64,000 bases of DNA from an uncultured Pseudomonadota bacterium (lineage in GTDB: Bacteria; Vulcanimicrobiota; Vulcanimicrobiia; Eremiobacterales; Eremiobacteraceae): the NCBI GenBank assembly GCA_963736005.1, contig CAVTNB010000003.1, positions 1 through 64,000 of the forward strand, read 5' to 3'. The notes under the pieces were generated by a model. That model searched no databases, was not told the origin of the DNA, and was given only the letters and a program-made list of their open reading frames with translations. Positions within the stretch are counted from its first letter, which is position 1; every line of letters starts with the position of its first letter. Below, one piece after another: positions 1 through 64,000 of this stretch. The translations under genes and the position numbers were made by a program.

Positions 1-314
1 TACAAGCTAGCGCGCGCTGAATGCCATTGCACAATCGAAATCCCTAAAAGTGCTATACCGAGTGCGACCGTAAAGGCGGGGCTCAATATTAACCAGGCCG
101 TGATACCAAAGACGGGAATTAAGATCGCAAATCGGCCGTGGTGCAGCACGTAATCCGAAACAAACAGCACGATGAGGGCAAGCGGAACCGCGATACACAC
201 CCGGATGGCGTCCGCCACAGAAAAAGCGTGCCCGTAAACAAAACGGGCGATTCCGACAGCCGCTAAGACTCCACCGAACGCCGCAAAAACGACCTGCGAT
301 TTCTCAATTTGCAT
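1..314 (-). CDS. Small multi-pass membrane protein running to the left window edge (not in ORF track)
   Basis: Manual translation from ATG at 314 (preceded by AAAGG): MQIEKSQVVFAAFGGVLAAVGIARFVYG...ALLGISIVQWHSARASL, 104 open codons with 3-4 hydrophobic segments; last two bases TA may begin a stop codon. Confidence 0.65.
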   Translation of the reverse strand, partial: MQIEKSQVVFAAFGGVLAAVGIARFVYGHAFSVADAIRVCIAVPLALIVLFVSDYVLHHGRFAILIPVFGITAWLILSPAFTVALGIALLGISIVQWHSARASL

Positions 315-385
315 TGCCTTTCTAGTATCATCGGCAAATGACGACCGGATGCGTTAGAATGTGTGGCAGCATCGACCTTCGTTGA

Positions 386-1849
386 TTAGGGTATGCTGGG
401 CGCTGCGCTCTCAATCGTCGTGCACATGATGCTCACGACGTATGGATTCCACGTGGACAGCGTCCAGTAGATAGTGGCTTTGTGGCTCTTCGCCGTTCTG
501 CCCGCATCGGTTGTGTAACGATTGAGCACGTAGGAAGCGTAGAAACCGCCGCGCGTGAACTGGTCGTTGGGGTGTCTGGTTGGCCAGTAGTCGCGCCGGT
601 TGCCGCAGCCTTGAGGGATCATGACCAAGCGGCAGCCAGGTTTGTCGCCTTGGCCGAGCAGCTCAGTGGGTTCGGACCAGGGGCCCCACGGAGCCGGGGC
701 CACGCGCGCTTGCACGCCGGAACACTGGTAAACCATGAGCCACTCATGCAACGGCTTGTTCCATGTCACTGACATCTCGCGGATGCAGCGCTGCTGATCC
801 GAATCCGGTGTAAATACCTCGGCGTCTCCAGGGGGCGCCCACACATTCGGCCGCAGGCTCTTCGTCGGCGTCGGTTTGCCGTTCCATTCGTCGAGCGTCA
901 CCCACTTCGGCTTTCCTGTAGCGTCGCGCCCACTGAAGAATCGCCACGTCGATGGATCGGCAAGCGTTGCGCCCGGCGCATACGCGAGATATGGCACGCT
1001 CGCACGATAGCGCGCCGCCGAGAAGATGAACACGCCGAGCCGCTGATCGGCGGGGATATCGGCCTGGAGCATCGCGTTGACCGCTGTCGTGTAGACGAAT
1101 CCAATCGGCATCGTGACGACGTTTTGGAACGTCCTTCCCTCATCGCTTGAGCTTGCCATAACGCTCACCCCCAGACTGTTGTTCATAGGGGTCTCGGGAC
1201 AGCGGTGCGCCATATTGACCGCTGGCAGCGCCAATGGCGCGGCTGGCGATGGCACAAGATTATTCGGCTCTACGCAGTGATTTGTCCAAAAGAATGCGTA
1301 TAGCTCGCCCGAAACCGCGACGCCGCCCGAAGGGACGTTGAAGAAACCCTGTTTGATCGCCGGTGTATGGATGATCGTCGCCGGGGCGAAATGTTCTGGT
1401 GATGATCCTGTGTCATTGATCTTGAGTTGGAGACAAGTGTCTTTTGTCGGCGGGTTGCGAAGAGTAGTCACTCCAACGGAGTCGTCAGGTGGTAGGGCAG
1501 GAGCTGAACCGAATGGATGTCCCGGCGGCCAGCTATCGCCGAATAGCAGCACCAGTTCCCTACCAAGGTCGACCGGATAGCCGAGATCGGCCGCGTCGAG
1601 CCCGTATTTGGTGAAGGTTAACGCTTGCGTCGGCTTGCCAGTTTCCCAGTCGACATCGCCTATGAGCTGGCAGATCTTTTGGCTGCTCCCAATGCGCGCG
1701 ATGCCCGGCGGAGCGACGTTGTCTGCGGCGTTCGCCGGAACACACACAAGCACGAGCGCTTGTAGCGCCGCAAGCCCCGCAATTTTCAGAACAACGCATG
1801 CATTGTTCGTTAAGCGGAGCGAGCTCATTGTCACATCCGACTTCGCCAC
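386..1849 (-). CDS. Secreted DUF4185-like (putative beta-propeller glycoside hydrolase) protein
   Basis: 487-aa ORF; signal peptide ending ANAA; D-L-G...F-G-D-S motif and P-W-G-P-W-S-E-P / G-F-Y-A motifs typical of DUF4185; start may lie slightly downstream. Confidence 0.65.
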   Translation of the reverse strand: MAKSDVTMSSLRLTNNACVVLKIAGLAALQALVLVCVPANAADNVAPPGIARIGSSQKICQLIGDVDWETGKPTQALTFTKYGLDAADLGYPVDLGRELVLLFGDSWPPGHPFGSAPALPPDDSVGVTTLRNPPTKDTCLQLKINDTGSSPEHFAPATIIHTPAIKQGFFNVPSGGVAVSGELYAFFWTNHCVEPNNLVPSPAAPLALPAVNMAHRCPETPMNNSLGVSVMASSSDEGRTFQNVVTMPIGFVYTTAVNAMLQADIPADQRLGVFIFSAARYRASVPYLAYAPGATLADPSTWRFFSGRDATGKPKWVTLDEWNGKPTPTKSLRPNVWAPPGDAEVFTPDSDQQRCIREMSVTWNKPLHEWLMVYQCSGVQARVAPAPWGPWSEPTELLGQGDKPGCRLVMIPQGCGNRRDYWPTRHPNDQFTRGGFYASYVLNRYTTDAGRTAKSHKATIYWTLSTWNPYVVSIMCTTIESAAPSIP

Positions 1850-1984
1850 TGAACCGGATGGTTCGCTTGAGAGGCCCAGTCACCCCGCGGCTCGCATGCC
1901 TCACACGTATAGAGCGTAGAGCTGCTCCTTACGCGCAGCGGCCAGCACTTTGTAGCCTGAAACTCATTGCGATTTTTGAGCGGG

Positions 1985-2827
1985 TCAGATTCGACCCCGC
2001 TGGATTTGGTGTTTTCGGGACGACGCCCCCACGAGTGCGATCCACGGCACGACCGAATTTGATCTCTCGACTTCCTCCCGCAGCCGGTCCGCAAGGGTAT
2101 TCGGGTCGCCAAGTGCTTCCATCGAGCGCGTATCTCGCTTGGTATCTTGAAGCGCGATGACAAGCCGGTCGGACAGCAAGCGCGTGAATTCGGGATCCCG
2201 ACCTAATGGCATATCGAACCGCATGGCGGGTGCGGGCAAGCCGGCATCCTGAAACGCCTTATACAACTCCAGACCCATCTCGACCCGCACGCCGGATTGC
2301 ACCGCCATGTCGCGCATCAACCGCACGCACGTCGATCGCAGCGGCAAATGGTCAGAAAGAGCGACGAACGGGGCGAATGACGCCTCCTGAAACGCGATGA
2401 TGCCGCCAGGTTTGAGCAGTGCGGACAACCTCCGCAACACGGCTACCGGATCAGGTAAGAACTGCAAGACGTACCGGCCGACCACCGCGTCGAAGAGAGT
2501 CTCGGTGGAAAAAACTGTGATATCGGCTTGCACAAACTCAACGTTGTGCACACCCGCATCTTGGAGCCTCGCTCGCGCGCGCTCGATGGAACGGCCATCA
2601 CGCTCGACGCCGGCGATCTCTCCCGAAGGCCCGATAAGCTTGCTCAGGATCAGTGCGACTTCACCGACGCCAGAGCCAACGTCGAGCACGCGCTGTCCCG
2701 ACTCGATGCCCGAAGACCGGAAGAACTGCTCGGTCATGCCATTGATGTATCGGCCCTGACGGATGAGCCGCTCTGCCTCGGCATCACTGTAGCCGAGATG
2801 GTATGTGCCGGCTTCGTCTGATGGCAC
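1985..2827 (-). CDS. Class I SAM-dependent methyltransferase
   Basis: VLDVGSGVG motif I, FDAVVGRYVL, LKPGG. Confidence 0.9.
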   Translation of the reverse strand: MPSDEAGTYHLGYSDAEAERLIRQGRYINGMTEQFFRSSGIESGQRVLDVGSGVGEVALILSKLIGPSGEIAGVERDGRSIERARARLQDAGVHNVEFVQADITVFSTETLFDAVVGRYVLQFLPDPVAVLRRLSALLKPGGIIAFQEASFAPFVALSDHLPLRSTCVRLMRDMAVQSGVRVEMGLELYKAFQDAGLPAPAMRFDMPLGRDPEFTRLLSDRLVIALQDTKRDTRSMEALGDPNTLADRLREEVERSNSVVPWIALVGASSRKHQIQRGRI

Positions 2828-3032
2828 TACGAAGCACGCTCCTTCAGCTTATTCCGCCGAGCGATAGCGCAACCCCGGGATCTTGCGATGATGTTCAATT
2901 ATCCAGAAACCAAAAAGCAGTGCCGTGCGAAACGTCTACGGTCAACGGTCTGTTCTGTTCATCCATGGGCAATAGGTGCTTCGGCCTTGACCGTCCAGGT
3001 GCTTGCACGGCGGACCCGGTACTATACGCCGC

Positions 3033-4556
3033 GTGAGCCGATCCGCGAAGTTTGCGGCTTGGAGTGTCGTCGTACTGGTGGCGATCCTCCACCTGATGAC
3101 CGCAGGCAGATACGACATCTTCAGAAACGAGCTGTATTTTATCGTCTGCGGCCGCCACCCGGCTTTCGGCTACGTCGATCAGCCACCGCTGGTGCCGCTG
3201 TTGGCCGCGCTCACGCAGGTCGGCGGCGTGCACGTGTGGCTCCTGCGCTTGCCGGCGGTAATCGCCGCCATGGCATTGATCCCGGTAACGGTGGCCTTTG
3301 CGCAACTGCTCGGCGCGAGCACGCGCGGTGCATGGCTTGCAGCGGTGGCCTCTGCAAGTGCGCCTCTGGTGATAGCGACGAGCGCGACGCTGAACACCTC
3401 CGCCTTCGAACCACTTGCCTTCACGGCGATCGCATATTACATCACGCGTGCGATGCTAAGAAACGAACCGACCGCATTTTTGTGGGCTGGCTTGATAGCC
3501 GGACTCGCATTCGAAGCGCGTTACGGCATCATCATTTGGATCGTCGGGTTGATTGTTGGGCTTACACTTGCAGGGCCGCGCCTTGTGTTCCGTTCGCGGG
3601 AAGCATGGCTCGGGGCAGGAATCGCCGCGCTCATAGCGCTTCCGAATGTGATCTGGCAACTCGTCCACGGCTTGCCGTTCCTCGATGTCGTGCGCAACGA
3701 CAATGCCGGAAATCTGACCGGAACGCCCGCTGTCTTCATGATCGACCAGATCCTCTCCGTGAACTTCTTGCTGGCGCCGCTGTGGATCGCGGGTATCGTC
3801 GCGCCCTTCGCGTCGAGGCGACTCGCGCAGTATCGCTATCTCGCCATCGCCTTCATCGTAAGCGCCGTCCTCGTCTTCGTAACGCACGGCAAGAGCTATT
3901 ATGTGGCGGGTTTCTATCCAACGGCGTTCGCGCTCGGCGCGGCGGCGTGTACGAGGCTATGGCGTGCGCTCGTCGCCGTTTGGGCCGTGCTCGCCGCAGC
4001 GAACGGTGCGCTCGCGCTGCCGCTCGTGCTTCCCGTGCTCTCGCCGCCCGCGCTGAAGCACATGTTGGACAATATGACATTGCGCCCGAGGCCGGTCGAA
4101 GTTGCGATGATCGGCGCGCCGTTGTTCGAGCCGTTTTCCGATGAGTTCGGTTGGCGCGATCTCGCAAAAACCGTAGAACGCGTCTATGCGTCGCTCCCGC
4201 CGGCAGACCGCGCGCAAACGGCAATCTTCGCTGAGAACTACGGCGAAGCGGGCGCGATTGACGTCTTCGGGAAGAATCTGCCACCGGTCATCAGCGGCAA
4301 TAACCAGTACTACATCTGGGGTCCGCGCGGCTACGATGGCTCGAGTATCATCGCCGTGAACGTCGACCCGGCGCAATGGGCGCAGCTTTGCGAATCGAGC
4401 ACAATCATCGCCCGATTTGGAACATCGCCGTATGCGATGCCGTACGAGCGCGACCGGCCGATTGTGCTCTGCAGACGGATGCGTCTGCCGCTGCAACAGG
4501 CCTGGCCGCGCTTTCGGACCTACGGCATCACCAACCTAACGCTGTCCCCACGTTGA
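3033..4556 (+). CDS. GT-C membrane glycosyltransferase (family 39 / ArnT-PMT-like)
   Basis: RNELYF...GYVDQPPL motif, ~11-13 TM segments, C-terminal NYGEAGAI soluble domain; ORF track start 3003 (TTG), GTG at 3033 preferred. Confidence 0.85.
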   Translation: MSRSAKFAAWSVVVLVAILHLMTAGRYDIFRNELYFIVCGRHPAFGYVDQPPLVPLLAALTQVGGVHVWLLRLPAVIAAMALIPVTVAFAQLLGASTRGAWLAAVASASAPLVIATSATLNTSAFEPLAFTAIAYYITRAMLRNEPTAFLWAGLIAGLAFEARYGIIIWIVGLIVGLTLAGPRLVFRSREAWLGAGIAALIALPNVIWQLVHGLPFLDVVRNDNAGNLTGTPAVFMIDQILSVNFLLAPLWIAGIVAPFASRRLAQYRYLAIAFIVSAVLVFVTHGKSYYVAGFYPTAFALGAAACTRLWRALVAVWAVLAAANGALALPLVLPVLSPPALKHMLDNMTLRPRPVEVAMIGAPLFEPFSDEFGWRDLAKTVERVYASLPPADRAQTAIFAENYGEAGAIDVFGKNLPPVISGNNQYYIWGPRGYDGSSIIAVNVDPAQWAQLCESSTIIARFGTSPYAMPYERDRPIVLCRRMRLPLQQAWPRFRTYGITNLTLSPR

Positions 4557-4665
4557 AATCACACCGACCTTCGTAGTGTCGCACCCCTAATGACTCTGCT
4601 CGCGCCGTGCACTCGTATTGCTTGCGCCACAACAGAACCCTCGTCAATATTCGAAGAGCTTAAGC

Positions 4666-5058
4666 CTACCGGCGCGCCAGCTGCGTGATCTGGATCAGGT
4701 TGCCGCAGGTGTCGTTCAGCACGGCGATGGTCGAGCCAGTCACCTCGGTCGGCGGCATCGTGAACTCGGCGCCCCGGGCTTTGATGCGCTCGTACTCGGC
4801 CTTCACGTCGTCTGTGAAGAACATGGTGGCGGGCTGGCCCTGCTGAAATATGGCCTGCTGATAGGCCTTGGCCGCCGGGTTGTCGTTAAGCGCCAACTGC
4901 AGCTCGGCTCCGTCCGGCTCCTCGTTTGAGGCCACGGTCAGCCAGCGAAACGACCCATGGCTGAAGTCGGCCTTCTTGGTAAAGCCCAGCACTTGGGTGT
5001 AGAACCGCAGAGCCCTTTCCTGGTCGTCCACGTAGACGCTGGTCAGTTTGATCTTCAT
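4666..5058 (-). CDS. VOC/glyoxalase family protein
   Basis: SVYVDDQERALRFYT...DTCGNLIQI; ATG at 5058 preceded by GGAGG. Confidence 0.9.
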   Translation of the reverse strand: MKIKLTSVYVDDQERALRFYTQVLGFTKKADFSHGSFRWLTVASNEEPDGAELQLALNDNPAAKAYQQAIFQQGQPATMFFTDDVKAEYERIKARGAEFTMPPTEVTGSTIAVLNDTCGNLIQITQLARR

Positions 5059-5190
5059 TGGTATACCCTCCGTTGTCAAGTTCGTGGTGGATGCCTCGTC
5101 ATTTCATTGACGGAACGCGACAGGAGAATGTGACGGAAATTGGTGACAGTAGGTGGGCTTCGATTTCCGAACTAGATTGGTTCGGAGGTG

Positions 5191-6324
5191 TTAGCGGCCA
5201 AACCAACGGGCTCGGCGGCTCGAACCAAAATGCTCCTTCTCGGCACGCAGAGCGACCGACGGTTCGTGGTAGGTGCCGGTCGGCTTGGGCCCCGAGAAGA
5301 AGTCGATGTCGACGCGGCCGATTCGCCCGGCGCCGAACTCTATGTAGCAGGAGCCCGTCCCCATATGGGGCTCCGGTAGTTCGCCGCTTCGCAGACTCGC
5401 GATCAGGGAAGTGGCAACGGCGCGAGCCGCGCCCTCGGCGAACAGCCCCGCCTTCGGCGTCCCCTGTTTTGCGCAATCGCCGAATGCGTACACGCCGGGG
5501 AAACGCGTCTCGAGCGTGTAGGGGTTCACCATCACATAACCGTCCTCAGCCATGCCACTTGCCTGAACCACATCCGGAGCGCGGTGCTTCGGCACTCCCA
5601 GGAAAAGATCATAAGGAATCTCGGTTCCATCCTCGAGGACCGCGACATGCCGCCCGGGGTCAAGCGAAATAACGTCACGGTCGCCGACGAACATGATGTT
5701 ACGCTCCGCAAACGCGGCGAGCAACGCCCGTGACGTCTCGGGTGACGGAGGAACCGGAGTTCCGAGCGGAAGGGCGAGAGTGATCTCACAGGCACCGCGC
5801 ACACCCCGTGTGCTGAGGTAATCGTGCAGCAACAATGCAGCTTCGCTGGGCGCCGGAGGGCACTTGTACGGCGATCCACAGACACCGATGAGTGCTCGAC
5901 CTTTCGTGAACGTGGGAAGTATCTCGCGCACTCGTGCGGCGCCTGCGACGGAGTAAAACTCGTTGCCGTCTTCGGCGAGTCCCGGCGTCGCATCCATGTC
6001 GTAGTCGGCGCCGAGTGCGACGACCAGGACGTCCGCCTCATACGTTCCCGCATCGGTGGTGACATATCGCGCCACGGGATCAATCGCGGTGACCGTTTCT
6101 TGCCGGAACCGCACGCCCGGCTTAACGAAATCCTTGTATGGGAGGCATACCGCCTCGAGCGTCGTTCGCCCGAACATTACGTCGAGTTTCGAATAGCCGA
6201 AAACGAAACCATCGCTCTTGTCGATCAGCGTCACCTCGACGTCCTCGCCTAACCTTTCGGATAAGAGCGTGCTGAACTCGAGACCCCCGAAGCCTGCTCC
6301 AAGAACAAGAACGCGTTTTTTCAT
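5191..6324 (-). CDS. FAD-dependent oxidoreductase, sulfide:quinone oxidoreductase-like
   Basis: GAGFGG FAD motif, CPPAPxE motif, VYAFGD, C-terminal second Cys (GSCYIEFG). Confidence 0.8.
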   Translation of the reverse strand: MKKRVLVLGAGFGGLEFSTLLSERLGEDVEVTLIDKSDGFVFGYSKLDVMFGRTTLEAVCLPYKDFVKPGVRFRQETVTAIDPVARYVTTDAGTYEADVLVVALGADYDMDATPGLAEDGNEFYSVAGAARVREILPTFTKGRALIGVCGSPYKCPPAPSEAALLLHDYLSTRGVRGACEITLALPLGTPVPPSPETSRALLAAFAERNIMFVGDRDVISLDPGRHVAVLEDGTEIPYDLFLGVPKHRAPDVVQASGMAEDGYVMVNPYTLETRFPGVYAFGDCAKQGTPKAGLFAEGAARAVATSLIASLRSGELPEPHMGTGSCYIEFGAGRIGRVDIDFFSGPKPTGTYHEPSVALRAEKEHFGSSRRARWFGR

Positions 6325-6413
6325 ATAGCCGTTCGTCAAACAGGTTTACTTACGCTGCGTGAAGCCCTCCAGATCGGAGAACAAAAATGTCGCGGTACCC
6401 CTAGGTAAACGAG

Positions 6414-6656
6414 TTAGTCACGATGAGCGGTCGCATCGCCCTCGGTAGATTTGAAGCCGACTCGCGCATGCGAACCATCCCAAAAGTTTATCGGTGCATC
6501 GCCATGGGAATACCTCGTGCTAATATGTTCTTGGTCGCAAGGCATGATTGCCAAGACTTGAAATCCGGCATACTGCTGTCCAACTAGTGCTTGACGGGCA
6601 CAAGCACGGCATTCTGGTGAGCTGACTTCCGAAATGTTCTTCGAAGAGCTGTGCAT
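6414..6656 (-). CDS. Possible small hypothetical protein (CxxC)
   Basis: 80-aa ORF filling an intergenic gap; AGGT before ATG; CRAC and C-x-x-x-H residues; no recognised family. Confidence 0.3.
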   Translation of the reverse strand: MHSSSKNISEVSSPECRACARQALVGQQYAGFQVLAIMPCDQEHISTRYSHGDAPINFWDGSHARVGFKSTEGDATAHRD

Positions 6657-6678
6657 GACCTAACGGTAGGAGCAAGGC

Positions 6679-7572
6679 ATGCATGTATTAGTCTTCATCC
6701 TTTCGGTTGCGATCAGTTCGTGGAGCGTTAGCGTTCCGTTCACATACTTTGACAACCGCATGATGATCAAGTGTATGATTGATGGCAGCGGACCGTTTGA
6801 CATGATCGTCGACACCGGCGATCCGGTCGTGACTGTAACACCGGAGACAGCCAGTCGACTTGCAGCGAACGTGCACAATGCTGGAGTGATCACTGGCGCC
6901 GGTAACTATGCGGTCAAGAGCGGTGGCACCACGCTACAAACACTTTCCATCGCGTCGCTCTCGTTCAACAACGTGAGCACCGAAGTAATCGATCTGAGCC
7001 AAATTCGCACAAAATTCCATTTTCCCCATTTGGATGGCATTATAGGTTATCCGATCCTCAAACAGTTCGACACCTTCGTGAACGTCGACGCCGGCACGTT
7101 GTCGTTTACAAAAACCTTGCCGGCTTTGCCCTCAAATGCCACGACAACGAGCTTTGAGGGCGTTCTGCCCGTCATCCACGCCAAGGTCAACGGGATAGCG
7201 ACTGTGGTTCTCGTTGATACCGGAGATCGCTCATCGCTAACCCTCTTTGGCCCGTTCGCAAGACAGCACGCTCTTTACGGGCGCTATCCGTCGAAGAAGA
7301 ACATCATTACTGGGTATGGCTTGGGGGGCCCCGTCTATGCGGACGTTTTCACATTGCCGAAGCTCGACGTTTTAGGGACCAATCTGAGCAGCATTATCAC
7401 GCGGGCTTCGCGTCAAACAGGGGGCGTCTTCGCAAGTTCTGAGGAGGGCGGCAGCGTCGGCACCGGGGTTCTGAAGCGTTTCAACATCGTCTACGACTAC
7501 CCGCACCATGCTATCATCGCCTGGCCAAGTAAGTACTTTACGAAACCCGATATCTTTATTCAGCCCGGTTGA
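6679..7572 (+). CDS. Secreted retropepsin-like aspartyl protease with two protease domains
   Basis: Signal peptide; two DTG motifs (IVDTGD, LVDTGD), each followed by GIIG/GSVG; AGGAG RBS. Confidence 0.85.
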   Translation: MHVLVFILSVAISSWSVSVPFTYFDNRMMIKCMIDGSGPFDMIVDTGDPVVTVTPETASRLAANVHNAGVITGAGNYAVKSGGTTLQTLSIASLSFNNVSTEVIDLSQIRTKFHFPHLDGIIGYPILKQFDTFVNVDAGTLSFTKTLPALPSNATTTSFEGVLPVIHAKVNGIATVVLVDTGDRSSLTLFGPFARQHALYGRYPSKKNIITGYGLGGPVYADVFTLPKLDVLGTNLSSIITRASRQTGGVFASSEEGGSVGTGVLKRFNIVYDYPHHAIIAWPSKYFTKPDIFIQPG

Positions 7573-7937
7573 CGCCTGACCGAGACTCTCAACCTCCGGG
7601 CCAGCAATTCACCGAGCCCTATTGCGATCAAGCCAAAAACCAAGTGCAGCAATCGGATGGTCCAATGAGCGCTGCCAGGCACCAGACCGTCTTGCATCAA
7701 TCCGAGCGTTGGAACTACGAAACACCAGACAAACGCCACTATGACTAAACCCGATTGTACGCGAACGAAAGCAGCTATGCTAGCCAGTGACCAGAGCGAC
7801 AAGACAAGGACAAGCCCGACAAGCATGTGCACGGGGACAAGATTCAGCGCGTGGCCGCTCCAAAAGGTCAAGCCCAGGATGATGGCGGTGAGCCCAGCTA
7901 ACCGAATGAGCCACTGGAAAAAGGCGACGACATTCAT
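7560..7937 (-). CDS. Four-helix membrane protein
   Basis: 125 aa, four hydrophobic segments with intramembrane His (VHMLVG, LHLVFG); GAGG RBS. Confidence 0.75.
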   Translation of the reverse strand: MNVVAFFQWLIRLAGLTAIILGLTFWSGHALNLVPVHMLVGLVLVLSLWSLASIAAFVRVQSGLVIVAFVWCFVVPTLGLMQDGLVPGSAHWTIRLLHLVFGLIAIGLGELLARRLRVSVRRQPG

Positions 7938-8018
7938 CCTCTTTGAGTCGCCGAGTTTTGCGATAAGTCCTCTATCGCAGTCGCGGCTATCCGATAGTCC
8001 CAGTAGTTAAACGTAACG

Positions 8019-8486
8019 TCATTTTTCGCGAAGCTCGTCCCCTACGGTGATGTTTCCACCAATGATGATCTCGGCACGAAGACCTCCCCGGTGAATCAGG
8101 CCCGCTCTTACCCCGGGTTTGGTAAGCGACTCTAAATGAGCGCACGGCTCGCATAACCTCGTGCCCAGAAGCACCGCCTCGCCGACCCGGAATTCCAGCC
8201 CTACTAGGTGGTTGAGCGCCACACCGCGAGTGACGATGTTGCGCCGAGCATCACCAGCAGCTAGGTCGATCGAGTAGTCGCGTGCGAGCCCTTCAATGGC
8301 CTCGCTCTCGATGAGCGTTACTTGACGATCGGGCACGTCCTTTGGCGAAAACGTTCCAGTCTTGCTGAAGTAACGATCGCCCTCGAGTCCGTAGCCCGGC
8401 ACCGCCCGAACCTGCGTAACCGCGTTCACGGGCCCCTTGGCCTGCGGCGCGATATAGATGGATTCTACAATCCCGGGCTTGGCCAT
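8019..8486 (-). CDS. MOSC domain protein
   Basis: GLEGDRY, RRNIVTRG, CEPC, RGGLRA motifs; GGAGGT RBS. Confidence 0.9.
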   Translation of the reverse strand: MAKPGIVESIYIAPQAKGPVNAVTQVRAVPGYGLEGDRYFSKTGTFSPKDVPDRQVTLIESEAIEGLARDYSIDLAAGDARRNIVTRGVALNHLVGLEFRVGEAVLLGTRLCEPCAHLESLTKPGVRAGLIHRGGLRAEIIIGGNITVGDELREK

Positions 8487-8614
8487 CGTTACCTCCGTAC
8501 TGTTCTTGAAAATCTTCCAACATGACGTGCAAAATCCCGCATGAGCATCGACGATCGCGAACTCGTCGTCGGAGAAGAGGTTGCTCTAACCCCAACGAAG
8601 CCTGCACCGCAAAC

Positions 8615-9526
8615 ATGAGTCGCGTGCAGGTGTATTTGATTGACGGGACCTATGAATTGTTCCGGCATTTTTTCGCAGTACCATCCGCGGCAGACGCAAA
8701 TGGACGAGAGGTCGGCGCCGTACGCGGGGTCCTGGCTTCGGTTTTGTCCATGCTCGAGCATGGCGCAAAGTTTGTTGGTGTCGCAACCGATCACGTCGTA
8801 GAGTCCTTTCGCAACGACCTCTATCGCGGATACAAAACCAGCGAAGGCGTGCCTCCCGAGTTGCTCTCGCAGTTCCCTATTTTAGAAGAAGCCCTTGAGG
8901 CAATGGGAGTCATAGTTTGGCCAATGGTTTACTATGAAGCCGATGATGCGTTGGCTTCCGCCGCTGTCAAGGCTTCGCGGGATGCTCGTGTGAGCCGCGT
9001 GTTCATTTGTACGCCTGACAAGGACCTGAGTCAGTGCGTTGTAGGCAAGCGAGTCGTTCAGCTTGACCGCCGACGCGACATCGTGCGAGACGAGGCCGCC
9101 GTGATGGCGAAGTTCGGGGTGACGCCGCAATCGATTCCGGACTACTTGGCTGTAGTGGGAGACAGTGCGGATGGATTCCCAGGTGTGCCGGGATGGGGTG
9201 CCAAGGCCGCAGCTACGACCTTGTCGCGGTACCACCATCTTGAAGAGATTCCGAAGGACTGGCGCAAGTGGCATCCTTCAATCCCTCGCGCACGCTCGTT
9301 GTCCGAGGCGCTCCTTAAGGCTTGGAGCGATGCCCTGCTCTTTCGCAACCTTGCCACGTTGCGACTGGATGTGCCGGTGTTTGATACGGTCGAGGATCTT
9401 CACTGGAAAGGACCGCGGTCGAACTTTAATCGCCTCTCCGATCAAATGAAATCGCCGGATTTACTACGCCGCGCCACGTTGCTGGCTAAGGATCAGTCGA
9501 CTTGTGGGTTTGCACGTACAACTTGA
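8615..9526 (+). CDS. 5'-3' exonuclease / flap endonuclease (stand-alone PolA N-terminal type)
   Basis: LIDG, EADD, PDKDL, GDSADGFPGVPGWG (H3TH) motifs; ATG 8615 preferred over 8522. Confidence 0.9.
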   Translation: MSRVQVYLIDGTYELFRHFFAVPSAADANGREVGAVRGVLASVLSMLEHGAKFVGVATDHVVESFRNDLYRGYKTSEGVPPELLSQFPILEEALEAMGVIVWPMVYYEADDALASAAVKASRDARVSRVFICTPDKDLSQCVVGKRVVQLDRRRDIVRDEAAVMAKFGVTPQSIPDYLAVVGDSADGFPGVPGWGAKAAATTLSRYHHLEEIPKDWRKWHPSIPRARSLSEALLKAWSDALLFRNLATLRLDVPVFDTVEDLHWKGPRSNFNRLSDQMKSPDLLRRATLLAKDQSTCGFARTT

Positions 9527-9968
9527 TGAGCTTACCCGCGCGCAGCGCGTAGGTTCTAACCTCGCGCGTCGTGCACTCATCATCCTTGCACGAATCGACG
9601 TAGAGCAAGTTGCTCCGAAAGGTGATGTGAATCGAGTCTGGCCCTTCTCCCCAATCTCCGCCCCAGTTGGCGGAGCCAACCGCTCCCAGCAACAGTGCAG
9701 CATTCCCGCGTATATCGTACGCGAAAGCCTCAGCCGTGCCACCAATCGGGAAGTCGCAGGAGAGCACCACGACTGCCTGCTGCCTGCCGGCGCTTAGACT
9801 GCCTAACTTCACCCTACTTAAGGAGACGTCGAATCCCGTTCCCATTTTCTGGTCGAAGAACGAGTAGGAGCCTTTCCTCATGAGCACGGGCGGTGGCACG
9901 TTGGAGCACGGCGTGACAGAGTAATTGAAGTTCATAAAATCCACGGCCAAAAGCAGCGGTAAGATCAT
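9486..9968 (-). CDS. Hypothetical, probably exported protein
   Basis: ATG at 9968 after GGGGG; short hydrophobic N-terminus, four Cys; overlaps convergent exonuclease by 41 nt. Confidence 0.6.
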   Translation of the reverse strand: MILPLLLAVDFMNFNYSVTPCSNVPPPVLMRKGSYSFFDQKMGTGFDVSLSRVKLGSLSAGRQQAVVVLSCDFPIGGTAEAFAYDIRGNAALLLGAVGSANWGGDWGEGPDSIHITFRSNLLYVDSCKDDECTTREVRTYALRAGKLIKLYVQTHKSTDP

Positions 9969-10130
9969 TTTTTGGCCCCCTGTACAAGATAGTCCAAGCG
10001 TGCTGCCGGGGGCGTTAGCCCCGTGTCGCTGCCTTCCTCCACCCTGCCAGCGGCAAGCTCGGAGGAAATTGCTGACCGAAATGCTGACCAACCCTGATGT
10101 AGGTAGCTAATTCCGGAGGTCGCAACGACC

Positions 10131-11804
10131 ATGGCCGATAGGGCGCCTCCTATTCCGCTCACGATGTCGCGTTTTGAGGATGTCTTTCCGACTCTAACGC
10201 CCGCTCAGCTCGGTCGCATTGCGATGCATGGCCGGACTCGCCCAATTCAGACTGGTGACGTTCTCGTCGAATCAGGAGACTCAGCTGTTCCGTTCTTTAC
10301 CGTCATTTCAGGCGAGCTCGAAAGTGTTCGTCCCTCAGCGACCGGTGATACCCTCGTTGCCGTCAGCGGGCCTGGGCAGTTTACGGGAGAGGTCAACAGC
10401 GTATCGGGCCGCAGCGCCATGTTCAGGCTACGCGTTTCCCAGCCCGGTGAGGTGATTGAACTCAACCATCAACAATTGCTGGGTCTTGTTCAAACGGACG
10501 AGGAGCTCGGGGAGATTTTGATGCGCGCCTTCCTTCTCCGGAGGGCGGGCTTGGTGGCGGCAGGCGTGGGGGATGTGGTGCTCATTGGGTCATCGCACTC
10601 GGCTGAAACGCTGAAGCTCAAAGAATTCTTGATGCGCAACGGTCATCCTTACTCCTATTTAGACCTTGAGCGAGACCCCGACGTTGAAAAAATGTTGAGC
10701 GGCTTTCATGTCGCAGCGAGCGACATACCGGTAGTAATCTGTCGGGGTCAAAATGTGCTGCGCAACCCCACCAACCAGAAATTGGCGGAGTGTCTGGGTT
10801 TTAACATCACGGTCGACCAAACCCGTACTCGCGATCTTGTCATTATCGGAGCCGGACCCGGCGGATTAGCTGCTGCGGTGTACGCCGCCTCAGAAGGGCT
10901 AGACGTTCTGATGTTGGAGACCACTTCGCCTGGCGGTCAGGCCGGTGCAAGCTCTCGAATCGAAAACTACTTAGGATTTCCAACCGGCATTTCTGGTGAG
11001 GAGCTCGCCACTCGGGCCTATAACCAGGCGGAAAAATTCGGAGCGCAAATGCTCATTGCCACGGGAACCCGACTCGCCTGCGATCCCAGGATGCACATCG
11101 TCGAAGTAGACAATGGAGCTCGCATCCAGGCGCGCAGCGTCGTGATTGCGACCGGCGTGGAATACAGAAAACTCGCATTAAGCAATTTATCTCGCTTTGA
11201 GGGCGCGGGGATCTACTACGGTGCAACGTTTGTTGAGGCCCAGCTCTGCGCGGGTGACGAAGTGATTGTCGTCGGCGGAGGAAACGCCGCGGGGCAAGCC
11301 GCCATCTTCTTGGCGCAAACAACGAAGCGCGTGTACTTGGTCGTCAGATCGGGAGGCTTGGCCCAGACCATGTCACGCTATCTGAGCCGCCGGATTGAAG
11401 AAACTCCCTCGATTGTATTGACGCCGCACACGGAAATTGTGGCTCTCGAAGGCCAAGATCATCTCGACTCAGTCCGATGGCGCAACAACCAGACTGGCGA
11501 TGTCGAAGACCACGCTATTCGACACGTTTTTTTGATGATGGGCGGCGTACCGAACACGGGGTGGCTGAACAACTGCGTCGTTCTTGACGCGAAGGGCTTC
11601 ATCAAGACGGGTTCTGAGCTGTCACCGGAAGACCTGAGCTCTGCTCGTTGGCCGCTTCCGCGACCACCATTTTTGCTCGAAACCAGTTTGCCGGGCGTCC
11701 TCGCAGTGGGTGACGTGCGAGGCGGGAGCGTCAAGCGCGTTGCGTCTGCTGTAGGCGAAGGATCGATCGCCATTTCATTCGTTCATCAAATACTCCAAGA
11801 ATAG
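10131..11804 (+). CDS. Cyclic-nucleotide-binding domain fused to thioredoxin-reductase-like FAD oxidoreductase
   Basis: N-terminal cNMP domain (GPGQFTGE), GAGPGG, IENYLGFP, GGGNAA, GDVRGGSVKRVASAVGEG; GGAGG RBS. Confidence 0.9.
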   Translation: MADRAPPIPLTMSRFEDVFPTLTPAQLGRIAMHGRTRPIQTGDVLVESGDSAVPFFTVISGELESVRPSATGDTLVAVSGPGQFTGEVNSVSGRSAMFRLRVSQPGEVIELNHQQLLGLVQTDEELGEILMRAFLLRRAGLVAAGVGDVVLIGSSHSAETLKLKEFLMRNGHPYSYLDLERDPDVEKMLSGFHVAASDIPVVICRGQNVLRNPTNQKLAECLGFNITVDQTRTRDLVIIGAGPGGLAAAVYAASEGLDVLMLETTSPGGQAGASSRIENYLGFPTGISGEELATRAYNQAEKFGAQMLIATGTRLACDPRMHIVEVDNGARIQARSVVIATGVEYRKLALSNLSRFEGAGIYYGATFVEAQLCAGDEVIVVGGGNAAGQAAIFLAQTTKRVYLVVRSGGLAQTMSRYLSRRIEETPSIVLTPHTEIVALEGQDHLDSVRWRNNQTGDVEDHAIRHVFLMMGGVPNTGWLNNCVVLDAKGFIKTGSELSPEDLSSARWPLPRPPFLLETSLPGVLAVGDVRGGSVKRVASAVGEGSIAISFVHQILQE

Positions 11805-11980
11805 AGTTATGCTGAATCGCGATCGCATGGCTAGCGAGGGTTTCGCGCGTCGCAGCGAAGCGACCGCGGGAGCGTCGCCCAGGGCGTCCATCTCGTCCGA
11901 AGTAAGCCCAAACGCTGGCCAATAACAGTACGGCAGGCGCAGCATGGAGATCCGCGATGTTGTGCTTACACCGACCACAT

Positions 11981-12280
11981 TTATTCGGGGATAGTCACGC
12001 CGTCGACAAAAACGAGCCAATCCGTCTTTGCGGAGATTGCACGAATCTTACGGGCCAAACTATATTCTTCAGATTCGTAAAAGCGTTTCGCTGCGTCGAG
12101 AGACGGAAACTCCACAATCGCCAAGTCGTGCGGCACGTTATTGCCCTCGACGACAATGACCGGTCCGAACGCAAGGTACCTTCCACCGTATGACCTGAGG
12201 GCATTCTGCACAAGCTTCAGGTAGCGCTCGGGCCCGTGCGCTTCTTCCCATTTAATTTGAGATACTGCGTATGCCGCCAT
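11981..12280 (-). CDS. DUF1330 family protein
   Basis: YGGRYL...VEG...IVEFPSLDAAKRFYESEEY; GGAGG RBS. Confidence 0.85.
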   Translation of the reverse strand: MAAYAVSQIKWEEAHGPERYLKLVQNALRSYGGRYLAFGPVIVVEGNNVPHDLAIVEFPSLDAAKRFYESEEYSLARKIRAISAKTDWLVFVDGVTIPE

Positions 12281-12316
12281 GTGGTTCCTCCCTCAAATAA
12301 TGCCGGGATCACCTTT

Positions 12317-12430
12317 TTATAGGCAATATCCCGGTATTGGCTGATTGTAAACTCGGGTGGTCTTCATTAGATGGTTGTTGACGGGTGGAGTCAATAAGAG
12401 GTGAGCAATCTCGAAATCGTTCTTTGTCAT
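12317..12430 (-). CDS. Possible 37-aa small ORF upstream of DUF1330
   Basis: MTKNDFEIAHLLLTPPVNNHLMKTTRVYNQPIPGYCL with GAGGTG RBS; stop lies inside hairpin 12301-12336. Confidence 0.3.
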   Translation of the reverse strand: MTKNDFEIAHLLLTPPVNNHLMKTTRVYNQPIPGYCL

Positions 12431-12776
12431 TACACACCTCTGTGGCGGATTTGAGATTGTCCATCCGGGCAACGAGGCATTGGGTACCCTGTTTTCGCTT
12501 CGTTCACGCTCACATAAAGGATGCTACCACAACCTGCGTTTAACAGCGCGATCATGACCAAGACGGACACACTGGATCGGCATTTTTTCGCTTGCCCCAC
12601 AGCCCGATTTTATCTCACCTTCACCGATCAAACAATGTCGAGAAGATTGTGTCCCAACCCTGCCGCAAGGGTTCGCGGCCTTTCTCGTGACTTTGCCGGT
12701 CGTGGGAATGAAAATGCCACATGCAAACGAAGGGTCCATGTCCGACTTACCTGTCGAACACAAATGGAGTCACGCC

Positions 12777-13679
12777 ATGTCCATTCGACCTATCCAACGC
12801 CTCATTAAGTCGAAGCCCACCTTGGAAGGTGCAGGCGTTCATCTGCGGCGGGCATTCGGATTCGACAACACGTCGGACTTCGACCCGTTCCTCTTGCTCG
12901 ATGACTTTCGTAATGACGTGCCGGAGGATTACTTGGCAGGCTTTCCCTGGCATCCTCATCGGGGAATTGAAACCATCACCTACGTGCTCGCAGGAACCGT
13001 CGAGCATGGCGATAGCATTGGACACGGTGGCACGATCGCGGCGGGCGACGTGCAATGGATGACCGCTGGCAAGGGAATCATCCATCAGGAAATGCCCAAA
13101 GGCGATACGACCGGGCGCATGCATGGGTTCCAGTTGTGGGCAAACCTTCCGGCCTCGCGCAAGATGACTGCGCCGAGGTATCAGGAGGTCAAATCTGTCG
13201 ACATCCCCGAGATCAAAGACGATGACGGTACCGAGGTGCGCATCGTGTGTGGCTCATTTTGGGGGAAGACTGGGCCGGTTGCTGAGGTCGCCATCGATCC
13301 GATTTACCTTGACGTGACCGTGCCGCCCGGACGTAGAAAGACACTGCCGGTCGAAACGACGCGCCACGCGTTCGCCTACGTTTTTTCGGGTGATGCAAAA
13401 TTCAGCAACGCATCCGAGCCGTTAGCCGTGCCGACCGAATCGGTCAATTGGCTGGACACGACGCCTCCCGCACACGCCGAGAACCGATCGCTCGTCCTCT
13501 TCGATAAGGGCGACAAGATAATGGTCCATGCGGGCGCGGACGGCGTCCGCTTTCTGCTGGTCTCCGGCAAGCCGCTCGGGGAGCCTGTTGCCTGGTATGG
13601 ACCCATAGTGATGAATACGCAACAGCAACTCCAAGAGGCGTTTACCGAACTTCGCGAAGGGACGTTCCTAAGGAATTAG
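12777..13679 (+). CDS. Pirin family protein
   Basis: DPFLLLD, HPHRGIETITY, WMTAGKGIIHQE, GPIVMN; ATG 12777 after GGAG. Confidence 0.95.
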   Translation: MSIRPIQRLIKSKPTLEGAGVHLRRAFGFDNTSDFDPFLLLDDFRNDVPEDYLAGFPWHPHRGIETITYVLAGTVEHGDSIGHGGTIAAGDVQWMTAGKGIIHQEMPKGDTTGRMHGFQLWANLPASRKMTAPRYQEVKSVDIPEIKDDDGTEVRIVCGSFWGKTGPVAEVAIDPIYLDVTVPPGRRKTLPVETTRHAFAYVFSGDAKFSNASEPLAVPTESVNWLDTTPPAHAENRSLVLFDKGDKIMVHAGADGVRFLLVSGKPLGEPVAWYGPIVMNTQQQLQEAFTELREGTFLRN

Positions 13680-13688
13680 GGATCGGAG

Positions 13689-14048
13689 ATGACTGTGAAA
13701 ATGGAAAGAAGCGGTATCAGTCCGACCGCAAAACCTTCGGGCACGGGTTGCGTTGAGTGCTTGGCGACAAACGGCTGGTGGCTACACCTCCGCCGGTGCG
13801 CCGAGTGTGGGCACATTGGCTGCTGCGACAACTCACCAAGTCAGCATGCGTCGAAACACAACGCAACGACCGGCCACCCGATTATTACAAGCTTTGAATC
13901 TGGAGAGCGCTGGTTCTATGACTACCGCACGCGAGATTTTTTTGCGGGCCCGCAGTTGCCCGCTCCCCACTCGCATCCTTTAAGTCAGCCTGTGCCCGGA
14001 CCGGCCGGCCATGTTCCCTCAAATTGGCAGAGCCTCATCCGCGCATGA
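13689..14048 (+). CDS. UBP-type zinc finger protein
   Basis: CxEC...HLRRCxxCGHIGCCDxSPxxHAxxH pattern. Confidence 0.9.
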   Translation: MTVKMERSGISPTAKPSGTGCVECLATNGWWLHLRRCAECGHIGCCDNSPSQHASKHNATTGHPIITSFESGERWFYDYRTRDFFAGPQLPAPHSHPLSQPVPGPAGHVPSNWQSLIRA

Positions 14049-14056
14049 ATCTCCGC

Positions 14057-14401
14057 TCAATGGGGTAGCAGCTGCTGCAACACCTTCGTGCTAATCTCAA
14101 GTTTCATAGGCGAGCCGCGAGTGACCGCCAAGACATGAGCGTCGAACGATTGATTGGTAAACATGGAATCGGATTGAACGCGAATTCCCGTGGGGTCCAC
14201 GGTGAACACCACGACACCTGAACCCGTGACCGCACCGGGCAGGGCGGCTTGGGCGGCGCTGGTGAGTCCCGCCATGTCAACGTCGACGATCTTCGCGTCG
14301 CACGCTCCAATGTAGCGGCTCACAAACCAGCCACCCACGGACGCCCCAAGCCCAAAGGCCAGCCATAAACTGAAGAGACGCGTTAGCAGCGGTCGACGCA
14401 T
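14057..14401 (-). CDS. Hypothetical membrane-anchored protein
   Basis: 114 aa with N-terminal TM segment, co-oriented downstream of the AKR. Confidence 0.55.
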   Translation of the reverse strand: MRRPLLTRLFSLWLAFGLGASVGGWFVSRYIGACDAKIVDVDMAGLTSAAQAALPGAVTGSGVVVFTVDPTGIRVQSDSMFTNQSFDAHVLAVTRGSPMKLEISTKVLQQLLPH

Positions 14402-14464
14402 ATTAGCGCAACCAACTATCGACGAATGTATACATGCCGGTGGTGACCTTCCTTATGTGACAGC

Positions 14465-15319
14465 CTATGAGCTCAGTTCTTCCAACTCAGCAGCAGTAAG
14501 CACGAGCTCTACGGCCCTGAGGTTCTCATCGAAGTGAGCAATCGACGACGTCCCGGGGATTGGCAAAATAAAGTGAGAGCGAGCAAGCAGCCATGCCAGC
14601 GCCACCTGAGCTGGCTTCACTTCATGTGCGGTAGCTATGCGTTTCAGCGCTGCGTGCTTTGGTGAACCCGTGCCGCCCAACGGCGCCCATGGCAGAAAAA
14701 CTGAGCCGTCTCGTTCGCACGCATCCAGCACGTCTTCGGAACTGCGATCTTCGACGTTGTAGCGGTTCTGCACCGAGACAATGGTCGCTGTTTTTTTCGC
14801 CCTTTCGTATTCGTCGACCGAAATCTGAGAAAGACCGATGTGCCTGATCTTACCCTCGCGCTGCAGGGCCGTCAGCGCCCCAAGTGACTCCTCCATTGGA
14901 ACGCGCGGGTCGATCCGATGCAATTGGAAAAGGTCAATGCAATCGCGCTTGAGGCGTCGTAGGCTACCTTCAGCGCATTTGCGCAATCTTTCGGGTCGCG
15001 CATCGATCGCCCATTGACCCGGGCCTGAGCGGACGAACCCGGCTTTGGTCGCGATGACGACGTCATCGACGTAAGGTGCAAGTGCCTCGGCGATGATCTC
15101 TTCGCTCACGTACGGGCCGTACGAGTCCGCTGTGTCAATAAAAGTGACGCCAGCGTCAACAACGTGTCGAACCAAGGCCACCGCAGCAGCTCGATCGTGT
15201 GGCGGTCCCCAAATGCCGGGGCCTGTAATGCGCATCGCTCCGAAGCCCATGCGGCCAACGGACAGATTACCACCAATCGTAATGGTGTCGCGGAGGGGAT
15301 GCTTTGTCCGAGATGCCAT
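14465..15319 (-). CDS. Aldo/keto reductase
   Basis: GFGAM, IDTADSYG, IATK, IDLFQLH, PIPGT motifs. Confidence 0.95.
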   Translation of the reverse strand: MASRTKHPLRDTITIGGNLSVGRMGFGAMRITGPGIWGPPHDRAAAVALVRHVVDAGVTFIDTADSYGPYVSEEIIAEALAPYVDDVVIATKAGFVRSGPGQWAIDARPERLRKCAEGSLRRLKRDCIDLFQLHRIDPRVPMEESLGALTALQREGKIRHIGLSQISVDEYERAKKTATIVSVQNRYNVEDRSSEDVLDACERDGSVFLPWAPLGGTGSPKHAALKRIATAHEVKPAQVALAWLLARSHFILPIPGTSSIAHFDENLRAVELVLTAAELEELSS

Positions 15320-15324
15320 AATCT

Positions 15325-15975
15325 TTACTTATATACCACACTGAGGTAGCTCAGAAACGCGCGCGTGAGCTCCTCAACCAACTCATCATCGGTCCGAGGC
15401 AGCCGTGGGTCCGGCACGCCTGGCATCGTGTCGAGCACAACGATCTGCTGCAGCATGGCTCCCACAAGCATTAACGCGAATAGCAACGCCTTCTTTGGAT
15501 CCGGGTGCTTGATTTCGCTTCGTTTCAACAACAAGAAGTCCGCGACGCGCTGGAGCGATCGGGCGTTCAACTCGGCAGCCTTCTTCTTGAACCCAACGTT
15601 CGTATGCGACAAGATGAACTGAAGCATCGCGCGCAGCATTCTCGCATTCTTTCGCTGGCTTACCAATCTGTGCCGCACAATCGCCTCGGCGAACGCCTGA
15701 AGCGAGAGGCGCTTGGCAAGTTCGGGTGTTAGGCCTGACGCGGCTGTCGCGTCGAGCATTTCCAGCGTCCCCAAGATCACCGCGCGCATGAGCGCGTCCT
15801 TGTTTGGGAAGCGGCGATACACAGAGCCAGGCGAAAGGCCCGCGCGAGCGGCGACTCGCGGCATGGTCGCACCTTCAATTCCCTTCTCATTGAGGATCTC
15901 GCGGGTGGCCGTGATCAGGCGCGCGAGAGACTCGCGACTACGCGCTTGTTTGGGCGCGAGGGTCGTTTTGGGCAT
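15325..15975 (-). CDS. TetR/AcrR family transcriptional regulator
   Basis: HTH VAARAGLSPGSVYRRFPNKDAL; ATG 15975 after GAGG. Confidence 0.9.
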   Translation of the reverse strand: MPKTTLAPKQARSRESLARLITATREILNEKGIEGATMPRVAARAGLSPGSVYRRFPNKDALMRAVILGTLEMLDATAASGLTPELAKRLSLQAFAEAIVRHRLVSQRKNARMLRAMLQFILSHTNVGFKKKAAELNARSLQRVADFLLLKRSEIKHPDPKKALLFALMLVGAMLQQIVVLDTMPGVPDPRLPRTDDELVEELTRAFLSYLSVVYK

Positions 15976-16015
15976 ACTCACTTCCTCAGTGGCTCCGTTT
16001 TTGTGAGGTTGGGTC

Positions 16016-16045
16016 TTGACAAAATGTAAATATGGATTTACATTT
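16016..16045 (+). promoter_or_regulatory. Sigma70-type promoter with overlapping palindromic operator (probable TetR site)
   Basis: TTGACA (16016-21), 17 bp, TACATT (16039-44); perfect inverted repeat AAATGTAAAT-N4-ATTTACATTT (16022-16045) between divergent tetR and DUF4386 genes. Confidence 0.75.
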
Positions 16046-16125
16046 ACATCCAACTGTTACTGGCAGCGACCATTCTTTCCTGCGAGCAGCGTGCTCATAC
16101 CCAGGCGTCGCCTAGGAGGCTCTCA

Positions 16126-16851
16126 ATGACCGAACGGATTACCGAGGGGTCGCCGTGGCCCAGCGCTAGGGTCACCGGTGTCGTCTATTTGCTTTACTTT
16201 CTGACGGCAATAGTCGCTGTTTTGCTCGTTCGCGGGATTGTCGTATCCGGAGATGCCGCGGCGACAGCGGTCAACATCCTGGCGCACGAGCCTTTATATC
16301 GCTTGGGTTTCGCAATCGGCCTCATCGGGACCGCATTGTACGTCGCGGTGACGGCGCTCTTCTACGGCCTGTTTAAGCCTGTGAACAAGAGCCTTGCTTT
16401 ACTTGCAGCATTCTTTAGCCTCGTCGGATGCGCTATTCAGGCTTCTGGCAGCCTCTTCCAAATCGCCCCGTTGGTCGTCTTGGGAGGCAGCCATTACTTG
16501 AGCGTGTTTAAGCTGGAACAGTTGCAAGCTCTGGCGCTCATGTTTCTCAATTTGAATGTTCAAGCCGGCTATACGGAGATCATATTTTTCGGACTGTTTG
16601 ACATCGTAATCGGCTACCTCATTTTCAGGTCGACTTTTCTGCCTCGATTTCTTGGCGTGCTGATGATGATTGCCGGCTTGGGTTGGTTGACTTTTCTGTC
16701 ACCGGCGCTCGCAACGCATTTGTCACCGTACGTTGACGTCCTCGGCTTCATCGCAGAACTATTCCTGATGCTTTGGCTTCTCGTGATGGGCGTGAATGTG
16801 CAACGTTGGAAGGAGCAGGCCAGCACAGCGCGGGCATCCACTCGCGGATGA
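16126..16851 (+). CDS. DUF4386 family membrane protein
   Basis: ARVTGVVYLL, GDAAATAVNI, GYLIFRSTFLPR, WLLVMGV; GGAGG RBS. Confidence 0.85.
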   Translation: MTERITEGSPWPSARVTGVVYLLYFLTAIVAVLLVRGIVVSGDAAATAVNILAHEPLYRLGFAIGLIGTALYVAVTALFYGLFKPVNKSLALLAAFFSLVGCAIQASGSLFQIAPLVVLGGSHYLSVFKLEQLQALALMFLNLNVQAGYTEIIFFGLFDIVIGYLIFRSTFLPRFLGVLMMIAGLGWLTFLSPALATHLSPYVDVLGFIAELFLMLWLLVMGVNVQRWKEQASTARASTRG

Positions 16852-16893
16852 ATGCCTTGCCATGACCGGCTGGAGAGGTTTAGGCGATACGCT

Positions 16894-17931
16894 CTACGTC
16901 TTTGAGCTTCCGAAGTGGGCCGCAGGCACCATCGAGCGGCTACGCGTACGGCGCTGCTCGAGGGGGCGCACGATGGCATTCTCAATCGCCCGGTCGAAGA
17001 CGACCTTCGTGAGAAAACTATCTGCGGCAGCAAGGCCACGCGAGCCCGTCACTCGTCGAAGAGCGCCTCGAGCGCGTCCGAAAAGGCGCATCCGATGACT
17101 GTCGCGGAAGTGGCGATGGACTGCGAAGTCCTCATCGGTGATGCTGAGCCGGTGTTTTTCGGCGAAACGCTGTATGCTTGGTTCCATCCACATATTGCTC
17201 CATCGCAAGAGAAAACACGGCAGATCAGACCATGAGTATGGTGGTGGCGCGAGGTGTGTGACAACAGCCGCCGGCTCAATATAGACCGAGCCCCCTGCAT
17301 TGACAACCCCAAGACAAAAATCATTGTGGTCTAAGAATGAAATAAGGCCTTCATCAAGCGGACCGAGGTGGTCGAAGACGTCTCTCCGTACTAACATGCA
17401 GTGAAACTCAACCAGATCGATGGGTTGGCGGATGAGCTGCGCACGCACTCGCGAAACCGGCGTGTTTCCGAAGCGATGACGCTCGTGCAGGCGCCGAAGT
17501 CCGTGTTCTTCAACGATCTTGAACTCAGCGCCGGCGGTATGGATGATTTGTTTCGCAGGGTCATCGATGAGATACAGGGGCCCGACTGCCCAAGCACCTG
17601 TTTCTTCGGCACAAGCAACGAGTTTGTCCAGCCAGCCCGGCGTGACGCTCACGTCGTTATCGACGAACGCTACATATTTCGTGCTCACGTGGGGTAAGCC
17701 GAGATTGCGCGCTTCGTTCGCCCCGAGATAGTAATCCGTTCGAATCAGCGTAAATCCACGCTTGGCCGCTTGGTCTCTGAGATAGCGGGCCAAGGCAGGT
17801 GGGGAATTTCCATCGATGTAGACCAGCGGTACGGCTGGATTCGTGCAAGTAAGGATACTGTCAAGCGAGATCTTCGCCTTGCTAAATTGCTCTCGGGGCG
17901 TAATGACAATAGTAGTTGCAGGTTCAGGCAT
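16894..17931 (-). CDS. Glycosyltransferase family 2
   Basis: ITPRE, YIDGNS, ARNLG, AFVDND (DxD), VEFHCML, DHNDF; ATG 17931 overlaps upstream stop. Confidence 0.85.
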   Translation of the reverse strand: MPEPATTIVITPREQFSKAKISLDSILTCTNPAVPLVYIDGNSPPALARYLRDQAAKRGFTLIRTDYYLGANEARNLGLPHVSTKYVAFVDNDVSVTPGWLDKLVACAEETGAWAVGPLYLIDDPAKQIIHTAGAEFKIVEEHGLRRLHERHRFGNTPVSRVRAQLIRQPIDLVEFHCMLVRRDVFDHLGPLDEGLISFLDHNDFCLGVVNAGGSVYIEPAAVVTHLAPPPYSWSDLPCFLLRWSNMWMEPSIQRFAEKHRLSITDEDFAVHRHFRDSHRMRLFGRARGALRRVTGSRGLAAADSFLTKVVFDRAIENAIVRPLEQRRTRSRSMVPAAHFGSSKT

Positions 17932-18985
17932 CGCGTTCCGCCTGCAAAGCGACCCGCGGCGTCGCCGATGCACCCGCGAGCCTTTGTCTCTCGAGGCGAG
18001 CGATGATCGTCGGTTCGAGCACGCGCTCAAACAGCGCATCGATCAACCTATCTGCGATCCATCGTCCCCGCCAGCCCATCGTGCGCTGCGCTGCTCTCTG
18101 CACAATATGCAATAATCTTCGCCGCTCGGCGTTTCGGAAACGAACACCACCTTGTAACATGTAATCGTTTTCGCTCAGACGCCATTTCTTTGCAAAGTGA
18201 CTAATGCTTGGGCGAAGCCACACGTCGCTCCATCGGAGCAAGAACAGAGCAAGATCCGACCATGCAAATGGTGGCGGGGCGACAATCACGACCACCGCAT
18301 CGGGTTCCCAGTATATGGAACCCCCGGCTTGCGTAACGTCGAGGCAAAAATCGCGATGCTCTTGGAACGAAGTGAATGCTTGATCAAAAGCTCCGAGACG
18401 GTCAACCACATCTTTTCGAGTCAGCATGCAATAGGACTTGGCGTAGCCGCAGAGACCCCGTTTCAACCCCCCGCGCACGTCGGCGAGTGGCTTGCCGGCA
18501 AAAGGGGCCGTCTCATAGAGACGACGCTCGCCTTGTTCATCTATGATCTTGAGATCCGGACCGGCCGAATAGGTGATCGGCTCTTCCAAGTCACCAGTGC
18601 AATACAGAGGTCCCACGACCCAAGCTTGCGTCTCCTCCGCGCACCGGATGAGTGCTCCCAACCATCCGGGTGTGACCAGCGTGCAATTGTCAAGAAAAGC
18701 AACGTACTTGGTCCGGACGTGACGCATGCCGATATTGTGCGCTTCGCTCGACGTTAGATAGCGGTCGCACCGAATGAACGTAAAGTTTCGCTTGCGGGCT
18801 TGTTCTTGAAGATAGCGACGGACGTGCGGCGGTGAGTTGCCGTCAACATAGACCAGCTCAAAGGGTGGCTGCGTGAACGCATAGATACTTTCTAGCGTGG
18901 CCTTTGTGGCGCTGAAATGTTGCCACGGCGAGACGATGATCGTGACGCTCTGATCGGGCATCAGTTGCGCGCTCGGGCTTACCAT
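17924..18985 (-). CDS. Glycosyltransferase family 2 (paralog of 16894-17931, DxD altered)
   Basis: YVDGNSPP, AFLDNC, VTPGWL, EHRDF; ATG 18985 overlaps the SDR stop. Confidence 0.8.
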   Translation of the reverse strand: MVSPSAQLMPDQSVTIIVSPWQHFSATKATLESIYAFTQPPFELVYVDGNSPPHVRRYLQEQARKRNFTFIRCDRYLTSSEAHNIGMRHVRTKYVAFLDNCTLVTPGWLGALIRCAEETQAWVVGPLYCTGDLEEPITYSAGPDLKIIDEQGERRLYETAPFAGKPLADVRGGLKRGLCGYAKSYCMLTRKDVVDRLGAFDQAFTSFQEHRDFCLDVTQAGGSIYWEPDAVVVIVAPPPFAWSDLALFLLRWSDVWLRPSISHFAKKWRLSENDYMLQGGVRFRNAERRRLLHIVQRAAQRTMGWRGRWIADRLIDALFERVLEPTIIARLERQRLAGASATPRVALQAERDA

Positions 18986-19803
18986 CGGATTACCTTGCCG
19001 TCCCACCAAAAGAGTCCAGTGGCGCTGCTCGGTGAGCGCGTCGCCAGAAAAAACACGGTGTCGGTGGAATCCGCAGGATCGATTTCAGCATTTGGACCGC
19101 CGATCTTCGTCTTGACCCACCCGGGATGGACGCAATCGACCATCACTCTACGGGCTCGCAGGTCTGCCGCCAACGATTGGGTGTAAGAGTTCAATGCTGC
19201 CTTACTGAGACGATACGCAGGCGCGTCACCATCCGATTTGCGCGACAACTGACCCATCACCGAAGAAATATTGATGATACGGCCGCCTTTCGCCATGATC
19301 GGAGCGAACGCAGCGCAAGCGTGCAGCGCGCCGTAGAGATTGACGGCAAGCGTGCGCTGGACGACTATATCATCGATGGCGCTTGCATGCATTTCTCGGT
19401 CCTCATCGAGAAACACACCCGCGTTGTTGACGAGGATGTCCACTCTTTCATATTGTGTGCCCACGTCGAGGGCGAGCTTCCGCACTTGAGATTCGTCGCT
19501 GACGTCAGCGATGCGCAGATCGACGCGCAGGCCTTGCGCCGCAAGTGCATCCACCGCGGCACCTCCTTCGGGATCGATGGCAACGAGAATGCAGCGAGCC
19601 CCCGCGTGCGCAAATGCACTTGCGATTGCCAGACCGATACCACTGCTTGCTCCCGTGATGACGGCAACTTTGCCCTTGAGCGCGTTGCCTGCAGCGATAT
19701 TTCTTTGTACACGCTGAATTCTCGAAGCCGCAACTTGCGAACGAGCTGACCCGTAAAGTCTCCCAAGGAGGGCGCGAGCCCGCGTCATCGCAACTTTAAA
19801 CAT
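18979..19803 (-). CDS. Short-chain dehydrogenase/reductase (carbonyl-reductase-like)
   Basis: TGASSGIG, NNAG, YRLSK (YxxxK), HPGWVKT. Confidence 0.92.
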   Translation of the reverse strand: MFKVAMTRARALLGRLYGSARSQVAASRIQRVQRNIAAGNALKGKVAVITGASSGIGLAIASAFAHAGARCILVAIDPEGGAAVDALAAQGLRVDLRIADVSDESQVRKLALDVGTQYERVDILVNNAGVFLDEDREMHASAIDDIVVQRTLAVNLYGALHACAAFAPIMAKGGRIINISSVMGQLSRKSDGDAPAYRLSKAALNSYTQSLAADLRARRVMVDCVHPGWVKTKIGGPNAEIDPADSTDTVFFLATRSPSSATGLFWWDGKVIRW

Positions 19804-20042
19804 CCATTGTGTCAGCGATCGAAGCCGAAGCTGCCATAGTCACCTTTTTTTCGCTCGGTCTTTGCGTATTCCCGTGCCCGGGCAAGCCCATGAACCAAGT
19901 TGGCGTGAGCGAATGGGACCTCCGACAATAGGGAGTTGGGCTGATGGCTCCATGCGGGCCAAACGTCCTATTCGCCGCACTAAAAAGTCAAGTTGTTCTT
20001 TCCGGCGAATTCATTTTGACACACTTATGTTTGGGAGAGCTT

Positions 20043-20456
20043 ATGCTGCGGAGTGAGCGAGTAACCCAACGTTACGCGTTTCGACCTGACGTTGTTGCGA
20101 CCATGCTCGAAGATGGAGCGGTGCTGCTCGATCTCGACACCAAATATTTCTATCGACTGAATCGAGCAGGTTGGGCCATCGCCCAACTCTTCGAGACTGG
20201 TGCAACGTTGCAAGACGTGCATGCCTACTGTCAGACGTTGGGCGCTGCTTCCTCAGATGCGGACGCCATCAGTTCGTTGGTTGAGGAGCTCTCACGCGAC
20301 AATCTCATCGAAGCGGCGAGCCAGCCGGGGGACGAGCCGGCGCCACGAGAGCCCTTGTCGGTTCCTTGGTCGACGCCCACCATCGAGAAACAAGCAGAAC
20401 CCATGCAGCGTGTTATCATCAGCGCATTCGATCCAAGCGTGCCGCTGGTGGAATGA
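20043..20456 (+). CDS. PqqD-family RiPP recognition element (lasso B1-like) with C-terminal leader-like extension
   Basis: ATG 20043 after GGGAGAG; EDGAVLLDLDTKYFYRLNRAGWAI...SLVEELSRDNLI fits the PqqD/RRE pattern; ~45 extra residues follow. Confidence 0.85.
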   Translation: MLRSERVTQRYAFRPDVVATMLEDGAVLLDLDTKYFYRLNRAGWAIAQLFETGATLQDVHAYCQTLGAASSDADAISSLVEELSRDNLIEAASQPGDEPAPREPLSVPWSTPTIEKQAEPMQRVIISAFDPSVPLVE

Positions 20457-20465
20457 GCACGAGCG

Positions 20466-21470
20466 GTGTCCCTGATCCGCGATGAAATCATAGCCAGGGA
20501 TTTTTGCTGCGGTCCTCTTCAAATAACGCTGCGGGCACAAGACGCCGATCTGTACGCTAAGATCGGGGAGACGTTAGAGCTCTACGATCTTACGTGGGCG
20601 CCGCCACGTCGGCCGGTCAATATCTACGCTCGCAAATCGAATGCCCGTACGCCCGTCTCGAATGGCGATTACCTGCGCTGTGCTCGCATGCTTGTCGACC
20701 ACGTGCCCGCTGGCCTTAACGCATCGACGACCTCGGGTGCGCGCGCGACAGCAACCTTCACCGACCTCGGTGAAACGTGGCACCTCACTGTTCCCGACAG
20801 CCTCGTCGAGGCGGGGAAGCTCGAAGAACTCGAAGACGTCGTTAGTCTCGTTCTAACGACCGGCTGGAGACGCGGTGGTTGGACGCCGATTCACGCCGCC
20901 GCAGTGCTCAAGGAGCAGAGGTGCGTGCTCGTTTGCGCTCCGACCGGAGGCGGCAAGACGACATTAACCGCTGCACTGGTGAGGCGTGGCTGGCAAGTGC
21001 TAGGCGATGACAAGATCCTGCTCCGCATGCGCGACGGGCAGCCTGAGGTTGCGGCACTCTTACACACGTTCAATCTCCACCCAAAGAGCCGCGAATGGTT
21101 CCCAGAAGTGGGCGACCTCGAACGGCTGCCGCGCTATTCTGTGTGGACTGAAAAACGCAAAGTTAGCGTCGTCTCGATTTGGTCGCATGCGCCTGCACAG
21201 ATTGCCATGCCGTCTGTGCTCATCTCCTTGCAGCGGAGCATGGACTATGTCAATGCGCTCATCGAGCCATTAAGCCAGCCCGAGGTGTTGACGACCTTGT
21301 TGAAGCAAACCGTGATACCATCTGACCGCGCGACCGCCAGCGGCATTGTCTCGACCGTGGCGCGTACATCGACGCATTTGCACGGTCTGTCCGTCCAGGT
21401 TCCGACAGATGCTTACCGCGATCCAGCCTTCCTGGCGGCGCTCGAAGGCGCGATCGAGCAACTGCGGTGA
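20466..21470 (+). CDS. HPr-kinase-related P-loop kinase (lasso-cluster kinase type)
   Basis: IHAAAV...APTGGGKTT...LGDD motif set. Confidence 0.8.
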   Translation: MSLIRDEIIARDFCCGPLQITLRAQDADLYAKIGETLELYDLTWAPPRRPVNIYARKSNARTPVSNGDYLRCARMLVDHVPAGLNASTTSGARATATFTDLGETWHLTVPDSLVEAGKLEELEDVVSLVLTTGWRRGGWTPIHAAAVLKEQRCVLVCAPTGGGKTTLTAALVRRGWQVLGDDKILLRMRDGQPEVAALLHTFNLHPKSREWFPEVGDLERLPRYSVWTEKRKVSVVSIWSHAPAQIAMPSVLISLQRSMDYVNALIEPLSQPEVLTTLLKQTVIPSDRATASGIVSTVARTSTHLHGLSVQVPTDAYRDPAFLAALEGAIEQLR

Positions 21471-22375
21471 CAACCGTTAGCGTCATCGTTCCCGCTTACA
21501 ACGCAGCTCCGACAATCGGCGCAATGCTCAACGCACTCCTGCATCAGATCGACGCACCTTCGAACCTCGAGATCATCGTGGTCGATAACGGCTCGACCGA
21601 TGGTACGCGCGAGGTAGTGCGACGCTTCTCGGGCGTCACGTTGCTCGCTGAAAGCAAGCGCGGCCCATCAGCGGCACGCAACCGCGGCTTGCACGACGCA
21701 ATAGGTGACCTCATCGTCCACCTTGACGCCGACACGTTGCCAACACGTGCCTGGCTAAGAAATCTCATCGCGCCGTTTTCCAAACCTGAAGTCGTGCTCG
21801 CTGCTGGCCGAACACTGATCTTCCATCCGACCACTGCAGTCGAACGCTACATCGCGGGCGCTGGGTTGTACGAGACGGATCGGGCCATTAGCCGGTTGCC
21901 GTTCCCGTTTGTGCCCTCACTCAACATGGCGGTCCGTCGAAGCGCGGCAGTCAGCATAGGGGGTTGGGCTGAAGACCTGACGACCGCTGAAGACGTCGAC
22001 TTCTCGCACCGCCTACTAAAGATGTATCCTGTCGACATCGCCTATGCTTCGAACGCGATACTTTTTCATCGCGTCCGCGCCACGCAACCGGAGCTCGTGG
22101 CGCTTGCGCGCTCGTACGGCCAAGGCATAGCGCGGATGTATCATCGCTATGGCGACGAAGTGGGCTGGGATGCCATCAAGACCGCAAAGATCAAGAGCCG
22201 GCTTGCGCTACGCGCGCTCATCACGGCAACGTTACGCTGTGCCCAAGCAGTCCGACTTGCCACGACTGCGCAAGTTGAATTCTCCCACTGTCATTTCGTA
22301 TGGTCACGCAACTTCGCTCAAGGCTTTTTTGACGAGTACTATCAGCAACAGCAAACTGCGGTGACACGGTGGTAG
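21467..22375 (+). CDS. Glycosyltransferase family 2
   Basis: VIVPAYN, VVDNGSTD, ARNRG, LDAD, AEDVDF; GTGA overlap with the kinase. Confidence 0.92.
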   Translation: MTTVSVIVPAYNAAPTIGAMLNALLHQIDAPSNLEIIVVDNGSTDGTREVVRRFSGVTLLAESKRGPSAARNRGLHDAIGDLIVHLDADTLPTRAWLRNLIAPFSKPEVVLAAGRTLIFHPTTAVERYIAGAGLYETDRAISRLPFPFVPSLNMAVRRSAAVSIGGWAEDLTTAEDVDFSHRLLKMYPVDIAYASNAILFHRVRATQPELVALARSYGQGIARMYHRYGDEVGWDAIKTAKIKSRLALRALITATLRCAQAVRLATTAQVEFSHCHFVWSRNFAQGFFDEYYQQQQTAVTRW

Positions 22376-22380
22376 GGGGC

Positions 22381-22866
22381 ATGCTCGCGCCCAAATGGAC
22401 ACCGCTCGGATTTGCGCAGCGACTGCGGCGGATCTTTCGCGAGCCTTCAGACTTTTGGTTTGCGGCGACGATGTGCCACTTCATGTGGCACGCGCCCGAG
22501 ATGCTGCGCCGGCGTAATATGCGCGTGTTTCTCGACGAGCTACGTGCGCTTCCGCGACCCAAGGCAACCAGTGCCGAGGCGAGTTTGGAGAGGGTCCAGC
22601 GTCTGCGCCAACTCTGTCTTCGCCTCAAGGTGCTGCGATCGAGAGACAATTGCTACGTCCGTGCCCTCACGTTGTATCGCTTTCTTGACACGGGGCCGGA
22701 CCACGTCAGCATTCATTTTGGAATCGAGCAAAAAGAAGACCCGTTGGAGCGATTGCGCGGTCATGCGTGGGTCTCAGTCAATGGAAGACTCTTTGAGGCA
22801 CCGCCGGACGGCGTGCTGGCAAGAACTAAAGAGGTGCCTCTGGCTCCTGCGGACCTTCGCCAATGA
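22381..22866 (+). CDS. Lasso peptide B2-type transglutaminase-like cysteine peptidase
   Basis: NCYVRAL...FG...GHAWV...E/D, matching the Cys-His-acidic triad pattern of Transglut_core3; ATG after GGGGG. Confidence 0.88.
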   Translation: MLAPKWTPLGFAQRLRRIFREPSDFWFAATMCHFMWHAPEMLRRRNMRVFLDELRALPRPKATSAEASLERVQRLRQLCLRLKVLRSRDNCYVRALTLYRFLDTGPDHVSIHFGIEQKEDPLERLRGHAWVSVNGRLFEAPPDGVLARTKEVPLAPADLRQ

Positions 22867-23993
22867 AAGAGCAGCGGGCAAACGAGCGAGGGGGCTTCGC
22901 CGCGCTTCTCGCGGCCACCACCGCAATCGAGCAATGCAGGCCGGACAACCTGGTCGCCGCCCTGCACATGACGCCACCCCAAGCGCTTCTCAGAGCGGCC
23001 GCGCGCCATCGCTGCCTGGGCTATCTGAGGCGTGGGATCTTGGAATTGGGCGTCCGCGATGATCGCGCAAAGGCACTTGCCGACGCGGTACGCGAGTATG
23101 CAAGCAAAGCAGCGATCCAGGCGTACGCGGTGCGCATACAGCTCAACCAGCTCGTTGAGACGCTAGACGCCGCGGCTGTTCCCTTCGCTCTCCTCAAAGG
23201 AGCGGCGCGCCTCTTTCGGGGCAACAAAGAAGCTGACTACAGTACAATGTACGATCTCGATATTCTCATTCCCAACGTTGAGGTGCACAGGGCGGCCGAC
23301 GTGCTCCAGCATGCTGGTTACCGCGCAATCGTTCCCACGCGAGCACTCGCGCGCTACTGGGCACGACATCATCACATCGCGCCGCTCCACCCACAAGGGC
23401 CGGGGCTTCCCGTCGAACTCCACGTGCAACTTGCCCGGCCCGGGATGCTCTCCATGCCGACGGACTGGCAAGCGTGCGAGCCATACTTCGAACGCGTCGT
23501 CGGACCGGCTGCCCAAGCTCAATGCCTCGATGCGCTCGGAAGCGCAGTACATCTTGTGATCCATGGCGCCGGGATCAAACGTTTGCACGACGCTACCATG
23601 CTGTCGAAAATCATGCGCAGCGACAGCGACATACCGAAACGCGTTTCGGTGGCAATTGCATCCGAACGTTGGCAGCCCGTTGCGTTGCAGTCCGTTGCGG
23701 CGTTGAGCAGCCAAATGGCAGGCTTGCAGCCCAGGATGACACCGCAGGTCGAACGCTACCTCGCATGGGTGATGCGACGTGAAGATCTTTCACCGTACGT
23801 TCGCGACCGATCGCAATTCACCGACGCATGGTACAGCAACGGGGGCAAGCTTTGGGGGCCGGCCACGCGCGAAGCTTTGCCAACCGCTGAAGCCGAACGA
23901 GACATCGTAACGTCTTCCGCGCGGTTTGTGCTGCGGCTCATCGGACGAATCATCACCGGCGTTCTCGCCGCGACGTCTATGGCGCGCTCGTGA
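22863..23993 (+). CDS. Nucleotidyltransferase family protein (NTP_transf_5-like)
   Basis: LLKG...DLDILI...VELH motifs; ATGA overlap with B2. Confidence 0.88.
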   Translation: MKEQRANERGGFAALLAATTAIEQCRPDNLVAALHMTPPQALLRAAARHRCLGYLRRGILELGVRDDRAKALADAVREYASKAAIQAYAVRIQLNQLVETLDAAAVPFALLKGAARLFRGNKEADYSTMYDLDILIPNVEVHRAADVLQHAGYRAIVPTRALARYWARHHHIAPLHPQGPGLPVELHVQLARPGMLSMPTDWQACEPYFERVVGPAAQAQCLDALGSAVHLVIHGAGIKRLHDATMLSKIMRSDSDIPKRVSVAIASERWQPVALQSVAALSSQMAGLQPRMTPQVERYLAWVMRREDLSPYVRDRSQFTDAWYSNGGKLWGPATREALPTAEAERDIVTSSARFVLRLIGRIITGVLAATSMARS

Positions 23994-25351
23994 CTTCGAC
24001 TACTCCCAGCACAACGATCGCCCAAACGAGTATGCGAACGTTCGTCGCGCGCCTGATCGTCACCGTACTCTCGGTGGTCACCGGTATCGTCGCTGCGAAG
24101 TGGCTTGGTCCCATCGGCAAGGGTGCCTACAGCGGCACGATCATGCTGGTTTCGATCGTGATGGTCGCGCCGGCCGGCATTAGTACTGCCATCACGTACG
24201 CGCTCACCAAGCAGCGTCGAGATCTCTCCGAACTCTTGCCATCTGCCGGAGTGCTCCTAGTGTTGATCTCCGCTTTGGCGTGGATCGGTGCGTTAGCCTG
24301 GGGTCTCCTGCGCGGTTGGAATCCGGTACTGTCGATCTTTGTGGCGGCCGTGCCACCCTCGATCGTACTCTCGTGGCAAGGCGGGTTGTATGTCGGCCTT
24401 GGCCGCTTACGCAATCTCAACGCGCAATTGGTAGCTTTGGCTCTCGCCACTCTGTGTGCAGTGCTCGCCGTCGTCAGCGTCTTTCATGGGAGTGCAATCG
24501 GTGCGTTGTGGGCGTGGGTTGTCTGTCTTTACGGCGCGGCCTTTGTGGTCATCTGGCATGTGTTCGCGCTTAGCCGCCGGCGCTCGCGCGCACTACCAGT
24601 TGGGCAGATCACCTCTGGTCTAGTTCGCTTTGGAACTCAATCCAGCGTGAATCTTTTCTTGGGAGCGGTGAATTACCGCATTGACTCCATCATCTTGATC
24701 GCCCTTATGGGAACCGCGACCTTCGGAATCTACTCGATTGCCGTGGGTTTCGGCGAGCAGCTTTTCTCATTGACTCGCCCCATTACCGCAGCCATCAGCC
24801 GCGATATCGGGATCAATGATGCAACGGCTTCCGCTGCTATAACGGCCAAAGTTATCCGAACCTGTACGGCTCTCGTTGCAGCGGTTTCTGTGGTCGCGTT
24901 TGTTTTTGGACCTTGGCTTATCGACGCGGTCTATGGAACGCGCTTTCGCGACGCCACGATACCCCTCCGTATCCTCATACCTGGCATCGTCGCGTTCTCG
25001 ACCGCAGGTACTTTCGCCGCCTTCTTCATCCTCCAAGTCGGGAGGCCGCTGATCATATCAGCAGTCAACCTTGCGATGATCGTGGTCCAGGCGCTCATGT
25101 GTTTCGCCCTGGTCCCTCGCTTCGGCATGAGCGGCGCGGCGTTCGCGTCAACCATCACCTACGTCTGTGGAGCGTTGATGAACACCGCGTGGTTTTGCCG
25201 AATGACGCGAACTAGTTTCTGGGATGTTTGGATCGTTCGACCCAATGACATTGAAGCAGTACGCAGAGGAATGCTTGAGAGCGTTGACTTCGCGGCACGA
25301 CGTTTGCGGCCGCGCACCGCGCAGGGCGCAACCAGGAGCGATGCTCGCTAG
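23990..25351 (+). CDS. Wzx/MOP-superfamily oligosaccharide flippase
   Basis: ~12 TM; WLGPxxxG, RIDxIIL, GIYSIA, LVPRFGMSGAAFAS; GTGA overlap with the nucleotidyltransferase. Confidence 0.85.
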   Translation: MTSTTPSTTIAQTSMRTFVARLIVTVLSVVTGIVAAKWLGPIGKGAYSGTIMLVSIVMVAPAGISTAITYALTKQRRDLSELLPSAGVLLVLISALAWIGALAWGLLRGWNPVLSIFVAAVPPSIVLSWQGGLYVGLGRLRNLNAQLVALALATLCAVLAVVSVFHGSAIGALWAWVVCLYGAAFVVIWHVFALSRRRSRALPVGQITSGLVRFGTQSSVNLFLGAVNYRIDSIILIALMGTATFGIYSIAVGFGEQLFSLTRPITAAISRDIGINDATASAAITAKVIRTCTALVAAVSVVAFVFGPWLIDAVYGTRFRDATIPLRILIPGIVAFSTAGTFAAFFILQVGRPLIISAVNLAMIVVQALMCFALVPRFGMSGAAFASTITYVCGALMNTAWFCRMTRTSFWDVWIVRPNDIEAVRRGMLESVDFAARRLRPRTAQGATRSDAR

Positions 25352-25432
25352 AGCGAGTCGTACAGACCCCGTCCCTGAGCCTCACCGGCGAAATCTGCCA
25401 GCTGTCATATCGTTCTGATCGCGGTTGCGATT

Positions 25433-28267
25433 TTGGGGCTCCTCCATCGCGCTTTCCGAAGTTTTGGGGGTCTCCTTGCGGCGCAAAGAGAAACCTTTCC
25501 CACAGTGGATACCACCACCGTTATCTTGTTATTTACGGATATCCAAGGCAGCACGACGCGGTGGGAGCGCGACCGTAGCGCAATGGGCGCAGCAGTCCGC
25601 CGTCACGACGAACTCATGAGCGCCGCGATTGCAGCATCCCGCGGACGCGTCTTCAAGACGGTGGGCGATCAATTCTGCGCATCCTTCTCTACCATCTCCG
25701 ACTCAATCGAAGCGGCTGTCCAGGCTCAGCGGGCCTTAGCGGCCGAGGACTGGAGCGCTGTCGACGGATTAAACGTCCGCATGGCTATTCACGCGGGTTC
25801 AGTCGAGGAGCGCGACGGAGATTACTTTGGTCGACCGCTCAATAAAGTAGCTCGGCTTCTCGGGATTGGTCATGGAGGACAGGTGCTGCTATCGGGCTCG
25901 GCCGCGGATCTGGTTTTGGGCGATCTGCCAGTCGACATACAACTCTCGTATCTTGGGCAACACAGACTCAAAGATTTGGAGGGCGTCGAGCGCGTGTACC
26001 AACTTCGCGCGCCGGATCTGCTCGAGGAGTTTCCGCCGTTACGATCGCTCGAAGAGTTTCCGAACAATCTTCCGCTGCAGCTCACGACCTTTATTGACCG
26101 CCAAGATGACCTCGAGCGGCTTCACAACCATCTCGAAACAACTCGGCTCTTGTCGCTCGTTGGCACGGGAGGCGTTGGAAAGACGCGGTTGACCCTCCAG
26201 CTCGCGGCCGAATCGCTGAGTCGTTTTCCGGATGGTGTGCGGCTCATTGACCTGTCCTTGGTTGGAAGTGACGACGCAGTGGCCGCCGAAGCGGCTTCGA
26301 TCTTATCGGTTCGCGCAAGCGGAGTTCAAAGCGTCACTGAGTCGATTATTCGCGCCATCCGCGACGATCGTCTCCTGTTGATCTTTGACGGGTGCGAACA
26401 CGTCTTGGCTGCCACGGCGGCGCTCGTCGACGCACTTCTCCACTCATGTCCGAAAATCAGCATCATCGCCACATCGCGTCAGGCGCTCGGTGTTGTGGGT
26501 GAGATCGTCTACAACGTAGAGACGCTTGCCGTTCCGCCGGAAGACACGGACGGTGCGACAGCGGCCTTGGGGTACAGCGCCGTCAAGCTCTTTGTGGATC
26601 GTTCGAACGCGGCATCGAGCCGTTTCACCTTAACCGATGGGAATGCAGCGATCGTCGCGCACATCTGTCGCCGCCTAGATGGCATCCCGCTTGCGCTCGA
26701 GTTGGCCGCGGCAAAAACGGCGGTCCTCAGCCTTAAGCAACTTGCGGAAAAGTTGGACGAACGCTTTCGGCTGCTGAGTCACACGAGCAGCAGTCGCCTG
26801 CCGCGTCAGCAAACACTGCGCGCACTGATCGATTGGAGCTTCGATCTGCTGAGCGAGCACGAACGGTCGGTCTTTCGACGCCTATCGGTTTTCGCCGGCG
26901 GGTGGACGCTGCAGGCCGCCGCCGCTGTGTGCGCGGACGAAAGCATTGACGAATGGCGGGTTCTCGAGCTGCTCACTGCACTCGTCTCGAAATCGCTGGT
27001 TGCCGTGGAATCGCGTGGTGACGATCAAGGCTACCGCATGCTCAATTCGATCCGAGAATACAGCCACGAGCGTTTGCTCGGGTCGAACGAGGCCGCAGAC
27101 ATCTCAGCCAAACATGCTCAATATTACGCCGGTTTCGTGAGCGGCTTCGCTCCACTCGTGACGGCACTAGAGGACGTGCAGTGGCAGCATGCGCTGGCAC
27201 CCGAGCTCGATAACATGAGAGCGGCGTTGGACTGGACGATCGTTCGTGGTAACAATGTCAGTTCAGGGCTTCGTTTGCTTGCACAGCTCGAGCACCCCGA
27301 ACTTTTGACGACGCCACAGGAAGCCATCCGTTGGTTTGATGCTGCGATGAAGTTCGTCGAAGAACCTACGGACGCGTTGACGAAAGCCCGCATTCTGCGC
27401 CACTACGTTCGGTTGGAGTGGCTGGTGGGCCGTCCGAGCACGCAGCGCGAAAAGACCGCGACCCACGAACTCACCGCCGCGCGAGCGGCATCCGATCCGG
27501 ACGAGATCGCACTCGCGCTTTGCAATCTGGCCAGCTGCTTTCGCGACTCCAAACACTTCGACGATGCTGAAAGGATTTTTTCCGAGGCGTACCAATCGCC
27601 CCGGGCGCTATCCCGAATCGCTGTGAACTCAATTTTGCGCAATTGGGCCGTGTCAGATCTTCAGCGAGGCGAGGTCGAAATGGCACGCCGGCGTTTCACC
27701 GAAGTTGCGCGTCTGGAGAGACCTGGTAGCGAGGCACACGCCAGCGCCTTGTTGAATCTGGGTGAACTCGAGTTTGCTGTTGGAAACATGCAGGCTGCGC
27801 GAGCGGCTGCGAGCAAGGCCCGAGAAACGCTCGTAACGTTAAACGCTGCGCCAATAGGACTTGTGGTCTGCAATCTCGCGGCGTACGCTCTGGCGGTCGA
27901 TGATTTCGACGAAGCCCGCGATTGGCTCCGAGAAGCGCTTCGCCTGCTAAAAAAGTCGGGCGCACGGTGGATGACCACCGCCTTGGAGCATCACGCTGTG
28001 CTGGCTGGGCTCATCGGCGATCACGAACGCGCGGCTCTGCTCGTAGGCTTCACCGACGCGCGCTACACGAACGACGATGCGCGTCAGCGAACCGAGCAAC
28101 ACGGATACGAACGCCTCATGCGACTTCTGGCGCAGATTTATGATAAGGAAGAACTCGCGGCACTGATGAGCGCTGGGGCTCGGCTTAAAGACGAGCAGGC
28201 ACTGGAGCACGCCGCGGCGATAAGCCAACATACCTCGCAAACGCTGGCGGCGAATGCCGCCGAATAG
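25433..28267 (+). CDS. Class III adenylate/guanylate cyclase - STAND ATPase - TPR-like protein
   Basis: FTDIQGST, KTVGD, DYFG..N..ARL; Walker A GTGGVGKT, Walker B FDGCEH, LDGIPLALELAA; helical repeat C-terminus; true start may be GTG 25505. Confidence 0.9.
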   Translation: MGLLHRAFRSFGGLLAAQRETFPTVDTTTVILLFTDIQGSTTRWERDRSAMGAAVRRHDELMSAAIAASRGRVFKTVGDQFCASFSTISDSIEAAVQAQRALAAEDWSAVDGLNVRMAIHAGSVEERDGDYFGRPLNKVARLLGIGHGGQVLLSGSAADLVLGDLPVDIQLSYLGQHRLKDLEGVERVYQLRAPDLLEEFPPLRSLEEFPNNLPLQLTTFIDRQDDLERLHNHLETTRLLSLVGTGGVGKTRLTLQLAAESLSRFPDGVRLIDLSLVGSDDAVAAEAASILSVRASGVQSVTESIIRAIRDDRLLLIFDGCEHVLAATAALVDALLHSCPKISIIATSRQALGVVGEIVYNVETLAVPPEDTDGATAALGYSAVKLFVDRSNAASSRFTLTDGNAAIVAHICRRLDGIPLALELAAAKTAVLSLKQLAEKLDERFRLLSHTSSSRLPRQQTLRALIDWSFDLLSEHERSVFRRLSVFAGGWTLQAAAAVCADESIDEWRVLELLTALVSKSLVAVESRGDDQGYRMLNSIREYSHERLLGSNEAADISAKHAQYYAGFVSGFAPLVTALEDVQWQHALAPELDNMRAALDWTIVRGNNVSSGLRLLAQLEHPELLTTPQEAIRWFDAAMKFVEEPTDALTKARILRHYVRLEWLVGRPSTQREKTATHELTAARAASDPDEIALALCNLASCFRDSKHFDDAERIFSEAYQSPRALSRIAVNSILRNWAVSDLQRGEVEMARRRFTEVARLERPGSEAHASALLNLGELEFAVGNMQAARAAASKARETLVTLNAAPIGLVVCNLAAYALAVDDFDEARDWLREALRLLKKSGARWMTTALEHHAVLAGLIGDHERAALLVGFTDARYTNDDARQRTEQHGYERLMRLLAQIYDKEELAALMSAGARLKDEQALEHAAAISQHTSQTLAANAAE

Positions 28268-28283
28268 GGAGTAAACAACCAAT

Positions 28284-28469
28284 ATGCCTAGTGCCACACA
28301 AGACCAAGCAGCCCGCAACATCGACGCCCACGAGCAGTCCATCGACGAGCTCCATCGCAAACTGGCCCAGACGCCGGGGGTTGATAAAGAGCGCCTTCAA
28401 AAAGCCACCGATAAATACAAGGCAGCTCACAAGCAATTCCGCGACGACGCGCTCGGGTGCATGAACTAA
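28284..28469 (+). CDS. Small helical hypothetical protein (61 aa)
   Basis: GGGAG RBS, 16 nt after the cyclase-STAND stop; amphipathic two-helix pattern. Confidence 0.75.
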   Translation: MPSATQDQAARNIDAHEQSIDELHRKLAQTPGVDKERLQKATDKYKAAHKQFRDDALGCMN

Positions 28470-28476
28470 GAAGCGC

Positions 28477-30015
28477 CTAACGCAGCGCTTGCTCTATTAC
28501 ACTAGCAATCGGAACGCCCAGGCCAGTGCACGGGTCCCATCCGGCTCCGGCCTGGAAACGGCCGTTGTTTCCCATCGTGATATCGACAAACAGCGGCTTG
28601 TCAGCTTGTCGATACAGAATCGGTGAAAAGAATCCAATCGGTACACCCAGTCGTTGATTGATGCGCGCAGTGAGCGCAGACCACGCGGGCGCGACGGCGC
28701 TCGTGCCCCCTATTGCCAATTCGACTCCATCCATAACCACGTAATAGCCGGGTTGCTGCTGCGCGGCGACGTCGGGCACGCCGCGGCCGGGACTCATGCC
28801 GATTCGTGACGCTGTCGCTCGTGCGACATCTTGCCACTGCGGAACATCGAATCGCTCGCTAAAGCCGCCTCCGGTCCTTTCCCAAGCTTGTTCTTGTGCG
28901 CTGGGGTCTGACGTAATCACCGTCGCCCCACACGCAATCGCGAAGGGGCTGGATGCCGGCGCCAACACGTGCGGCTTGCCGTCGTAATCAAGCTCCGCCC
29001 CATTGTCACCGGACGAACAAAAGATGCTCACGCCCACAAGCGCGGCAACGGTGAACAAGTCATCAAGGATACCGAGCGCAACCGGCGTCCACAGATGTTC
29101 GGGCCATCCATAACTGATCGACAACACCGACGGCGCGTTCTCCTCATCGAAGAGCGCCTTCGCGATAGCATCGAGAAACCCGCGCTCGTCGTCAGGCGCT
29201 TCATACACGACGATGCGCGCCCCCGGTGCGAGTGAGCCGATGATTTGCACGTCGAGCGCTGCCTCAAGATCCTTGGTGGTCGCGATCTCGTGGGCGACTG
29301 CAGCGTCATCCACTCGCTTTACGATCGGATGAGCAGGAGTGAGGCCTTGGGCCCGCATGCATTGGTCGAAATCGCTCGGTTTGAATACACCCCGCAATTG
29401 CACGACGCCAACCGTTTGACCGGAACCATCAGCATCGGGAAACTGATAACGCGTCGCGACATCACGTGCGAACAGTGGGGTGGTGTGGCGCTGCAAAGAT
29501 CCGAGCTTGCGCGAGCGCGGCCATTGATGGAGACCGAAGATGCCGCGAACGACGGCAGCGATCTTGGAAGGAACGTGCAACGCACCCGATCGATGGCGGA
29601 AGCGCCGCTGACTGTCATCTTCAAAGATGGCGACTGTTGCACCGAAAGCTTCAACCAGTCGTTCGATGGAGCCGCTGATGGCCACGGCTCTCCAGCGTGA
29701 GTCGACGATCTTGAGATCGAAGCTCTCACAATAGCGACGCAGCAGCTCGACATCTTCGTTATCTGCGCCTGTTTGACGCGCTAGCGCTTTTCTATCTGCA
29801 TACGTGCGCTGCAGTGGCGGCGTCGCGCTAAGCGTTCGCGCGCGCGCGCGATCGAGATCTCCGCCGCGCTTCGGACGCAGCCACGCAGTCAGAAGGATGT
29901 CCGCGTCCGAGGACAGCGACTCCGCTTGATGACTTCCGGGCCAGACCTTACGCTCCGTTCCCGGGATTGGAATGCGCTTTTCTGAAGTCGTTCCTGGGTT
30001 CAGTCGTCGGTCCAA
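28477..30015 (-). CDS. S53 family (sedolisin/kumamolisin-like) peptidase
   Basis: Pro-domain; EAALD, SISYG, SSGDNG, GVPDVA, GGTS, WDPCTGLG. Confidence 0.92.
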   Translation of the reverse strand: MDRRLNPGTTSEKRIPIPGTERKVWPGSHQAESLSSDADILLTAWLRPKRGGDLDRARARTLSATPPLQRTYADRKALARQTGADNEDVELLRRYCESFDLKIVDSRWRAVAISGSIERLVEAFGATVAIFEDDSQRRFRHRSGALHVPSKIAAVVRGIFGLHQWPRSRKLGSLQRHTTPLFARDVATRYQFPDADGSGQTVGVVQLRGVFKPSDFDQCMRAQGLTPAHPIVKRVDDAAVAHEIATTKDLEAALDVQIIGSLAPGARIVVYEAPDDERGFLDAIAKALFDEENAPSVLSISYGWPEHLWTPVALGILDDLFTVAALVGVSIFCSSGDNGAELDYDGKPHVLAPASSPFAIACGATVITSDPSAQEQAWERTGGGFSERFDVPQWQDVARATASRIGMSPGRGVPDVAAQQQPGYYVVMDGVELAIGGTSAVAPAWSALTARINQRLGVPIGFFSPILYRQADKPLFVDITMGNNGRFQAGAGWDPCTGLGVPIASVIEQALR

Positions 30016-30425
30016 TCAAACGAAGGCCCGAACGGTTTACCGTTTGACTTCAGGCAGTGGCCTCGCCAGGCGTGGCCAGTCGTGTCGGGAGACCCAGTAC
30101 AAACGTAGCCAGGCGGGCCTCCTTTGAGTGGAGGGTACTGCGGCATCCCCGGTTTACCCGGAATGTGCTGTACGATGAGCTTCTTTGCCCACGATTCCGC
30201 CTGTGCGCACGTCATTTCGTGCTGGGTGAGGGTCAGCGAGTAACGGTTTCCCGAATTACCGGGCGGCATGGGGTTCACCCACGACGTGGAGGTGAATGAG
30301 GGGCATGTAGTCATTCCCATGTCGTCTGCGGCGGCAGGCGTGGGCGAGATGCCACTGGGACCTGCAAACATGACAAGCACGAAAACACTCGCAAGGGGGA
30401 TACTCAAGAAGCGCACGATATTCAT
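30000..30425 (-). CDS. Secreted Cys-containing hypothetical protein
   Basis: Signal peptide ending AAA; four Cys; GAGGAG RBS. Confidence 0.75.
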   Translation of the reverse strand: MNIVRFLSIPLASVFVLVMFAGPSGISPTPAAADDMGMTTCPSFTSTSWVNPMPPGNSGNRYSLTLTQHEMTCAQAESWAKKLIVQHIPGKPGMPQYPPLKGGPPGYVCTGSPDTTGHAWRGHCLKSNGKPFGPSFDWTDD

Positions 30426-30466
30426 ACTCCTCGCCGATGGCTATATAGCGGTGTAGCCGAATGTTG

Positions 30467-31516
30467 TTATTTGGTGCATGTGAGGTCGATGCGGAAGTCT
30501 GCCGGTTTGGGATAATGGGGCATGCCGGTCAGCGCGTTTTGCGTTGCGGCGTTGAAGGTGACGAGCAAGCGAACCGGCTTGTCGGTTCCGTTCAGACCAC
30601 CCCCGGCGAAGAGCTGTGAGAACGTATATGACCCGCCGGGCGGAAAAACAACATTGCGAGAACCCAGACCGAAGCCGCCTACCACGTTAAATGATGAAGC
30701 ATTGTTACCGCTCTGTGTGGCAAGAAACTCGTCGGACACATTTGATGGCGCTTCTCCCGGACCGTACAACCCACCGGGCCATAGCTTGCGATTGGTGACG
30801 TTGACCCATGTCTGCGTCACGCGCCAGCCGTTTTGGTCTTCTGGCTTCGCATCGGGTGGACTCGGCGAAAATGCGGTCACGCGCATCTTCCATACCCCGT
30901 TGCTCATCCATTGGTTCATGCAACCTGGGGTCGCAACAATCTGGTTGGACCCACCTTCCGCGTTGGCGGCCGCTCCGGTCGCGACGCAACCCAGGTTGAA
31001 GTGAAAGTTATACTTTGAGGTAGTGAACTGCGGCTTCGACTTCAATTGGGCAAGCAGTACTCCGTTGAACGTGATCTCAAGGCCCTTTGGTTTATTCGAC
31101 GGATCAACGTTGGAATTATAGAATACTTGTTTATACGTCAACTGCCCAGCGGGCGCAAACGTATTGTTGCCCACATTTGCCATTGACATACTGGCCGCGG
31201 TCGACTCCTTCACACTGATGGCACCGCTTCCGAGTTCTAGTCGCTGGTCTTGGAGCTGCGCATCGCCGGGGGAGGTTTCTCCCGACGTTCCGTTGCGCCA
31301 CACTTCGGTGACTTGCCAGCCAACTTGCTGACTACCGTTCATGTATGGCTCAACGTTCGTGACTTTCACGCGCCACACCCCATTGAAGAGCCATTGATTC
31401 ATGCAGCCCTCGCGGCTGTTCGCGTCGCCGAAACTCGCCGAACGCGCGAGCAGTACGACGCCGCAAGCAACGGCGAGAACGATGAACGACGTTGACCTTT
31501 GAATCGCGTTGCGCAC
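30467..31516 (-). CDS. Secreted hypothetical protein with two GCMNQW repeat domains (paralog B)
   Basis: GTG 31516 after AAGGAG; signal peptide; two GCMNQWxxNGVW repeats. Confidence 0.8.
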   Translation of the reverse strand: MRNAIQRSTSFIVLAVACGVVLLARSASFGDANSREGCMNQWLFNGVWRVKVTNVEPYMNGSQQVGWQVTEVWRNGTSGETSPGDAQLQDQRLELGSGAISVKESTAASMSMANVGNNTFAPAGQLTYKQVFYNSNVDPSNKPKGLEITFNGVLLAQLKSKPQFTTSKYNFHFNLGCVATGAAANAEGGSNQIVATPGCMNQWMSNGVWKMRVTAFSPSPPDAKPEDQNGWRVTQTWVNVTNRKLWPGGLYGPGEAPSNVSDEFLATQSGNNASSFNVVGGFGLGSRNVVFPPGGSYTFSQLFAGGGLNGTDKPVRLLVTFNAATQNALTGMPHYPKPADFRIDLTCTK

Positions 31517-31550
31517 CGAGGAATCTCCTTTGAAGCTCAGATCTCTAGCG

Positions 31551-32588
31551 CTATTTTGTGCACGTGAAGTCGATGCGGAAGTTTGCTGGAGTCTTATAGT
31601 GAGGTAAGCCGACGCGCGCATTCTGCTTTGCCGCATCGAATTGAACGAGGAGTTTTACTGGCTTGTCTGATGGATTAAGCGGCGCCCAGCGAAAGCGCTG
31701 TTGGTATGTAAACGAACCGCCTGGAGGAAAGGTCCGGAAAACGAGCTGCTCTTGGTTCATTGACGTTCCTGCGCTGTTTGTTGCGGGTGTATTTTGACCG
31801 CCCGCAGTAATGAGGTACTGATCCTGCATGAGAGAATCACTGGGTGCGAGTGGCCGGCTTGTGAGGTTTACCCAATCTTCCGTTATCATCCAACCGATCT
31901 GCGGGCTCGTCGGATCGTTGTTGTTGTCGGGAGCGATCGCGGTGGCGCGCATCTTCCAGACGCCATTGGAGATCCATTGATTCATACAACCCGGTATCGC
32001 GGCCATCTCGCCCGACCCGCCTTCTGCTTGCGCGGCCTTTCCGGTCGCAACACAACCCAGGTTAAAGTGGAAGTTGTAGTGCGCGCTGGTGAACTGTGGC
32101 TTCGACTTAAGCACTGCTAGCTTTGCGTTGTCGAAAATAATATCCACAGCTTGGGGCTTGTTGGACGGATCGAAGGTTGGGGCTAGGAAGATCTGCGTGT
32201 ACGTGAATTGTGCAGCCGGCGCGAAAGTATGGAAACCCACGGTCCCCATCGACAAGGTTCCTGTGTTGGTCGTCGAGGCAAGGAGCGACCCATTATTGAG
32301 CGTGAGCTTTTGGTCTTTGAGGAAGGAATCGCCGGGTGCGAGTTCTTGACTCGTGCCGTTGCGCCACACTTCGGTGACTTGCCAGCCTGACGGCGGACCA
32401 CCGTTCACATAGGGCTCGACTTTGGTGACTTGCACGCGCCACACGCCGTTGAACAGCCACTGATTCATGCAACCTTCACGGCTGTTGACATCACCGACGA
32501 CGGCCGATCGTGCGGCGAGTAGCGCCGCAATCATAATGACGGCCACAAGCGCCGTTCTCTTCATCAGGAAGTGTCGATCTTGACGCAC
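31551..32588 (-). CDS. Secreted hypothetical protein with two GCMNQW repeat domains (paralog A)
   Basis: GTG 32588 after AAGGAG; signal peptide; same repeat layout as neighbour. Confidence 0.8.
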   Translation of the reverse strand: MRQDRHFLMKRTALVAVIMIAALLAARSAVVGDVNSREGCMNQWLFNGVWRVQVTKVEPYVNGGPPSGWQVTEVWRNGTSQELAPGDSFLKDQKLTLNNGSLLASTTNTGTLSMGTVGFHTFAPAAQFTYTQIFLAPTFDPSNKPQAVDIIFDNAKLAVLKSKPQFTSAHYNFHFNLGCVATGKAAQAEGGSGEMAAIPGCMNQWISNGVWKMRATAIAPDNNNDPTSPQIGWMITEDWVNLTSRPLAPSDSLMQDQYLITAGGQNTPATNSAGTSMNQEQLVFRTFPPGGSFTYQQRFRWAPLNPSDKPVKLLVQFDAAKQNARVGLPHYKTPANFRIDFTCTK

Positions 32589-32737
32589 AAAAACATCTCC
32601 TTGAAAGACTGCTTCAAACAGGTGTAAGAGCAGCGTCCGCTATCTGTACGTTTGACGCCTGCCAGGAGCCTTCTTAGCCGCCTCGCCAGAGCGATTCTTC
32701 CTCGCCCTGCCCATCGACCACCCGTTTGATCGCTGCT

Positions 32738-34102
32738 TCAAACCTCTAGAGCAAAGATCTTGAGCGCTTCGTCACGATGGCGCTCCATGAGCGATCGTGT
32801 GTCACCCTCAACGTTCAGTCGCAGGAGCGGCTCGGTATTTGAAGGGCGAACGTTAAGCCACCAGTCTGCCATCTCCACGGTCACGCCGTCGAGGTGATCG
32901 ATACCCGCTCCTCGCGCCGCGTAGAACGCTTCGACTTCATATAACGCTTTCTGCGCATCGCTCACCGTTGAGTTGATCTCCCCGGACCGAAAACGCGTGT
33001 CGATAGGGGAGACGAGCTCGCTCACCGTTTGCTCCGTTCGACTCAAGAGCTCGAGACAGTGCATGAGTGCGATCATCCCGGAATCGGCGAACCAGTTCTC
33101 GCGAAAATAATAGTGCCCCGAGTGCTCGCCGCCAAAGGGAATATTCTGTTCTCGCATGATTGGCTTGATAATCGAGTGGCCGACGGGCGAACGCACCGGA
33201 ATCCCGCCGGCGCGGGTGATAACTTCCGGCACAGAGCGGCTGCAAATGAGGTTATAAAGGATCTTGGCGCCCGGAAAACGCTTGAGCGCGTTTAGCCCAA
33301 TGAGGGCCGTCATGATTCCACCATCAATGAGCCCGGCTTTCTCGTCCACGATGAACATACGGTCGGCGTCGCCATCAAACGTGACGCCAAGGTCACAGTG
33401 ATGGGCCAGCACTGCTGCTTGCAGTTGCACCTTATTGGCCGGATCCATTGGATTCGCCGGATGATTGGGGAAACTGCCGTCGAGCTCAAAATAGAGCGGT
33501 ACGATTTCGCACGGCAGCTGCTTGAAAACGACTGGTGTCGTGAGCCCCCCCATGCCATTGGCTGCATCCACGGCGATCTTCAATGGCTTGATCGCATGTC
33601 GGTCGATCATCGAGAGGCAGTGTTGGGCAAAATCATCGAGAATATCGCGCTGAGAAATTGAGCCACGAGTGTCGCTGCGCGGAATGTTTCCTGCAATGAT
33701 CCGATCGCGCATCTCTGCTAATCCGGTCTCCAGCGACACGGCGACCGCATCTTTGCGGCAAAACTTCAGACCGTTGTAGTTCGCAGGATTGTGCGACGCG
33801 GTGATCATGACCCCGCCGTCAAAGTCGAACTTGCCGGTAGCAAAATACAGCGCGTCGGTTGAGACCAGTCCGATGTCGGTGACCTGCGCACCCTGATCGA
33901 CCGCACCCTCAGCCAATGCCGCAAACAGCCCTTGACCCGATGCTCGCATGTCACGTCCGATGACGATGTGCGATAAGCCAAACTGTGCGACAAACGCGCG
34001 GCCCACTTGATAGACAAAGTCTCGCGTCAGCTCGTCGGGAATCGTACCCCGGATATCATAGCGCTTGAAAAGTCCGAAGATTGTCGTCGCAAGATCCTGC
34101 AC
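32738..34102 (-). CDS. Phosphomannomutase/phosphoglucomutase
   Basis: YDIRG, TASHNP, DGDADR, GEHSGH, RPSNTEP. Confidence 0.95.
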   Translation of the reverse strand: MQDLATTIFGLFKRYDIRGTIPDELTRDFVYQVGRAFVAQFGLSHIVIGRDMRASGQGLFAALAEGAVDQGAQVTDIGLVSTDALYFATGKFDFDGGVMITASHNPANYNGLKFCRKDAVAVSLETGLAEMRDRIIAGNIPRSDTRGSISQRDILDDFAQHCLSMIDRHAIKPLKIAVDAANGMGGLTTPVVFKQLPCEIVPLYFELDGSFPNHPANPMDPANKVQLQAAVLAHHCDLGVTFDGDADRMFIVDEKAGLIDGGIMTALIGLNALKRFPGAKILYNLICSRSVPEVITRAGGIPVRSPVGHSIIKPIMREQNIPFGGEHSGHYYFRENWFADSGMIALMHCLELLSRTEQTVSELVSPIDTRFRSGEINSTVSDAQKALYEVEAFYAARGAGIDHLDGVTVEMADWWLNVRPSNTEPLLRLNVEGDTRSLMERHRDEALKIFALEV

Positions 34103-34111
34103 GTCTACACC

Positions 34112-35203
34112 TCAAGGACTGAGCGTCAAGCGGCCTCGCCCAACTGCTCTGTCCCCCATGCCATAGTAGATGTCATAGACTCGATCGCCGACATCTGGTC
34201 GAGGATCGATCGCCGTAGGGAATACTACTTCTCCAGCCTTACCGCGCACTTCGATGGGGAGTTCTGGCACAAAAAGCGGCTGTGGCGAACGATAGAGAAC
34301 CTTGTCGATGTGCGACGCACTGTGCACAATAACTCCCGCGCAGTACCGCAAGCGCGTCGCGCCGTTTCTCTCGCGAAGCTGATCCACTCCGTGGATAAGG
34401 GCAAGCCAACCCTCACGGATGCGCACCGGGGGAGTGCCGCCGCCGACTTTCACCTGGCCCCAGCTTGCGGTCGGCAGCTCCAGGGGGTGTGCTTCAATGA
34501 CTTCGCAGATTTTTCTGAGATCTTTGCGGACTGCATCCAACGAAACGTATCCGATCGCGATATTTTCGCGTCGTTCGGGCGCGCGCTTCAACAAGACTTT
34601 GGCGCCCGCTGCCCCGTGCTTGCGCCACAACGCCCAAAGCGTCGGACGATGGTAGAGCGCGAGCGACGGAATGCCACGTGGCGAGAGCACAGGCTCGGGG
34701 AAAAAGGCTGCATCTTTGTCGGCGAAGCTCGTTCTCTGTTTGTGAACGCACATCAATCCAATGCGCTGCCAGGCATTGCCATCTTTCGATACCGCAACAG
34801 CCACCTGCGGTCCGGACGGTCCGAAGGCGACGTACGCCATCACATAACGATCGAGCACTGCGATGTAGGTTACCCGCGGGTCCTCGCAACCGTGTCCATC
34901 GGAGTCATTCCTCATCTCGTACGGCGCTTGTGGTTCGAGCGCGAAACCGGTTTGATCAAAGGTCATCTTCCCACCCTTGTGCTCATGGGCGCGAAAGCGA
35001 CCGATGCGCGAGACGTTGCCGGGCGCAACCATGCGGGGAAAGAGCTGCAACGCACCGTCTCGCAAGCGCGTGCAGGCCGGATTGAGAATGCCTTCGCGGT
35101 CGACAAGACGACGGTCTGGCTTCAGTATCGTGCCGAGACGAGTGAACTGCGCGCTGAAGCGAGCGAGGGGCTTATCGATGGCGTGGGACGTACGTCTTCT
35201 CAG
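34112..35203 (-). CDS. Glycoside hydrolase family 130 (mannoside phosphorylase-like)
   Basis: EGILNPA, GCEDPR, DKDAAFFP, YHRP, KVGGG, VVFP, YYGMGD; frame stays open upstream of the TTG at 35065, so start is uncertain (CTG 35203 proposed). Confidence 0.82.
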   Translation of the reverse strand: MRRRTSHAIDKPLARFSAQFTRLGTILKPDRRLVDREGILNPACTRLRDGALQLFPRMVAPGNVSRIGRFRAHEHKGGKMTFDQTGFALEPQAPYEMRNDSDGHGCEDPRVTYIAVLDRYVMAYVAFGPSGPQVAVAVSKDGNAWQRIGLMCVHKQRTSFADKDAAFFPEPVLSPRGIPSLALYHRPTLWALWRKHGAAGAKVLLKRAPERRENIAIGYVSLDAVRKDLRKICEVIEAHPLELPTASWGQVKVGGGTPPVRIREGWLALIHGVDQLRERNGATRLRYCAGVIVHSASHIDKVLYRSPQPLFVPELPIEVRGKAGEVVFPTAIDPRPDVGDRVYDIYYGMGDRAVGRGRLTLSP

Positions 35204-35610
35204 CTGCGTTTCCGACGTTCATTCTCCGCGACTCGCGCCTTCACTAATTTCTTCACGAGACCGGCAGGCAGAGGCTTATCCAAAGGAAAGCGGATGGTGC
35301 CTTTCGATGTGTAAAAGCTCTTCAGGTCGTTTTTGAACGCTCTGATCACTGTCATGCTCATCGGAAAGAAACTGCAATGGTTCGAAAACGCGGCGAACGC
35401 CACCACAGATCCTTTGTACTTGAACGTTGGGATCCCATAGCTGATAGCCTCGGTTGCCTCCTTGGGCACAGCCGACCGGATCATCGCACGCACTTTCTTC
35501 AAGGTAGTGCGGGCGGGCTCTGGGACACCCGCCAGGTATTTGTCCACCACCTTGGGAGATACATTGCTTTTCGCCACCGATCCGCGACTGCCGGACTTCG
35601 GTTTTTTCAC
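35200..35610 (-). CDS. DUF1801 (YdhG-like) protein
   Basis: VDKYLA...EAISYGIPTF...SKGTIRFPLDKPLP. Confidence 0.88.
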   Translation of the reverse strand: MKKPKSGSRGSVAKSNVSPKVVDKYLAGVPEPARTTLKKVRAMIRSAVPKEATEAISYGIPTFKYKGSVVAFAAFSNHCSFFPMSMTVIRAFKNDLKSFYTSKGTIRFPLDKPLPAGLVKKLVKARVAENERRKRS

Positions 35611-35637
35611 CGAGTTACTGGCTCCCTTCTTGATGAG

Positions 35638-35826
35638 CTAGTGATCGACAAACTTCGATATTTCGTCCATCGTTGGATCGAGCCGCAAATCTTCATGCGC
35701 GTATTTGCGGTCTTCATGTCCGCCGGGAACCGTCACTCGCACGAGAATCTCATGCGGATGCACCTCTTTGACAATGCCTTCTTCCTTCGTCCCATCAATG
35801 TAGACCTTATCGCCGATCTTTAACAT
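35638..35826 (-). CDS. Small KOW/SH3-like hypothetical protein (62 aa)
   Basis: MLKIGDKVYI...GIVKEV; GAGGAG RBS. Confidence 0.75.
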   Translation of the reverse strand: MLKIGDKVYIDGTKEEGIVKEVHPHEILVRVTVPGGHEDRKYAHEDLRLDPTMDEISKFVDH

Positions 35827-35845
35827 GTCTGCTCCTCTGGGCTGG

Positions 35846-36376
35846 TTACGTACGTCGACGTGCCGGTTCAAAGCGGAAGTTGACCTCAGGGGTAATCCCA
35901 CGGGCAAGCGTCTGATAGACGACGCAATATCGTTCCGTTAATTGTTGAAGCGTAGCAGCCTCTTCGGGCGTCGTGTCCGCGTCAAGGTCGAAGTGAAGTC
36001 GAATATTTTTGAAGCCGACCGGCACGGTTCGATCGAGGCCCAACGTGCCTCGGAAGTCCAGATCACCCTCGGCAGATACGGTTCCACCGCGCAACTGAAT
36101 GTTTTTAGCCGTTGCAACCGACCGCAGCGTCACGCCGGCACACGCGACCAGTGCCTGCAACAACATATCACCCGAACAAGCGAACGTTCCATCACCGCCC
36201 GTTGCCGGGTGCAGCCCGGCTTTCACAAGCGTGCGTCCAGTCTCCACGCTGCAACTAAGCCCCTCGGGGTCATCGATCCGGCCGCTTGCTCGCAGCGTCA
36301 CGAGCGCAGCACTCGGCTCGGTGCGATACCGATCCTTGATGGGCGCCTGCAGAGTGCGCAAACTTTCAGTATCCAC
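35846..36376 (-). CDS. OsmC family protein
   Basis: GLHPATGG..CSGDMLL.ALVACAG, DLDFRGTLG, TERYCVV. Confidence 0.92.
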   Translation of the reverse strand: MDTESLRTLQAPIKDRYRTEPSAALVTLRASGRIDDPEGLSCSVETGRTLVKAGLHPATGGDGTFACSGDMLLQALVACAGVTLRSVATAKNIQLRGGTVSAEGDLDFRGTLGLDRTVPVGFKNIRLHFDLDADTTPEEAATLQQLTERYCVVYQTLARGITPEVNFRFEPARRRT

Positions 36377-36441
36377 GCGGGCCCTCCATTCCTGGCAAGC
36401 GTTCAGTTACGACCTGACGATTATTGATCCTGGGCGCAGCT

Positions 36442-38433
36442 TTATGAGTACAACACGCGCGACATGAGCAGCGTCAGTGCCCGCCGGAGTTGAACCGCCA
36501 CGTCCGCGTTCTCGCTCTCATCGATTTTATCGAGCGCCGCTTCGATCCAACGAAGCCCCTCCGCCTCGACGCCCCCATGCCACCAGACCATCTGCAAGGC
36601 AACTGCAATCGAGCCACCGAGGGCTACCTCTTGATCTCTGACAAGTGCCCAATCCATGGCCGCGCGAAAGTTTTCAACCTCCGGCTCGAGTCTTGCAAGC
36701 CATTCGCCCAGCGGCATCGCGCCAAAAGTTCTTTCCGCCTCTTGTGCGACGCCTTGGAAGTATTCGGCGTGCCGACGGCCGAGCCGATCGCGCTCCCCGC
36801 TCGCCGCGAGTTTCGCCAGCGCGTACTGGCGAGTGCACTCAAGCATGCGGTAGCGCTCCAGATTGGCGCTCGTGTCCACCACGAGCAGCGATTTATCCGC
36901 AAGGGAAGCGATCAGATCGAACAGATCTCTGCGCTCGATACCATCGCCCGTACACACAAAAGCCGCGGCATCGAGGGTAAAGCTACCGGCAAAAACCGCC
37001 ACGCGATTGAACAGCACCCTCTCCTCAGGCGAGAGTAAATCATAGCTCCAATCAAAGAGGGCGGTCAGCGTCTTCTGCCGGGGGAGCGCGGTGCGGCTGC
37101 CCCCGGTAAGAATCTCGAAGCGCTCGTTGAGGCGCTGCGCGAGGGTGGATATGCTCATCACCTTGACGCGTGCTGCAGCGAGTTCGATCGCAAGGGGAAT
37201 ACCATCGAGCCGGCGGCAGATATCCGACACGATGAACGCATTGTCGTCACCGAGTCGAAAGGATTGGTCGACGAGCGACGCCCGGTCGGCGAAAAGGGCC
37301 ACCGCACCGAAGCTCAGTGCAGCCGCTGGGGCGAGATTCGCCACCTTATCGGGGACCGCTAGCGAAGCGACGCGAAGCACTTTTTCCCCGCTCACTCCTA
37401 GCGCCTGACGTGAGGTGGCAACGATACGAACATCCGGACAATGCCGATGAATCGCATCCGCCAGCGCGGCAACTGCCTCCAGCACGTGCTCGCAATTGTC
37501 GAGTACCAAGAGAAGCTGCTTGCCTTTGAGGAACTGCATCATCGACTCGTCGATCGCGCGTACTTGTGCCTGGCTTACACCCAACGCTTTGGCGACCACG
37601 CTCGACACCAATTCCGAACCCGTGATTGCTGCGAGATCGGCGACCCATACTCCGTCGGGAAAGCGTTCGAGAACTTCGGCACCAAGCTGTGCCGCCAATC
37701 GCGTCTTGCCGACGCCACCGGCTCCCAGGAGCGTGACCAAACGGTGCTCGGCGAGATGCACCTTCAAATCTTCAAGATCTTGTTCGCGGCCCCGGAAACT
37801 CGTAACTTGAATGGGCAGATTGTTGGGCAGCGTGTCCAGCGAATTGAGCCGCGGGAAATCACTTGACAGACCCTTTATTGTTAGCTGCCAGACGTGCTCG
37901 GGGTGAGCAAGATCCTTGAGTCGATGCGCGCCGAGGTCGATGAATCTCGTCTCGTGCGGTGCTTCGTTGTGCACGAGCTCGTAGGTTGCACCTGACAGGA
38001 GAATCTGCCCGCCGTGACCGATGGACATAAGCCGCGCAACTCGGTTGACGCTCGGACCAAAATAATCAGCATCGCGTTCCTCCGCGTATCCGGTATGCAA
38101 GCCGATTCGAACTCGCAAGCCATGGACCGCTGAAAAATCTTCCGCGCTGAGGGCGCGCTGAGCGTCGAGTGCAGCTTTGACTGCGTTTGGTGCTGTCGCG
38201 AATGCGGAACAGAATGCGTCGCCAACCGTCTTGAAAATATGGCCACCATATCGCGAGATGGCCAAGCGCATCAACTGTTCGTGGCGCGCAACGGCCACCT
38301 TCATTGCCTCGTGATGTTTTTCCCAGCGCTCGGTGCTGCCTTCGATGTCGGAGAACAAGAAGGTGACCGTGCCCGTAGGCAACGACACCGGGTGTTTGGA
38401 TTGCCGTTCCTCGGCCCGAGTGTTATGTGGCAT
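36442..38433 (-). CDS. Class III cyclase - STAND ATPase protein, short form lacking most of the TPR region
   Basis: FSDIEGST, KTVGD, DYFGPSVNRVARL; GAGGVGKT; LDNCEH; LDGIPLAIELAAAR; ends at 663 aa. Confidence 0.88.
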   Translation of the reverse strand: MPHNTRAEERQSKHPVSLPTGTVTFLFSDIEGSTERWEKHHEAMKVAVARHEQLMRLAISRYGGHIFKTVGDAFCSAFATAPNAVKAALDAQRALSAEDFSAVHGLRVRIGLHTGYAEERDADYFGPSVNRVARLMSIGHGGQILLSGATYELVHNEAPHETRFIDLGAHRLKDLAHPEHVWQLTIKGLSSDFPRLNSLDTLPNNLPIQVTSFRGREQDLEDLKVHLAEHRLVTLLGAGGVGKTRLAAQLGAEVLERFPDGVWVADLAAITGSELVSSVVAKALGVSQAQVRAIDESMMQFLKGKQLLLVLDNCEHVLEAVAALADAIHRHCPDVRIVATSRQALGVSGEKVLRVASLAVPDKVANLAPAAALSFGAVALFADRASLVDQSFRLGDDNAFIVSDICRRLDGIPLAIELAAARVKVMSISTLAQRLNERFEILTGGSRTALPRQKTLTALFDWSYDLLSPEERVLFNRVAVFAGSFTLDAAAFVCTGDGIERRDLFDLIASLADKSLLVVDTSANLERYRMLECTRQYALAKLAASGERDRLGRRHAEYFQGVAQEAERTFGAMPLGEWLARLEPEVENFRAAMDWALVRDQEVALGGSIAVALQMVWWHGGVEAEGLRWIEAALDKIDESENADVAVQLRRALTLLMSRVLYS

Positions 38434-38576
38434 CAGATGATGCTGATTGTTCGGCTGTTGACCGCTGCGGCCCTAGCCGCGCTTGCCAAGCCGGCGGTGC
38501 TCACGATATAATACAGGTGCCCCAAAATGGTCGTAAAGTCGATCTTTTCGTGCGCGAAATTGATGGAGGGATTTAC

Positions 38577-38849
38577 ATGCCTCGATATATGGTGGAACGT
38601 ACTTTCAAGGACGGGTTATCGATTCCGGCCACGAACGCGGGAGCCGATTCGTGCCGAAGTGTCGTTGACAAAAATGGAGACCTCGGTGTGACATGGGTCC
38701 ATTCGTACGTCTTAAAAGACCACAAGAAGTCGTATTGCATTTATGATGGTCCGAGCGAGGATGCGATCCGCAAAGCGGCCGAACGTAATGGACTACCGGT
38801 CGATAGCGTTGCGGAAATCAGCGTGCTGGACCCGTACTTCTACCACTAG
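38577..38849 (+). CDS. DUF4242 (SCO4226-like) family protein
   Basis: MPRYMVER...WVHSYV...YCIYDGPSEDAIR..A...GLP.D; GGAGG RBS. Confidence 0.88.
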   Translation: MPRYMVERTFKDGLSIPATNAGADSCRSVVDKNGDLGVTWVHSYVLKDHKKSYCIYDGPSEDAIRKAAERNGLPVDSVAEISVLDPYFYH

Positions 38850-38877
38850 TTGGCCGCTCAAAAAGGGGAGATGCGCG

Positions 38878-39525
38878 ATGCTCAAACGTTTTGTCCTCGC
38901 CATGGTGGCTTTCAGCGTGGCCTTGGCGGTCTATGTCAAGGCAGACGAAGCGCCAAATTATAGCGGGCCAATGTCAACCAGCGAACAAGCCTTTGTTCGC
39001 TCCATCCAGTCCGATCTCAACGCCCGATTTCCCCACGCCAGTGACGCCCAGAAGGCCGGCTATGTTCGCTATACCGAGGTCGATGATACGGGTGCGATCA
39101 GCTACGCGAACTTTCATTGGACCTCAAGAGACAATCGGCATCCAAGCCAGCTTTGGTACGATAAGAATGGCAACTTACTGGGAGCGGATTTTTCGGTGCC
39201 CAACACCACGGGCGTGCGACCCAATATTCTTGGGGTCAACCCAGGACGCTGGTACGAGTTTGATGAGCACATCCATTGGGTCACGAAGGACCCTGCAACG
39301 GGCAAAATAGCGTACTATCACTATGTCATGGCGCCCGCGTTTGTCAAGGCAGGCGGCGACCTCAAGCGGCCGAGCGCCGATACCCTCGTCAAGATGGGAA
39401 AGGTAAAGACCGCTTCTGAGGTGACGACGATCTTCGACTTTCCGAAGGTCTGGGACCTCATTGTGTGGGTGAAGCCGAATCCAAGCGGCGCGTTTGCCGT
39501 GAAAAATCCGTTGGTCAAACCCTAA
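38878..39525 (+). CDS. Secreted hypothetical protein
   Basis: Signal peptide ending VKA; AGY, PSQLWY, W.LIVW...NPSGAF...NP; GGGGAG RBS. Confidence 0.8.
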   Translation: MLKRFVLAMVAFSVALAVYVKADEAPNYSGPMSTSEQAFVRSIQSDLNARFPHASDAQKAGYVRYTEVDDTGAISYANFHWTSRDNRHPSQLWYDKNGNLLGADFSVPNTTGVRPNILGVNPGRWYEFDEHIHWVTKDPATGKIAYYHYVMAPAFVKAGGDLKRPSADTLVKMGKVKTASEVTTIFDFPKVWDLIVWVKPNPSGAFAVKNPLVKP

Positions 39526-39555
39526 GGTACATGGTTGATTGAGGGGGCGTCTCTC

Positions 39556-40035
39556 TTACCACAAAGGCGAATGCGGCCAGCGTTTTGCAAGCAGCGAGTC
39601 GATACCGAAGACCCGGCCCGCTGAACAGAGAGCGAGCACAAGCGCTATCACAAAGAAGGCGCCGTCGTTACTCGAGGGATTCCACCACCACAGGCCCTTG
39701 GCGAGCATGTAGTTGGTGAGTAAGAGCATGGCAACGAGAGCCGCGAGTTTGGTCGCTGTTCCGGTGATCATGGCGATGGCCACCACGACTTCCGCTATCA
39801 CAATCAACATCGCAAAAATGGAAATGTGAGGTATGATCACATGCAGGAGAAAATTCTTGTAAAACGGTTGCGCATTTTGCAACCCGACCTGAGTGAGATA
39901 CCCACTGAGCCCACGTGTAAATGCCGATCCCGCCAAAAGCTTAGGATAGACGGCTAAGGAGAAAATGGTACCGAGATAGATCCGAAGCCAGGCAAGCGTG
40001 TAATGTTTCCACATCCCATGCCACGTTCGCCACAA
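39556..40035 (-). CDS. DoxX/DoxD-like membrane protein
   Basis: LRIYLG, AE..., AGRVFGID; 4 TM; start TTG 40035 or ATG 40014. Confidence 0.8.
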   Translation of the reverse strand: MWRTWHGMWKHYTLAWLRIYLGTIFSLAVYPKLLAGSAFTRGLSGYLTQVGLQNAQPFYKNFLLHVIIPHISIFAMLIVIAEVVVAIAMITGTATKLAALVAMLLLTNYMLAKGLWWWNPSSNDGAFFVIALVLALCSAGRVFGIDSLLAKRWPHSPLW

Positions 40036-40129
40036 AGAGCGCTTTAGCCAGTCATGGGCATAAGGAGGGCAGTTTCAGCGGTTCGACGCCTCTGTGCCCT
40101 GCCTTAAGGGTCCAACTTCTTCGAGAAAA

Positions 40130-40735
40130 TCAGCAGCCGTAGCCGTGGCACATCCCGCTCGCGGCTGGCATAGGCGTTGCCTGTGGTCCTGGCGTCGCCC
40201 CGACCTGGACGATCATCCCATCGCGCATGCCGTTCGAAATGTAGTGGATACCGCAAATGATGAACAGATTGCCGGTAGTGCTCGTCACTGTCAACACGCC
40301 GGTGCTCTGACCTGGTGGAATCGGACCACTTTGATACCCCGGGCCGAGAACTCCACCGTTAAGGGCGACGGCGGTGCTCTGCGGACCTGGCGTCGGATAC
40401 GCTGTGAAGACGTTGACCGTGTGCGCGACGTTATCGTCGTTGGTAAGAATCACTTGTGTGCCTGGCGCGAGACCAAGGACCTGAGCGTGTTTTTGTTGCG
40501 TGTACCCGGTCACGGCACCGAAGGTCGGGTCGGTGAAGACGCCGTTGGCGGTTCCGAAGAGGTTGACGTGTATTGTCGGCATCGTCGGTGATGGTGAGGG
40601 TTGCGGTCCTGGAAGCGTTCCACCACCTCCACCCCCTCCTCCGCCGCCGCCACCGCAACCTACTGCGATCGCAACCAAAGCCGCGGCGAACACGCCACCT
40701 AGGAGCACTCTGACAGACAATATCAACTTTTTCAC
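40130..40735 (-). CDS. Lipoprotein with cupredoxin (type-1 copper) domain
   Basis: Lipobox AVGC, 12 Gly, Pro linker, N.D...HTV and CGIH....GM ligand pattern. Confidence 0.75.
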   Translation of the reverse strand: MKKLILSVRVLLGGVFAAALVAIAVGCGGGGGGGGGGGGTLPGPQPSPSPTMPTIHVNLFGTANGVFTDPTFGAVTGYTQQKHAQVLGLAPGTQVILTNDDNVAHTVNVFTAYPTPGPQSTAVALNGGVLGPGYQSGPIPPGQSTGVLTVTSTTGNLFIICGIHYISNGMRDGMIVQVGATPGPQATPMPAASGMCHGYGC

Positions 40736-40836
40736 GACAACCCCCCACATCAGCGCGCTTTGAAAAATTGAGGACAGGGACGATCCTATCCCACCACGTC
40801 TAATTTTAGGGAAGGGCGCTTAAGAATCCATGAATT

Positions 40837-41019
40837 TCAGGATGACGAGGGTGCTGTCAGCCGCGGAGCGATGAGGCGAAAGCCCGCGAACGCAATGATG
40901 TTCAACATGGCGAAGGCCAAGGTCATGAGGAACCAGTGTGCTTGGCTTTGCGCATAGAGCAATTCAATGAGGACGAGGACGATCAATGGCCAGATCAATT
41001 TGTCGAAAAACAGATTCAT
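40837..41019 (-). CDS. Small two-TM membrane protein (60 aa)
   Basis: AGAGGAGG RBS; two hydrophobic helices. Confidence 0.7.
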   Translation of the reverse strand: MNLFFDKLIWPLIVLVLIELLYAQSQAHWFLMTLAFAMLNIIAFAGFRLIAPRLTAPSSS

Positions 41020-41043
41020 GTTGTTGCCTCCTCTCGTGAGAGC

Positions 41044-41078
41044 AAAAAAAGGAAGGAGCGGTCTTCGTCGACCGCTCC
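41044..41078 (-). terminator. Rho-independent terminator
   Basis: 9-bp stem GGAGCGGTC/GACCGCTCC (41055-41078) followed on the minus strand by a T7 run; lies just after the ABM-like gene. Confidence 0.7.
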
Positions 41079-41102
41079 GTCCCGATGGAAAGGCTTCGCG
41101 AG

Positions 41103-41423
41103 TTAGACTGTCGCGAGCGTTGGGATCTTATGGAAGGTTGAGTGAACAACGTCGTAGGTCTTGACCTGCGGCGTTCCCTCGAGAACGCTTGCCAGAATCT
41201 TCAACACTTCGGGATAGGTCGTGCTGTTATAGGTTTCGGCATACTCTTTCTTGTCCCAAAAAGAGATGGTGCGAATCTCGGTTCCGCTCGGGTTCACGAA
41301 GGTGACTTCATCTTTGAAGCCGTTTTGCTTGCGAAGCATGGGGATGACTTGCTTTTCAAACATTTCCGTGAAGTCATTGAGGCGATTGGGTTTCAGGTTT
41401 GATTTTACGATGCGTGCGTACAA
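41103..41423 (-). CDS. ABM-like dimeric alpha+beta barrel protein
   Basis: TTG 41423 after AAGGAG; YARI...P.L..Q.GF...ISFWD..E.A..Y. Confidence 0.75.
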   Translation of the reverse strand: MYARIVKSNLKPNRLNDFTEMFEKQVIPMLRKQNGFKDEVTFVNPSGTEIRTISFWDKKEYAETYNSTTYPEVLKILASVLEGTPQVKTYDVVHSTFHKIPTLATV

Positions 41424-41714
41424 GAAGTAACTCCTTAGAGTTAGCTTGGTCAACAGTCGAAAGCGTAAGTGTTCAAAAGAAACTGCCCCGTGTGAGATAC
41501 GCCTGAAAGCGGCAGTAACAGGGGCAGTCGTATTTCAATGCCTAGAGTCGCTGTGCCAATAGTATACCATACATTGGGGTCAAGCGCCGGGATATATTCG
41601 TTGGCGCGCCTTGCGAGTTTTCTCGGCATGGTGCTTGTAATCTCGGACGCTCCCTGTAAAGGCACGCAGCCGCCCGTTAGGAACGATGCCTCTGGTTCTC
41701 GAAAGGTCGCATGG

Positions 41715-43466
41715 ATGAGGCCCCGAGCCCTGGGTGCAGCAGCTCTAACGATCGCGGCAGTTATGCTGCTGGCGGTTGAGATTTCTTCCTGGTCGCAGAG
41801 CGCCCGCTTCGGCCCTAGCATCGGTGCGGGTTCGCGTTGCACGCCCGAGATTATATCGGCCGACCCAAAGAGCGCGCCAGGCCTCCAAAGCGGCGACAAA
41901 ATCCTCTTGCCCCAGATGAACCTGCCTGCTCGCCTCGCCATCTCCTACCGGTCCTCGCCCGTACAAACTGGTCGCGCAGGGGAGACTATCGCGCTCAGAG
42001 TGGCTCGCGGCGATCGCAATTTTACGACAGCCTATCGCTTACAGCACGATGATTCACGCCTAACCTTTGGGGGGCAGCTCGGGTTCAAGCTTTTCCTCCT
42101 CGTGGTGGGCGTCTTCGTGCTGTGGCGAGGCCGCGATCGAGCATCGCTCTTGCTGGGGATCTGGTGTCTCGATATCGCCATCGCTCTGCCGGACGCCTGG
42201 TGGGGCGCGCTCTCACCGCAGGGACGGCTTGCGGGCGGCGTCGTAAGCGCCGGATTGTGGACGGCGGGGGCGCCCCTGTTGTACCTTGTGATCGAAGCCA
42301 TAACGCGAAATGTGTCGCGGCGCGTGATCGTACTCACGCGCTTTGCTGTCGTAGCCACAACGCTGCCGGCCTTCTTCGACAACACGATTAACGCGGCTGC
42401 TCAAACCGAGACCGGTTGTAAACTCCTTCCTTTGCCACTGTCGATTGTCAGCGCACTCTTCGTGACCACGCAACTGGTGATCTTAGGCTTCTTCATTCTC
42501 AGCTATTCGAGATCCGTGGGCGTGCAAAGACAGCGAGTTCGCTGGGTATTTTGGGCCTTTCTCATCAGTCGATTCGGGGTGCTCTTAAACCTCATGAATC
42601 GGCTGCCAATTGTGACGCACCCCATTCAACTCTCCGGCGTCGAATGGCTCACCGTCTTGATTTTCCCGCTTGGCTGTGCCTACGCGATCTTGCGCCATCG
42701 CATTATCGACGTCAACTTTGTGCTCAATCGGACGCTCGTGTACACGATCCTGACCACGATCGCCGTCGGCATCTTTGTCCTGCTCGAGAATTTGCTGACC
42801 AAAGTCGCTGCGGGCAGAGGGATAAGTCTGGCTGTCGAGCTGTGCGTGGCGCTTGGGCTTGGCTTTTCATTCAATGCGCTCCTCAAGAAAACAGAAAATG
42901 TGATCGAGCGGACGCTGTTCCGTCGCAAATACGAGGCGGCTCGCAGCTTGCAGCGTTTTTGTGAGGAAGCCGGCTTCATGGAGAATGCCGATGCGCTTCT
43001 GGCGCAAGCAACCAAGGAAATTCCCCGCGCGGTGGGAGCCAGTGGCGCTGCCTTCTACGAGCGCTTTGACGGGAGCTACCGGCTCATTGCCTCGAGCGGT
43101 GGCCAGCCGATGCCGGGTGAGGTCGGCGTTGACGACCCGGCATTCGTGCGGCTCCGCAAGCATCTTTCGCAGGTTGACCTGTCGGGGATCTCAAGCGCGC
43201 TAGGCGAACGCGGTGTTGCCTTCGCTTTGCCGGTACGAGGAAAACTCTTCGGTGCGCTTTTGTGCGGCGATCGCGTCGACGATGAAACCTATGCTCCCGA
43301 TGAGATCATGTTGCTGCGCAACGTTGCCCATGAGGTTGGTGCTGAGCTGCATGCCATCCGCGCACGGCAGCGTGCCGAACTCCTCGACGCCTTGATGACT
43401 GGCTCGATCGATCTTTCCACGGCTCGCGCGAGACTGGCGGATGCCGGTACGCCTGCCGTTGGATAA
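41715..43466 (+). CDS. Membrane sensor-like protein: extracytoplasmic PDZ-like region, multiple TM helices, C-terminal GAF
   Basis: GLQSGDKI, YAILRHRIIDV, LPVRGKLFGALLCG...YAPDEI.LL; ATG 41715 preferred. Confidence 0.75.
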   Translation: MRPRALGAAALTIAAVMLLAVEISSWSQSARFGPSIGAGSRCTPEIISADPKSAPGLQSGDKILLPQMNLPARLAISYRSSPVQTGRAGETIALRVARGDRNFTTAYRLQHDDSRLTFGGQLGFKLFLLVVGVFVLWRGRDRASLLLGIWCLDIAIALPDAWWGALSPQGRLAGGVVSAGLWTAGAPLLYLVIEAITRNVSRRVIVLTRFAVVATTLPAFFDNTINAAAQTETGCKLLPLPLSIVSALFVTTQLVILGFFILSYSRSVGVQRQRVRWVFWAFLISRFGVLLNLMNRLPIVTHPIQLSGVEWLTVLIFPLGCAYAILRHRIIDVNFVLNRTLVYTILTTIAVGIFVLLENLLTKVAAGRGISLAVELCVALGLGFSFNALLKKTENVIERTLFRRKYEAARSLQRFCEEAGFMENADALLAQATKEIPRAVGASGAAFYERFDGSYRLIASSGGQPMPGEVGVDDPAFVRLRKHLSQVDLSGISSALGERGVAFALPVRGKLFGALLCGDRVDDETYAPDEIMLLRNVAHEVGAELHAIRARQRAELLDALMTGSIDLSTARARLADAGTPAVG

Positions 43467-43473
43467 CGATAGC

Positions 43474-44292
43474 ATGAGCGATCTCAATCCGCAGGCCAAA
43501 CAAATGGCTGATGAATCGATGGTGCGCAATCTCGATGCACAGGCCCGAGCCATTTGGCCTCAAGAAGTGCCGTTCTTTCGCCGCTACGAGCTGCCGGCTG
43601 AAGCTCGCATCCTCGATGCCGGTTGCGGCACTGGAGAAATCTCATCACGTTTGGCCGAACTTTTTCCGCAGTCGCGGGTGCTGGGAGTCGACATCATCGA
43701 CGACCACTTGGATCTGGCGCGGTCGCGATATGCCGCGCTTGCTCCTCGTTTGAGCTTCGAGCATCAGAGCGTGTACGCTCTCACTGCTCGTGATGCGAGC
43801 TTTGACCTTACTGTTTGTCGCCACGTCCTTCACGCGATTCCCCACGCGGACACGGTGATTGCGGAGCTGGCGCGCGTGACGCGCCCGGGAGGCCACCTGC
43901 ACCTCATTCCAGAGGATTACGGGATGCTCCACTTTCAGCGGGGTGCGCTCGATCCACGAGACTTTTGGTATGATGCTCCGGTGAGTTTCGGCGCGGCAAC
44001 CGGAACCGATCTCTTTATCGGGCGCAACGCGTTTGGCATCCTCGCCGCGATGAAACTCGAGCACATCACGATCGACTACATCACGGTCGATACGCTACGC
44101 TCGCGAGAACTGTTCGCGACGATCCTCGCAGCCTGGCGCGACGGATATGTCGATTCAATCGGCGAGCACACTCGCTACCCGCGCGAGTCGGCGATGGCAT
44201 ACTTTAACCAAATGATTGAGAACGTGCGGGACCCAAAGGGCTACGCCGTGTGGATGGTACCCGTCGTGAGCGCGCGGATCCCACGTCAATAA
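43474..44292 (+). CDS. Class I SAM-dependent methyltransferase
   Basis: ILDAGCGTG, FDLTVCRHVL, RVTRPGG. Confidence 0.92.
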   Translation: MSDLNPQAKQMADESMVRNLDAQARAIWPQEVPFFRRYELPAEARILDAGCGTGEISSRLAELFPQSRVLGVDIIDDHLDLARSRYAALAPRLSFEHQSVYALTARDASFDLTVCRHVLHAIPHADTVIAELARVTRPGGHLHLIPEDYGMLHFQRGALDPRDFWYDAPVSFGAATGTDLFIGRNAFGILAAMKLEHITIDYITVDTLRSRELFATILAAWRDGYVDSIGEHTRYPRESAMAYFNQMIENVRDPKGYAVWMVPVVSARIPRQ

Positions 44293-44297
44293 AGCAA

Positions 44298-44322
44298 GTG
44301 GCCGGACACGTTGCCCGGCCAC
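44298..44322. terminator. GC-rich hairpin between convergent genes
   Basis: GTGGCCGG-N9-CCGGCCAC; U-tract weak. Confidence 0.4.
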
Positions 44323-44357
44323 CGTCCTACGTGCCGCTAGTGAAAGACTCGGACCCG

Positions 44358-44906
44358 CTAGTGCTTGGGAATATTGCCGCAGGCTACGTACTTGCCGATA
44401 TTGGCTGTGGACTCATGAACGTTCACGGCAAGGGTGCCTGTCGTGAGCTGGCTGAGCGGCGCAGCCACAACGGTGACCGACTTGCCGAGCACGACGTTGG
44501 AGAGCGGGTATTTTACTGCGCCGACGTTCGGACACGGGCCCACATGTACGTGTGCCGGTTGCTTGCCTGTCGCGCTCTCACCGGTAAGCGAGATGGTGAC
44601 GGTCGTTTTGTTGCCAGCGCCAACGAGCGTAACTTTCCCAGACTCCTTCGAGCCATTTTCCTCACTCAATGTGGCAGTCACTGTGTGCGATCCCATCATC
44701 GCGGTCATTCCGGACATAGCGCCTGCTCCTGCATTTTTTGCAGCGTGCATGGCTCCGCTCGCTGCACTTGCTGCCGCGTTCATCGCTCCCCCAACAGCGG
44801 AGGCGACCGGCCCTGGTGTATTGCTCGAGCTTGAGTTTTGCGAGTTACCCGAGCACGCCGCCAGGCCAAGTGCCAAAGCTGCAATAAGAATAAGAGTGTT
44901 CTTCAT
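44358..44906 (-). CDS. Lipoprotein with CHRD-like domain
   Basis: Lipobox LAAC; Ala/Met-rich linker; PAHVH.G.C, NVH, VACG.I motifs. Confidence 0.7.
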   Translation of the reverse strand: MKNTLILIAALALGLAACSGNSQNSSSSNTPGPVASAVGGAMNAAASAASGAMHAAKNAGAGAMSGMTAMMGSHTVTATLSEENGSKESGKVTLVGAGNKTTVTISLTGESATGKQPAHVHVGPCPNVGAVKYPLSNVVLGKSVTVVAAPLSQLTTGTLAVNVHESTANIGKYVACGNIPKH

Positions 44907-44927
44907 AAGTATTGTCCTTTCGTAGTG

Positions 44928-45728
44928 TTACTCTTGGGCCCGCTGCCAATGAGGTTTGCGCTTTTCCAAAAAGGCGGTAATGCCCTCGTGGGCGTCTATC
45001 GACTTCGCATTAAGAGACATGACTTCTTTGGTATACTCGTAGGCCTCGTGCTGTGTCATTTCGATTTGCTTATAGAAGGCCTGCTTGCCAACGCCAACCG
45101 TATAAGGGCTGAGAGCGGAAATTTTTTCAGCCAGTTCGCGTACGGCCAATTCCAGTTGATCTGCCGGCACGACCTTGTTCACGAGCCCCGCAGCCAACGC
45201 GTCACGCGCCGGCATGGGTTCGCCCGTGAGCAGCATTTCCATCATTTTCTTGCGACCGATTGTCCGGCTCACCGCGACCATCGGCGTCGAGCAGAACAAA
45301 CCGATCTTCACTCCGGGGGTGGCGAACCAGGCGCTGTCGGCTGTTACGGCAAGATCGCATGTTGCGACGAGCTGGCAGCCAGCTGCCGTCGCCGGACCCT
45401 GCACTGCGGCAATAACCGGTTGCGGGATAGCCTGAATCTTCTCCATCATTTTGACGCACACGTCAAAAAGTTTGCGGTAGGTTTCTAAGTCGCGATCGAC
45501 CATCTCACTTAAGTCATGACCCGCAGAAAAAACAGGACCCTTGGCTTTGAGAATGCCAACTTGGATCGCAGAGTTTTCTCCGATGCCGTGGAACGCCGCG
45601 TGAAGCTCTTCCATCGTCTCAAGTGAAAGCGCGTTGCGTTTTTCTGGGCGGTTGAGCGTCACATACGCAAAGGCACCATCGAGTTCGACAAGCACGTTCG
45701 CAGTTGGTTTGGTCATCATTGTGGCCAT
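44928..45728 (-). CDS. Enoyl-CoA hydratase/isomerase family protein
   Basis: LNRPEKRNAL, FSAGHDL, AAGCQLVATCDL, TPGVKIGLFC. Confidence 0.95.
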   Translation of the reverse strand: MATMMTKPTANVLVELDGAFAYVTLNRPEKRNALSLETMEELHAAFHGIGENSAIQVGILKAKGPVFSAGHDLSEMVDRDLETYRKLFDVCVKMMEKIQAIPQPVIAAVQGPATAAGCQLVATCDLAVTADSAWFATPGVKIGLFCSTPMVAVSRTIGRKKMMEMLLTGEPMPARDALAAGLVNKVVPADQLELAVRELAEKISALSPYTVGVGKQAFYKQIEMTQHEAYEYTKEVMSLNAKSIDAHEGITAFLEKRKPHWQRAQE

Positions 45729-45745
45729 GGTAGTCCTATTCGCCG

Positions 45746-45812
45746 AGCGGACCTAAAGGTCCGCTGCTACGTGGGCGACTTTACAGTCGCCCGCTACACG
45801 ACCGCCGCTACG
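45746..45812 (-). repeat. GTAG-type REP cluster (two palindromes plus a degenerate third)
   Basis: AGCGGACC-TAAA-GGTCCGCT-GCTAC and GGGCGACT-TTAC-AGTCGCCC-GCTACA; first recurs identically at 61871. Confidence 0.75.
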
Positions 45813-46436
45813 TTAGAGCGTTTCGCGCGCCACCGCTGCGGCCACGACAACGAGGAACGCGCCGCCAACGCGTTGCGCCCACAGCTGTGATGGAGCGTTG
45901 ACACCACGCTTTGCGATGCGGTCGGCACAGGCCACATAGAAGGAGAGGACCCCAAACTCAACCGCAAGGCCAGCGAACCCCAAAATGGCGATCTGAACTA
46001 GCACGTTACCGTGCGGATCGATGAATTGAGGCAATATCGCGGTGAAGAAAATCAATGCCTTGGGGTTCGACAACTGCACGATTGTGCCATGAATCCATCC
46101 TCGCCTCACGGCGTCTGCGGGGGGCTCCGGAATCGAATGAGCAACATCAGACGCGCGCGCGATGAGAGCGCGGATTCCAAGATACGCGAGATACGCAGCG
46201 CCACACCATTTGATCGTCATGAACGCGGGGCGAGAGGCTATGATGAGCGATGCCACCCCCAGTCCCGAAATGATGAAATAGAGCGTGTTCCCCGTGAGAA
46301 TCCCGAGCGCCGTCGCATAACCCGCGTGCTTGCGCCGGCTTAATGCCGCTCCAACAACGGAGAGTACCGCAGGGCCAGGGATGAAGCAGAGCGCGATTTC
46401 AAGCGCGATGAAAGCGCCGAGTGTGGTTAGATGCAT
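45813..46436 (-). CDS. LysE/RhtB family translocator
   Basis: PGP, GAAYLAYLG, SNPKALIFF..ILPQF. Confidence 0.92.
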   Translation of the reverse strand: MHLTTLGAFIALEIALCFIPGPAVLSVVGAALSRRKHAGYATALGILTGNTLYFIISGLGVASLIIASRPAFMTIKWCGAAYLAYLGIRALIARASDVAHSIPEPPADAVRRGWIHGTIVQLSNPKALIFFTAILPQFIDPHGNVLVQIAILGFAGLAVEFGVLSFYVACADRIAKRGVNAPSQLWAQRVGGAFLVVVAAAVARETL

Positions 46437-46492
46437 TCTTCAATTGTTGGCGTAGGAGCGGCCTGTTCATTTATGCACATGGCCAGCGCGAC

Positions 46493-46560
46493 GGGGCGAT
46501 TTGCCAATCGCCCCCTACAATTCCGTGCGTGATGGGGTGATTTGCCAATCGCTCCCCACA
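46493..46560 (-). repeat. GTAG-type REP doublet overlapping the 3' end of the ABC ATPase gene
   Basis: GGGGCGATTTGCCAATCGCCCCCTACA (46493-46519) and degenerate copy 46534-46560. Confidence 0.75.
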
Positions 46561-47231
46561 TGGTCTTGCACGATGAGTCCGTCACGAAGCCTGATGATTC
46601 GCTTGGCGTGACGGGCGACATCGTCATCGTGCGTCACAATGATGATTGTATGGCCTTCTTCATTGAGGCTCTCGAAGAGCCCCATAATCCCTTCGGCCGT
46701 CACGGAGTCGAGATTGCCCGTTGGTTCGTCGGCAACGACGATGGCGGGTTCGTTAATCAATGCGCGCGCGATTGCGACGCGTTGCTGTTCCCCACCCGAG
46801 AGTTCGTTCGGGCGATGTTGCGCACGATCTTTGAGGCCGACCTTCTCGAGTACCCCGAGGGCTTTAGCTTCACGATCCCTGTCGCCGAGATAAAACAAGG
46901 GAAGCGCCACGTTGCGCACGGCACTCGTACGGGCCAGCAAATTGAACCCCTGAAACACAAACCCGAGCTTTTTTAAGCGAATCGCGGCCAGCTGTTGATC
47001 CGATTGCGCTGCGACGTCGACGCCATCAAGGTGATATGTTCCAGTCGTCGGTTTGTCGAGGCAACCGATCAGGTTCATCAGCGTCGATTTGCCCGAGCCG
47101 GACGGACCCATGACCGCGACGTACTCACCAGGTTCCACCACGAACGAGACTCCACGCAGTGCGGGCACCTTGATGTCGCCAATCTCGTAGATCTTGGTCA
47201 CTTGCTCCATATCGACGACCGGTTTACTCAT
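46515..47231 (-). CDS. ABC transporter ATP-binding protein (MacB/LolD type)
   Basis: [25 protein letters not shown]. Confidence 0.95.
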
Positions 47232-48438
47232 AGCGCAGCGCGTCGATCGGATTGAGGTACGACGCTCGCACCGCCGGATAGGTGCCGAAGAGTATGCCGA
47301 CCCCTACCGAAAAGGCGATGGCGACCAGGATGATCGGTCCCCAGGCGAACGACACAAGCGCGGGGGTGAGCAGTCTGATCCACGTGTGAATCACGATCTC
47401 TGCAAGCGCGACACCGCTGAGCAAACCAATGAACCCGCCGATGACGCACAGCAAGAGTGCTTCGATAAAGAATTGGAGCACGATGTCGCCCCGCGTCGCG
47501 CCGATGGCTTTGCGAATGCCGATCTCGCGCGTTCGTTCTGTCACGGAAACCAGCATAATGTTCATGATGCCGACGCCGCCTACGACGAGCGAAATGCTGG
47601 CAACGACGCCGATGACGGCCGTGAGCACGCTGAAGACCTTTGTGATGGCATCGCTCAACTGCTTGATATCGCGTTCCTCGTATTGCGCACGCCCGCCGTG
47701 GAGTTTCTTGAGCGCAGCAATTGCTTCGTTACTGACGCCCGGCAAGCTCACGGTATCCTGGGCAACGATCGTCAAACCAAAGATATTTGTGTAGCCGAGC
47801 TCCGGAATAAGCGTGTACGGTACGATGATCGTCGAGAGCCCGGCCGCGCTGCCACCCAACAACCCAGCGTTGATCGGGGGAGCTTGCACGCCGATGATGG
47901 CGAAGTCACTGCCGTTGAGCCTCACGTGCTGCCCGAGTGCCGAACCGGCCACTTCAGGAAGCAGCTCCTTGCGCGCTCGATCAGACAGGATCGCAACCTT
48001 GCGGTGCGCGGCGAGGTCGTGTTCGTCAAAAAGGCGTCCTTCCGAGAGCGGCGTGGTATCCACCCCTTGGCCCACCCCGGCTGTTACCACCCGGACTGTC
48101 TTGTCCTGATGATTGGCGCGCGTCTCCATGCTGATCGAAAGGATGGGCAGAACGTCCTTGGCATCTGGCACCATTGTGCGCACGCGCAATGCATCGTCGT
48201 AGCGGATGACCGCAAGCTGCGGGTCGGGCTGATCTTCCTTGGGGAATATAAACGCCGACGCCAGCGAGTACGGCGAGAGGATATTCAGCACGGATTTTGT
48301 GGTCGCGTCGCCGACTGCCAGAATCGCGATCACCGACCCCACGCCGATGATGAGCCCCAGCATAGTGAGCAGCGAGCGCAGAGGGTTGTGCCAAATGACG
48401 TCGAGCGCTTGAGCAAGGAACTCTGCGAGTTTATTCAT
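47224..48438 (-). CDS. ABC transporter permease (MacB/FtsX type)
   Basis: RSLLTMLGLIIG, GIMNIMLVSVTERTREIGIRKAIGA. Confidence 0.95.
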   Translation of the reverse strand: MNKLAEFLAQALDVIWHNPLRSLLTMLGLIIGVGSVIAILAVGDATTKSVLNILSPYSLASAFIFPKEDQPDPQLAVIRYDDALRVRTMVPDAKDVLPILSISMETRANHQDKTVRVVTAGVGQGVDTTPLSEGRLFDEHDLAAHRKVAILSDRARKELLPEVAGSALGQHVRLNGSDFAIIGVQAPPINAGLLGGSAAGLSTIIVPYTLIPELGYTNIFGLTIVAQDTVSLPGVSNEAIAALKKLHGGRAQYEERDIKQLSDAITKVFSVLTAVIGVVASISLVVGGVGIMNIMLVSVTERTREIGIRKAIGATRGDIVLQFFIEALLLCVIGGFIGLLSGVALAEIVIHTWIRLLTPALVSFAWGPIILVAIAFSVGVGILFGTYPAVRASYLNPIDALRYE

Positions 48439-49633
48439 GCCGCAAGCAATCAATAGGCGAGAGGGAGGCGGCGCGCGTGGCGGGATAGGTGCCGAAAAAA
48501 ATGCCGACGAGCACGGAAAAGCTTACCGAAGTAATCAGGATCGAAAACCAGTTGATTGGCACTGCCTGGCTCGAGAGTTTATTAATTACAAGAACGTTCG
48601 TGAGCAGAGCGGTGCCGACCCCGATGACGGTCCCAATGGCACCCCCGATGAGCGTGATGGCTACTGCCTCAGCTAAGAATTGCCACACGATGTCACGACG
48701 CGACGCTCCTATAGCCTTTCGTATGCCGATCTCTCGCGTCCGTTCGACAACCGAGACAAGCATGATATTCATGACGCCGATCCCGCCAACGATAAGCGCA
48801 ATGAATCCGATGGCGGATATCCCGATAGCGACGGCTTCGATCACCGTTTGAAACTGGTTGACCTGTTCGGTAAAATCTTGCGCTTCGAAGGCAGCGTGTG
48901 GTCCATGGATGTGTTTGAGAATGCCTTGGACCTCGTCAATCACCGCGGCGGTACTCGCGTCTGGCTTCGCCCATACTTGGAGATAGACGATTTGCGAGCC
49001 GGGTAAGCGATGGTACGTGGTATATGGGATGTTGATAAGATCGTCGCTTCCTCCGCCGATGCCGCCGAGTAAGCCGAGACTGATCGGTGCATACACCCCA
49101 ACGACGAGAAAGCGACGGTCGTAGATGCGCACGTATTTCCCGACTGCGGGACCATCGCCCAAGAGTTTTTGTTTCGTGGGCATGACGAGGTTGGCAACAG
49201 CTCGTGCGCCCTGGACATCATCTGCGTTGAAACGCCGGCCTTCGGCCATGGGGAGTTTGTCTGGGATGAAGTCTGTGTCGGAGGAAACTTCAAAGGTGTC
49301 GTTCGCGTGTCCTGACCGTATGGTGATGTACGAGTCGTACACCGGTGCGACTGACAGACATCGCGAGCAGCCGTCGCGGATTGCGGCAAAATCTCGCCAT
49401 TCGAGTTGAACGGTTTCCATTCTTCGAGTCCCGCCACCGGGACTGATGATGATGCCTTGGTTACCGAACTGAGCCAGGCTGAGTCGAATAGACGATGATG
49501 CGCTCTGACCGAGCGCAAAAATCGAAATCACAGCGGCCGTCCCAATGACGATGCCGATCATGGTGAGAATCGAGCGCGCGCGATTTGCCCAGAGTGTTTC
49601 GAATGCCGAGCCGAAGAATTCCCAGAATTTCAC
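48431..49633 (-). CDS. ABC transporter permease (MacB/FtsX type)
   Basis: RSILTMIGIVIG, VMNIMLVSVVERTREIGIRKAIGA. Confidence 0.95.
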   Translation of the reverse strand: MKFWEFFGSAFETLWANRARSILTMIGIVIGTAAVISIFALGQSASSSIRLSLAQFGNQGIIISPGGGTRRMETVQLEWRDFAAIRDGCSRCLSVAPVYDSYITIRSGHANDTFEVSSDTDFIPDKLPMAEGRRFNADDVQGARAVANLVMPTKQKLLGDGPAVGKYVRIYDRRFLVVGVYAPISLGLLGGIGGGSDDLINIPYTTYHRLPGSQIVYLQVWAKPDASTAAVIDEVQGILKHIHGPHAAFEAQDFTEQVNQFQTVIEAVAIGISAIGFIALIVGGIGVMNIMLVSVVERTREIGIRKAIGASRRDIVWQFLAEAVAITLIGGAIGTVIGVGTALLTNVLVINKLSSQAVPINWFSILITSVSFSVLVGIFFGTYPATRAASLSPIDCLRHE

Positions 49634-51043
49634 GATGAAGGCGAAGCGCTGGGTGATGGTTGGATCTTGACCGCGGCGCCATCTTTGAGATCCTTGACGT
49701 TCGTCGTCGCAACCACGTCTCCAGCCTTGAGCCCCTTGGTGATGACCACGTCAGTGTCGCTGGCCAGCCCTTTGCTAACCTCCACTTTGGCGACACTTGT
49801 TCTTTTTGACGACGAACACGTAGTGTTTGTTGCCGTCATCCAGAACGGCAGCGAGTGGCACAACGAGCGCGTTCTTGGCGATGCCGGTGATAATGTCCAC
49901 GTCACACGACATTCCCGTGCGCAGGAACCCATACTCTCGATCGAGCGCAATGGTCGTCTCGACATTCTTGGCGCTGTTGCCCGCTTGGCTTACCTGGACG
50001 ACAACGACGCCAATATTGCTCACCGTGCCCGGCAGCGTCCGACCGGGAAAATCCTCGCCCGAGATCAGGGCGTGCTGGCCGAGCTTCACGTTGATGATGT
50101 CTTGTTCGTCAACCTGAGCCTTGACGACCATCGGCCCCGCACTGGCAATCGTGAAGAGCACTTGGCCTGGGGCAACGGCGTCGCCCTCGACCAGCGGATT
50201 GGTCGAGCCCGTTTCCGTGCCAAGTTGCTGGATCACGCCATCGAAAGGCGCGCGAACTTCGGTGTCCGTAAGATAGGACGAGTGAAGCGTAAGCGCTGCG
50301 TTTCCAGAGTCGAGCTGCGCCTGCGCGCTGGCAACCGAAATGCGGTCGGCTTGAATCTGAGTGCCCAGCTGGCCTCCGGTTTCGCGAAGCTGCTGTTTAA
50401 GCAAATCGTATTGCTGCTGCGCGGCCGCTTGGTTAGCGAGGGCTTCATTATAGGTAGCCCTATCTTTATCCAACTGTTGGCGCGCCAAACCGTTGATTTG
50501 GAAGAGCGCTTGGTCTGCATTATAAGCTTCTTTGGCTGTTTGCAAGTCGAGCCGAGCGGCCGCGAGCGTTTGTTCGGCCTGAACGAGCTGCGAGGCGCCA
50601 GAAAGTCCAATGGATGCGCCGCCGAGGCCGCCAGAGATTTGTCCTTCGCTCTTCGCGTTAATGTCGGCTTGGAGACGCGCTTGCGCTGCCGAGAGCGTAG
50701 CGCGGGCTTCTGCAACCGAGGCTTGGTCTGTGGCAACCGAGGCGGCGATCTGCCGATCGTCGAGTTTCATCAGCAAGTCACCGCTGCGCACGTGCTGACT
50801 CTCCCGCGCGGCGATCGAAACGATGTTGCTGCTCACCTCCGCTGCAATGGTCACCGTTTGCGGCCGCGACAAAACGCCATTTTCTGGCAGTTTGACCGTC
50901 AACGTGGTGGGCTTCACAAGCGCGGTGTTGACTTCGACAGCGTCAGGTCCGCGACGACCCAAGACTCCAACGCCGATGAGCAGCAGCACGCCAAGGGCAA
51001 CCAAACCGATGCGCCACCTTGGGTTACTCCAGATTTTTTTCAT
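49630..51043 (-). CDS. Periplasmic adaptor (MacA/HlyD type), frameshifted near 49797 in this sequence
   Basis: Main frame ends VVKKNKCRQSGG*; the expected tail VEVSKGL...GLKAGDVV continues in another frame to TGA 49630, overlapping the next GTG. Confidence 0.85.
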
Positions 51044-52473
51044 ACTGCCCCCGTCAGGGTTCCCGTCGCCTTCTTCAGCGCTGCTATGCCCAAGAGATAT
51101 GCCACCTGCGCATTCACTAAGTCCTTTGCCGCGGTGAGGTATGACTGCTGCGCCGCAGCGACGTCGGTCTGGCTGATGATTCCCACTTTGTACTGAGCCG
51201 CGGAAATGAAGGCAGCCTGCTTCGCAACTTCGACGTTGCTCGCGGCGAGCGTCAAGTTATCTCGGTCGACCAGTAGACGCCGAACAGCCTGGTCGACATC
51301 GATCAAAGCTTGTTGCTTCGTGCTCGCCAGCTGGGCTATCTGCGAGTCGATCTCGCGATGTGCGCTCGTGTGAGCCGCATGCAGCGTACCATAGTCGATG
51401 AGGGGCAGCGTCCAGGTCGAGATGATCGAGATCTCGTAGAAATGCGATCCACCTGGCTCGCACGCCGATGGCGGATTGCCCGCCGCGACGCAGGCGTTGA
51501 AATTATTAAGGATCAACGCGTTATTCGTAGGCGACACTTGGTTGCCCCACGCCCCCGTCATCTGGACGTTCGGTCGGTTGGGCGCGTCAACCATGTTATC
51601 ACTGATCAGCGCAGCGTTGAGCTGCGCTTCCGCGATGGCCACCTCGGGGCGGTTCGCCAAAGCAAGCTGGTCGAGCGCGTTGCGGTCAAGGTTCGGCAGC
51701 GGCGGCTCCGGCAAGGTGCTTGGAATAGCGAACTGTTGCGCCATTGGCGCGCCGATGAGCTGCGCGAGGTTTTCTCGTGCATCCTCTTGGTCCGCTTGCG
51801 CGGAGGCAAACTGCTCGAGGGCAGACGTGTAGGCGACTTGCGCCTTGAGCCGATCCAAGCCTGCCACTTTTCCGGCACGGTAATTGACATCGGCGATTTG
51901 CGTGAGCGTGCGGTTATAGTTGACATTCTCCTGTGCGATGCCGGTGAGTTGCTCGTCTTGCGCGACGGCATAAAATGATGTTTCGACGTTTTGCGTCGAC
52001 TGCTCTTGTGCGAGAACGAGTTGCTGTTTCGCCTGATCGTACGCTTGCTTGTCGCTTCTGGCTTGATCGATGTTCGTGAGGTTCAAGCCGTTAAAGTTTG
52101 CGCGCAGTGCAGCAGTATTTTGAGAAAAGGTGGGGGCAACAGGCACGCCGATTTGTGCGAACTGTCCGCTGTTGGCGCTCTTCTGCATCTGATTTTGGAG
52201 GTTTCCGCTGACTGTTGGGAGCGTCGCGGCGCGATCGCGCGCCAGCGTCGCGCCGGCGTCGGACACGGCGGCCGAAGCTTTGATCACCGCAGGATTGTGC
52301 GCCAGCCCGAAGTCGACCGCTTGCTCCAGCGTCATGGGTTGGGTTGCATCCGGGCTCGTGCCACTTGCGCGCGCGGCATCTTGCGCAAACACGAGCGCGA
52401 ACACCGCAAGCGCGCACGTCAAGGACGCAAACAGTGCAACCCTAGCGCGGCAGCCTGGAACGCCTCCCATCAT
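51040..52473 (-). CDS. TolC family outer-membrane efflux protein
   Basis: Signal peptide, TLEQAV..GL..NP, ALANRPE, Y.AG, Y.VG repeats. Confidence 0.88.
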   Translation of the reverse strand: MMGGVPGCRARVALFASLTCALAVFALVFAQDAARASGTSPDATQPMTLEQAVDFGLAHNPAVIKASAAVSDAGATLARDRAATLPTVSGNLQNQMQKSANSGQFAQIGVPVAPTFSQNTAALRANFNGLNLTNIDQARSDKQAYDQAKQQLVLAQEQSTQNVETSFYAVAQDEQLTGIAQENVNYNRTLTQIADVNYRAGKVAGLDRLKAQVAYTSALEQFASAQADQEDARENLAQLIGAPMAQQFAIPSTLPEPPLPNLDRNALDQLALANRPEVAIAEAQLNAALISDNMVDAPNRPNVQMTGAWGNQVSPTNNALILNNFNACVAAGNPPSACEPGGSHFYEISIISTWTLPLIDYGTLHAAHTSAHREIDSQIAQLASTKQQALIDVDQAVRRLLVDRDNLTLAASNVEVAKQAAFISAAQYKVGIISQTDVAAAQQSYLTAAKDLVNAQVAYLLGIAALKKATGTLTGAV

Positions 52474-53201
52474 TTGGCGAAAAGCGCGCCAAGACAGGCC
52501 ACGAGGAGGGCGAGGACCACAACCGTCGCAATCGCAGCACCACGGCTCATTTTCATAACTTGCTCGAGCGCGATAACAGCAGCAATGTAGAACCAGATGT
52601 TAATGATGTTGAATCCGTAGAGAAACATCTCGACCTTGGGCGAACCGTGCACGAACATACCCAAGGAGGGGAGCGCGTACATATCGGCAGCGGTGTTGAC
52701 GCTATTCACCCCCCGCAACATAACGATGATCGCGCTGATGATGCTTCCAAGAGCCGCGATGATGTAGAGGTTGACGGCGATGACCCATGCACCTTTGAAG
52801 CGCGCTTCTCCGCCGCTCAGCGAAGCACCGATAATGTAGACGACCGCTCCGACCAGCCAGAAGAGCCAGGGCACGATGGCCGCAGCAACCAAGCCGAAGA
52901 CTGCATAGAACGACGAGGGGAGCTTCGCCATGGCTTGACGCGCGGCGGCGGCTTGATCTGCCGACATTTGCGAGAGCTGCTTCTCTTGCGCGATGTGCGT
53001 GAAGTGCATCGTCGCGGGAAGTAAGATGAAGGTACCAATGAGGGTCAGCAGGATACCGATGATCGCAGCCCAGCCCCACGTCGGGACTCGCGCTAAAGTG
53101 GCGAACGCTTCACCAGGAGCATACAGGACCTTGAGATAGGTAACCACGCCGTTTGATCGTTCGGTTGGCGCCGTCGAAAAATGGTCAGGTGTCAGACTCA
53201 T
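52470..53201 (-). CDS. Yip1-domain membrane protein (YknW-like)
   Basis: VLYAPGEAF N-terminus, ~5 TM, first gene of the exporter operon; AGGAG RBS. Confidence 0.8.
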   Translation of the reverse strand: MSLTPDHFSTAPTERSNGVVTYLKVLYAPGEAFATLARVPTWGWAAIIGILLTLIGTFILLPATMHFTHIAQEKQLSQMSADQAAAARQAMAKLPSSFYAVFGLVAAAIVPWLFWLVGAVVYIIGASLSGGEARFKGAWVIAVNLYIIAALGSIISAIIVMLRGVNSVNTAADMYALPSLGMFVHGSPKVEMFLYGFNIINIWFYIAAVIALEQVMKMSRGAAIATVVVLALLVACLGALFAK

Positions 53202-53344
53202 GAGTACTCCTCTTTACTTGCCACATGAGCAATCCCGCCTGGGGCATAGGCCTGGGCAAGCCTCGGCATTCGACCCATGTGCTCAATTACCCGCGCGAGT
53301 TCACGACAGACTGCCGGAAATGAAAAAGTGCGTGCGCGACTGCT

Positions 53345-54517
53345 TCAGTTCTCGTTGCTGGTATTCCAGGCTGGCTTAGGATGAAAGTTGGGCGTGGAAA
53401 TAAGACGCACTTGCCTGTTCGGGGACGCGACGACAAATGCACCCTCATCCTCCCGCGTAAAGGTGTAGGGCTTACCGCTTAGGGCGATCTGTCGTGCTCG
53501 TGCGTACGCTGCGGCATCCGGCACAAAGAGATGGCGTCCGATGTGTAGCACGGTGACGTTAAAAAAAGCAGCCATGATAACCGAGCACGCGAGAGCATAT
53601 TTGGCGAGCACTGGCCGGCGCGCGATGGCAATGGCTGCACCAATCGCAATGAGCGTGACAAGCGGTACGGAATAGTGGGTACCGGCACGTGCCATGGGGT
53701 AGGCCCAGTACCCATTCATCGTAATTTCGGCGACCAGGGGGAAGGCAAGCGCAATGCGCCAGCCAAGGGCGAGCGGCGCAAAGGCAAATGGCGCGAGCAC
53801 CTCAGCCAGGAACGCCAAGTCCTGCCTCCACCACTGTATCTGCAACCCATACTCGGGGCCGACCGGTCTATGGCCAAGAGCGAAAAGGATGCCGTAATAG
53901 ATTGCGCCGTTGACGGCGGCCAGCCCAATAACGGCCCAGCCAAAGCGGCGATCGTACCAAATCGCTGCGGCGATGCCGAACCATGCGAGAAACCAGATTT
54001 GGTCCTCCTTCACTCCCATCAAGAGCTGCGCGAGCACTAAGGTAGTGAGCAGCGAACGGCGCTGCACCGCAAGCGCCAGCGAAAAAGCAAGCAACGGCAC
54101 GAAGACGTTTTCGGAAAAATCCATGTAGGCGAAGCCTTGCGTCGACGGACTGACCAGATAGGCGAGCGCGAGCAGCTGTGCGGGCACGTCCGCGAGGCCG
54201 CACCCACGAGCAAAATAGTAAAGCGGCAGTGCAGCAAGACTAATGGCAAGAACTTGAATGACGAGCAGCGTTTCCGGTCGCGGAAACATGGCCGCAAGCG
54301 GAGCAAGGATCAAGAGCGCCCACGAGTCGTGGACTGCAAGATGAGGCTGCCCCTCGGGCCAGTTGAACGTCGAACCGGAATGCGCAAAGTTGAGCAGCGT
54401 CTGTAGGAAGGTGCCGACGTCCGAGCCGTAGCGTAACGCATAGAGCTTGTTGAGATCTAAGAAAATGTAGATCCCGGTGAAGGCAACGATACCAAACCAA
54501 ACGTAACGCGGCGTCAA
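53345..54517 (-). CDS. DUF2079-like membrane protein (GT-C-like)
   Basis: D.G.F.Q, HLAVH, TLLVIQ, DF.E, VKED motifs; multi-TM. Confidence 0.75.
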   Translation of the reverse strand: MTPRYVWFGIVAFTGIYIFLDLNKLYALRYGSDVGTFLQTLLNFAHSGSTFNWPEGQPHLAVHDSWALLILAPLAAMFPRPETLLVIQVLAISLAALPLYYFARGCGLADVPAQLLALAYLVSPSTQGFAYMDFSENVFVPLLAFSLALAVQRRSLLTTLVLAQLLMGVKEDQIWFLAWFGIAAAIWYDRRFGWAVIGLAAVNGAIYYGILFALGHRPVGPEYGLQIQWWRQDLAFLAEVLAPFAFAPLALGWRIALAFPLVAEITMNGYWAYPMARAGTHYSVPLVTLIAIGAAIAIARRPVLAKYALACSVIMAAFFNVTVLHIGRHLFVPDAAAYARARQIALSGKPYTFTREDEGAFVVASPNRQVRLISTPNFHPKPAWNTSNEN

Positions 54518-54564
54518 TATTGACCAATGTCGAAAGTTTGGGCGCTAGCGATGCCGGAACCTTG

Positions 54565-54646
54565 CGCGCGAATAAATTCGCGCGACTACATTGGGGCGAT
54601 TTTCCAATCGCCCCCTACACATGCGCGAAGAAATTCGCGCGACTAG
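54565..54646 (-). repeat. GTAG-type REP cluster (three palindromes)
   Basis: CGCGCGAAT-AA-ATTCGCGCG-ACTACA, GGGGCGATTTTCCAATCGCCCCCTACA, GCGCGAAGAAATTCGCGCGACTAG. Confidence 0.75.
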
Positions 54647-54649
54647 ATT

Positions 54650-55867
54650 TTATTCGTGTCGCAGGGCTTCGATAGGGTTGAGCAGCGAGGCGCGCCTGGC
54701 TGGATAGAATCCAAACACGATACCGACCAGCGCTGCGAAGGTGAACGACATGATAATCGACACGGGTGAGACGATAACCGTCCAACCGCCAAGCGCAGAC
54801 GCGAGGAACGAGGAGAGCAGTCCGGCGAGAATCCCGATAATGCCGCCGATCAAGGCGAGCACGACCGCTTCCACAAGGAACTGAAGCATCACATCGCGCT
54901 CTTTTGCACCCACGGCCATGCGAATGCCAATTTCACGCGTTCGCTCGGTCACAGATACGAGCATGATGTTCATGATCCCAATGCCCCCAACGATCAGAGA
55001 GACTGCTGCAACGCTCGCCAGCAACACTGACTGCACGCGTGACGTGGCGCTCGCTGCTTGCTGGACATTGGAGATGTTGCGAATTGAGAAATCGTCAGGC
55101 TGTTTCGGCGTGAGGCCGTGCCGCAAGCGCAGCAGCGATTCCGTCGAACTGATGATAGCGGCCACTTGATCAGGCGATTGCGCAGAGATCGTTATGGAGC
55201 TCAGCCAGTTTTGGCCCGTGAGTCGAATCTGCAACGAGTTGAGGGGAATGACGACCTGATCGTCCTGATCCCTGCCAAAGCCTGTCTGACCCTTTGACGC
55301 GAGCACCCCAATGACTTGGAAGGGCACGTTGTGGATGACCACCGTCTGGCCAACTGGGTTTGTTGTGGGAAAGAGATTGGTTACCACGGTTTGACCGAGC
55401 ACAGCCACCTTCGCCATCTCCTGATTTTCGTCAGAGGTGAAGAATCGGCCGCTTCCAACTGCCCAAGCATTTGCCTGAAGCCACGATGGCGTCGTTCCAA
55501 GAATTTGCGTCGCCCAGTTATTGCCGCCCGCAACCACTTGCGCTGACGTGCCTGCTTGGGGGGCCACGGCCGCCGCGCCCGGTATCTGCGCAGCGATGGC
55601 GGCTGCATCGCTTGCTCGCAGCGATTGACGCGCGCCCGAGCCAAGGCTCACTCCACCCTGGATGATGTTGCCCGGGACGACGACGACGAGGTTGCTGCCG
55701 AGCCGTGCTAGTTGCGCCGCCACCGCAGCGCTCGCCCCGTTGCCGATCGCCATTGAGGTGATGACCGCGCCGACACCAATGATGATGCCGAGCATGGTGA
55801 GGATCGAGCGGAATGCATTAAGGACGAGCGCCTGCCATGCAACGTTGAACAGCGATCTCATGTTCAT
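54650..55867 (-). CDS. ABC transporter permease (MacB type)
   Basis: RSILTMLGIIIGV, GIMNIMLVSVTERTREIGIRMAVGA. Confidence 0.95.
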   Translation of the reverse strand: MNMRSLFNVAWQALVLNAFRSILTMLGIIIGVGAVITSMAIGNGASAAVAAQLARLGSNLVVVVPGNIIQGGVSLGSGARQSLRASDAAAIAAQIPGAAAVAPQAGTSAQVVAGGNNWATQILGTTPSWLQANAWAVGSGRFFTSDENQEMAKVAVLGQTVVTNLFPTTNPVGQTVVIHNVPFQVIGVLASKGQTGFGRDQDDQVVIPLNSLQIRLTGQNWLSSITISAQSPDQVAAIISSTESLLRLRHGLTPKQPDDFSIRNISNVQQAASATSRVQSVLLASVAAVSLIVGGIGIMNIMLVSVTERTREIGIRMAVGAKERDVMLQFLVEAVVLALIGGIIGILAGLLSSFLASALGGWTVIVSPVSIIMSFTFAALVGIVFGFYPARRASLLNPIEALRHE

Positions 55868-56571
55868 GCAGCCACCGCCTTGTCGTTCACGATCTGACCG
55901 TCGCGGAACGTAATCTCCCGTTTTGCCCAGGCCGCGATGTCGGGCTCGTGCGTGACCAAGACAATGGAAATGCCCCGCGAGTCGTTGAGACCGCGGAAGA
56001 GTTGCATGATCTCTTTGCTGCTGGCTGAATCCAAGTTGCCGGTCGGCTCATCCGCGAGAATCAGGGACGGCTGGTTGACCAAGGCGCGCGCGATCGCAAC
56101 GCGCTGCTGCTGGCCGCCTGAGAGTTCTGTGGGTCTGTGATGCAGTCGCTCGCCCAAGCCGACGCTCACGAGCGCTTCGCGAGCCCGAGTCTCGCGCTCT
56201 TGGGGCGGGACCGAAGCGTAGAGCATTGGGAGCGCCACGTTGTCGAGCGCCGTTGTGCGAGCAAGCAGGTTAAAGCCTTGGAAGACGAAGCCGATGCGCT
56301 TGTTGCGAATCGCCGCCAATTCGTCGCGCGACATGGTTGCCACATCCTGGCCCTCCAAGAAGATGGATCCAGAGCTTGGTGAATCCAAGCAGCCGATGAG
56401 GTTCATAAAAGTTGACTTGCCCGATCCGGAGGCGCCCATGACAGCGACGAACTCACCCGGCGCGACCGCAACCGAGACGCCGTTGAGCGCATTGACTTGC
56501 ATCGAGCCCAATTGATAGATCTTGTGCAAATCGCGCGTTTCGACGACCGGGGACCGCTTGGCGTCCATCAA
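55864..56571 (-). CDS. ABC transporter ATP-binding protein (MacB type)
   Basis: [25 protein letters not shown]. Confidence 0.95.
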   Translation of the reverse strand: MMDAKRSPVVETRDLHKIYQLGSMQVNALNGVSVAVAPGEFVAVMGASGSGKSTFMNLIGCLDSPSSGSIFLEGQDVATMSRDELAAIRNKRIGFVFQGFNLLARTTALDNVALPMLYASVPPQERETRAREALVSVGLGERLHHRPTELSGGQQQRVAIARALVNQPSLILADEPTGNLDSASSKEIMQLFRGLNDSRGISIVLVTHEPDIAAWAKREITFRDGQIVNDKAVAA

Positions 56572-58040
56572 CCGCGCCCCGCTCCGAGGCCGGGACCCAA
56601 CCCGGTTGGACTCGAACCGCTGGTGGAGCTACTGCGAATTTCACTCGTAATGACAAGGTCACCAGATTTCAGGCTGCCTTGCGCTACTTCAACGTTGTTG
56701 CCATCTGAGTATCCGATCACAACGGGCGTTGCGACGGGCTTGTTCTTGGCCAACACCCAGAGGGTCACGTGTGAGCCGGGCGCGCCCGCCACAGGCGGGG
56801 GCGACGACGATGCACTGGGTGCGCCGCTTGCCCCGGCCGCACGGCTTGCGCCAGCGGTGTGCGAAGCGTGTTGAGCCGAGGGCCGATACAGCAGCGCTGC
56901 CAGCGGCACCGTCAGGACGTTCGAGCGGTGCACGACATCGATCGTGACGTTCGCCGTCATGCCCGGCTTGAGACGTTCTTGCTCGTCGTGCACGATGACG
57001 ACCGCGTCGTACGTGACGACGTTTTGTACCGTCGTCGGATTCACGCGCACTTGGTTGACGATGCCCTTAAAGACAACGTTTGGGTATGCGGGCGCGGTAA
57101 TATACGCGGTTTGACCGGCGCGGAGCTGACCAACATCGGCTTCGTCGACCGAGACGTCAACTTCCATGTCCTTGAGACTCGAGGCAATCACAAACAGTGT
57201 GGGCGTTTGTAGCGAGGCGGCAACCGTTTGGCCAACGCTGACATTGCGCGACACCACGATGCCATCGATGGGACTCGTAATGACCGTACGGCTGAGATTA
57301 TAATTCGCTTGTTCGGCTTGCGCCGCTGCAACCTCCACCTGCGCCCGCGAAGCTAGAGCCTGACTCTGTGAGACTTGCTCGCCCGCGTTTGCTCCCACTA
57401 CCTGCGCCGTGCCGCCCCTCGCCTGCTGCTCTGCCGCGGCCAATGCTTGCAGATTACTGTTTTCGGCCGCCAGGTCTGTGTCCAACTGACTTTGCGAGAT
57501 GTAACCCTGAGCCATCAGCGCACGATCGCGGCTTACCGTGATGCTTGATAAGGTCTCTTGCGCTTGAGCTTTCTTGACGTTCGCGATGAGCTGCTGTTCG
57601 TTCGCCTGCATGTTCTGCGTGTTAGCGGCATTTTGGGCCACCGTACCTGATCCGGCGGCTGCTTGGGCCTTCGCAACGTCAAGGGTGGCATTGGCCTGAT
57701 CGGCCGCGGCTTGGAAGCTCGTCGGATCGAGTTTGGCGAGAACTTCACCCTTGCGCACGATGGAATTGTAGTCCACGAACAACTGCGAAATCGTGCCGGA
57801 CACTTGCGTGCCGACGTTGACCTCGTCGACTGGGTTGACGGTGCCGGTTTCTTCGATCACCGAGTTGACGTCCGCGTACTGCGCCTGAGCCGTCACATAG
57901 TGAGTGTCGTTTTTGCTCTGCGAAGCATGCACGACAAAAAGAACAATAACGAGTGCCGCGACAGCAACTCCGCCGATGAGAAGTGGTTTCCTGTTCTTGA
58001 AATTCATACTCATTCCAACCTTCGTCGCTCTATCGATCAT
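56568..58040 (-). CDS. Periplasmic adaptor (MacA type)
   Basis: VGTQVSG.I..L.VDYNS.V.KG, SPIDGIV, GQTVAAS.QTPTLF, PGMTA. Confidence 0.93.
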   Translation of the reverse strand: MIDRATKVGMSMNFKNRKPLLIGGVAVAALVIVLFVVHASQSKNDTHYVTAQAQYADVNSVIEETGTVNPVDEVNVGTQVSGTISQLFVDYNSIVRKGEVLAKLDPTSFQAAADQANATLDVAKAQAAAGSGTVAQNAANTQNMQANEQQLIANVKKAQAQETLSSITVSRDRALMAQGYISQSQLDTDLAAENSNLQALAAAEQQARGGTAQVVGANAGEQVSQSQALASRAQVEVAAAQAEQANYNLSRTVITSPIDGIVVSRNVSVGQTVAASLQTPTLFVIASSLKDMEVDVSVDEADVGQLRAGQTAYITAPAYPNVVFKGIVNQVRVNPTTVQNVVTYDAVVIVHDEQERLKPGMTANVTIDVVHRSNVLTVPLAALLYRPSAQHASHTAGASRAAGASGAPSASSSPPPVAGAPGSHVTLWVLAKNKPVATPVVIGYSDGNNVEVAQGSLKSGDLVITSEIRSSSTSGSSPTGLGPGLGAGRG

Positions 58041-58205
58041 TCCCTAATGGAACGTGAATTGGTGAGCACGTTTCATGAGAGAAAGGTGAAGTCGTTCCGG
58101 TTTCCGACCAACGTCGAAGGTTCACCGCGTCTATTGTACCGCTAGATTCATAGAAGTGGCTGAGACAGCGGACGTGGAATGTGTGATGCAGTGAGGAGGC
58201 CTTTG

Positions 58206-58976
58206 TTGAAACGCTTGTTTTTGCCTTTGATTGGTGCAGTTGTGTGCGCGCTCATCTTCGCAAGGGCGGCCGGAGCGGACACGTCTCCAGTTCCTGCTGC
58301 CTCACCAAACCTCGCAACGATCATGGGCAGATATACACAGGCGCTCGGCGGGCGCGACTTGCTGTCGAAAATCACCACGCAGGTTTCAGTCTTTAGCTTT
58401 ATGATTGCCGGCCACACGATGGTCGTCACCACGACAACCAAAGCTCCGACATTTTATCTCCAAGTGGTCGCGCCCGAAGGTGGGGGCGTTAAGCTGACGA
58501 CGGGCTTCAATGGAAAGCTTGCTTGGTTGCAGGATCAAAGCGGCGTCGTGCATCTTCTCGCAGGCCAACGACGATCAGAACTCATTACTGATGCAGTTGC
58601 AGCAAACAGCTCTGAGATCTTTAGCGACCGCTGGCCCACAATCGTGTCACTGAAACCTTCGGAGACAATCGATGGGAAGTTGTATTATGTCGTCAACGTC
58701 GCTCCCAAGGCTGGCATCCCACACGACATGCTCATCGACACGCACACGTTCCAACCGATGATGGATCGATCGGTTGAGCCGGATGCCACATCAATCTCGA
58801 CGGTGGATGCCTTTGGCGCCGGACCCTTAGGCGAGCTGTACCCCACAAGTCTGACGACCACGCGCTCGGATGGCTTTCCAACCATTACCTCAACGATGCG
58901 CACGGTCAAAGATAATGTGCCGGTTGCGAATTCTCTCTTCTCGCCGCCCGCAAGCCAAGGAACGGAGACCATCTAG
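58206..58976 (+). CDS. Secreted hypothetical protein (possibly LolA-like fold)
   Basis: TTG 58206 after GAGGAGG; signal peptide; Y.QALGG, GFNG..AW, C-terminal N......F..P. Confidence 0.7.
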   Translation: MKRLFLPLIGAVVCALIFARAAGADTSPVPAASPNLATIMGRYTQALGGRDLLSKITTQVSVFSFMIAGHTMVVTTTTKAPTFYLQVVAPEGGGVKLTTGFNGKLAWLQDQSGVVHLLAGQRRSELITDAVAANSSEIFSDRWPTIVSLKPSETIDGKLYYVVNVAPKAGIPHDMLIDTHTFQPMMDRSVEPDATSISTVDAFGAGPLGELYPTSLTTTRSDGFPTITSTMRTVKDNVPVANSLFSPPASQGTETI

Positions 58977-58981
58977 CGACC

Positions 58982-60728
<1,747 letters not shown>

Positions 60729-60732
<4 letters not shown>

Positions 60733-60815
60733 TGTTCGAATTTACTCTCGCAAGTAGTGTCGCGAATTTACTCTCGCAATGTAGTGTCGCGAATTTATTC
60801 GCGACAATAATGTAG
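60729..60815 (+). repeat. Three tandem GTAG-type REP units
   Basis: GTAGTGTTCGAATTTACTCTCGCAA / GTAGTGTCGCGAATTTACTCTCGCAAT / GTAGTGTCGCGAATTTATTCGCGACAA; no unique spacers. Confidence 0.75.
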
Positions 60816-60820
60816 CCCAC

Positions 60821-61837
60821 ATGCGCTTGCTCGGCATCGAGACTTCATGCGACGACACAGCCGCTGCTGTGGTGGTGGACGGCTATACCGTGCTGAGCAA
60901 TGTCTTGGCAAGTCAGGATGAATTCCATCGCGAGTATGGTGGCATCGTGCCGGAGATCGCCAGTCGCAAGCACGCGGAGACAATCAATGGGGTGATCGAG
61001 CTCGCGCTGCGCAAAGCTGGGAGTAGCTTTGACCGCCTTGACGGCATTGCGGTCACCTGCGGGCCCGGCTTGCCCGGCAGTCTGGTCGTCGGCGTGGCGG
61101 CCGCTCAAGCCATCGCATTTGCGCGCGACCTGCCTGCCTATGCGGTGAACCATCTGCATGGCCACCTGTTTGCGAACTACCTCGAGAACCCGCAACACCC
61201 CGGACAGCCGGCACCGGCGACCCCATTTCTGTGTTTGGTCGTTTCCGGCGGGCATACGGACTTGATCTTGGTCGAGTCGCCAGGCCGGCATCGAGTGGTC
61301 GGCCGTACGCTCGACGATGCCGCGGGCGAAGCATACGACAAGGTCGCACGACTCTTAGGACTGGGCTTTCCAGGAGGCCCGCTGCTCGATCGTCTCGCCC
61401 AATCCGGCGACAGGCACGCGTTCGAGTTCCCCCGTGGACTCGTCCGCGACTCATCGTTCAATTTCAGTTTTTCGGGATTAAAGACTGCTGTGCGCTACCA
61501 CCTCGACGCTCACCCGCAGGATCGCGAGGACCGGTGTGCAGACCTCGCCGCAAGCTTCCAAGCCGCAGTCGTCGATTCGCTTTGCGAAAAGACGCTTCGA
61601 GCGGCGCGCGAGTTAGAACAAACAACTATTGCCCTTGCGGGAGGCGTCGCGGCAAATTCTTCCTTACGAAGCGAACTCGTCCGCCGTGCTGCCAAAGAGG
61701 GTATCTCGGTGATTATGCCCCCGTTGCAATATTGCACGGACAATGCTGCGATGATTGCCGCAGCAGCATTCTACCGGGGAGATCTCGCCTTGGTACGCCC
61801 AGAGGAACTGCGCGTCGACCCTAACTTTGCGTGGTAG
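60821..61837 (+). CDS. tsaD: tRNA N6-adenosine threonylcarbamoyltransferase TsaD
   Basis: GIETSCDDT, GGIVPEIASRKH, VNHLHGH, SGGHT, DDAAGEAYDK, FSFSGLKT, CTDNAAM. Confidence 0.97.
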   Translation: MRLLGIETSCDDTAAAVVVDGYTVLSNVLASQDEFHREYGGIVPEIASRKHAETINGVIELALRKAGSSFDRLDGIAVTCGPGLPGSLVVGVAAAQAIAFARDLPAYAVNHLHGHLFANYLENPQHPGQPAPATPFLCLVVSGGHTDLILVESPGRHRVVGRTLDDAAGEAYDKVARLLGLGFPGGPLLDRLAQSGDRHAFEFPRGLVRDSSFNFSFSGLKTAVRYHLDAHPQDREDRCADLAASFQAAVVDSLCEKTLRAARELEQTTIALAGGVAANSSLRSELVRRAAKEGISVIMPPLQYCTDNAAMIAAAAFYRGDLALVRPEELRVDPNFAW

Positions 61838-61840
61838 CCT

Positions 61841-61896
61841 GGGGCGACTTTCCAATCGCCCTCTACAGGGAGCGGACCTAAAGGTCCGCTGCTACA
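61841..61896 (-). repeat. GTAG-type REP doublet between convergent tsaD and pyk
   Basis: GGGGCGACTTTCCAATCGCCCTCTACA and AGCGGACCTAAAGGTCCGCTGCTACA. Confidence 0.75.
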
Positions 61897-63325
61897 TTCC
61901 AGTTTCTTCGCCGGGGCGGAGTATTTTCAAAAGATTAGTGCGGCCCGCGACACCGAGCGGTGTGCCGCCAACGAGAACCACTGCCTGGCCCTTGACCACG
62001 ACCTCAAGCGCCAGGAGTTCTTCCTCGACCACCGCGATTAACTCGTCAGTCGTCTTGCCAAAATCCAGGACCCGCGGCTGCACCGCCCAGTCGAGCATCA
62101 GTCGGTGCGCAATCGTTTCGTTAGGCACGAAGGCGTACACGGGAACCGATGGCCGGTCCTTGCTGACGATGCGCGCGGAAAAACCAGTGCGCGTGAATGC
62201 GGCGATGGCTTGCACGTCGATCGATTCGGTAATCGAAATGGCAGCCTGCGAGATGGCTTGCGAATCGCTGGTCACACTAGTGCGGCGCCGGTCGCGAGTG
62301 GGTGGAAAGCTGCGCTCCACTTCGAACGAGATACGAACCATTGTCGCGACGGACTCAATTGGGTATTCACCTGCGGCTGTCTCGCCCGAGAGCATGATTG
62401 CGTCGGTGCCGTCGATAATCGCGTTTGCGACATCCGAGGCCTCAGCGCGAGTGGGTCGAGGGCTGTGAATCATCGATTCGAGCATCTGCGTGGCGGTAAT
62501 CACCGGCTTGAGGTGAACGCGTGCGCGCTGGATGATCTGTTTCTGGAGGGTCGGAACGCGCTCGGGAGCCATTTCGACGCCGAGGTCTCCGCGCGCAACC
62601 ATAACGGCGTCGGCGACATCCAGGATTTCCTCGAGGGCGTCGACGGCTTCGGGTTTTTCGATCTTCGCCACGACCGGCGTATCGGCGCCTGCTGCTTGTA
62701 CTGCGTCTTTTGCATCTCTCACGTCGGCCGCGCTTCGCACAAACGAGAGGGCGATAAAATCCGCTCCCTCGCGTACGGCCAGCGCAAGATCGTCTCGATC
62801 TTTTTCCGTCAGCGATGGCGAGGATACATGCACGCCCGGGAGGTTCATACCTTTGTGCTCGCCGAGCTCGCCGCCATTGACGACCGTCGTCGCGACGACC
62901 GAACCACCCGAAGAGACGACGCGCAATTCGATCTTGCCGTCGTCAAGGAGAATACGATCGCCGGCTTTGACATCATTTGGCAGAGCCGCATAGGTCGTTG
63001 CGACCCGTTGCGCATTACCTACGACATGTGCGGTCGTTATCTCGAATGGCGCACCGCTTACAAGATGGACGGGCTCGTGCCCCTCGAGCTCACCAACCCT
63101 GAGCTTTGGTCCTTGCAGATCTGCAAGCACCGACACGATCGCGCCGCACTGACGCTCGGTCGTTCGGATGAGCCGAGTCCAGTCGCGAAACTGATCTCGG
63201 GTCGCATGTGACATGTTGATACGAAAGACGTTGACGCCGGTGTCGACGAGCTGTCTCAAAATTGCCGGCTCGCATGACGCGGGTCCGAGCGTGGCAACGA
63301 TCTTGGTGCGTCGAAACGGGTTCAC
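61892..63325 (-). CDS. pyk: Pyruvate kinase
   Basis: RRTKIVATLGP, DLQGPK, KIEK, VARGDLG, ATQMLESM, PTRAE, MLSGETA; GTG 63325 overlaps the purN stop. Confidence 0.97.
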   Translation of the reverse strand: MNPFRRTKIVATLGPASCEPAILRQLVDTGVNVFRINMSHATRDQFRDWTRLIRTTERQCGAIVSVLADLQGPKLRVGELEGHEPVHLVSGAPFEITTAHVVGNAQRVATTYAALPNDVKAGDRILLDDGKIELRVVSSGGSVVATTVVNGGELGEHKGMNLPGVHVSSPSLTEKDRDDLALAVREGADFIALSFVRSAADVRDAKDAVQAAGADTPVVAKIEKPEAVDALEEILDVADAVMVARGDLGVEMAPERVPTLQKQIIQRARVHLKPVITATQMLESMIHSPRPTRAEASDVANAIIDGTDAIMLSGETAAGEYPIESVATMVRISFEVERSFPPTRDRRRTSVTSDSQAISQAAISITESIDVQAIAAFTRTGFSARIVSKDRPSVPVYAFVPNETIAHRLMLDWAVQPRVLDFGKTTDELIAVVEEELLALEVVVKGQAVVLVGGTPLGVAGRTNLLKILRPGEETGM

Positions 63326-63957
63326 GCCGGGCACCGCTTTGCAATCCATCGCAAGACGCCCTCGCGCACGACCTCCTGCTCGACAACATGCAGCCGTACG
63401 AGCGCTGTGGCTTCGTCTTCCTGCGGCGACAATTGCATGGGTTTGCGCGCCAAGACCGGTCCGCGGTCGACGCGCGGTGTAATTTCGATGAGGCTCGCGC
63501 CCGTGCAGGGTACTCGGGCCTCCAGGGCATCGCGCAATGCTCGGGCGCCGCGAAATGCCGGCGTCAGCGTGCCATCGGGAAAGCGCACCGTGTCGGCCGC
63601 TGGATCTTCTGGCAAATAAGCCGGATGCAGATTGAGGACGCCCTCGAACCCGGCGGTGAGAAATTCCGGCGCAAGCACGTGCATCCAGCCGAGCAGCAAG
63701 ACCAATCGCGATCCGCTCGTTCGGATCACTGATGCGAGACGAACGGCATACGCGGCTCGATCTTCTTTCTGGCGGTCGAAGATTGCGACTGATGTGGGAA
63801 TCCCAGCGCGAGTGGCGCGCTCGAGCGCAAGAGCATCGGCATTGTTTGAGACGACCAGCCGGATGTCGAGCGGCAACAATCCGGCACGCGCCGCATCGAT
63901 AACGGCCTGCAGATTTGTGCCGCTCCCGGAGGCCAAGATTGCCGTCGCTGTTGGCAT
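63322..63957 (-). CDS. purN: Phosphoribosylglycinamide formyltransferase (divergent)
   Basis: ASGSGTNLQA, VVSN, GWMHVL, NLHP, VDRGP; ATG 63957 (ORF track start 63975). Confidence 0.82.
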   Translation of the reverse strand: MPTATAILASGSGTNLQAVIDAARAGLLPLDIRLVVSNNADALALERATRAGIPTSVAIFDRQKEDRAAYAVRLASVIRTSGSRLVLLLGWMHVLAPEFLTAGFEGVLNLHPAYLPEDPAADTVRFPDGTLTPAFRGARALRDALEARVPCTGASLIEITPRVDRGPVLARKPMQLSPQEDEATALVRLHVVEQEVVREGVLRWIAKRCPA

Positions 63958-64000
63958 GCTAGGCGCCACCGACAATCACGCTGGGGCCGCATTGATGGCG

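Follow-up and report, generated by a model that had tools for sequence, protein, structure and literature searches.

The locus comprises nine open reading frames (ORFs) between positions 16894 and 25351 of the 64,000-nucleotide stretch analysed here (the window), and the ORF list confirmed all nine at the positions given in the earlier note. Six are read from the plus strand as one operon. It opens with a 137-aa protein carrying an RRE of the lasso B1/PqqD type (20043..20456), followed by an HPr-kinase-like kinase of 334 aa (20466..21470), a GT2 glycosyltransferase of cassette type 1 (21467..22375), a lasso B2-type cysteine protease (22369..22866), an NTP_transf_5 nucleotidyltransferase-fold enzyme (NTase; 22863..23993), and a MOP/Wzx-like flippase (23990..25351). 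The tight coupling described previously was evident when the junctions were read directly, with overlaps of GTGA at 21467, ATGA at 22863, and GTGA at 23990 and a gap of 9 nt (20457-20465) between the RRE and kinase genes. With B2 starting at ATG 22381, 5 nt separate the GT2 and B2 genes; the alternative start GTG 22369 makes this a 7-nt overlap. Facing the cassette on the minus strand, profile searches recovered the expected divergent operon, which encodes an SDR (18979..19803), a GT2 (17924..19009) that is 48% identical to its GT2 neighbour, and this second GT2 (16894..18039). Comparison with relatives showed it to be a lineage-specific accessory, confined to close relatives. Cassette GC content (0.57-0.60) matches that of the genome (0.586), and there is thus no sign of recent transfer. 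A comparison with a plasmid collection gave no match. Scans for promoters (5 found, 3.6 expected) and terminators (9 found, 10.2 expected) stayed at chance level.

The families assigned earlier to the RRE, GT2, B2, and NTP_transf_5 proteins were recovered by profile searches. The RRE matched NF033530 (E 9e-8) and, below the cut-off, PF05402 (E 7e-4). Its domain (about aa 10-90; 20070..20312) is modelled by AF2 as three strands followed by three helices (pLDDT 83-89 over aa 11-90), and its fold is nearest to lasso RREs: TbiB1 (Z 11.2, rmsd 2.3, 85 aligned) and TfuB1 (Z 9.8). The kinase matched HprK-related families weakly and only below the cut-off (TIGR04352, E 8e-11; TIGR04355), and its conserved residues are His143 (118/119 sequences), the P-loop residue Lys164 (117/119), and Asp181-Asp182 (116/119). 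The cassette GT2 matched PF00535 (E 6.5e-31). For it and both divergent GT2s the best NCBIfam match was MftF (TIGR03965); the cassette enzyme's score (E 5e-43) falls well under the family cut-off, at 147 against 280 bits. B2 matched PF13471 (E 8e-12) and exceeded the cut-off of NF033537, and its catalytic residues are intact (Cys95 in 74/75, His132 in 73/75, and Glu/Asp143 in 71/75). The NTase belongs to the PsmN/LppN/BsfN family (PF14907, E 1.4e-19) and has Lys112, Asp131, and Asp133 each conserved in at least 90% of 52 sequences. A wide fold search related it to ANT(2'') (Z 11.7), LnuA (Z 11.1), and FKRP (Z 7.6), matches that speak to the general fold only, and Foldseek returned none at E<=0.001. 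The flippase matched PF13440 below the cut-off (E 0.002), and its Atlas neighbours are polysaccharide flippases.

A conserved cassette across bacteria

We collected 144 related loci, of which 51 distinct long ones from many phyla served for gene-content counts; an all-against-all BLAST was run on 2,821 filtered ORFs out of 8,745. The GT2 is present in all 51 long loci, the kinase in 50, B2 in 49, and the NTase in 46, and 45 loci hold all four. The operon is therefore a conserved cassette and not a decayed lasso cluster. Most relatives carry two GT2 genes between the kinase and B2, and the second has been lost from the window copy. B2 is joined to another cassette domain in ten ORFs, eight times to a GT2 and twice to an NTase, although some of these may be assembly frameshifts. 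The B2 gene beside the tailed RRE is the sole B2 in most of the 51 genomes. The question raised earlier, whether the six-gene order recurs without a cyclase, has a positive answer for the kinase/GT2/B2/NTase core, but not for the flippase, which is an accessory. A MOP flippase occurs in 26 of the 51 loci, an ABC-2 permease in nine, and an MsbA-type ABC transporter in three, with no recognised transporter in 13.

Some loci depart from this plan. In three (L120, L127, and L155), the RRE is followed directly by a GT2. Locus L037 has a fully conserved RRE tail; neither a kinase nor a B2 was found in the 3.8 kb before it or the 10 kb after it. Two more distant fusions with other tails (L171 and L173) stand with a kinase, a glycosyltransferase, and an NTase, and have no B2 nearby. 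Discrete RREs of about 90 aa also occur among distant relatives.

The C-terminal tail of the RRE

Behind a variable linker (aa 91-108; 20313..20366), the last 29 residues of the RRE protein are near-invariant. They consist of a leader-like stretch with a WxxPxI recognition motif (aa 109-126; 20367..20420) and an 11-residue core-like stretch (aa 127-137, with Ser1, Asp4, Ser6, and Glu11; 20421..20456 with the stop codon). Mean column conservation over 111 sequences rises from 0.24 in the linker to 0.71 in the leader-like and 0.91 in the core-like stretch, whose distance to the stop is the same in 111/111. Because the homologue queries contained the tail, its conservation is partly selected for. 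Asp130, Pro134, and Glu137 are kept in 258/258 tails, and position 125 is Ile, Met, Val, or Leu in 242. Ser is absent at 127 in 20 of the 258 tails and Ser/Thr at 132 in 23; a divergent subgroup of 15 has no Ser/Thr in the last 11 residues.

The tail resembles known RiPP precursors. Trp109, Pro112, and Ile114 fit the published RRE-binding consensus [Y/W]xxPx[L/V/I/A/F/Y]. Counted from Trp109, Ser127 is the 19th residue, the offset of the phosphorylated Ser in the printed consensus of linear polyphosphorylated peptides (LPPs) (Popov et al., 2026; PMC13381572), and His/Gln at tail position 9 also agrees with that consensus. The tail has the lasso leader pattern as well, [Y/W]xxPx[L/V/I] with Thr/Ile at -2, Ile125 taking the -2 position under the modelled cut. 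AF2 predicts a strand at aa 114-118 of the leader-like stretch, with low confidence for aa 121-137 when modelled alone (51-53). Modelled with B2, the RRE protein gave a complex score of 0.70 (best control 0.31), with at least 56% of contacts agreeing between runs and a partner pLDDT of at least 75. The mark used for this score, which applies here only roughly, was reached by 116/157 solved complexes and 2/215 mismatches. In the model, tail residues 124-129 contact B2 residues 94-96 and 128-133, spanning Cys95 and His132. Most of the score comes from the sheet interface already known between RRE and B2, and it may mirror a similarity to lasso complexes.

A separate precursor was also sought. 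Among 16,700 small ORFs of the 144 loci, 189 carry the leader motif, and no stand-alone precursor of the cassette was seen to recur. The only credible recurring motif ORFs (L040/L115 and L067/L157) belong to an adjacent LPP-like cluster with two kinases. The nine-gene locus itself has no small ORF bearing the leader motif; the single one in the window lies outside the operon. The genome holds no second copy of the tail except a paralogue. Taken with the sequence patterns and models, the substrate peptide appears to be the RRE's own C-terminal tail, and from the complex model we infer a B2 cut after Ile126, plus or minus one or two residues. The linear phospho-glycopeptide suggested earlier is upheld as the best reading. 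That proposal left the substrate open, a place that the RRE tail would fill on the present evidence.

Proposed pathway and competing readings

We put the probability at roughly 60% that the 137-aa product is a self-presenting RiPP precursor that receives phosphate and sugar and is released by cleavage as a linear phospho-glycopeptide. Lasso enzymes without ring closure, combined with a substrate fused to the RRE, would therefore most likely yield a short linear phospho-sugar peptide. The protein would be adapter and substrate in one, its WxxPxI stretch folding back into its own RRE cleft so as to present the 11-residue C-terminal core to the cassette enzymes. By analogy with the Psm, Bsf, and Lpp enzymes, the HPr-like kinase would phosphorylate a core serine (Ser127 or Ser132), and the NTP_transf_5 enzyme and cassette GT2s would add sugar on or next to the phosphate. 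B2 is predicted to dock on the RRE sheet and cut near Ile126/Ser127, releasing the linear phospho-glycopeptide, which in this lineage the MOP transporter may take out of the cell. We note, against a phospho-Ser scheme, that Ser is not among the invariant core residues, which are Asp, Pro, and Glu. Two further points run against this reading: L037 retains the tail in the apparent absence of a kinase and B2, and the distant fusions have no B2 nearby.

The absence of a cyclase from the locus was confirmed by a genome profile search, in which the three PF00733 matches fell on other contigs, and none of the 144 loci has an asparagine-synthetase-like ORF. Across 50 genomes, the PF00733 match nearest to a fusion of this RRE-tail family is 29.8 kb away (weak and partial) and the next 34.7 kb, and 22 genomes have no match at E<1e-10. 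This recurrence without a linked cyclase supports the cyclase-independent pathway proposed earlier. The PF00733 search did pick up cyclase-like genes next to B2 in two other clusters (G073:C16 and G078:C178). A decayed lasso cluster, or a cyclase and precursor acting in trans, is largely refuted and very improbable. The genome is only 84% complete and encodes two full PF00733 proteins, and an AsnB gene lies about 8 kb from the distant-type fusion of L173. However, both genome proteins are glutamine-amidotransferase AsnB enzymes (TIGR01536 above cut-off) encoded in polysaccharide loci on other contigs, reach 241 and 298 bits with the lasso cyclase model NF033535, whose cut-off is 525, and the L173 neighbour is likewise of this AsnB type. 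Of the usual lasso genes, the RRE (B1) and an intact B2 are present and an AsnB-like macrolactam synthetase is missing. The core itself is unable to form a lasso because, for a cut after residue 126, its acids are Asp at 4 and Glu at 11, the last position, in place of an Asp/Glu at 7-9 with a tail behind it. A later cut could place the Glu at 7-9, yet it would still be the last residue.

There are two other readings. One, which we consider unlikely though worth weighing, makes the tail a protein-bound carrier in the role of undecaprenyl-PP, so that the product would be mainly glycan: the kinase would make Ser-P or Ser-PP, the NTase-fold enzyme would load the first sugar, the glycosyltransferases would extend an oligosaccharide, and B2 would release it for shipment to the surface by a flippase or ABC exporter. 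The peptide is fixed while one to four cassette GT2s and GT4, deacetylase, and sulfotransferase genes vary around it; a MOP, ABC-2, or MsbA-type transporter is present in 38/51 loci; the middling fold match FKRP is a phospho-polyol transferase; and capsule loci also house LPP and paeninodin clusters. But bare cassettes sit amid housekeeping genes, such as L061 and L072 beside pnp/ribF-like genes, the core has no polymerase, chain-length regulator, or priming transferase, and each product would cost one 137-aa protein. Wzx/Wzy partners (a priming phosphoglycosyl transferase, Wzy, or Wzz/Wzc) were found neither among the nine ORFs nor among families recurring in more than three loci, although genes elsewhere in the genome could supply them. 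The earlier note had raised export of a peptide-primed glycan through the flippase, and this has become less likely because the flippase is an accessory and 13/51 loci have no recognised exporter. If true, the glycan would be assembled on a peptide in place of a lipid carrier. Somewhat more doubtful still is that the tail is no product but a pseudo-leader or docking arm filling the RRE cleft, where it would organise or activate the kinase, NTase, and glycosyltransferases to modify another acceptor (a surface glycan or small molecule), any B2 cleavage being regulatory. The invariant Asp, Pro, and Glu do resemble a docking motif, some tails have no hydroxyl residues, and both L037 and the B2-less distant fusions would fit. 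Against it stand the near-universal, catalytically intact B2, the leader spacing and Ser offset shared with real precursors, and the finding that no other substrate gene recurs.

Known systems and significance

Parts of the cassette have precedents. MftF glycosylates a RiPP-derived product, but no radical SAM or other mft gene occurs at the cassette. In borosins and BURP-domain peptides the core peptide lies in the same chain as a handling protein; there the partner is a modifying enzyme, whereas in the cassette it is a non-catalytic RRE that would serve several enzymes in trans. The closest pathway is that of the LPPs (lppA-K-B-S-D-N of Paenibacillus alginolyticus; Popov et al., 2026; PMC13381572). 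Both have an RRE, an HprK-like kinase, and NTP_transf_5 but no cyclase, a leader of the YxxPx type in which position 9 is His and position 19 is Ser, and polysaccharide genes nearby. LPP clusters belong to Bacillota. Their RRE is discrete, their precursor is encoded separately and has a long variable core, their peptidase is a SipW-like serine enzyme, and their exporter is MsbA-like. In the cassette, by contrast, the precursor is apparently fused to the RRE as the tail of the 137-aa protein, with a short core that hardly varies; the place of the peptidase is taken by the lasso B2 cysteine protease, with no SipW-like (signal peptidase I) ORF in the window operon; GT2s belong to the core; and the exporter varies, being MOP-type in the window and MsbA-type in only 3/51 loci. 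A cyclase-free RRE/kinase/NTase pathway is thus no longer new in itself. When LppN was tested heterologously, no product was visible (PMC13381572), a point against the NTase step of the preferred reading.

The pseudomycoidin (psm) and paeninodin-type clusters share B1, B2, an HprK-like kinase, and a PsmN-type NTase, and PsmN is required for the hexose on phospho-pseudomycoidin, an earlier case of a phospho-Ser that carries a hexose (Zyubko et al., 2019; PMC6993621). Unlike the cassette, they encode a cyclase C and an ABC exporter, and their precursor is a separate peptide that has a ring-forming acid and ends in Ser; a dedicated GT2 is missing from the psm gene list. The protease BsfB2 of the Bradymonas sediminis bsf cluster cleaves a leader whose penultimate residue is Ile, and the kinase BsfK, assisted by the RRE, phosphorylates a Ser close to where the core begins (Duan et al., 2023; PMC10368454). 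The cassette resembles bsf in a B2 that would accept Ile at -2, a kinase that would act on a Ser near the core start, and a BsfN-type NTase; bsf has a cyclase (BsfC) and a separate precursor, and its seven genes include neither a GT2 nor a flippase. In the main texts searched, mostly outside subscription journals, we found neither an RRE-precursor fusion nor the cassette in print.

The cassette is a widespread bacterial operon that reuses lasso-peptide enzymes without the ring-closing enzyme. Tools for finding precursors seek small separate genes, and a precursor at the end of an RRE would therefore be missed. In one survey, 21% of PF05402 proteins exceed discrete RRE length without other annotation (PMC12710340), and the RRE-tail family may account for part of these. 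The cassette also offers a compact test system for the function of PF14907 NTases and for why lasso-type kinase and NTase genes are placed in polysaccharide loci. If the carrier reading is true, the window protein would be the prototype of a large RRE-precursor fusion family with at least three tail types in many bacterial phyla. With four RRE loci in this genome, tethering the substrate in cis may be an easy means of keeping the RRE pathways apart.

The cassette and its second copy

An earlier note had described a six-gene operon at 20043–25351 on the forward strand with overlapping genes, and a divergent three-gene set at 16894–19803 on the reverse strand; inspection of the sequence bore out both, overlaps included. 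The GT2, B2 (PF13471; NF033537 above cut-off), NTP_transf_5 (NTase) and SDR assignments were backed by Pfam and NCBIfam, whose curated cut-offs were missed by the RRE protein, the kinase and the flippase. Support for these three comes from a fold match of the RRE to TbiB1 and TfuB1, conserved catalytic motifs in the kinase, and Atlas neighbours of the flippase. Contig C3, which begins with the window, belongs to a 2.84-Mb genome (84% complete), and the names on close homologues are Eremiobacterota/Vulcanimicrobiota. On the reverse strand, at window 30467–32588, lie two neighbouring ORFs (389 and 345 aa) that clearly resemble each other and have signal-like N-termini and internal repeats with paired Cys.

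A second, rearranged copy lies on contig C2 at about 33600–44700 (L009:624–11678), in the order GT2 type 2, B2, GT4, sulfotransferase, phosphoesterase, GmhB-like phosphatase, NTase, RRE fusion, kinase, GT2 type 1, SDR. Its NTase (546 aa) carries an N-terminal extension, its RRE fusion is 50% identical to the window copy, and its kinase, frameshifted into three reading frames relative to the intact contig L167 (96% identical), is either a pseudogene or an assembly error. GT2 type 2 is missing from the window cassette, which has a clean gap of ~900 bp at the GT2/B2 junction relative to locus L026. Because metagenome contig L088 (95% identical to the window copy) shares this gap, the loss is not an assembly error. 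The C2 locus retains GT2 type 2 next to its B2, and we infer that each locus may supply what the other lacks. Elsewhere in the genome (contig C1, about 995–999 kb; L013:7008–11338) is a cluster resembling those for linear polyphosphorylated peptides (LPP), with an RRE, an NTase and two HprK-like kinases. In several relatives (L040, L067, L115 and L157) a similar cluster, with a small precursor ORF, adjoins the fusion cassette.

Distribution of the cassette and the cyclase question

We collected 144 loci (62 genome loci, the best 80 of 121 metagenome loci, the window and the second copy). Among the loci found, record titles cover Eremiobacterota, Chloroflexota, Alpha-, Gamma- and Deltaproteobacteria, Actinomycetota and Planctomycetota, and further Gemmatimonadota, Acidobacteriota, Spirochaetota, Myxococcota and Ignavibacteria. 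The fusion is patchy within the phylum (20/301 genomes) and occurs in 10 of 61 near relatives, a count including genome G008. An RRE was called in 143 loci, 114 of them distinct at 90% and 51 with at least 6 kb downstream and at least 3 kb upstream. These 51 contain a kinase (50), GT2 (51), B2 (49) and NTase (46), with all four in 45, usually ordered RRE-kinase-GT2(type 1)-GT2(type 2)-B2-NTase. B2 is joined to another cassette domain in ten ORFs (GT2 in eight, NTase in two). Exporter profiles, built from the collected loci only, recognised MOP proteins in 26 of the 51, ABC-2 permeases in nine, MsbA-type proteins in three and none in 13. The conserved cassette recurs without a cyclase; the flippase is accessory, and two GT2s are usual. 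The divergent GT2 pair with SDR is confined to close relatives, though comparable GT2s are found upstream in L121 and within the L037 RRE operon.

Several loci vary this arrangement. In L037, L120, L127 and L155, GT2s directly follow the RRE fusion with no kinase or B2 between, the tail is unchanged, and an NTase is also present where the contig reaches far enough. The L047, L056 and L100 subgroup has Lys at tail 126 and four GT2s plus a GT4, and the flanks retrieved yielded no NTase; a polysaccharide deacetylase was confirmed in L047 and L100. An Ignavibacteriales MAG (L170:383–5916) encodes a discrete RRE, a ThiF-YcaO protein, B2, NTP_transf_5 and an ABC ATPase, pairing B2 and NTase with a cyclodehydratase; its 6.7-kb contig carries no cyclase.

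The reported lack of a cyclase in the cassette extends to all 144 loci, which hold no AsnB-like ORF. Of 8,745 ORFs searched, none was hit (E≤10) by the genome's own AsnB proteins, which did detect each other as a positive control. Both AsnBs are TIGR01536 amidotransferases sited in polysaccharide loci. Whole-genome PF00733 searches covered 50 of 62 genomes, leaving out 12 mostly short or duplicate loci. PF00733 was absent at E<1e-10 from 22 of the 50, MAGs of unstated completeness included; the same search did detect cyclase-like genes adjoining B2 in two separate clusters.

The tail of the RRE protein and its modelled contacts with B2

The RRE ORF spans 137 aa, ~45 aa beyond the size of discrete RREs, which are present among distant relatives. 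Of 115 homologues, five were set aside as truncated or atypical and 110 were aligned with the query. Mean column conservation was 0.81 across the RRE sheet, 0.24 over aa 91–108, 0.71 over aa 109–126 and 0.91 over aa 127–137, the tail values being read with the caveat that the queries used to gather homologues included the tail. In 111/111 sequences the FDP motif lies at one fixed distance from the stop. Residues 109–114 form WxxPxI, in agreement with the lasso RRE-binding consensus printed in PMC13381572. With the aromatic residue numbered 1, Gln/His falls at position 9 of the tail and Ser at position 19, as in the LPP consensus printed there, in which that Ser is the phosphorylation site. An AF2 model shows the RRE fold and a strand at 114–118 (block pLDDT 81) that we infer folds back into the RRE cleft; confidence is low for aa 121–137. 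A tail-only profile matched the genome only twice, each time in an RRE fusion.

Other fusions carry different conserved tails (PFDPQLPLAE-type, LLLDPIH-type ending GWP, and LALDPP-type; P0135–P0166, P0177, P0195, P0206, P0210, P0224, P0231–P0237, P0250–P0256; L168, L171, L172, L173), all with a leader-like stretch and Asp-Pro. L168, L171, L172 and L173 contain GTs and mostly kinase and NTase, with no nearby B2. P0160, P0164, P0171 and P0172 have two or three tandem RRE-plus-leader units, with the Asp-Pro tail on the last only.

Modelled as a complex, B2 and the RRE fusion reached a score of 0.70 (runs 0.48, 0.70, 0.75) against 0.31 for the best control, with contact agreement between runs of at least 56% and partner pLDDT of at least 75; the score mark, met by 116/157 solved complexes and 2/215 mismatches, applies roughly to this pair. 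The best-placed contacts, on the RRE sheet, are the known B1–B2 interface, so the pass may reflect likeness only. More specific are contacts of tail residues 124–129 with B2 94–96 and 128–133, which hold Cys95 (conserved in 74/75) and His132 (73/75); Glu/Asp143 is conserved in 71/75. Centred on the 126/127 bond, these contacts predict a cut there with Ile125 at -2. Position 125 is Ile/Met/Val/Leu in 242/258 tails, and use of Ile(-2) by a B2 is documented in PMC10368454. The resulting core would be 11 residues long, its acids falling at positions 4 and 11. A lasso ring requires an acid at 7–9 with a tail behind it (PMC10368454), which rules out a lasso for this core. In the 50 genomes, no PF00733 match lay closer than 29 kb to a fusion of the window's family. 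It is very improbable that the locus is a decayed or trans-complemented lasso cluster.

Proposed pathway and alternatives

Our best reading, to which we give a probability of roughly 0.6, is that the RRE tail is a hidden precursor: the RRE protein would present its own tail, the kinase would phosphorylate Ser, the NTase and GT2 would add sugar, and B2 would free the product for export where a transporter exists. LppK (PMC13381572) and BsfK, from Bradymonas sediminis (PMC10368454), phosphorylate Ser near the core start, and one or two hexoses on phospho-pseudomycoidin depend on PsmN (PMC6993621). With ANT(2'') and LnuA as fold matches, and FKRP as a weaker one, the NTase model (pLDDT 92.8) is compatible with nucleotidylation as well as with sugar-phosphate transfer.

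Against this reading, the invariant tail residues are Asp130, Pro134 and Glu137 (258/258), none of them Ser; 15/258 tails have cores without Ser/Thr; L037 has retained its tail although neither a kinase nor a B2 adjoins it; and distant fusions with other tails have no nearby B2. These observations leave room for the tail to serve as a glycan carrier or as a docking arm. Of the two products suggested earlier, the linear phospho-glycopeptide corresponds to the best reading; a peptide-primed glycan system, with the tail as carrier, has a minor chance, and a docking arm a slightly smaller one.

In its working, the cassette resembles the tailoring pathways of LPP and pseudomycoidin without belonging to either class: it lacks the cyclase and ring-competent core of pseudomycoidin and lasso clusters, and the SipW-type peptidase, separate precursor and MsbA exporter of LPP. 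The comparison drew on portions of PMC13381572, PMC10368454, PMC6993621, PMC7470986, PMC12710340 and PMC10028931; no natural RRE-precursor fusion was found in the main-text literature searched. The cassette is real and conserved, and its architecture is apparently undescribed; it is a variant of an already known kind, the cyclase-free RRE/kinase/NTase RiPP.

Follow-up and report, generated by a model that had tools for sequence, protein, structure and literature searches.

What does a lasso-type pathway act on when it has neither a cyclase nor a separate precursor gene? RiPP logic takes the precursor peptide, the recognition element and the enzymes to be three separate parts. The six-gene cassette described here, located within a stretch of 64,000 nucleotides (henceforth the window), begins with a gene for a PqqD-like recognition element (RRE) that carries a leader-like tail. 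An initial annotation of this DNA had proposed that the substrate is fused in cis to the RRE, a reading that is supported on computational grounds by the conservation of the tail, by structure models and by the lack of a separate precursor.

The tailed-RRE gene most likely starts with the ATG at 20043 on the forward strand and ends with the stop codon at 20454-20456, giving a protein of 137 residues. A GGGAGAG site lies 5 nt upstream of this ATG, and the homologues (115 found among 172 candidates), nearly all of which are 130-145 residues long, can be aligned from the Met at 20043; on these grounds we rejected the 170-residue reading of the longest open reading frame, which starts at 19944. 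Translation of the frame ending at 20456 reproduced the linker (20313-20366) and the Trp codon at 20367, here W109, of the initial annotation, and the protein ends in WSTPTIEKQAEPMQRVIISAFDPSVPLVE followed by the stop. Profile scores for the RRE lie below the cut-offs, with 20.3 bits for PF05402 (PqqD; gathering cut-off 23.4) and 32.2 bits for NF033530 (NCBIfam lasso_PqqD_Strm; cut-off 70). A precomputed PF05402 match is present in many of the homologues. A monomer model computed by AlphaFold2 from 103 aligned sequences reaches a mean pLDDT of 77 overall and 85-90 in the RRE domain, and its best PDB matches by Foldseek are the lasso B1 proteins TbiB1 (5v1v, 5v1u) and 6jx3, with TM scores of 0.77-0.80 by target length. 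By its modelled fold, the segment comprising residues 1-90 is a lasso-B1-like RRE of the PqqD fold, whose best-conserved stretch among the homologues is the strand region LLDLxTKYFYxLN. The parts of the protein and the neighbouring genes are listed in the table.

Table. Parts of the tailed RRE and genes of the cassette and its divergent neighbour, in positions of the window.
Feature	Position	Strand	Basis
RRE (lasso B1/PqqD-like), residues 1-90	20043-20312	+	fold match; profile scores below cut-off
Pro/Glu/Ala-rich variable linker, residues 91-108	20313-20366	+	entropy, length variation, pLDDT 62-65
Leader-like segment, W109-I126	20367-20420	+	W-x-x-P-x-[IVLM], then E-[KR]-[QH]-x-[EQD]-P-L-Q-x-[VIL]-[MIVL]-x
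C-terminal 11-mer, S127-E137, candidate core	20421-20453	+	SAFDP[STG][ILVM]P[L]..[AV]E-COOH; entropy, codon variation
HprK/PEPCK-fold P-loop kinase, lasso-precursor-kinase type	20466-21470	+	TIGR04352 8e-11, below cut-off
GT2 glycosyltransferase	21467-22375	+	PF00535 6.5e-31; conserved position behind the kinase across loci
Lasso B2-type transglutaminase-fold cysteine protease	22369-22866	+	NF033537 35.7 bits (cut-off 33), PF13471 8e-12
PF14907 (NTP_transf_5) nucleotidyltransferase-like enzyme	22863-23993	+	PF14907 1.4e-19
MOP/Polysacc_synt-type membrane exporter	23990-25351	+	PF13440 0.0022, weak
Divergent unit: GT2 (16894-18039), GT2 (17924-19009), SDR (18979-19803)	16894-19803	-	Pfam

The initial annotation had named conservation of WxxP and SAFDPS in homologue tails as a check, and both proved to be conserved across phyla. 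A scan of one genome per species gave 98 pattern matches, 64 of them confirmed, and yielded 61 loci. One of these, L061, is a tail-less PqqD relative caught by the RRE pattern only and was omitted from the tail counts; the statistics describe 61 tails, those of the window and of 60 loci. The loci lie in MAGs labelled Eremiobacterota/Vulcanimicrobiota, Chloroflexota, Acidobacteriota, Desulfobacterota, Gemmatimonadota and Planctomycetota, as well as Alpha- and Gammaproteobacteria, Acidimicrobiia, Spirochaetales and Myxococcota, and the tailed RRE spans at least ten phyla. Every one of the 61 tails has W109, S127, A128, F129, D130, P131, P134 and E137, while P120 is present in 60 and L121 and L135 in 59 each. 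P112 occurs in 57 tails, the other four, from Chloroflexia, having WxP and not WxxP, and position 114 is I, V, L or M in 60. Position 124 is V, I or L, position 125 is M, I, V or L, and position 126 is free. Position 132 is Ser in 50 tails, Thr in nine and Gly in two; Ser132 is thus not essential, which leaves Ser127 as the sole invariant hydroxyl.

The last 11 residues are far better conserved than the RRE itself, with a mean column entropy of 0.30 bits for residues 127-137 versus 1.67 bits for the RRE, 1.37 bits for residues 109-126 and 3.0 bits, the highest value, for the linker, which also differs in length among homologues. At the invariant tail residues all synonymous codons occur, two to six per residue (four for A128, four for P131 and six for L135), so that selection acts on the protein, neither an RNA element nor the following gene's ribosome-binding site being what is constrained. 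A search with a tail profile (see below) also retrieved a distant subfamily with tails of the form [W/F]xxPxL ... [SN]PFDP[SCQ][VL]PLAE. Three of its five sequences have Ser126 and Asn127, one keeps Ser127, and the remaining one, a short and probably fragmentary sequence, lacks Ser and Thr around the junction; once this subfamily is included, the deepest invariant of the tail is FDPxxPLAE-COOH and not the Ser. Within the phylum of the window, 7 of 201 sampled genomes (6 of the 170 of high quality) encode the tail, and the cassette is therefore an accessory, patchily spread trait.

Profiles made from the cassette genes were run over all six-frame open reading frames of the loci to determine which genes accompany the tailed RRE. 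Among the 43 loci with at least 6 kb of downstream sequence, the kinase is encoded in 42, B2 in 42, the PF14907 enzyme in 41 (within 7 kb) and all three in 40, and the kinase gene is adjacent to that of the tailed RRE in 52 of the 53 loci for which 1.2 kb or more of downstream sequence is available. PF14907 is missing from L022 and L031; L012 has the tailed RRE, three GT2 genes and PF14907 with no kinase or B2 gene within the contig. Two GT2 genes lie between those for the kinase and B2 in most loci, and one in the window, L008, L027 and L042. The exporter is usually of the Polysacc_synt/MOP type, its homologues in other loci giving clear PF01943, PF13440 or MatE matches; L043 encodes an ABC exporter and L012 an EamA transporter.

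The catalytic residues of the kinase and the protease are intact. In the kinase, H143, GGGK164[ST] and D181-D182 are conserved (n = 44), with H143, G163, K164, D181 and D182 invariant, and the spacing (21 from H to K, 17 from K to D) is that of H148, K169 and D186 in BsfK (PMC10368454). Its AlphaFold2 model (pLDDT 94) matches PEPCK and HprK/P structures. All 37 aligned B2 sequences have Cys95 and His132; the B2 genes of L030 and L033, which contain an in-frame stop, were left out of this alignment. Judging from the annotation "uncharacterized NTP transferase", the PF14907 enzyme is probably of the PsmN/BsfN/LppN kind; PsmN is needed for hexose addition onto the phosphate of pseudomycoidin (PMC6993621). 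Sequence searches of the PDB returned P-loop noise only for the kinase, no match for the PF14907 enzyme, and generic GT2 enzymes only, with no glycocin-type match, for the glycosyltransferase.

The gap between the tailed-RRE and kinase genes measures 9 nt and holds no attenuator. A sigma-70 scan of 19700-25700 gave no promoter (1.6 expected), and three terminator-like sites were found there (5.5 expected). It is uncertain whether the divergent GT2/GT2/SDR unit belongs to the pathway, because only the closest relatives retain it in synteny with the cassette, L001-L003 entirely and L005 and L023 partially. A gene for a large adenylate-cyclase/STAND/TPR regulator adjoins the cassette.

In search of a separate precursor, we clustered the small open reading frames of the 61 loci and the window and found no conserved one upstream, among 864 within 1.2 kb, or downstream, among 1605 non-overlapped ones within 7 kb; the clusters were common only to near-identical genomes, in addition to antisense shadows of a gene about 6 kb downstream. 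A word search of a very large protein library found no protein of 30-74 residues sharing words with residues 98-137. The tail profile, 38 positions long and searched against 1.84 billion representatives, gave 30 matches, namely tailed RREs, N-truncated pieces, the distant subfamily and one spurious protein of 849 residues. Most of the short matches keep the end of RRE helix 3 and are therefore truncated gene calls; three (33, 44 and 59 residues) are too short to show the RRE part. The two very large protein libraries yielded no clear instance of the tail as a free-standing peptide, and since no match apart from the spurious one exceeds 186 residues, nothing points to a fusion with an enzyme.

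A lasso cyclase was likewise found neither among the six cassette genes nor in the flanks of 10 diverse loci, nor in the genome, which is 84% complete. Its two full-length PF00733 genes encode TIGR01536 asparagine synthases that score 240 and 298 bits against a lasso cyclase cut-off of 525 and lie far from both cassettes of this genome (see below). At this completeness, a distant precursor or cyclase could be unassembled. Within these scopes, the initial annotation was right that no separate precursor is evident and that the cyclase is missing, and also that a ring-forming core is not apparent: no Asp or Glu stands at core positions 7-9, as Asp130 would be core residue 4-5 and Glu137 core residue 11-12.

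We next asked how closely the tail resembles a leader. Residues 109-114 fit the RRE-binding motif [Y/W]xxPx[L/V/I/F/A] (PMC13381572, PMC10368454). In published precursors, [Y/W]xxPx[L/V/I] occupies positions -17 to -12 in Bsf and begins at -15 in PbaA and at -16 in LppA, and the leader residues after it join the RRE sheet as an added strand (PMC10368454, PMC13381572). The motif in the tail lies 15-18 residues before the proposed cut, a spacing that fits the leaders of lasso peptides and of linear polyphosphorylated peptides (LPP). If W109 is counted as -17 or -18, V/I/L124 or M/I/V/L125 comes to stand at -2, so that a beta-branched or hydrophobic residue occupies the place of the usual Thr(-2), which had been described as not apparent; Ile or Val at -2 is on record for phosphorylated lasso precursors (PMC10368454). 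The succession of a conserved hydrophobic residue, a free residue and the invariant Ser127 resembles, at the level of sequence, the pattern of positions -2, -1 and +1.

The structure models are consistent with a docked tail. In the monomer, residues 114-117 are predicted to form a strand within a block (111-120) of pLDDT about 80, flanked by the linker at 62-65 and by residues 121-137 at about 50. The C-terminal 11-mer is modelled outside any fold, and the course of the pLDDT along the tail is, in this prediction, the one expected when a leader is docked and the core behind it is free. Residues 114-117 would pair with the RRE sheet through a partner strand that we infer. Co-folding of the tailed RRE with B2 gave an ipSAE of 0.78 (0.78, 0.76 and 0.78 in the individual runs), versus 0.00 for the best of three controls; the mark used was reached by 116 of 157 solved complexes and by 2 of 215 mismatched pairs, counts that hold only approximately, own alignments having been used for the co-fold. 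The runs have at least 49% of their contacts in common, with a partner pLDDT of at least 79. The predicted interface comprises sheet residues 16-38 and tail residues 120-127 of the RRE protein and residues 42-52, 91-92, 94, 96-97, 100, 118-129 and 154-158 of B2. Tail residues 120-127 are thereby placed against B2 residues 91-100, which flank the catalytic Cys95, and residues 109-119 are left to the RRE. The co-fold supports binding between the tailed RRE and B2 without demonstrating it, and the score may partly reflect family likeness, as B1 and B2 are a known pair family whose interface has been modelled and mutated (PMC13381572).

The reading that we prefer, and to which we give about an even chance, is that the 137-residue protein is a self-leadered RiPP precursor whose tail is docked in cis, cut by B2, modified and exported. 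Starting from what is observed here, that is, the architecture, its conservation, the missing cyclase and separate precursor and the predicted docking, we infer the cleavage of the tail peptide, the cut site, the acceptor residue, the chemistry and the export. The RRE would bind its own tail through W109-x-x-P112-x-I114, residues 114-117 would extend the RRE sheet by one strand, and the docked tail would present the region 120-127 to the B2 cysteine protease. A cut near 125|126 or 126|127 would release a peptide of 11-12 residues, (x)SAFDPSVPL(A/V)E. Either ahead of the cut or at about the same time, the HprK-like kinase would phosphorylate Ser127; a sugar decoration would then be built on it by the PF14907 enzyme together with the GT2 transferases, and the MOP transporter (elsewhere the ABC exporter) would export the product. 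In favour of this pathway, the tail is conserved above the level of the RRE across at least ten phyla while the linker varies, and both the Cys95/His132 pair of B2 and the lasso-type motif of the kinase are intact.

RiPP cores, by contrast, are usually variable, and RiPP precursors are usually expressed in excess. The invariant end could just as well serve partner enzymes as a docking motif, and nothing suggests excess expression of the tailed RRE, because the kinase gene follows so closely and with no attenuator. Also counted against a self-leadered precursor were the lack of kinase and B2 in L012, the WxP of the four Chloroflexia, the Gly accepted at position 132 and the Asn127 of the distant subfamily.

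Alternatively, as the initial annotation had also considered for a permanently bound tail that regulates B2, the role of the tail could be that of a pseudo-leader that permanently or reversibly fills the cleft of the RRE, stabilising or autoinhibiting it. B2, the kinase or the glycosyltransferases would then be activated or recruited by the invariant end of the tail, and the real substrate would be encoded elsewhere. That an RRE can need an occupant is indicated by LppB, which is insoluble without leader, and by PbaB1, which folds fully only with leader bound (PMC13381572); moreover, the tail is invariant in the manner of an interaction motif, and the 9-nt gap to the kinase gene gives no sign of extra expression. 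We nevertheless consider this role unlikely. The 61 loci and the window hold no conserved candidate for the other substrate, and no clear copy of the motif occurs outside the tailed RREs except for the spurious match, the three shortest matches being too short to judge. In addition, the protease is conserved with intact catalytic residues in 42 of 43 cassettes, the co-fold would put residues 120-127 at its catalytic Cys, and a leader bound in cis would compete with any substrate supplied in trans.

Could the tail be modified without being cut? As a carrier or scaffold, it would be phosphorylated and glycosylated on the protein and serve as primer for a glycan, with B2 acting late, rarely or not at all. 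L012, with its tailed RRE, three GT2 genes and PF14907 and neither kinase nor B2, would suit such a carrier, as would the abundance of sugar enzymes (the GT2 pairs, and the GT1, sulfotransferase and NDP-sugar enzyme of the second cassette) and the usual exporter, a MOP or Polysacc_synt protein. However, B2 is encoded in 42 of 43 loci with its Cys and His intact, cutting is favoured by the spacing, which is leader-like, and by the position predicted for residues 120-127 at the active site, and Pfam and NCBIfam profiles detected no priming phosphoglycosyl transferase in the cassette of the window, which makes an uncleaved carrier quite improbable. Finally, that the cassette makes or regulates a polysaccharide, with the tailed RRE, B2 and kinase as subunits for regulation or assembly whose RiPP role has been lost, would accord with its wealth of glycosyltransferases, with the adjacent regulator and with the location of paeninodin and LPP clusters in capsule loci (PMC13381572), but is very hard to reconcile with the strong purifying selection acting jointly on the peptide-binding strand of the RRE, the leader motif, the protease Cys and His and the kinase motif.

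How does the proposed self-leadered precursor compare with known systems? The closest published one is LPP of Bacillota (Popov et al., Nat Commun 2026; PMC13381572). Like the tailed-RRE cassette, LPP is a cyclase-less relative of phosphorylated lasso pathways with an RRE, a kinase resembling HprK, an NTP transferase and an exporter, a leader of the form [Y/W]xxPx[V/L], an RRE that presents the cut site to the peptidase and surroundings of sugar-metabolism genes (PMC13381572). It differs in having a separate precursor of 35-200 residues with an N-terminal YxxPxVLxHQxIxFETxxS and variable C-termini, whereas here the leader motif is of the W type, the RRE carries leader and core on the same chain and this core is invariant. 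The LPP leader peptidase is LppS, a serine enzyme of the SpI type (archaeal-type signal peptidase I), in place of which the tailed-RRE cassette uses B2; no SpI peptidase was found among the six cassette genes or the flanking genes scanned in 10 loci. The exporter is MsbA-like in LPP and of the MOP type here, one or two GT2 genes are core members of the tailed-RRE cassette, unlike in LPP, and LPP is reported as restricted to Bacillota (PMC13381572), while the tailed-RRE family occurs in at least ten other phyla.

The phosphorylated or glycosylated lasso peptides, namely paeninodin, pseudomycoidin (PMC6993621) and the Bradymonas bsf system (PMC10368454), share with the cassette the B1 RRE, the B2 protease, a kinase of the HprK-like type whose catalytic motif is the same, and a nucleotidyltransferase with an annotation like that of PsmN and BsfN. 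Leader motifs of the W type are found in paeninodins, and B1 also speeds phosphorylation (PMC6993621, PMC10368454). These clusters have A and C genes, whereas the tailed-RRE cassette has neither precursor A nor cyclase C. With no cyclase and no Asp or Glu at core positions 7-9, no lasso can form in the tailed-RRE pathway. In borosin (OphMA) and plant BURP-domain precursors, the core is the C-terminal end of the modifying enzyme itself. There, as proposed here, the substrate lies in cis on a pathway protein and a large protein is spent for a short peptide; the fused partner is catalytic in those systems, whereas here it is a non-catalytic recognition domain and separate enzymes act.

Neither a natural RRE-precursor fusion nor this cassette was found described in phrase searches of open-access full text, and the excerpts of an RRE survey (PMC12710340) contain no description of such a fusion; the survey puts at 21% the share of PF05402 proteins that exceed a discrete RRE in length and have no other domain. 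We put forward tentatively, with slightly more doubt than confidence, that the tailed RRE represents a widespread and undescribed RiPP architecture, in which the recognition element is the precursor, each RRE is used once, the leader acts in cis and essentially the same phospho-glycopeptide of 11-12 residues is made in at least ten phyla. If so, the joining of leader and core with the recognition element would amount to a new design of RiPP pathway and would account for many "orphan" cyclase-less lasso-type cassettes that seem to have no substrate, and genome mining should inspect the tails of over-long PqqD proteins. A near-identical peptide in at least ten phyla suggests a conserved signal or a cofactor-like or envelope-linked molecule and not a variable antibiotic. 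A horizontally spread accessory product is suggested by the invariant core, the pairs of sugar enzymes and the patchy distribution. With four or five genes and a single 137-residue substrate, the pathway would make a small, defined target.

A fusion would have two plausible benefits, since an RRE that is unstable without leader would always be occupied and its pairing with the cognate leader would be guaranteed. The latter matters because another contig (C2) of this genome, which comprises 6 contigs and 2.84 Mb, carries a second cassette with a rearranged gene order, and cis binding, if true, would insulate the two co-resident pathways from each other. The genes of this second cassette encode, in order, a GT2, B2, a GT1, a sulfotransferase, a phosphoesterase, the PF14907 enzyme, a tailed RRE of 131 residues, the kinase, a GT2, an SDR, an NDP-sugar enzyme and a GT1. 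Compared with the tailed RRE of the window, that of C2 has a different leader-like part and an almost identical core. In the genome of the closest relative, both cassettes are likewise present, as L001 and L040, and lie on a single contig.

The cassette occurs a second time in the window's own genome, with its genes rearranged, on contig C2 (L067). This copy opens with GT2, B2 protease, GT1, sulfotransferase, PF04185 phosphoesterase and PF14907 nucleotidyltransferase, in that order, and continues in sequence with a 131-aa tailed RRE (49% identity, with almost the same candidate core), kinase, GT2, SDR, NDP-sugar transferase and GT1. The same pair of copies lies on one contig of the closest relative (L001, L040). 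Because sulfotransferase genes adjoin the cassette in both L067 and the Desulfosarcinaceae locus L010, there are hints that the product is sulfated in some cassette versions.

The number of GT2 genes between kinase and B2 also varies. The window has a single one with overlapping ends, a form found among the other loci only in L008, L027 and L042, while nearly all others, including L001 (82% identical), have two. In the Syntrophobacteraceae locus L012 the tailed RRE is accompanied by PF14907, an EamA transporter and three GT2 genes; kinase and B2 are both absent within its 14-kb piece.

Profile-search matches P0138-P0141 and P0143 form a distant tailed-RRE subfamily with a [W/F]xxPxL motif and the C-terminal end [SN]PFDP[SCQ][VL]PLAE, in which Asn often replaces Ser127, the first residue of the candidate core, and Ser then stands one residue earlier.

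Directly downstream of the window's exporter lies a 944-aa cyclase/STAND/TPR protein that may regulate the cassette. Two tandem paralogues further on, adjoined by a peptidase gene, are without any Pfam match; in each, GCMNQW..NGVW motifs mark an internal duplication, and an N-terminal signal sequence is likely.

Coordinates of cassette variants and other window genes
Feature	Location	Remark
Second cassette copy	L067:4249-17678	= G000:C2:31248-44677
Sulfotransferase	L067:13943-14905	
Sulfotransferase	L010:8656-9543	
Variant locus	L012:2705-9161	
Single GT2 together with B2	window 21467-22866	
Adenylate/guanylate-cyclase + STAND NTPase + TPR protein	window 25433-28267	
Pro-kumamolisin/S8-S53 peptidase	window 28477-30015	
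Tandem paralogues	window 30467-32588	389 and 345 aa; minus strand
Cyclic-nucleotide-binding domain fused to thioredoxin-reductase-like flavoprotein	window 10131-11804	557 aa
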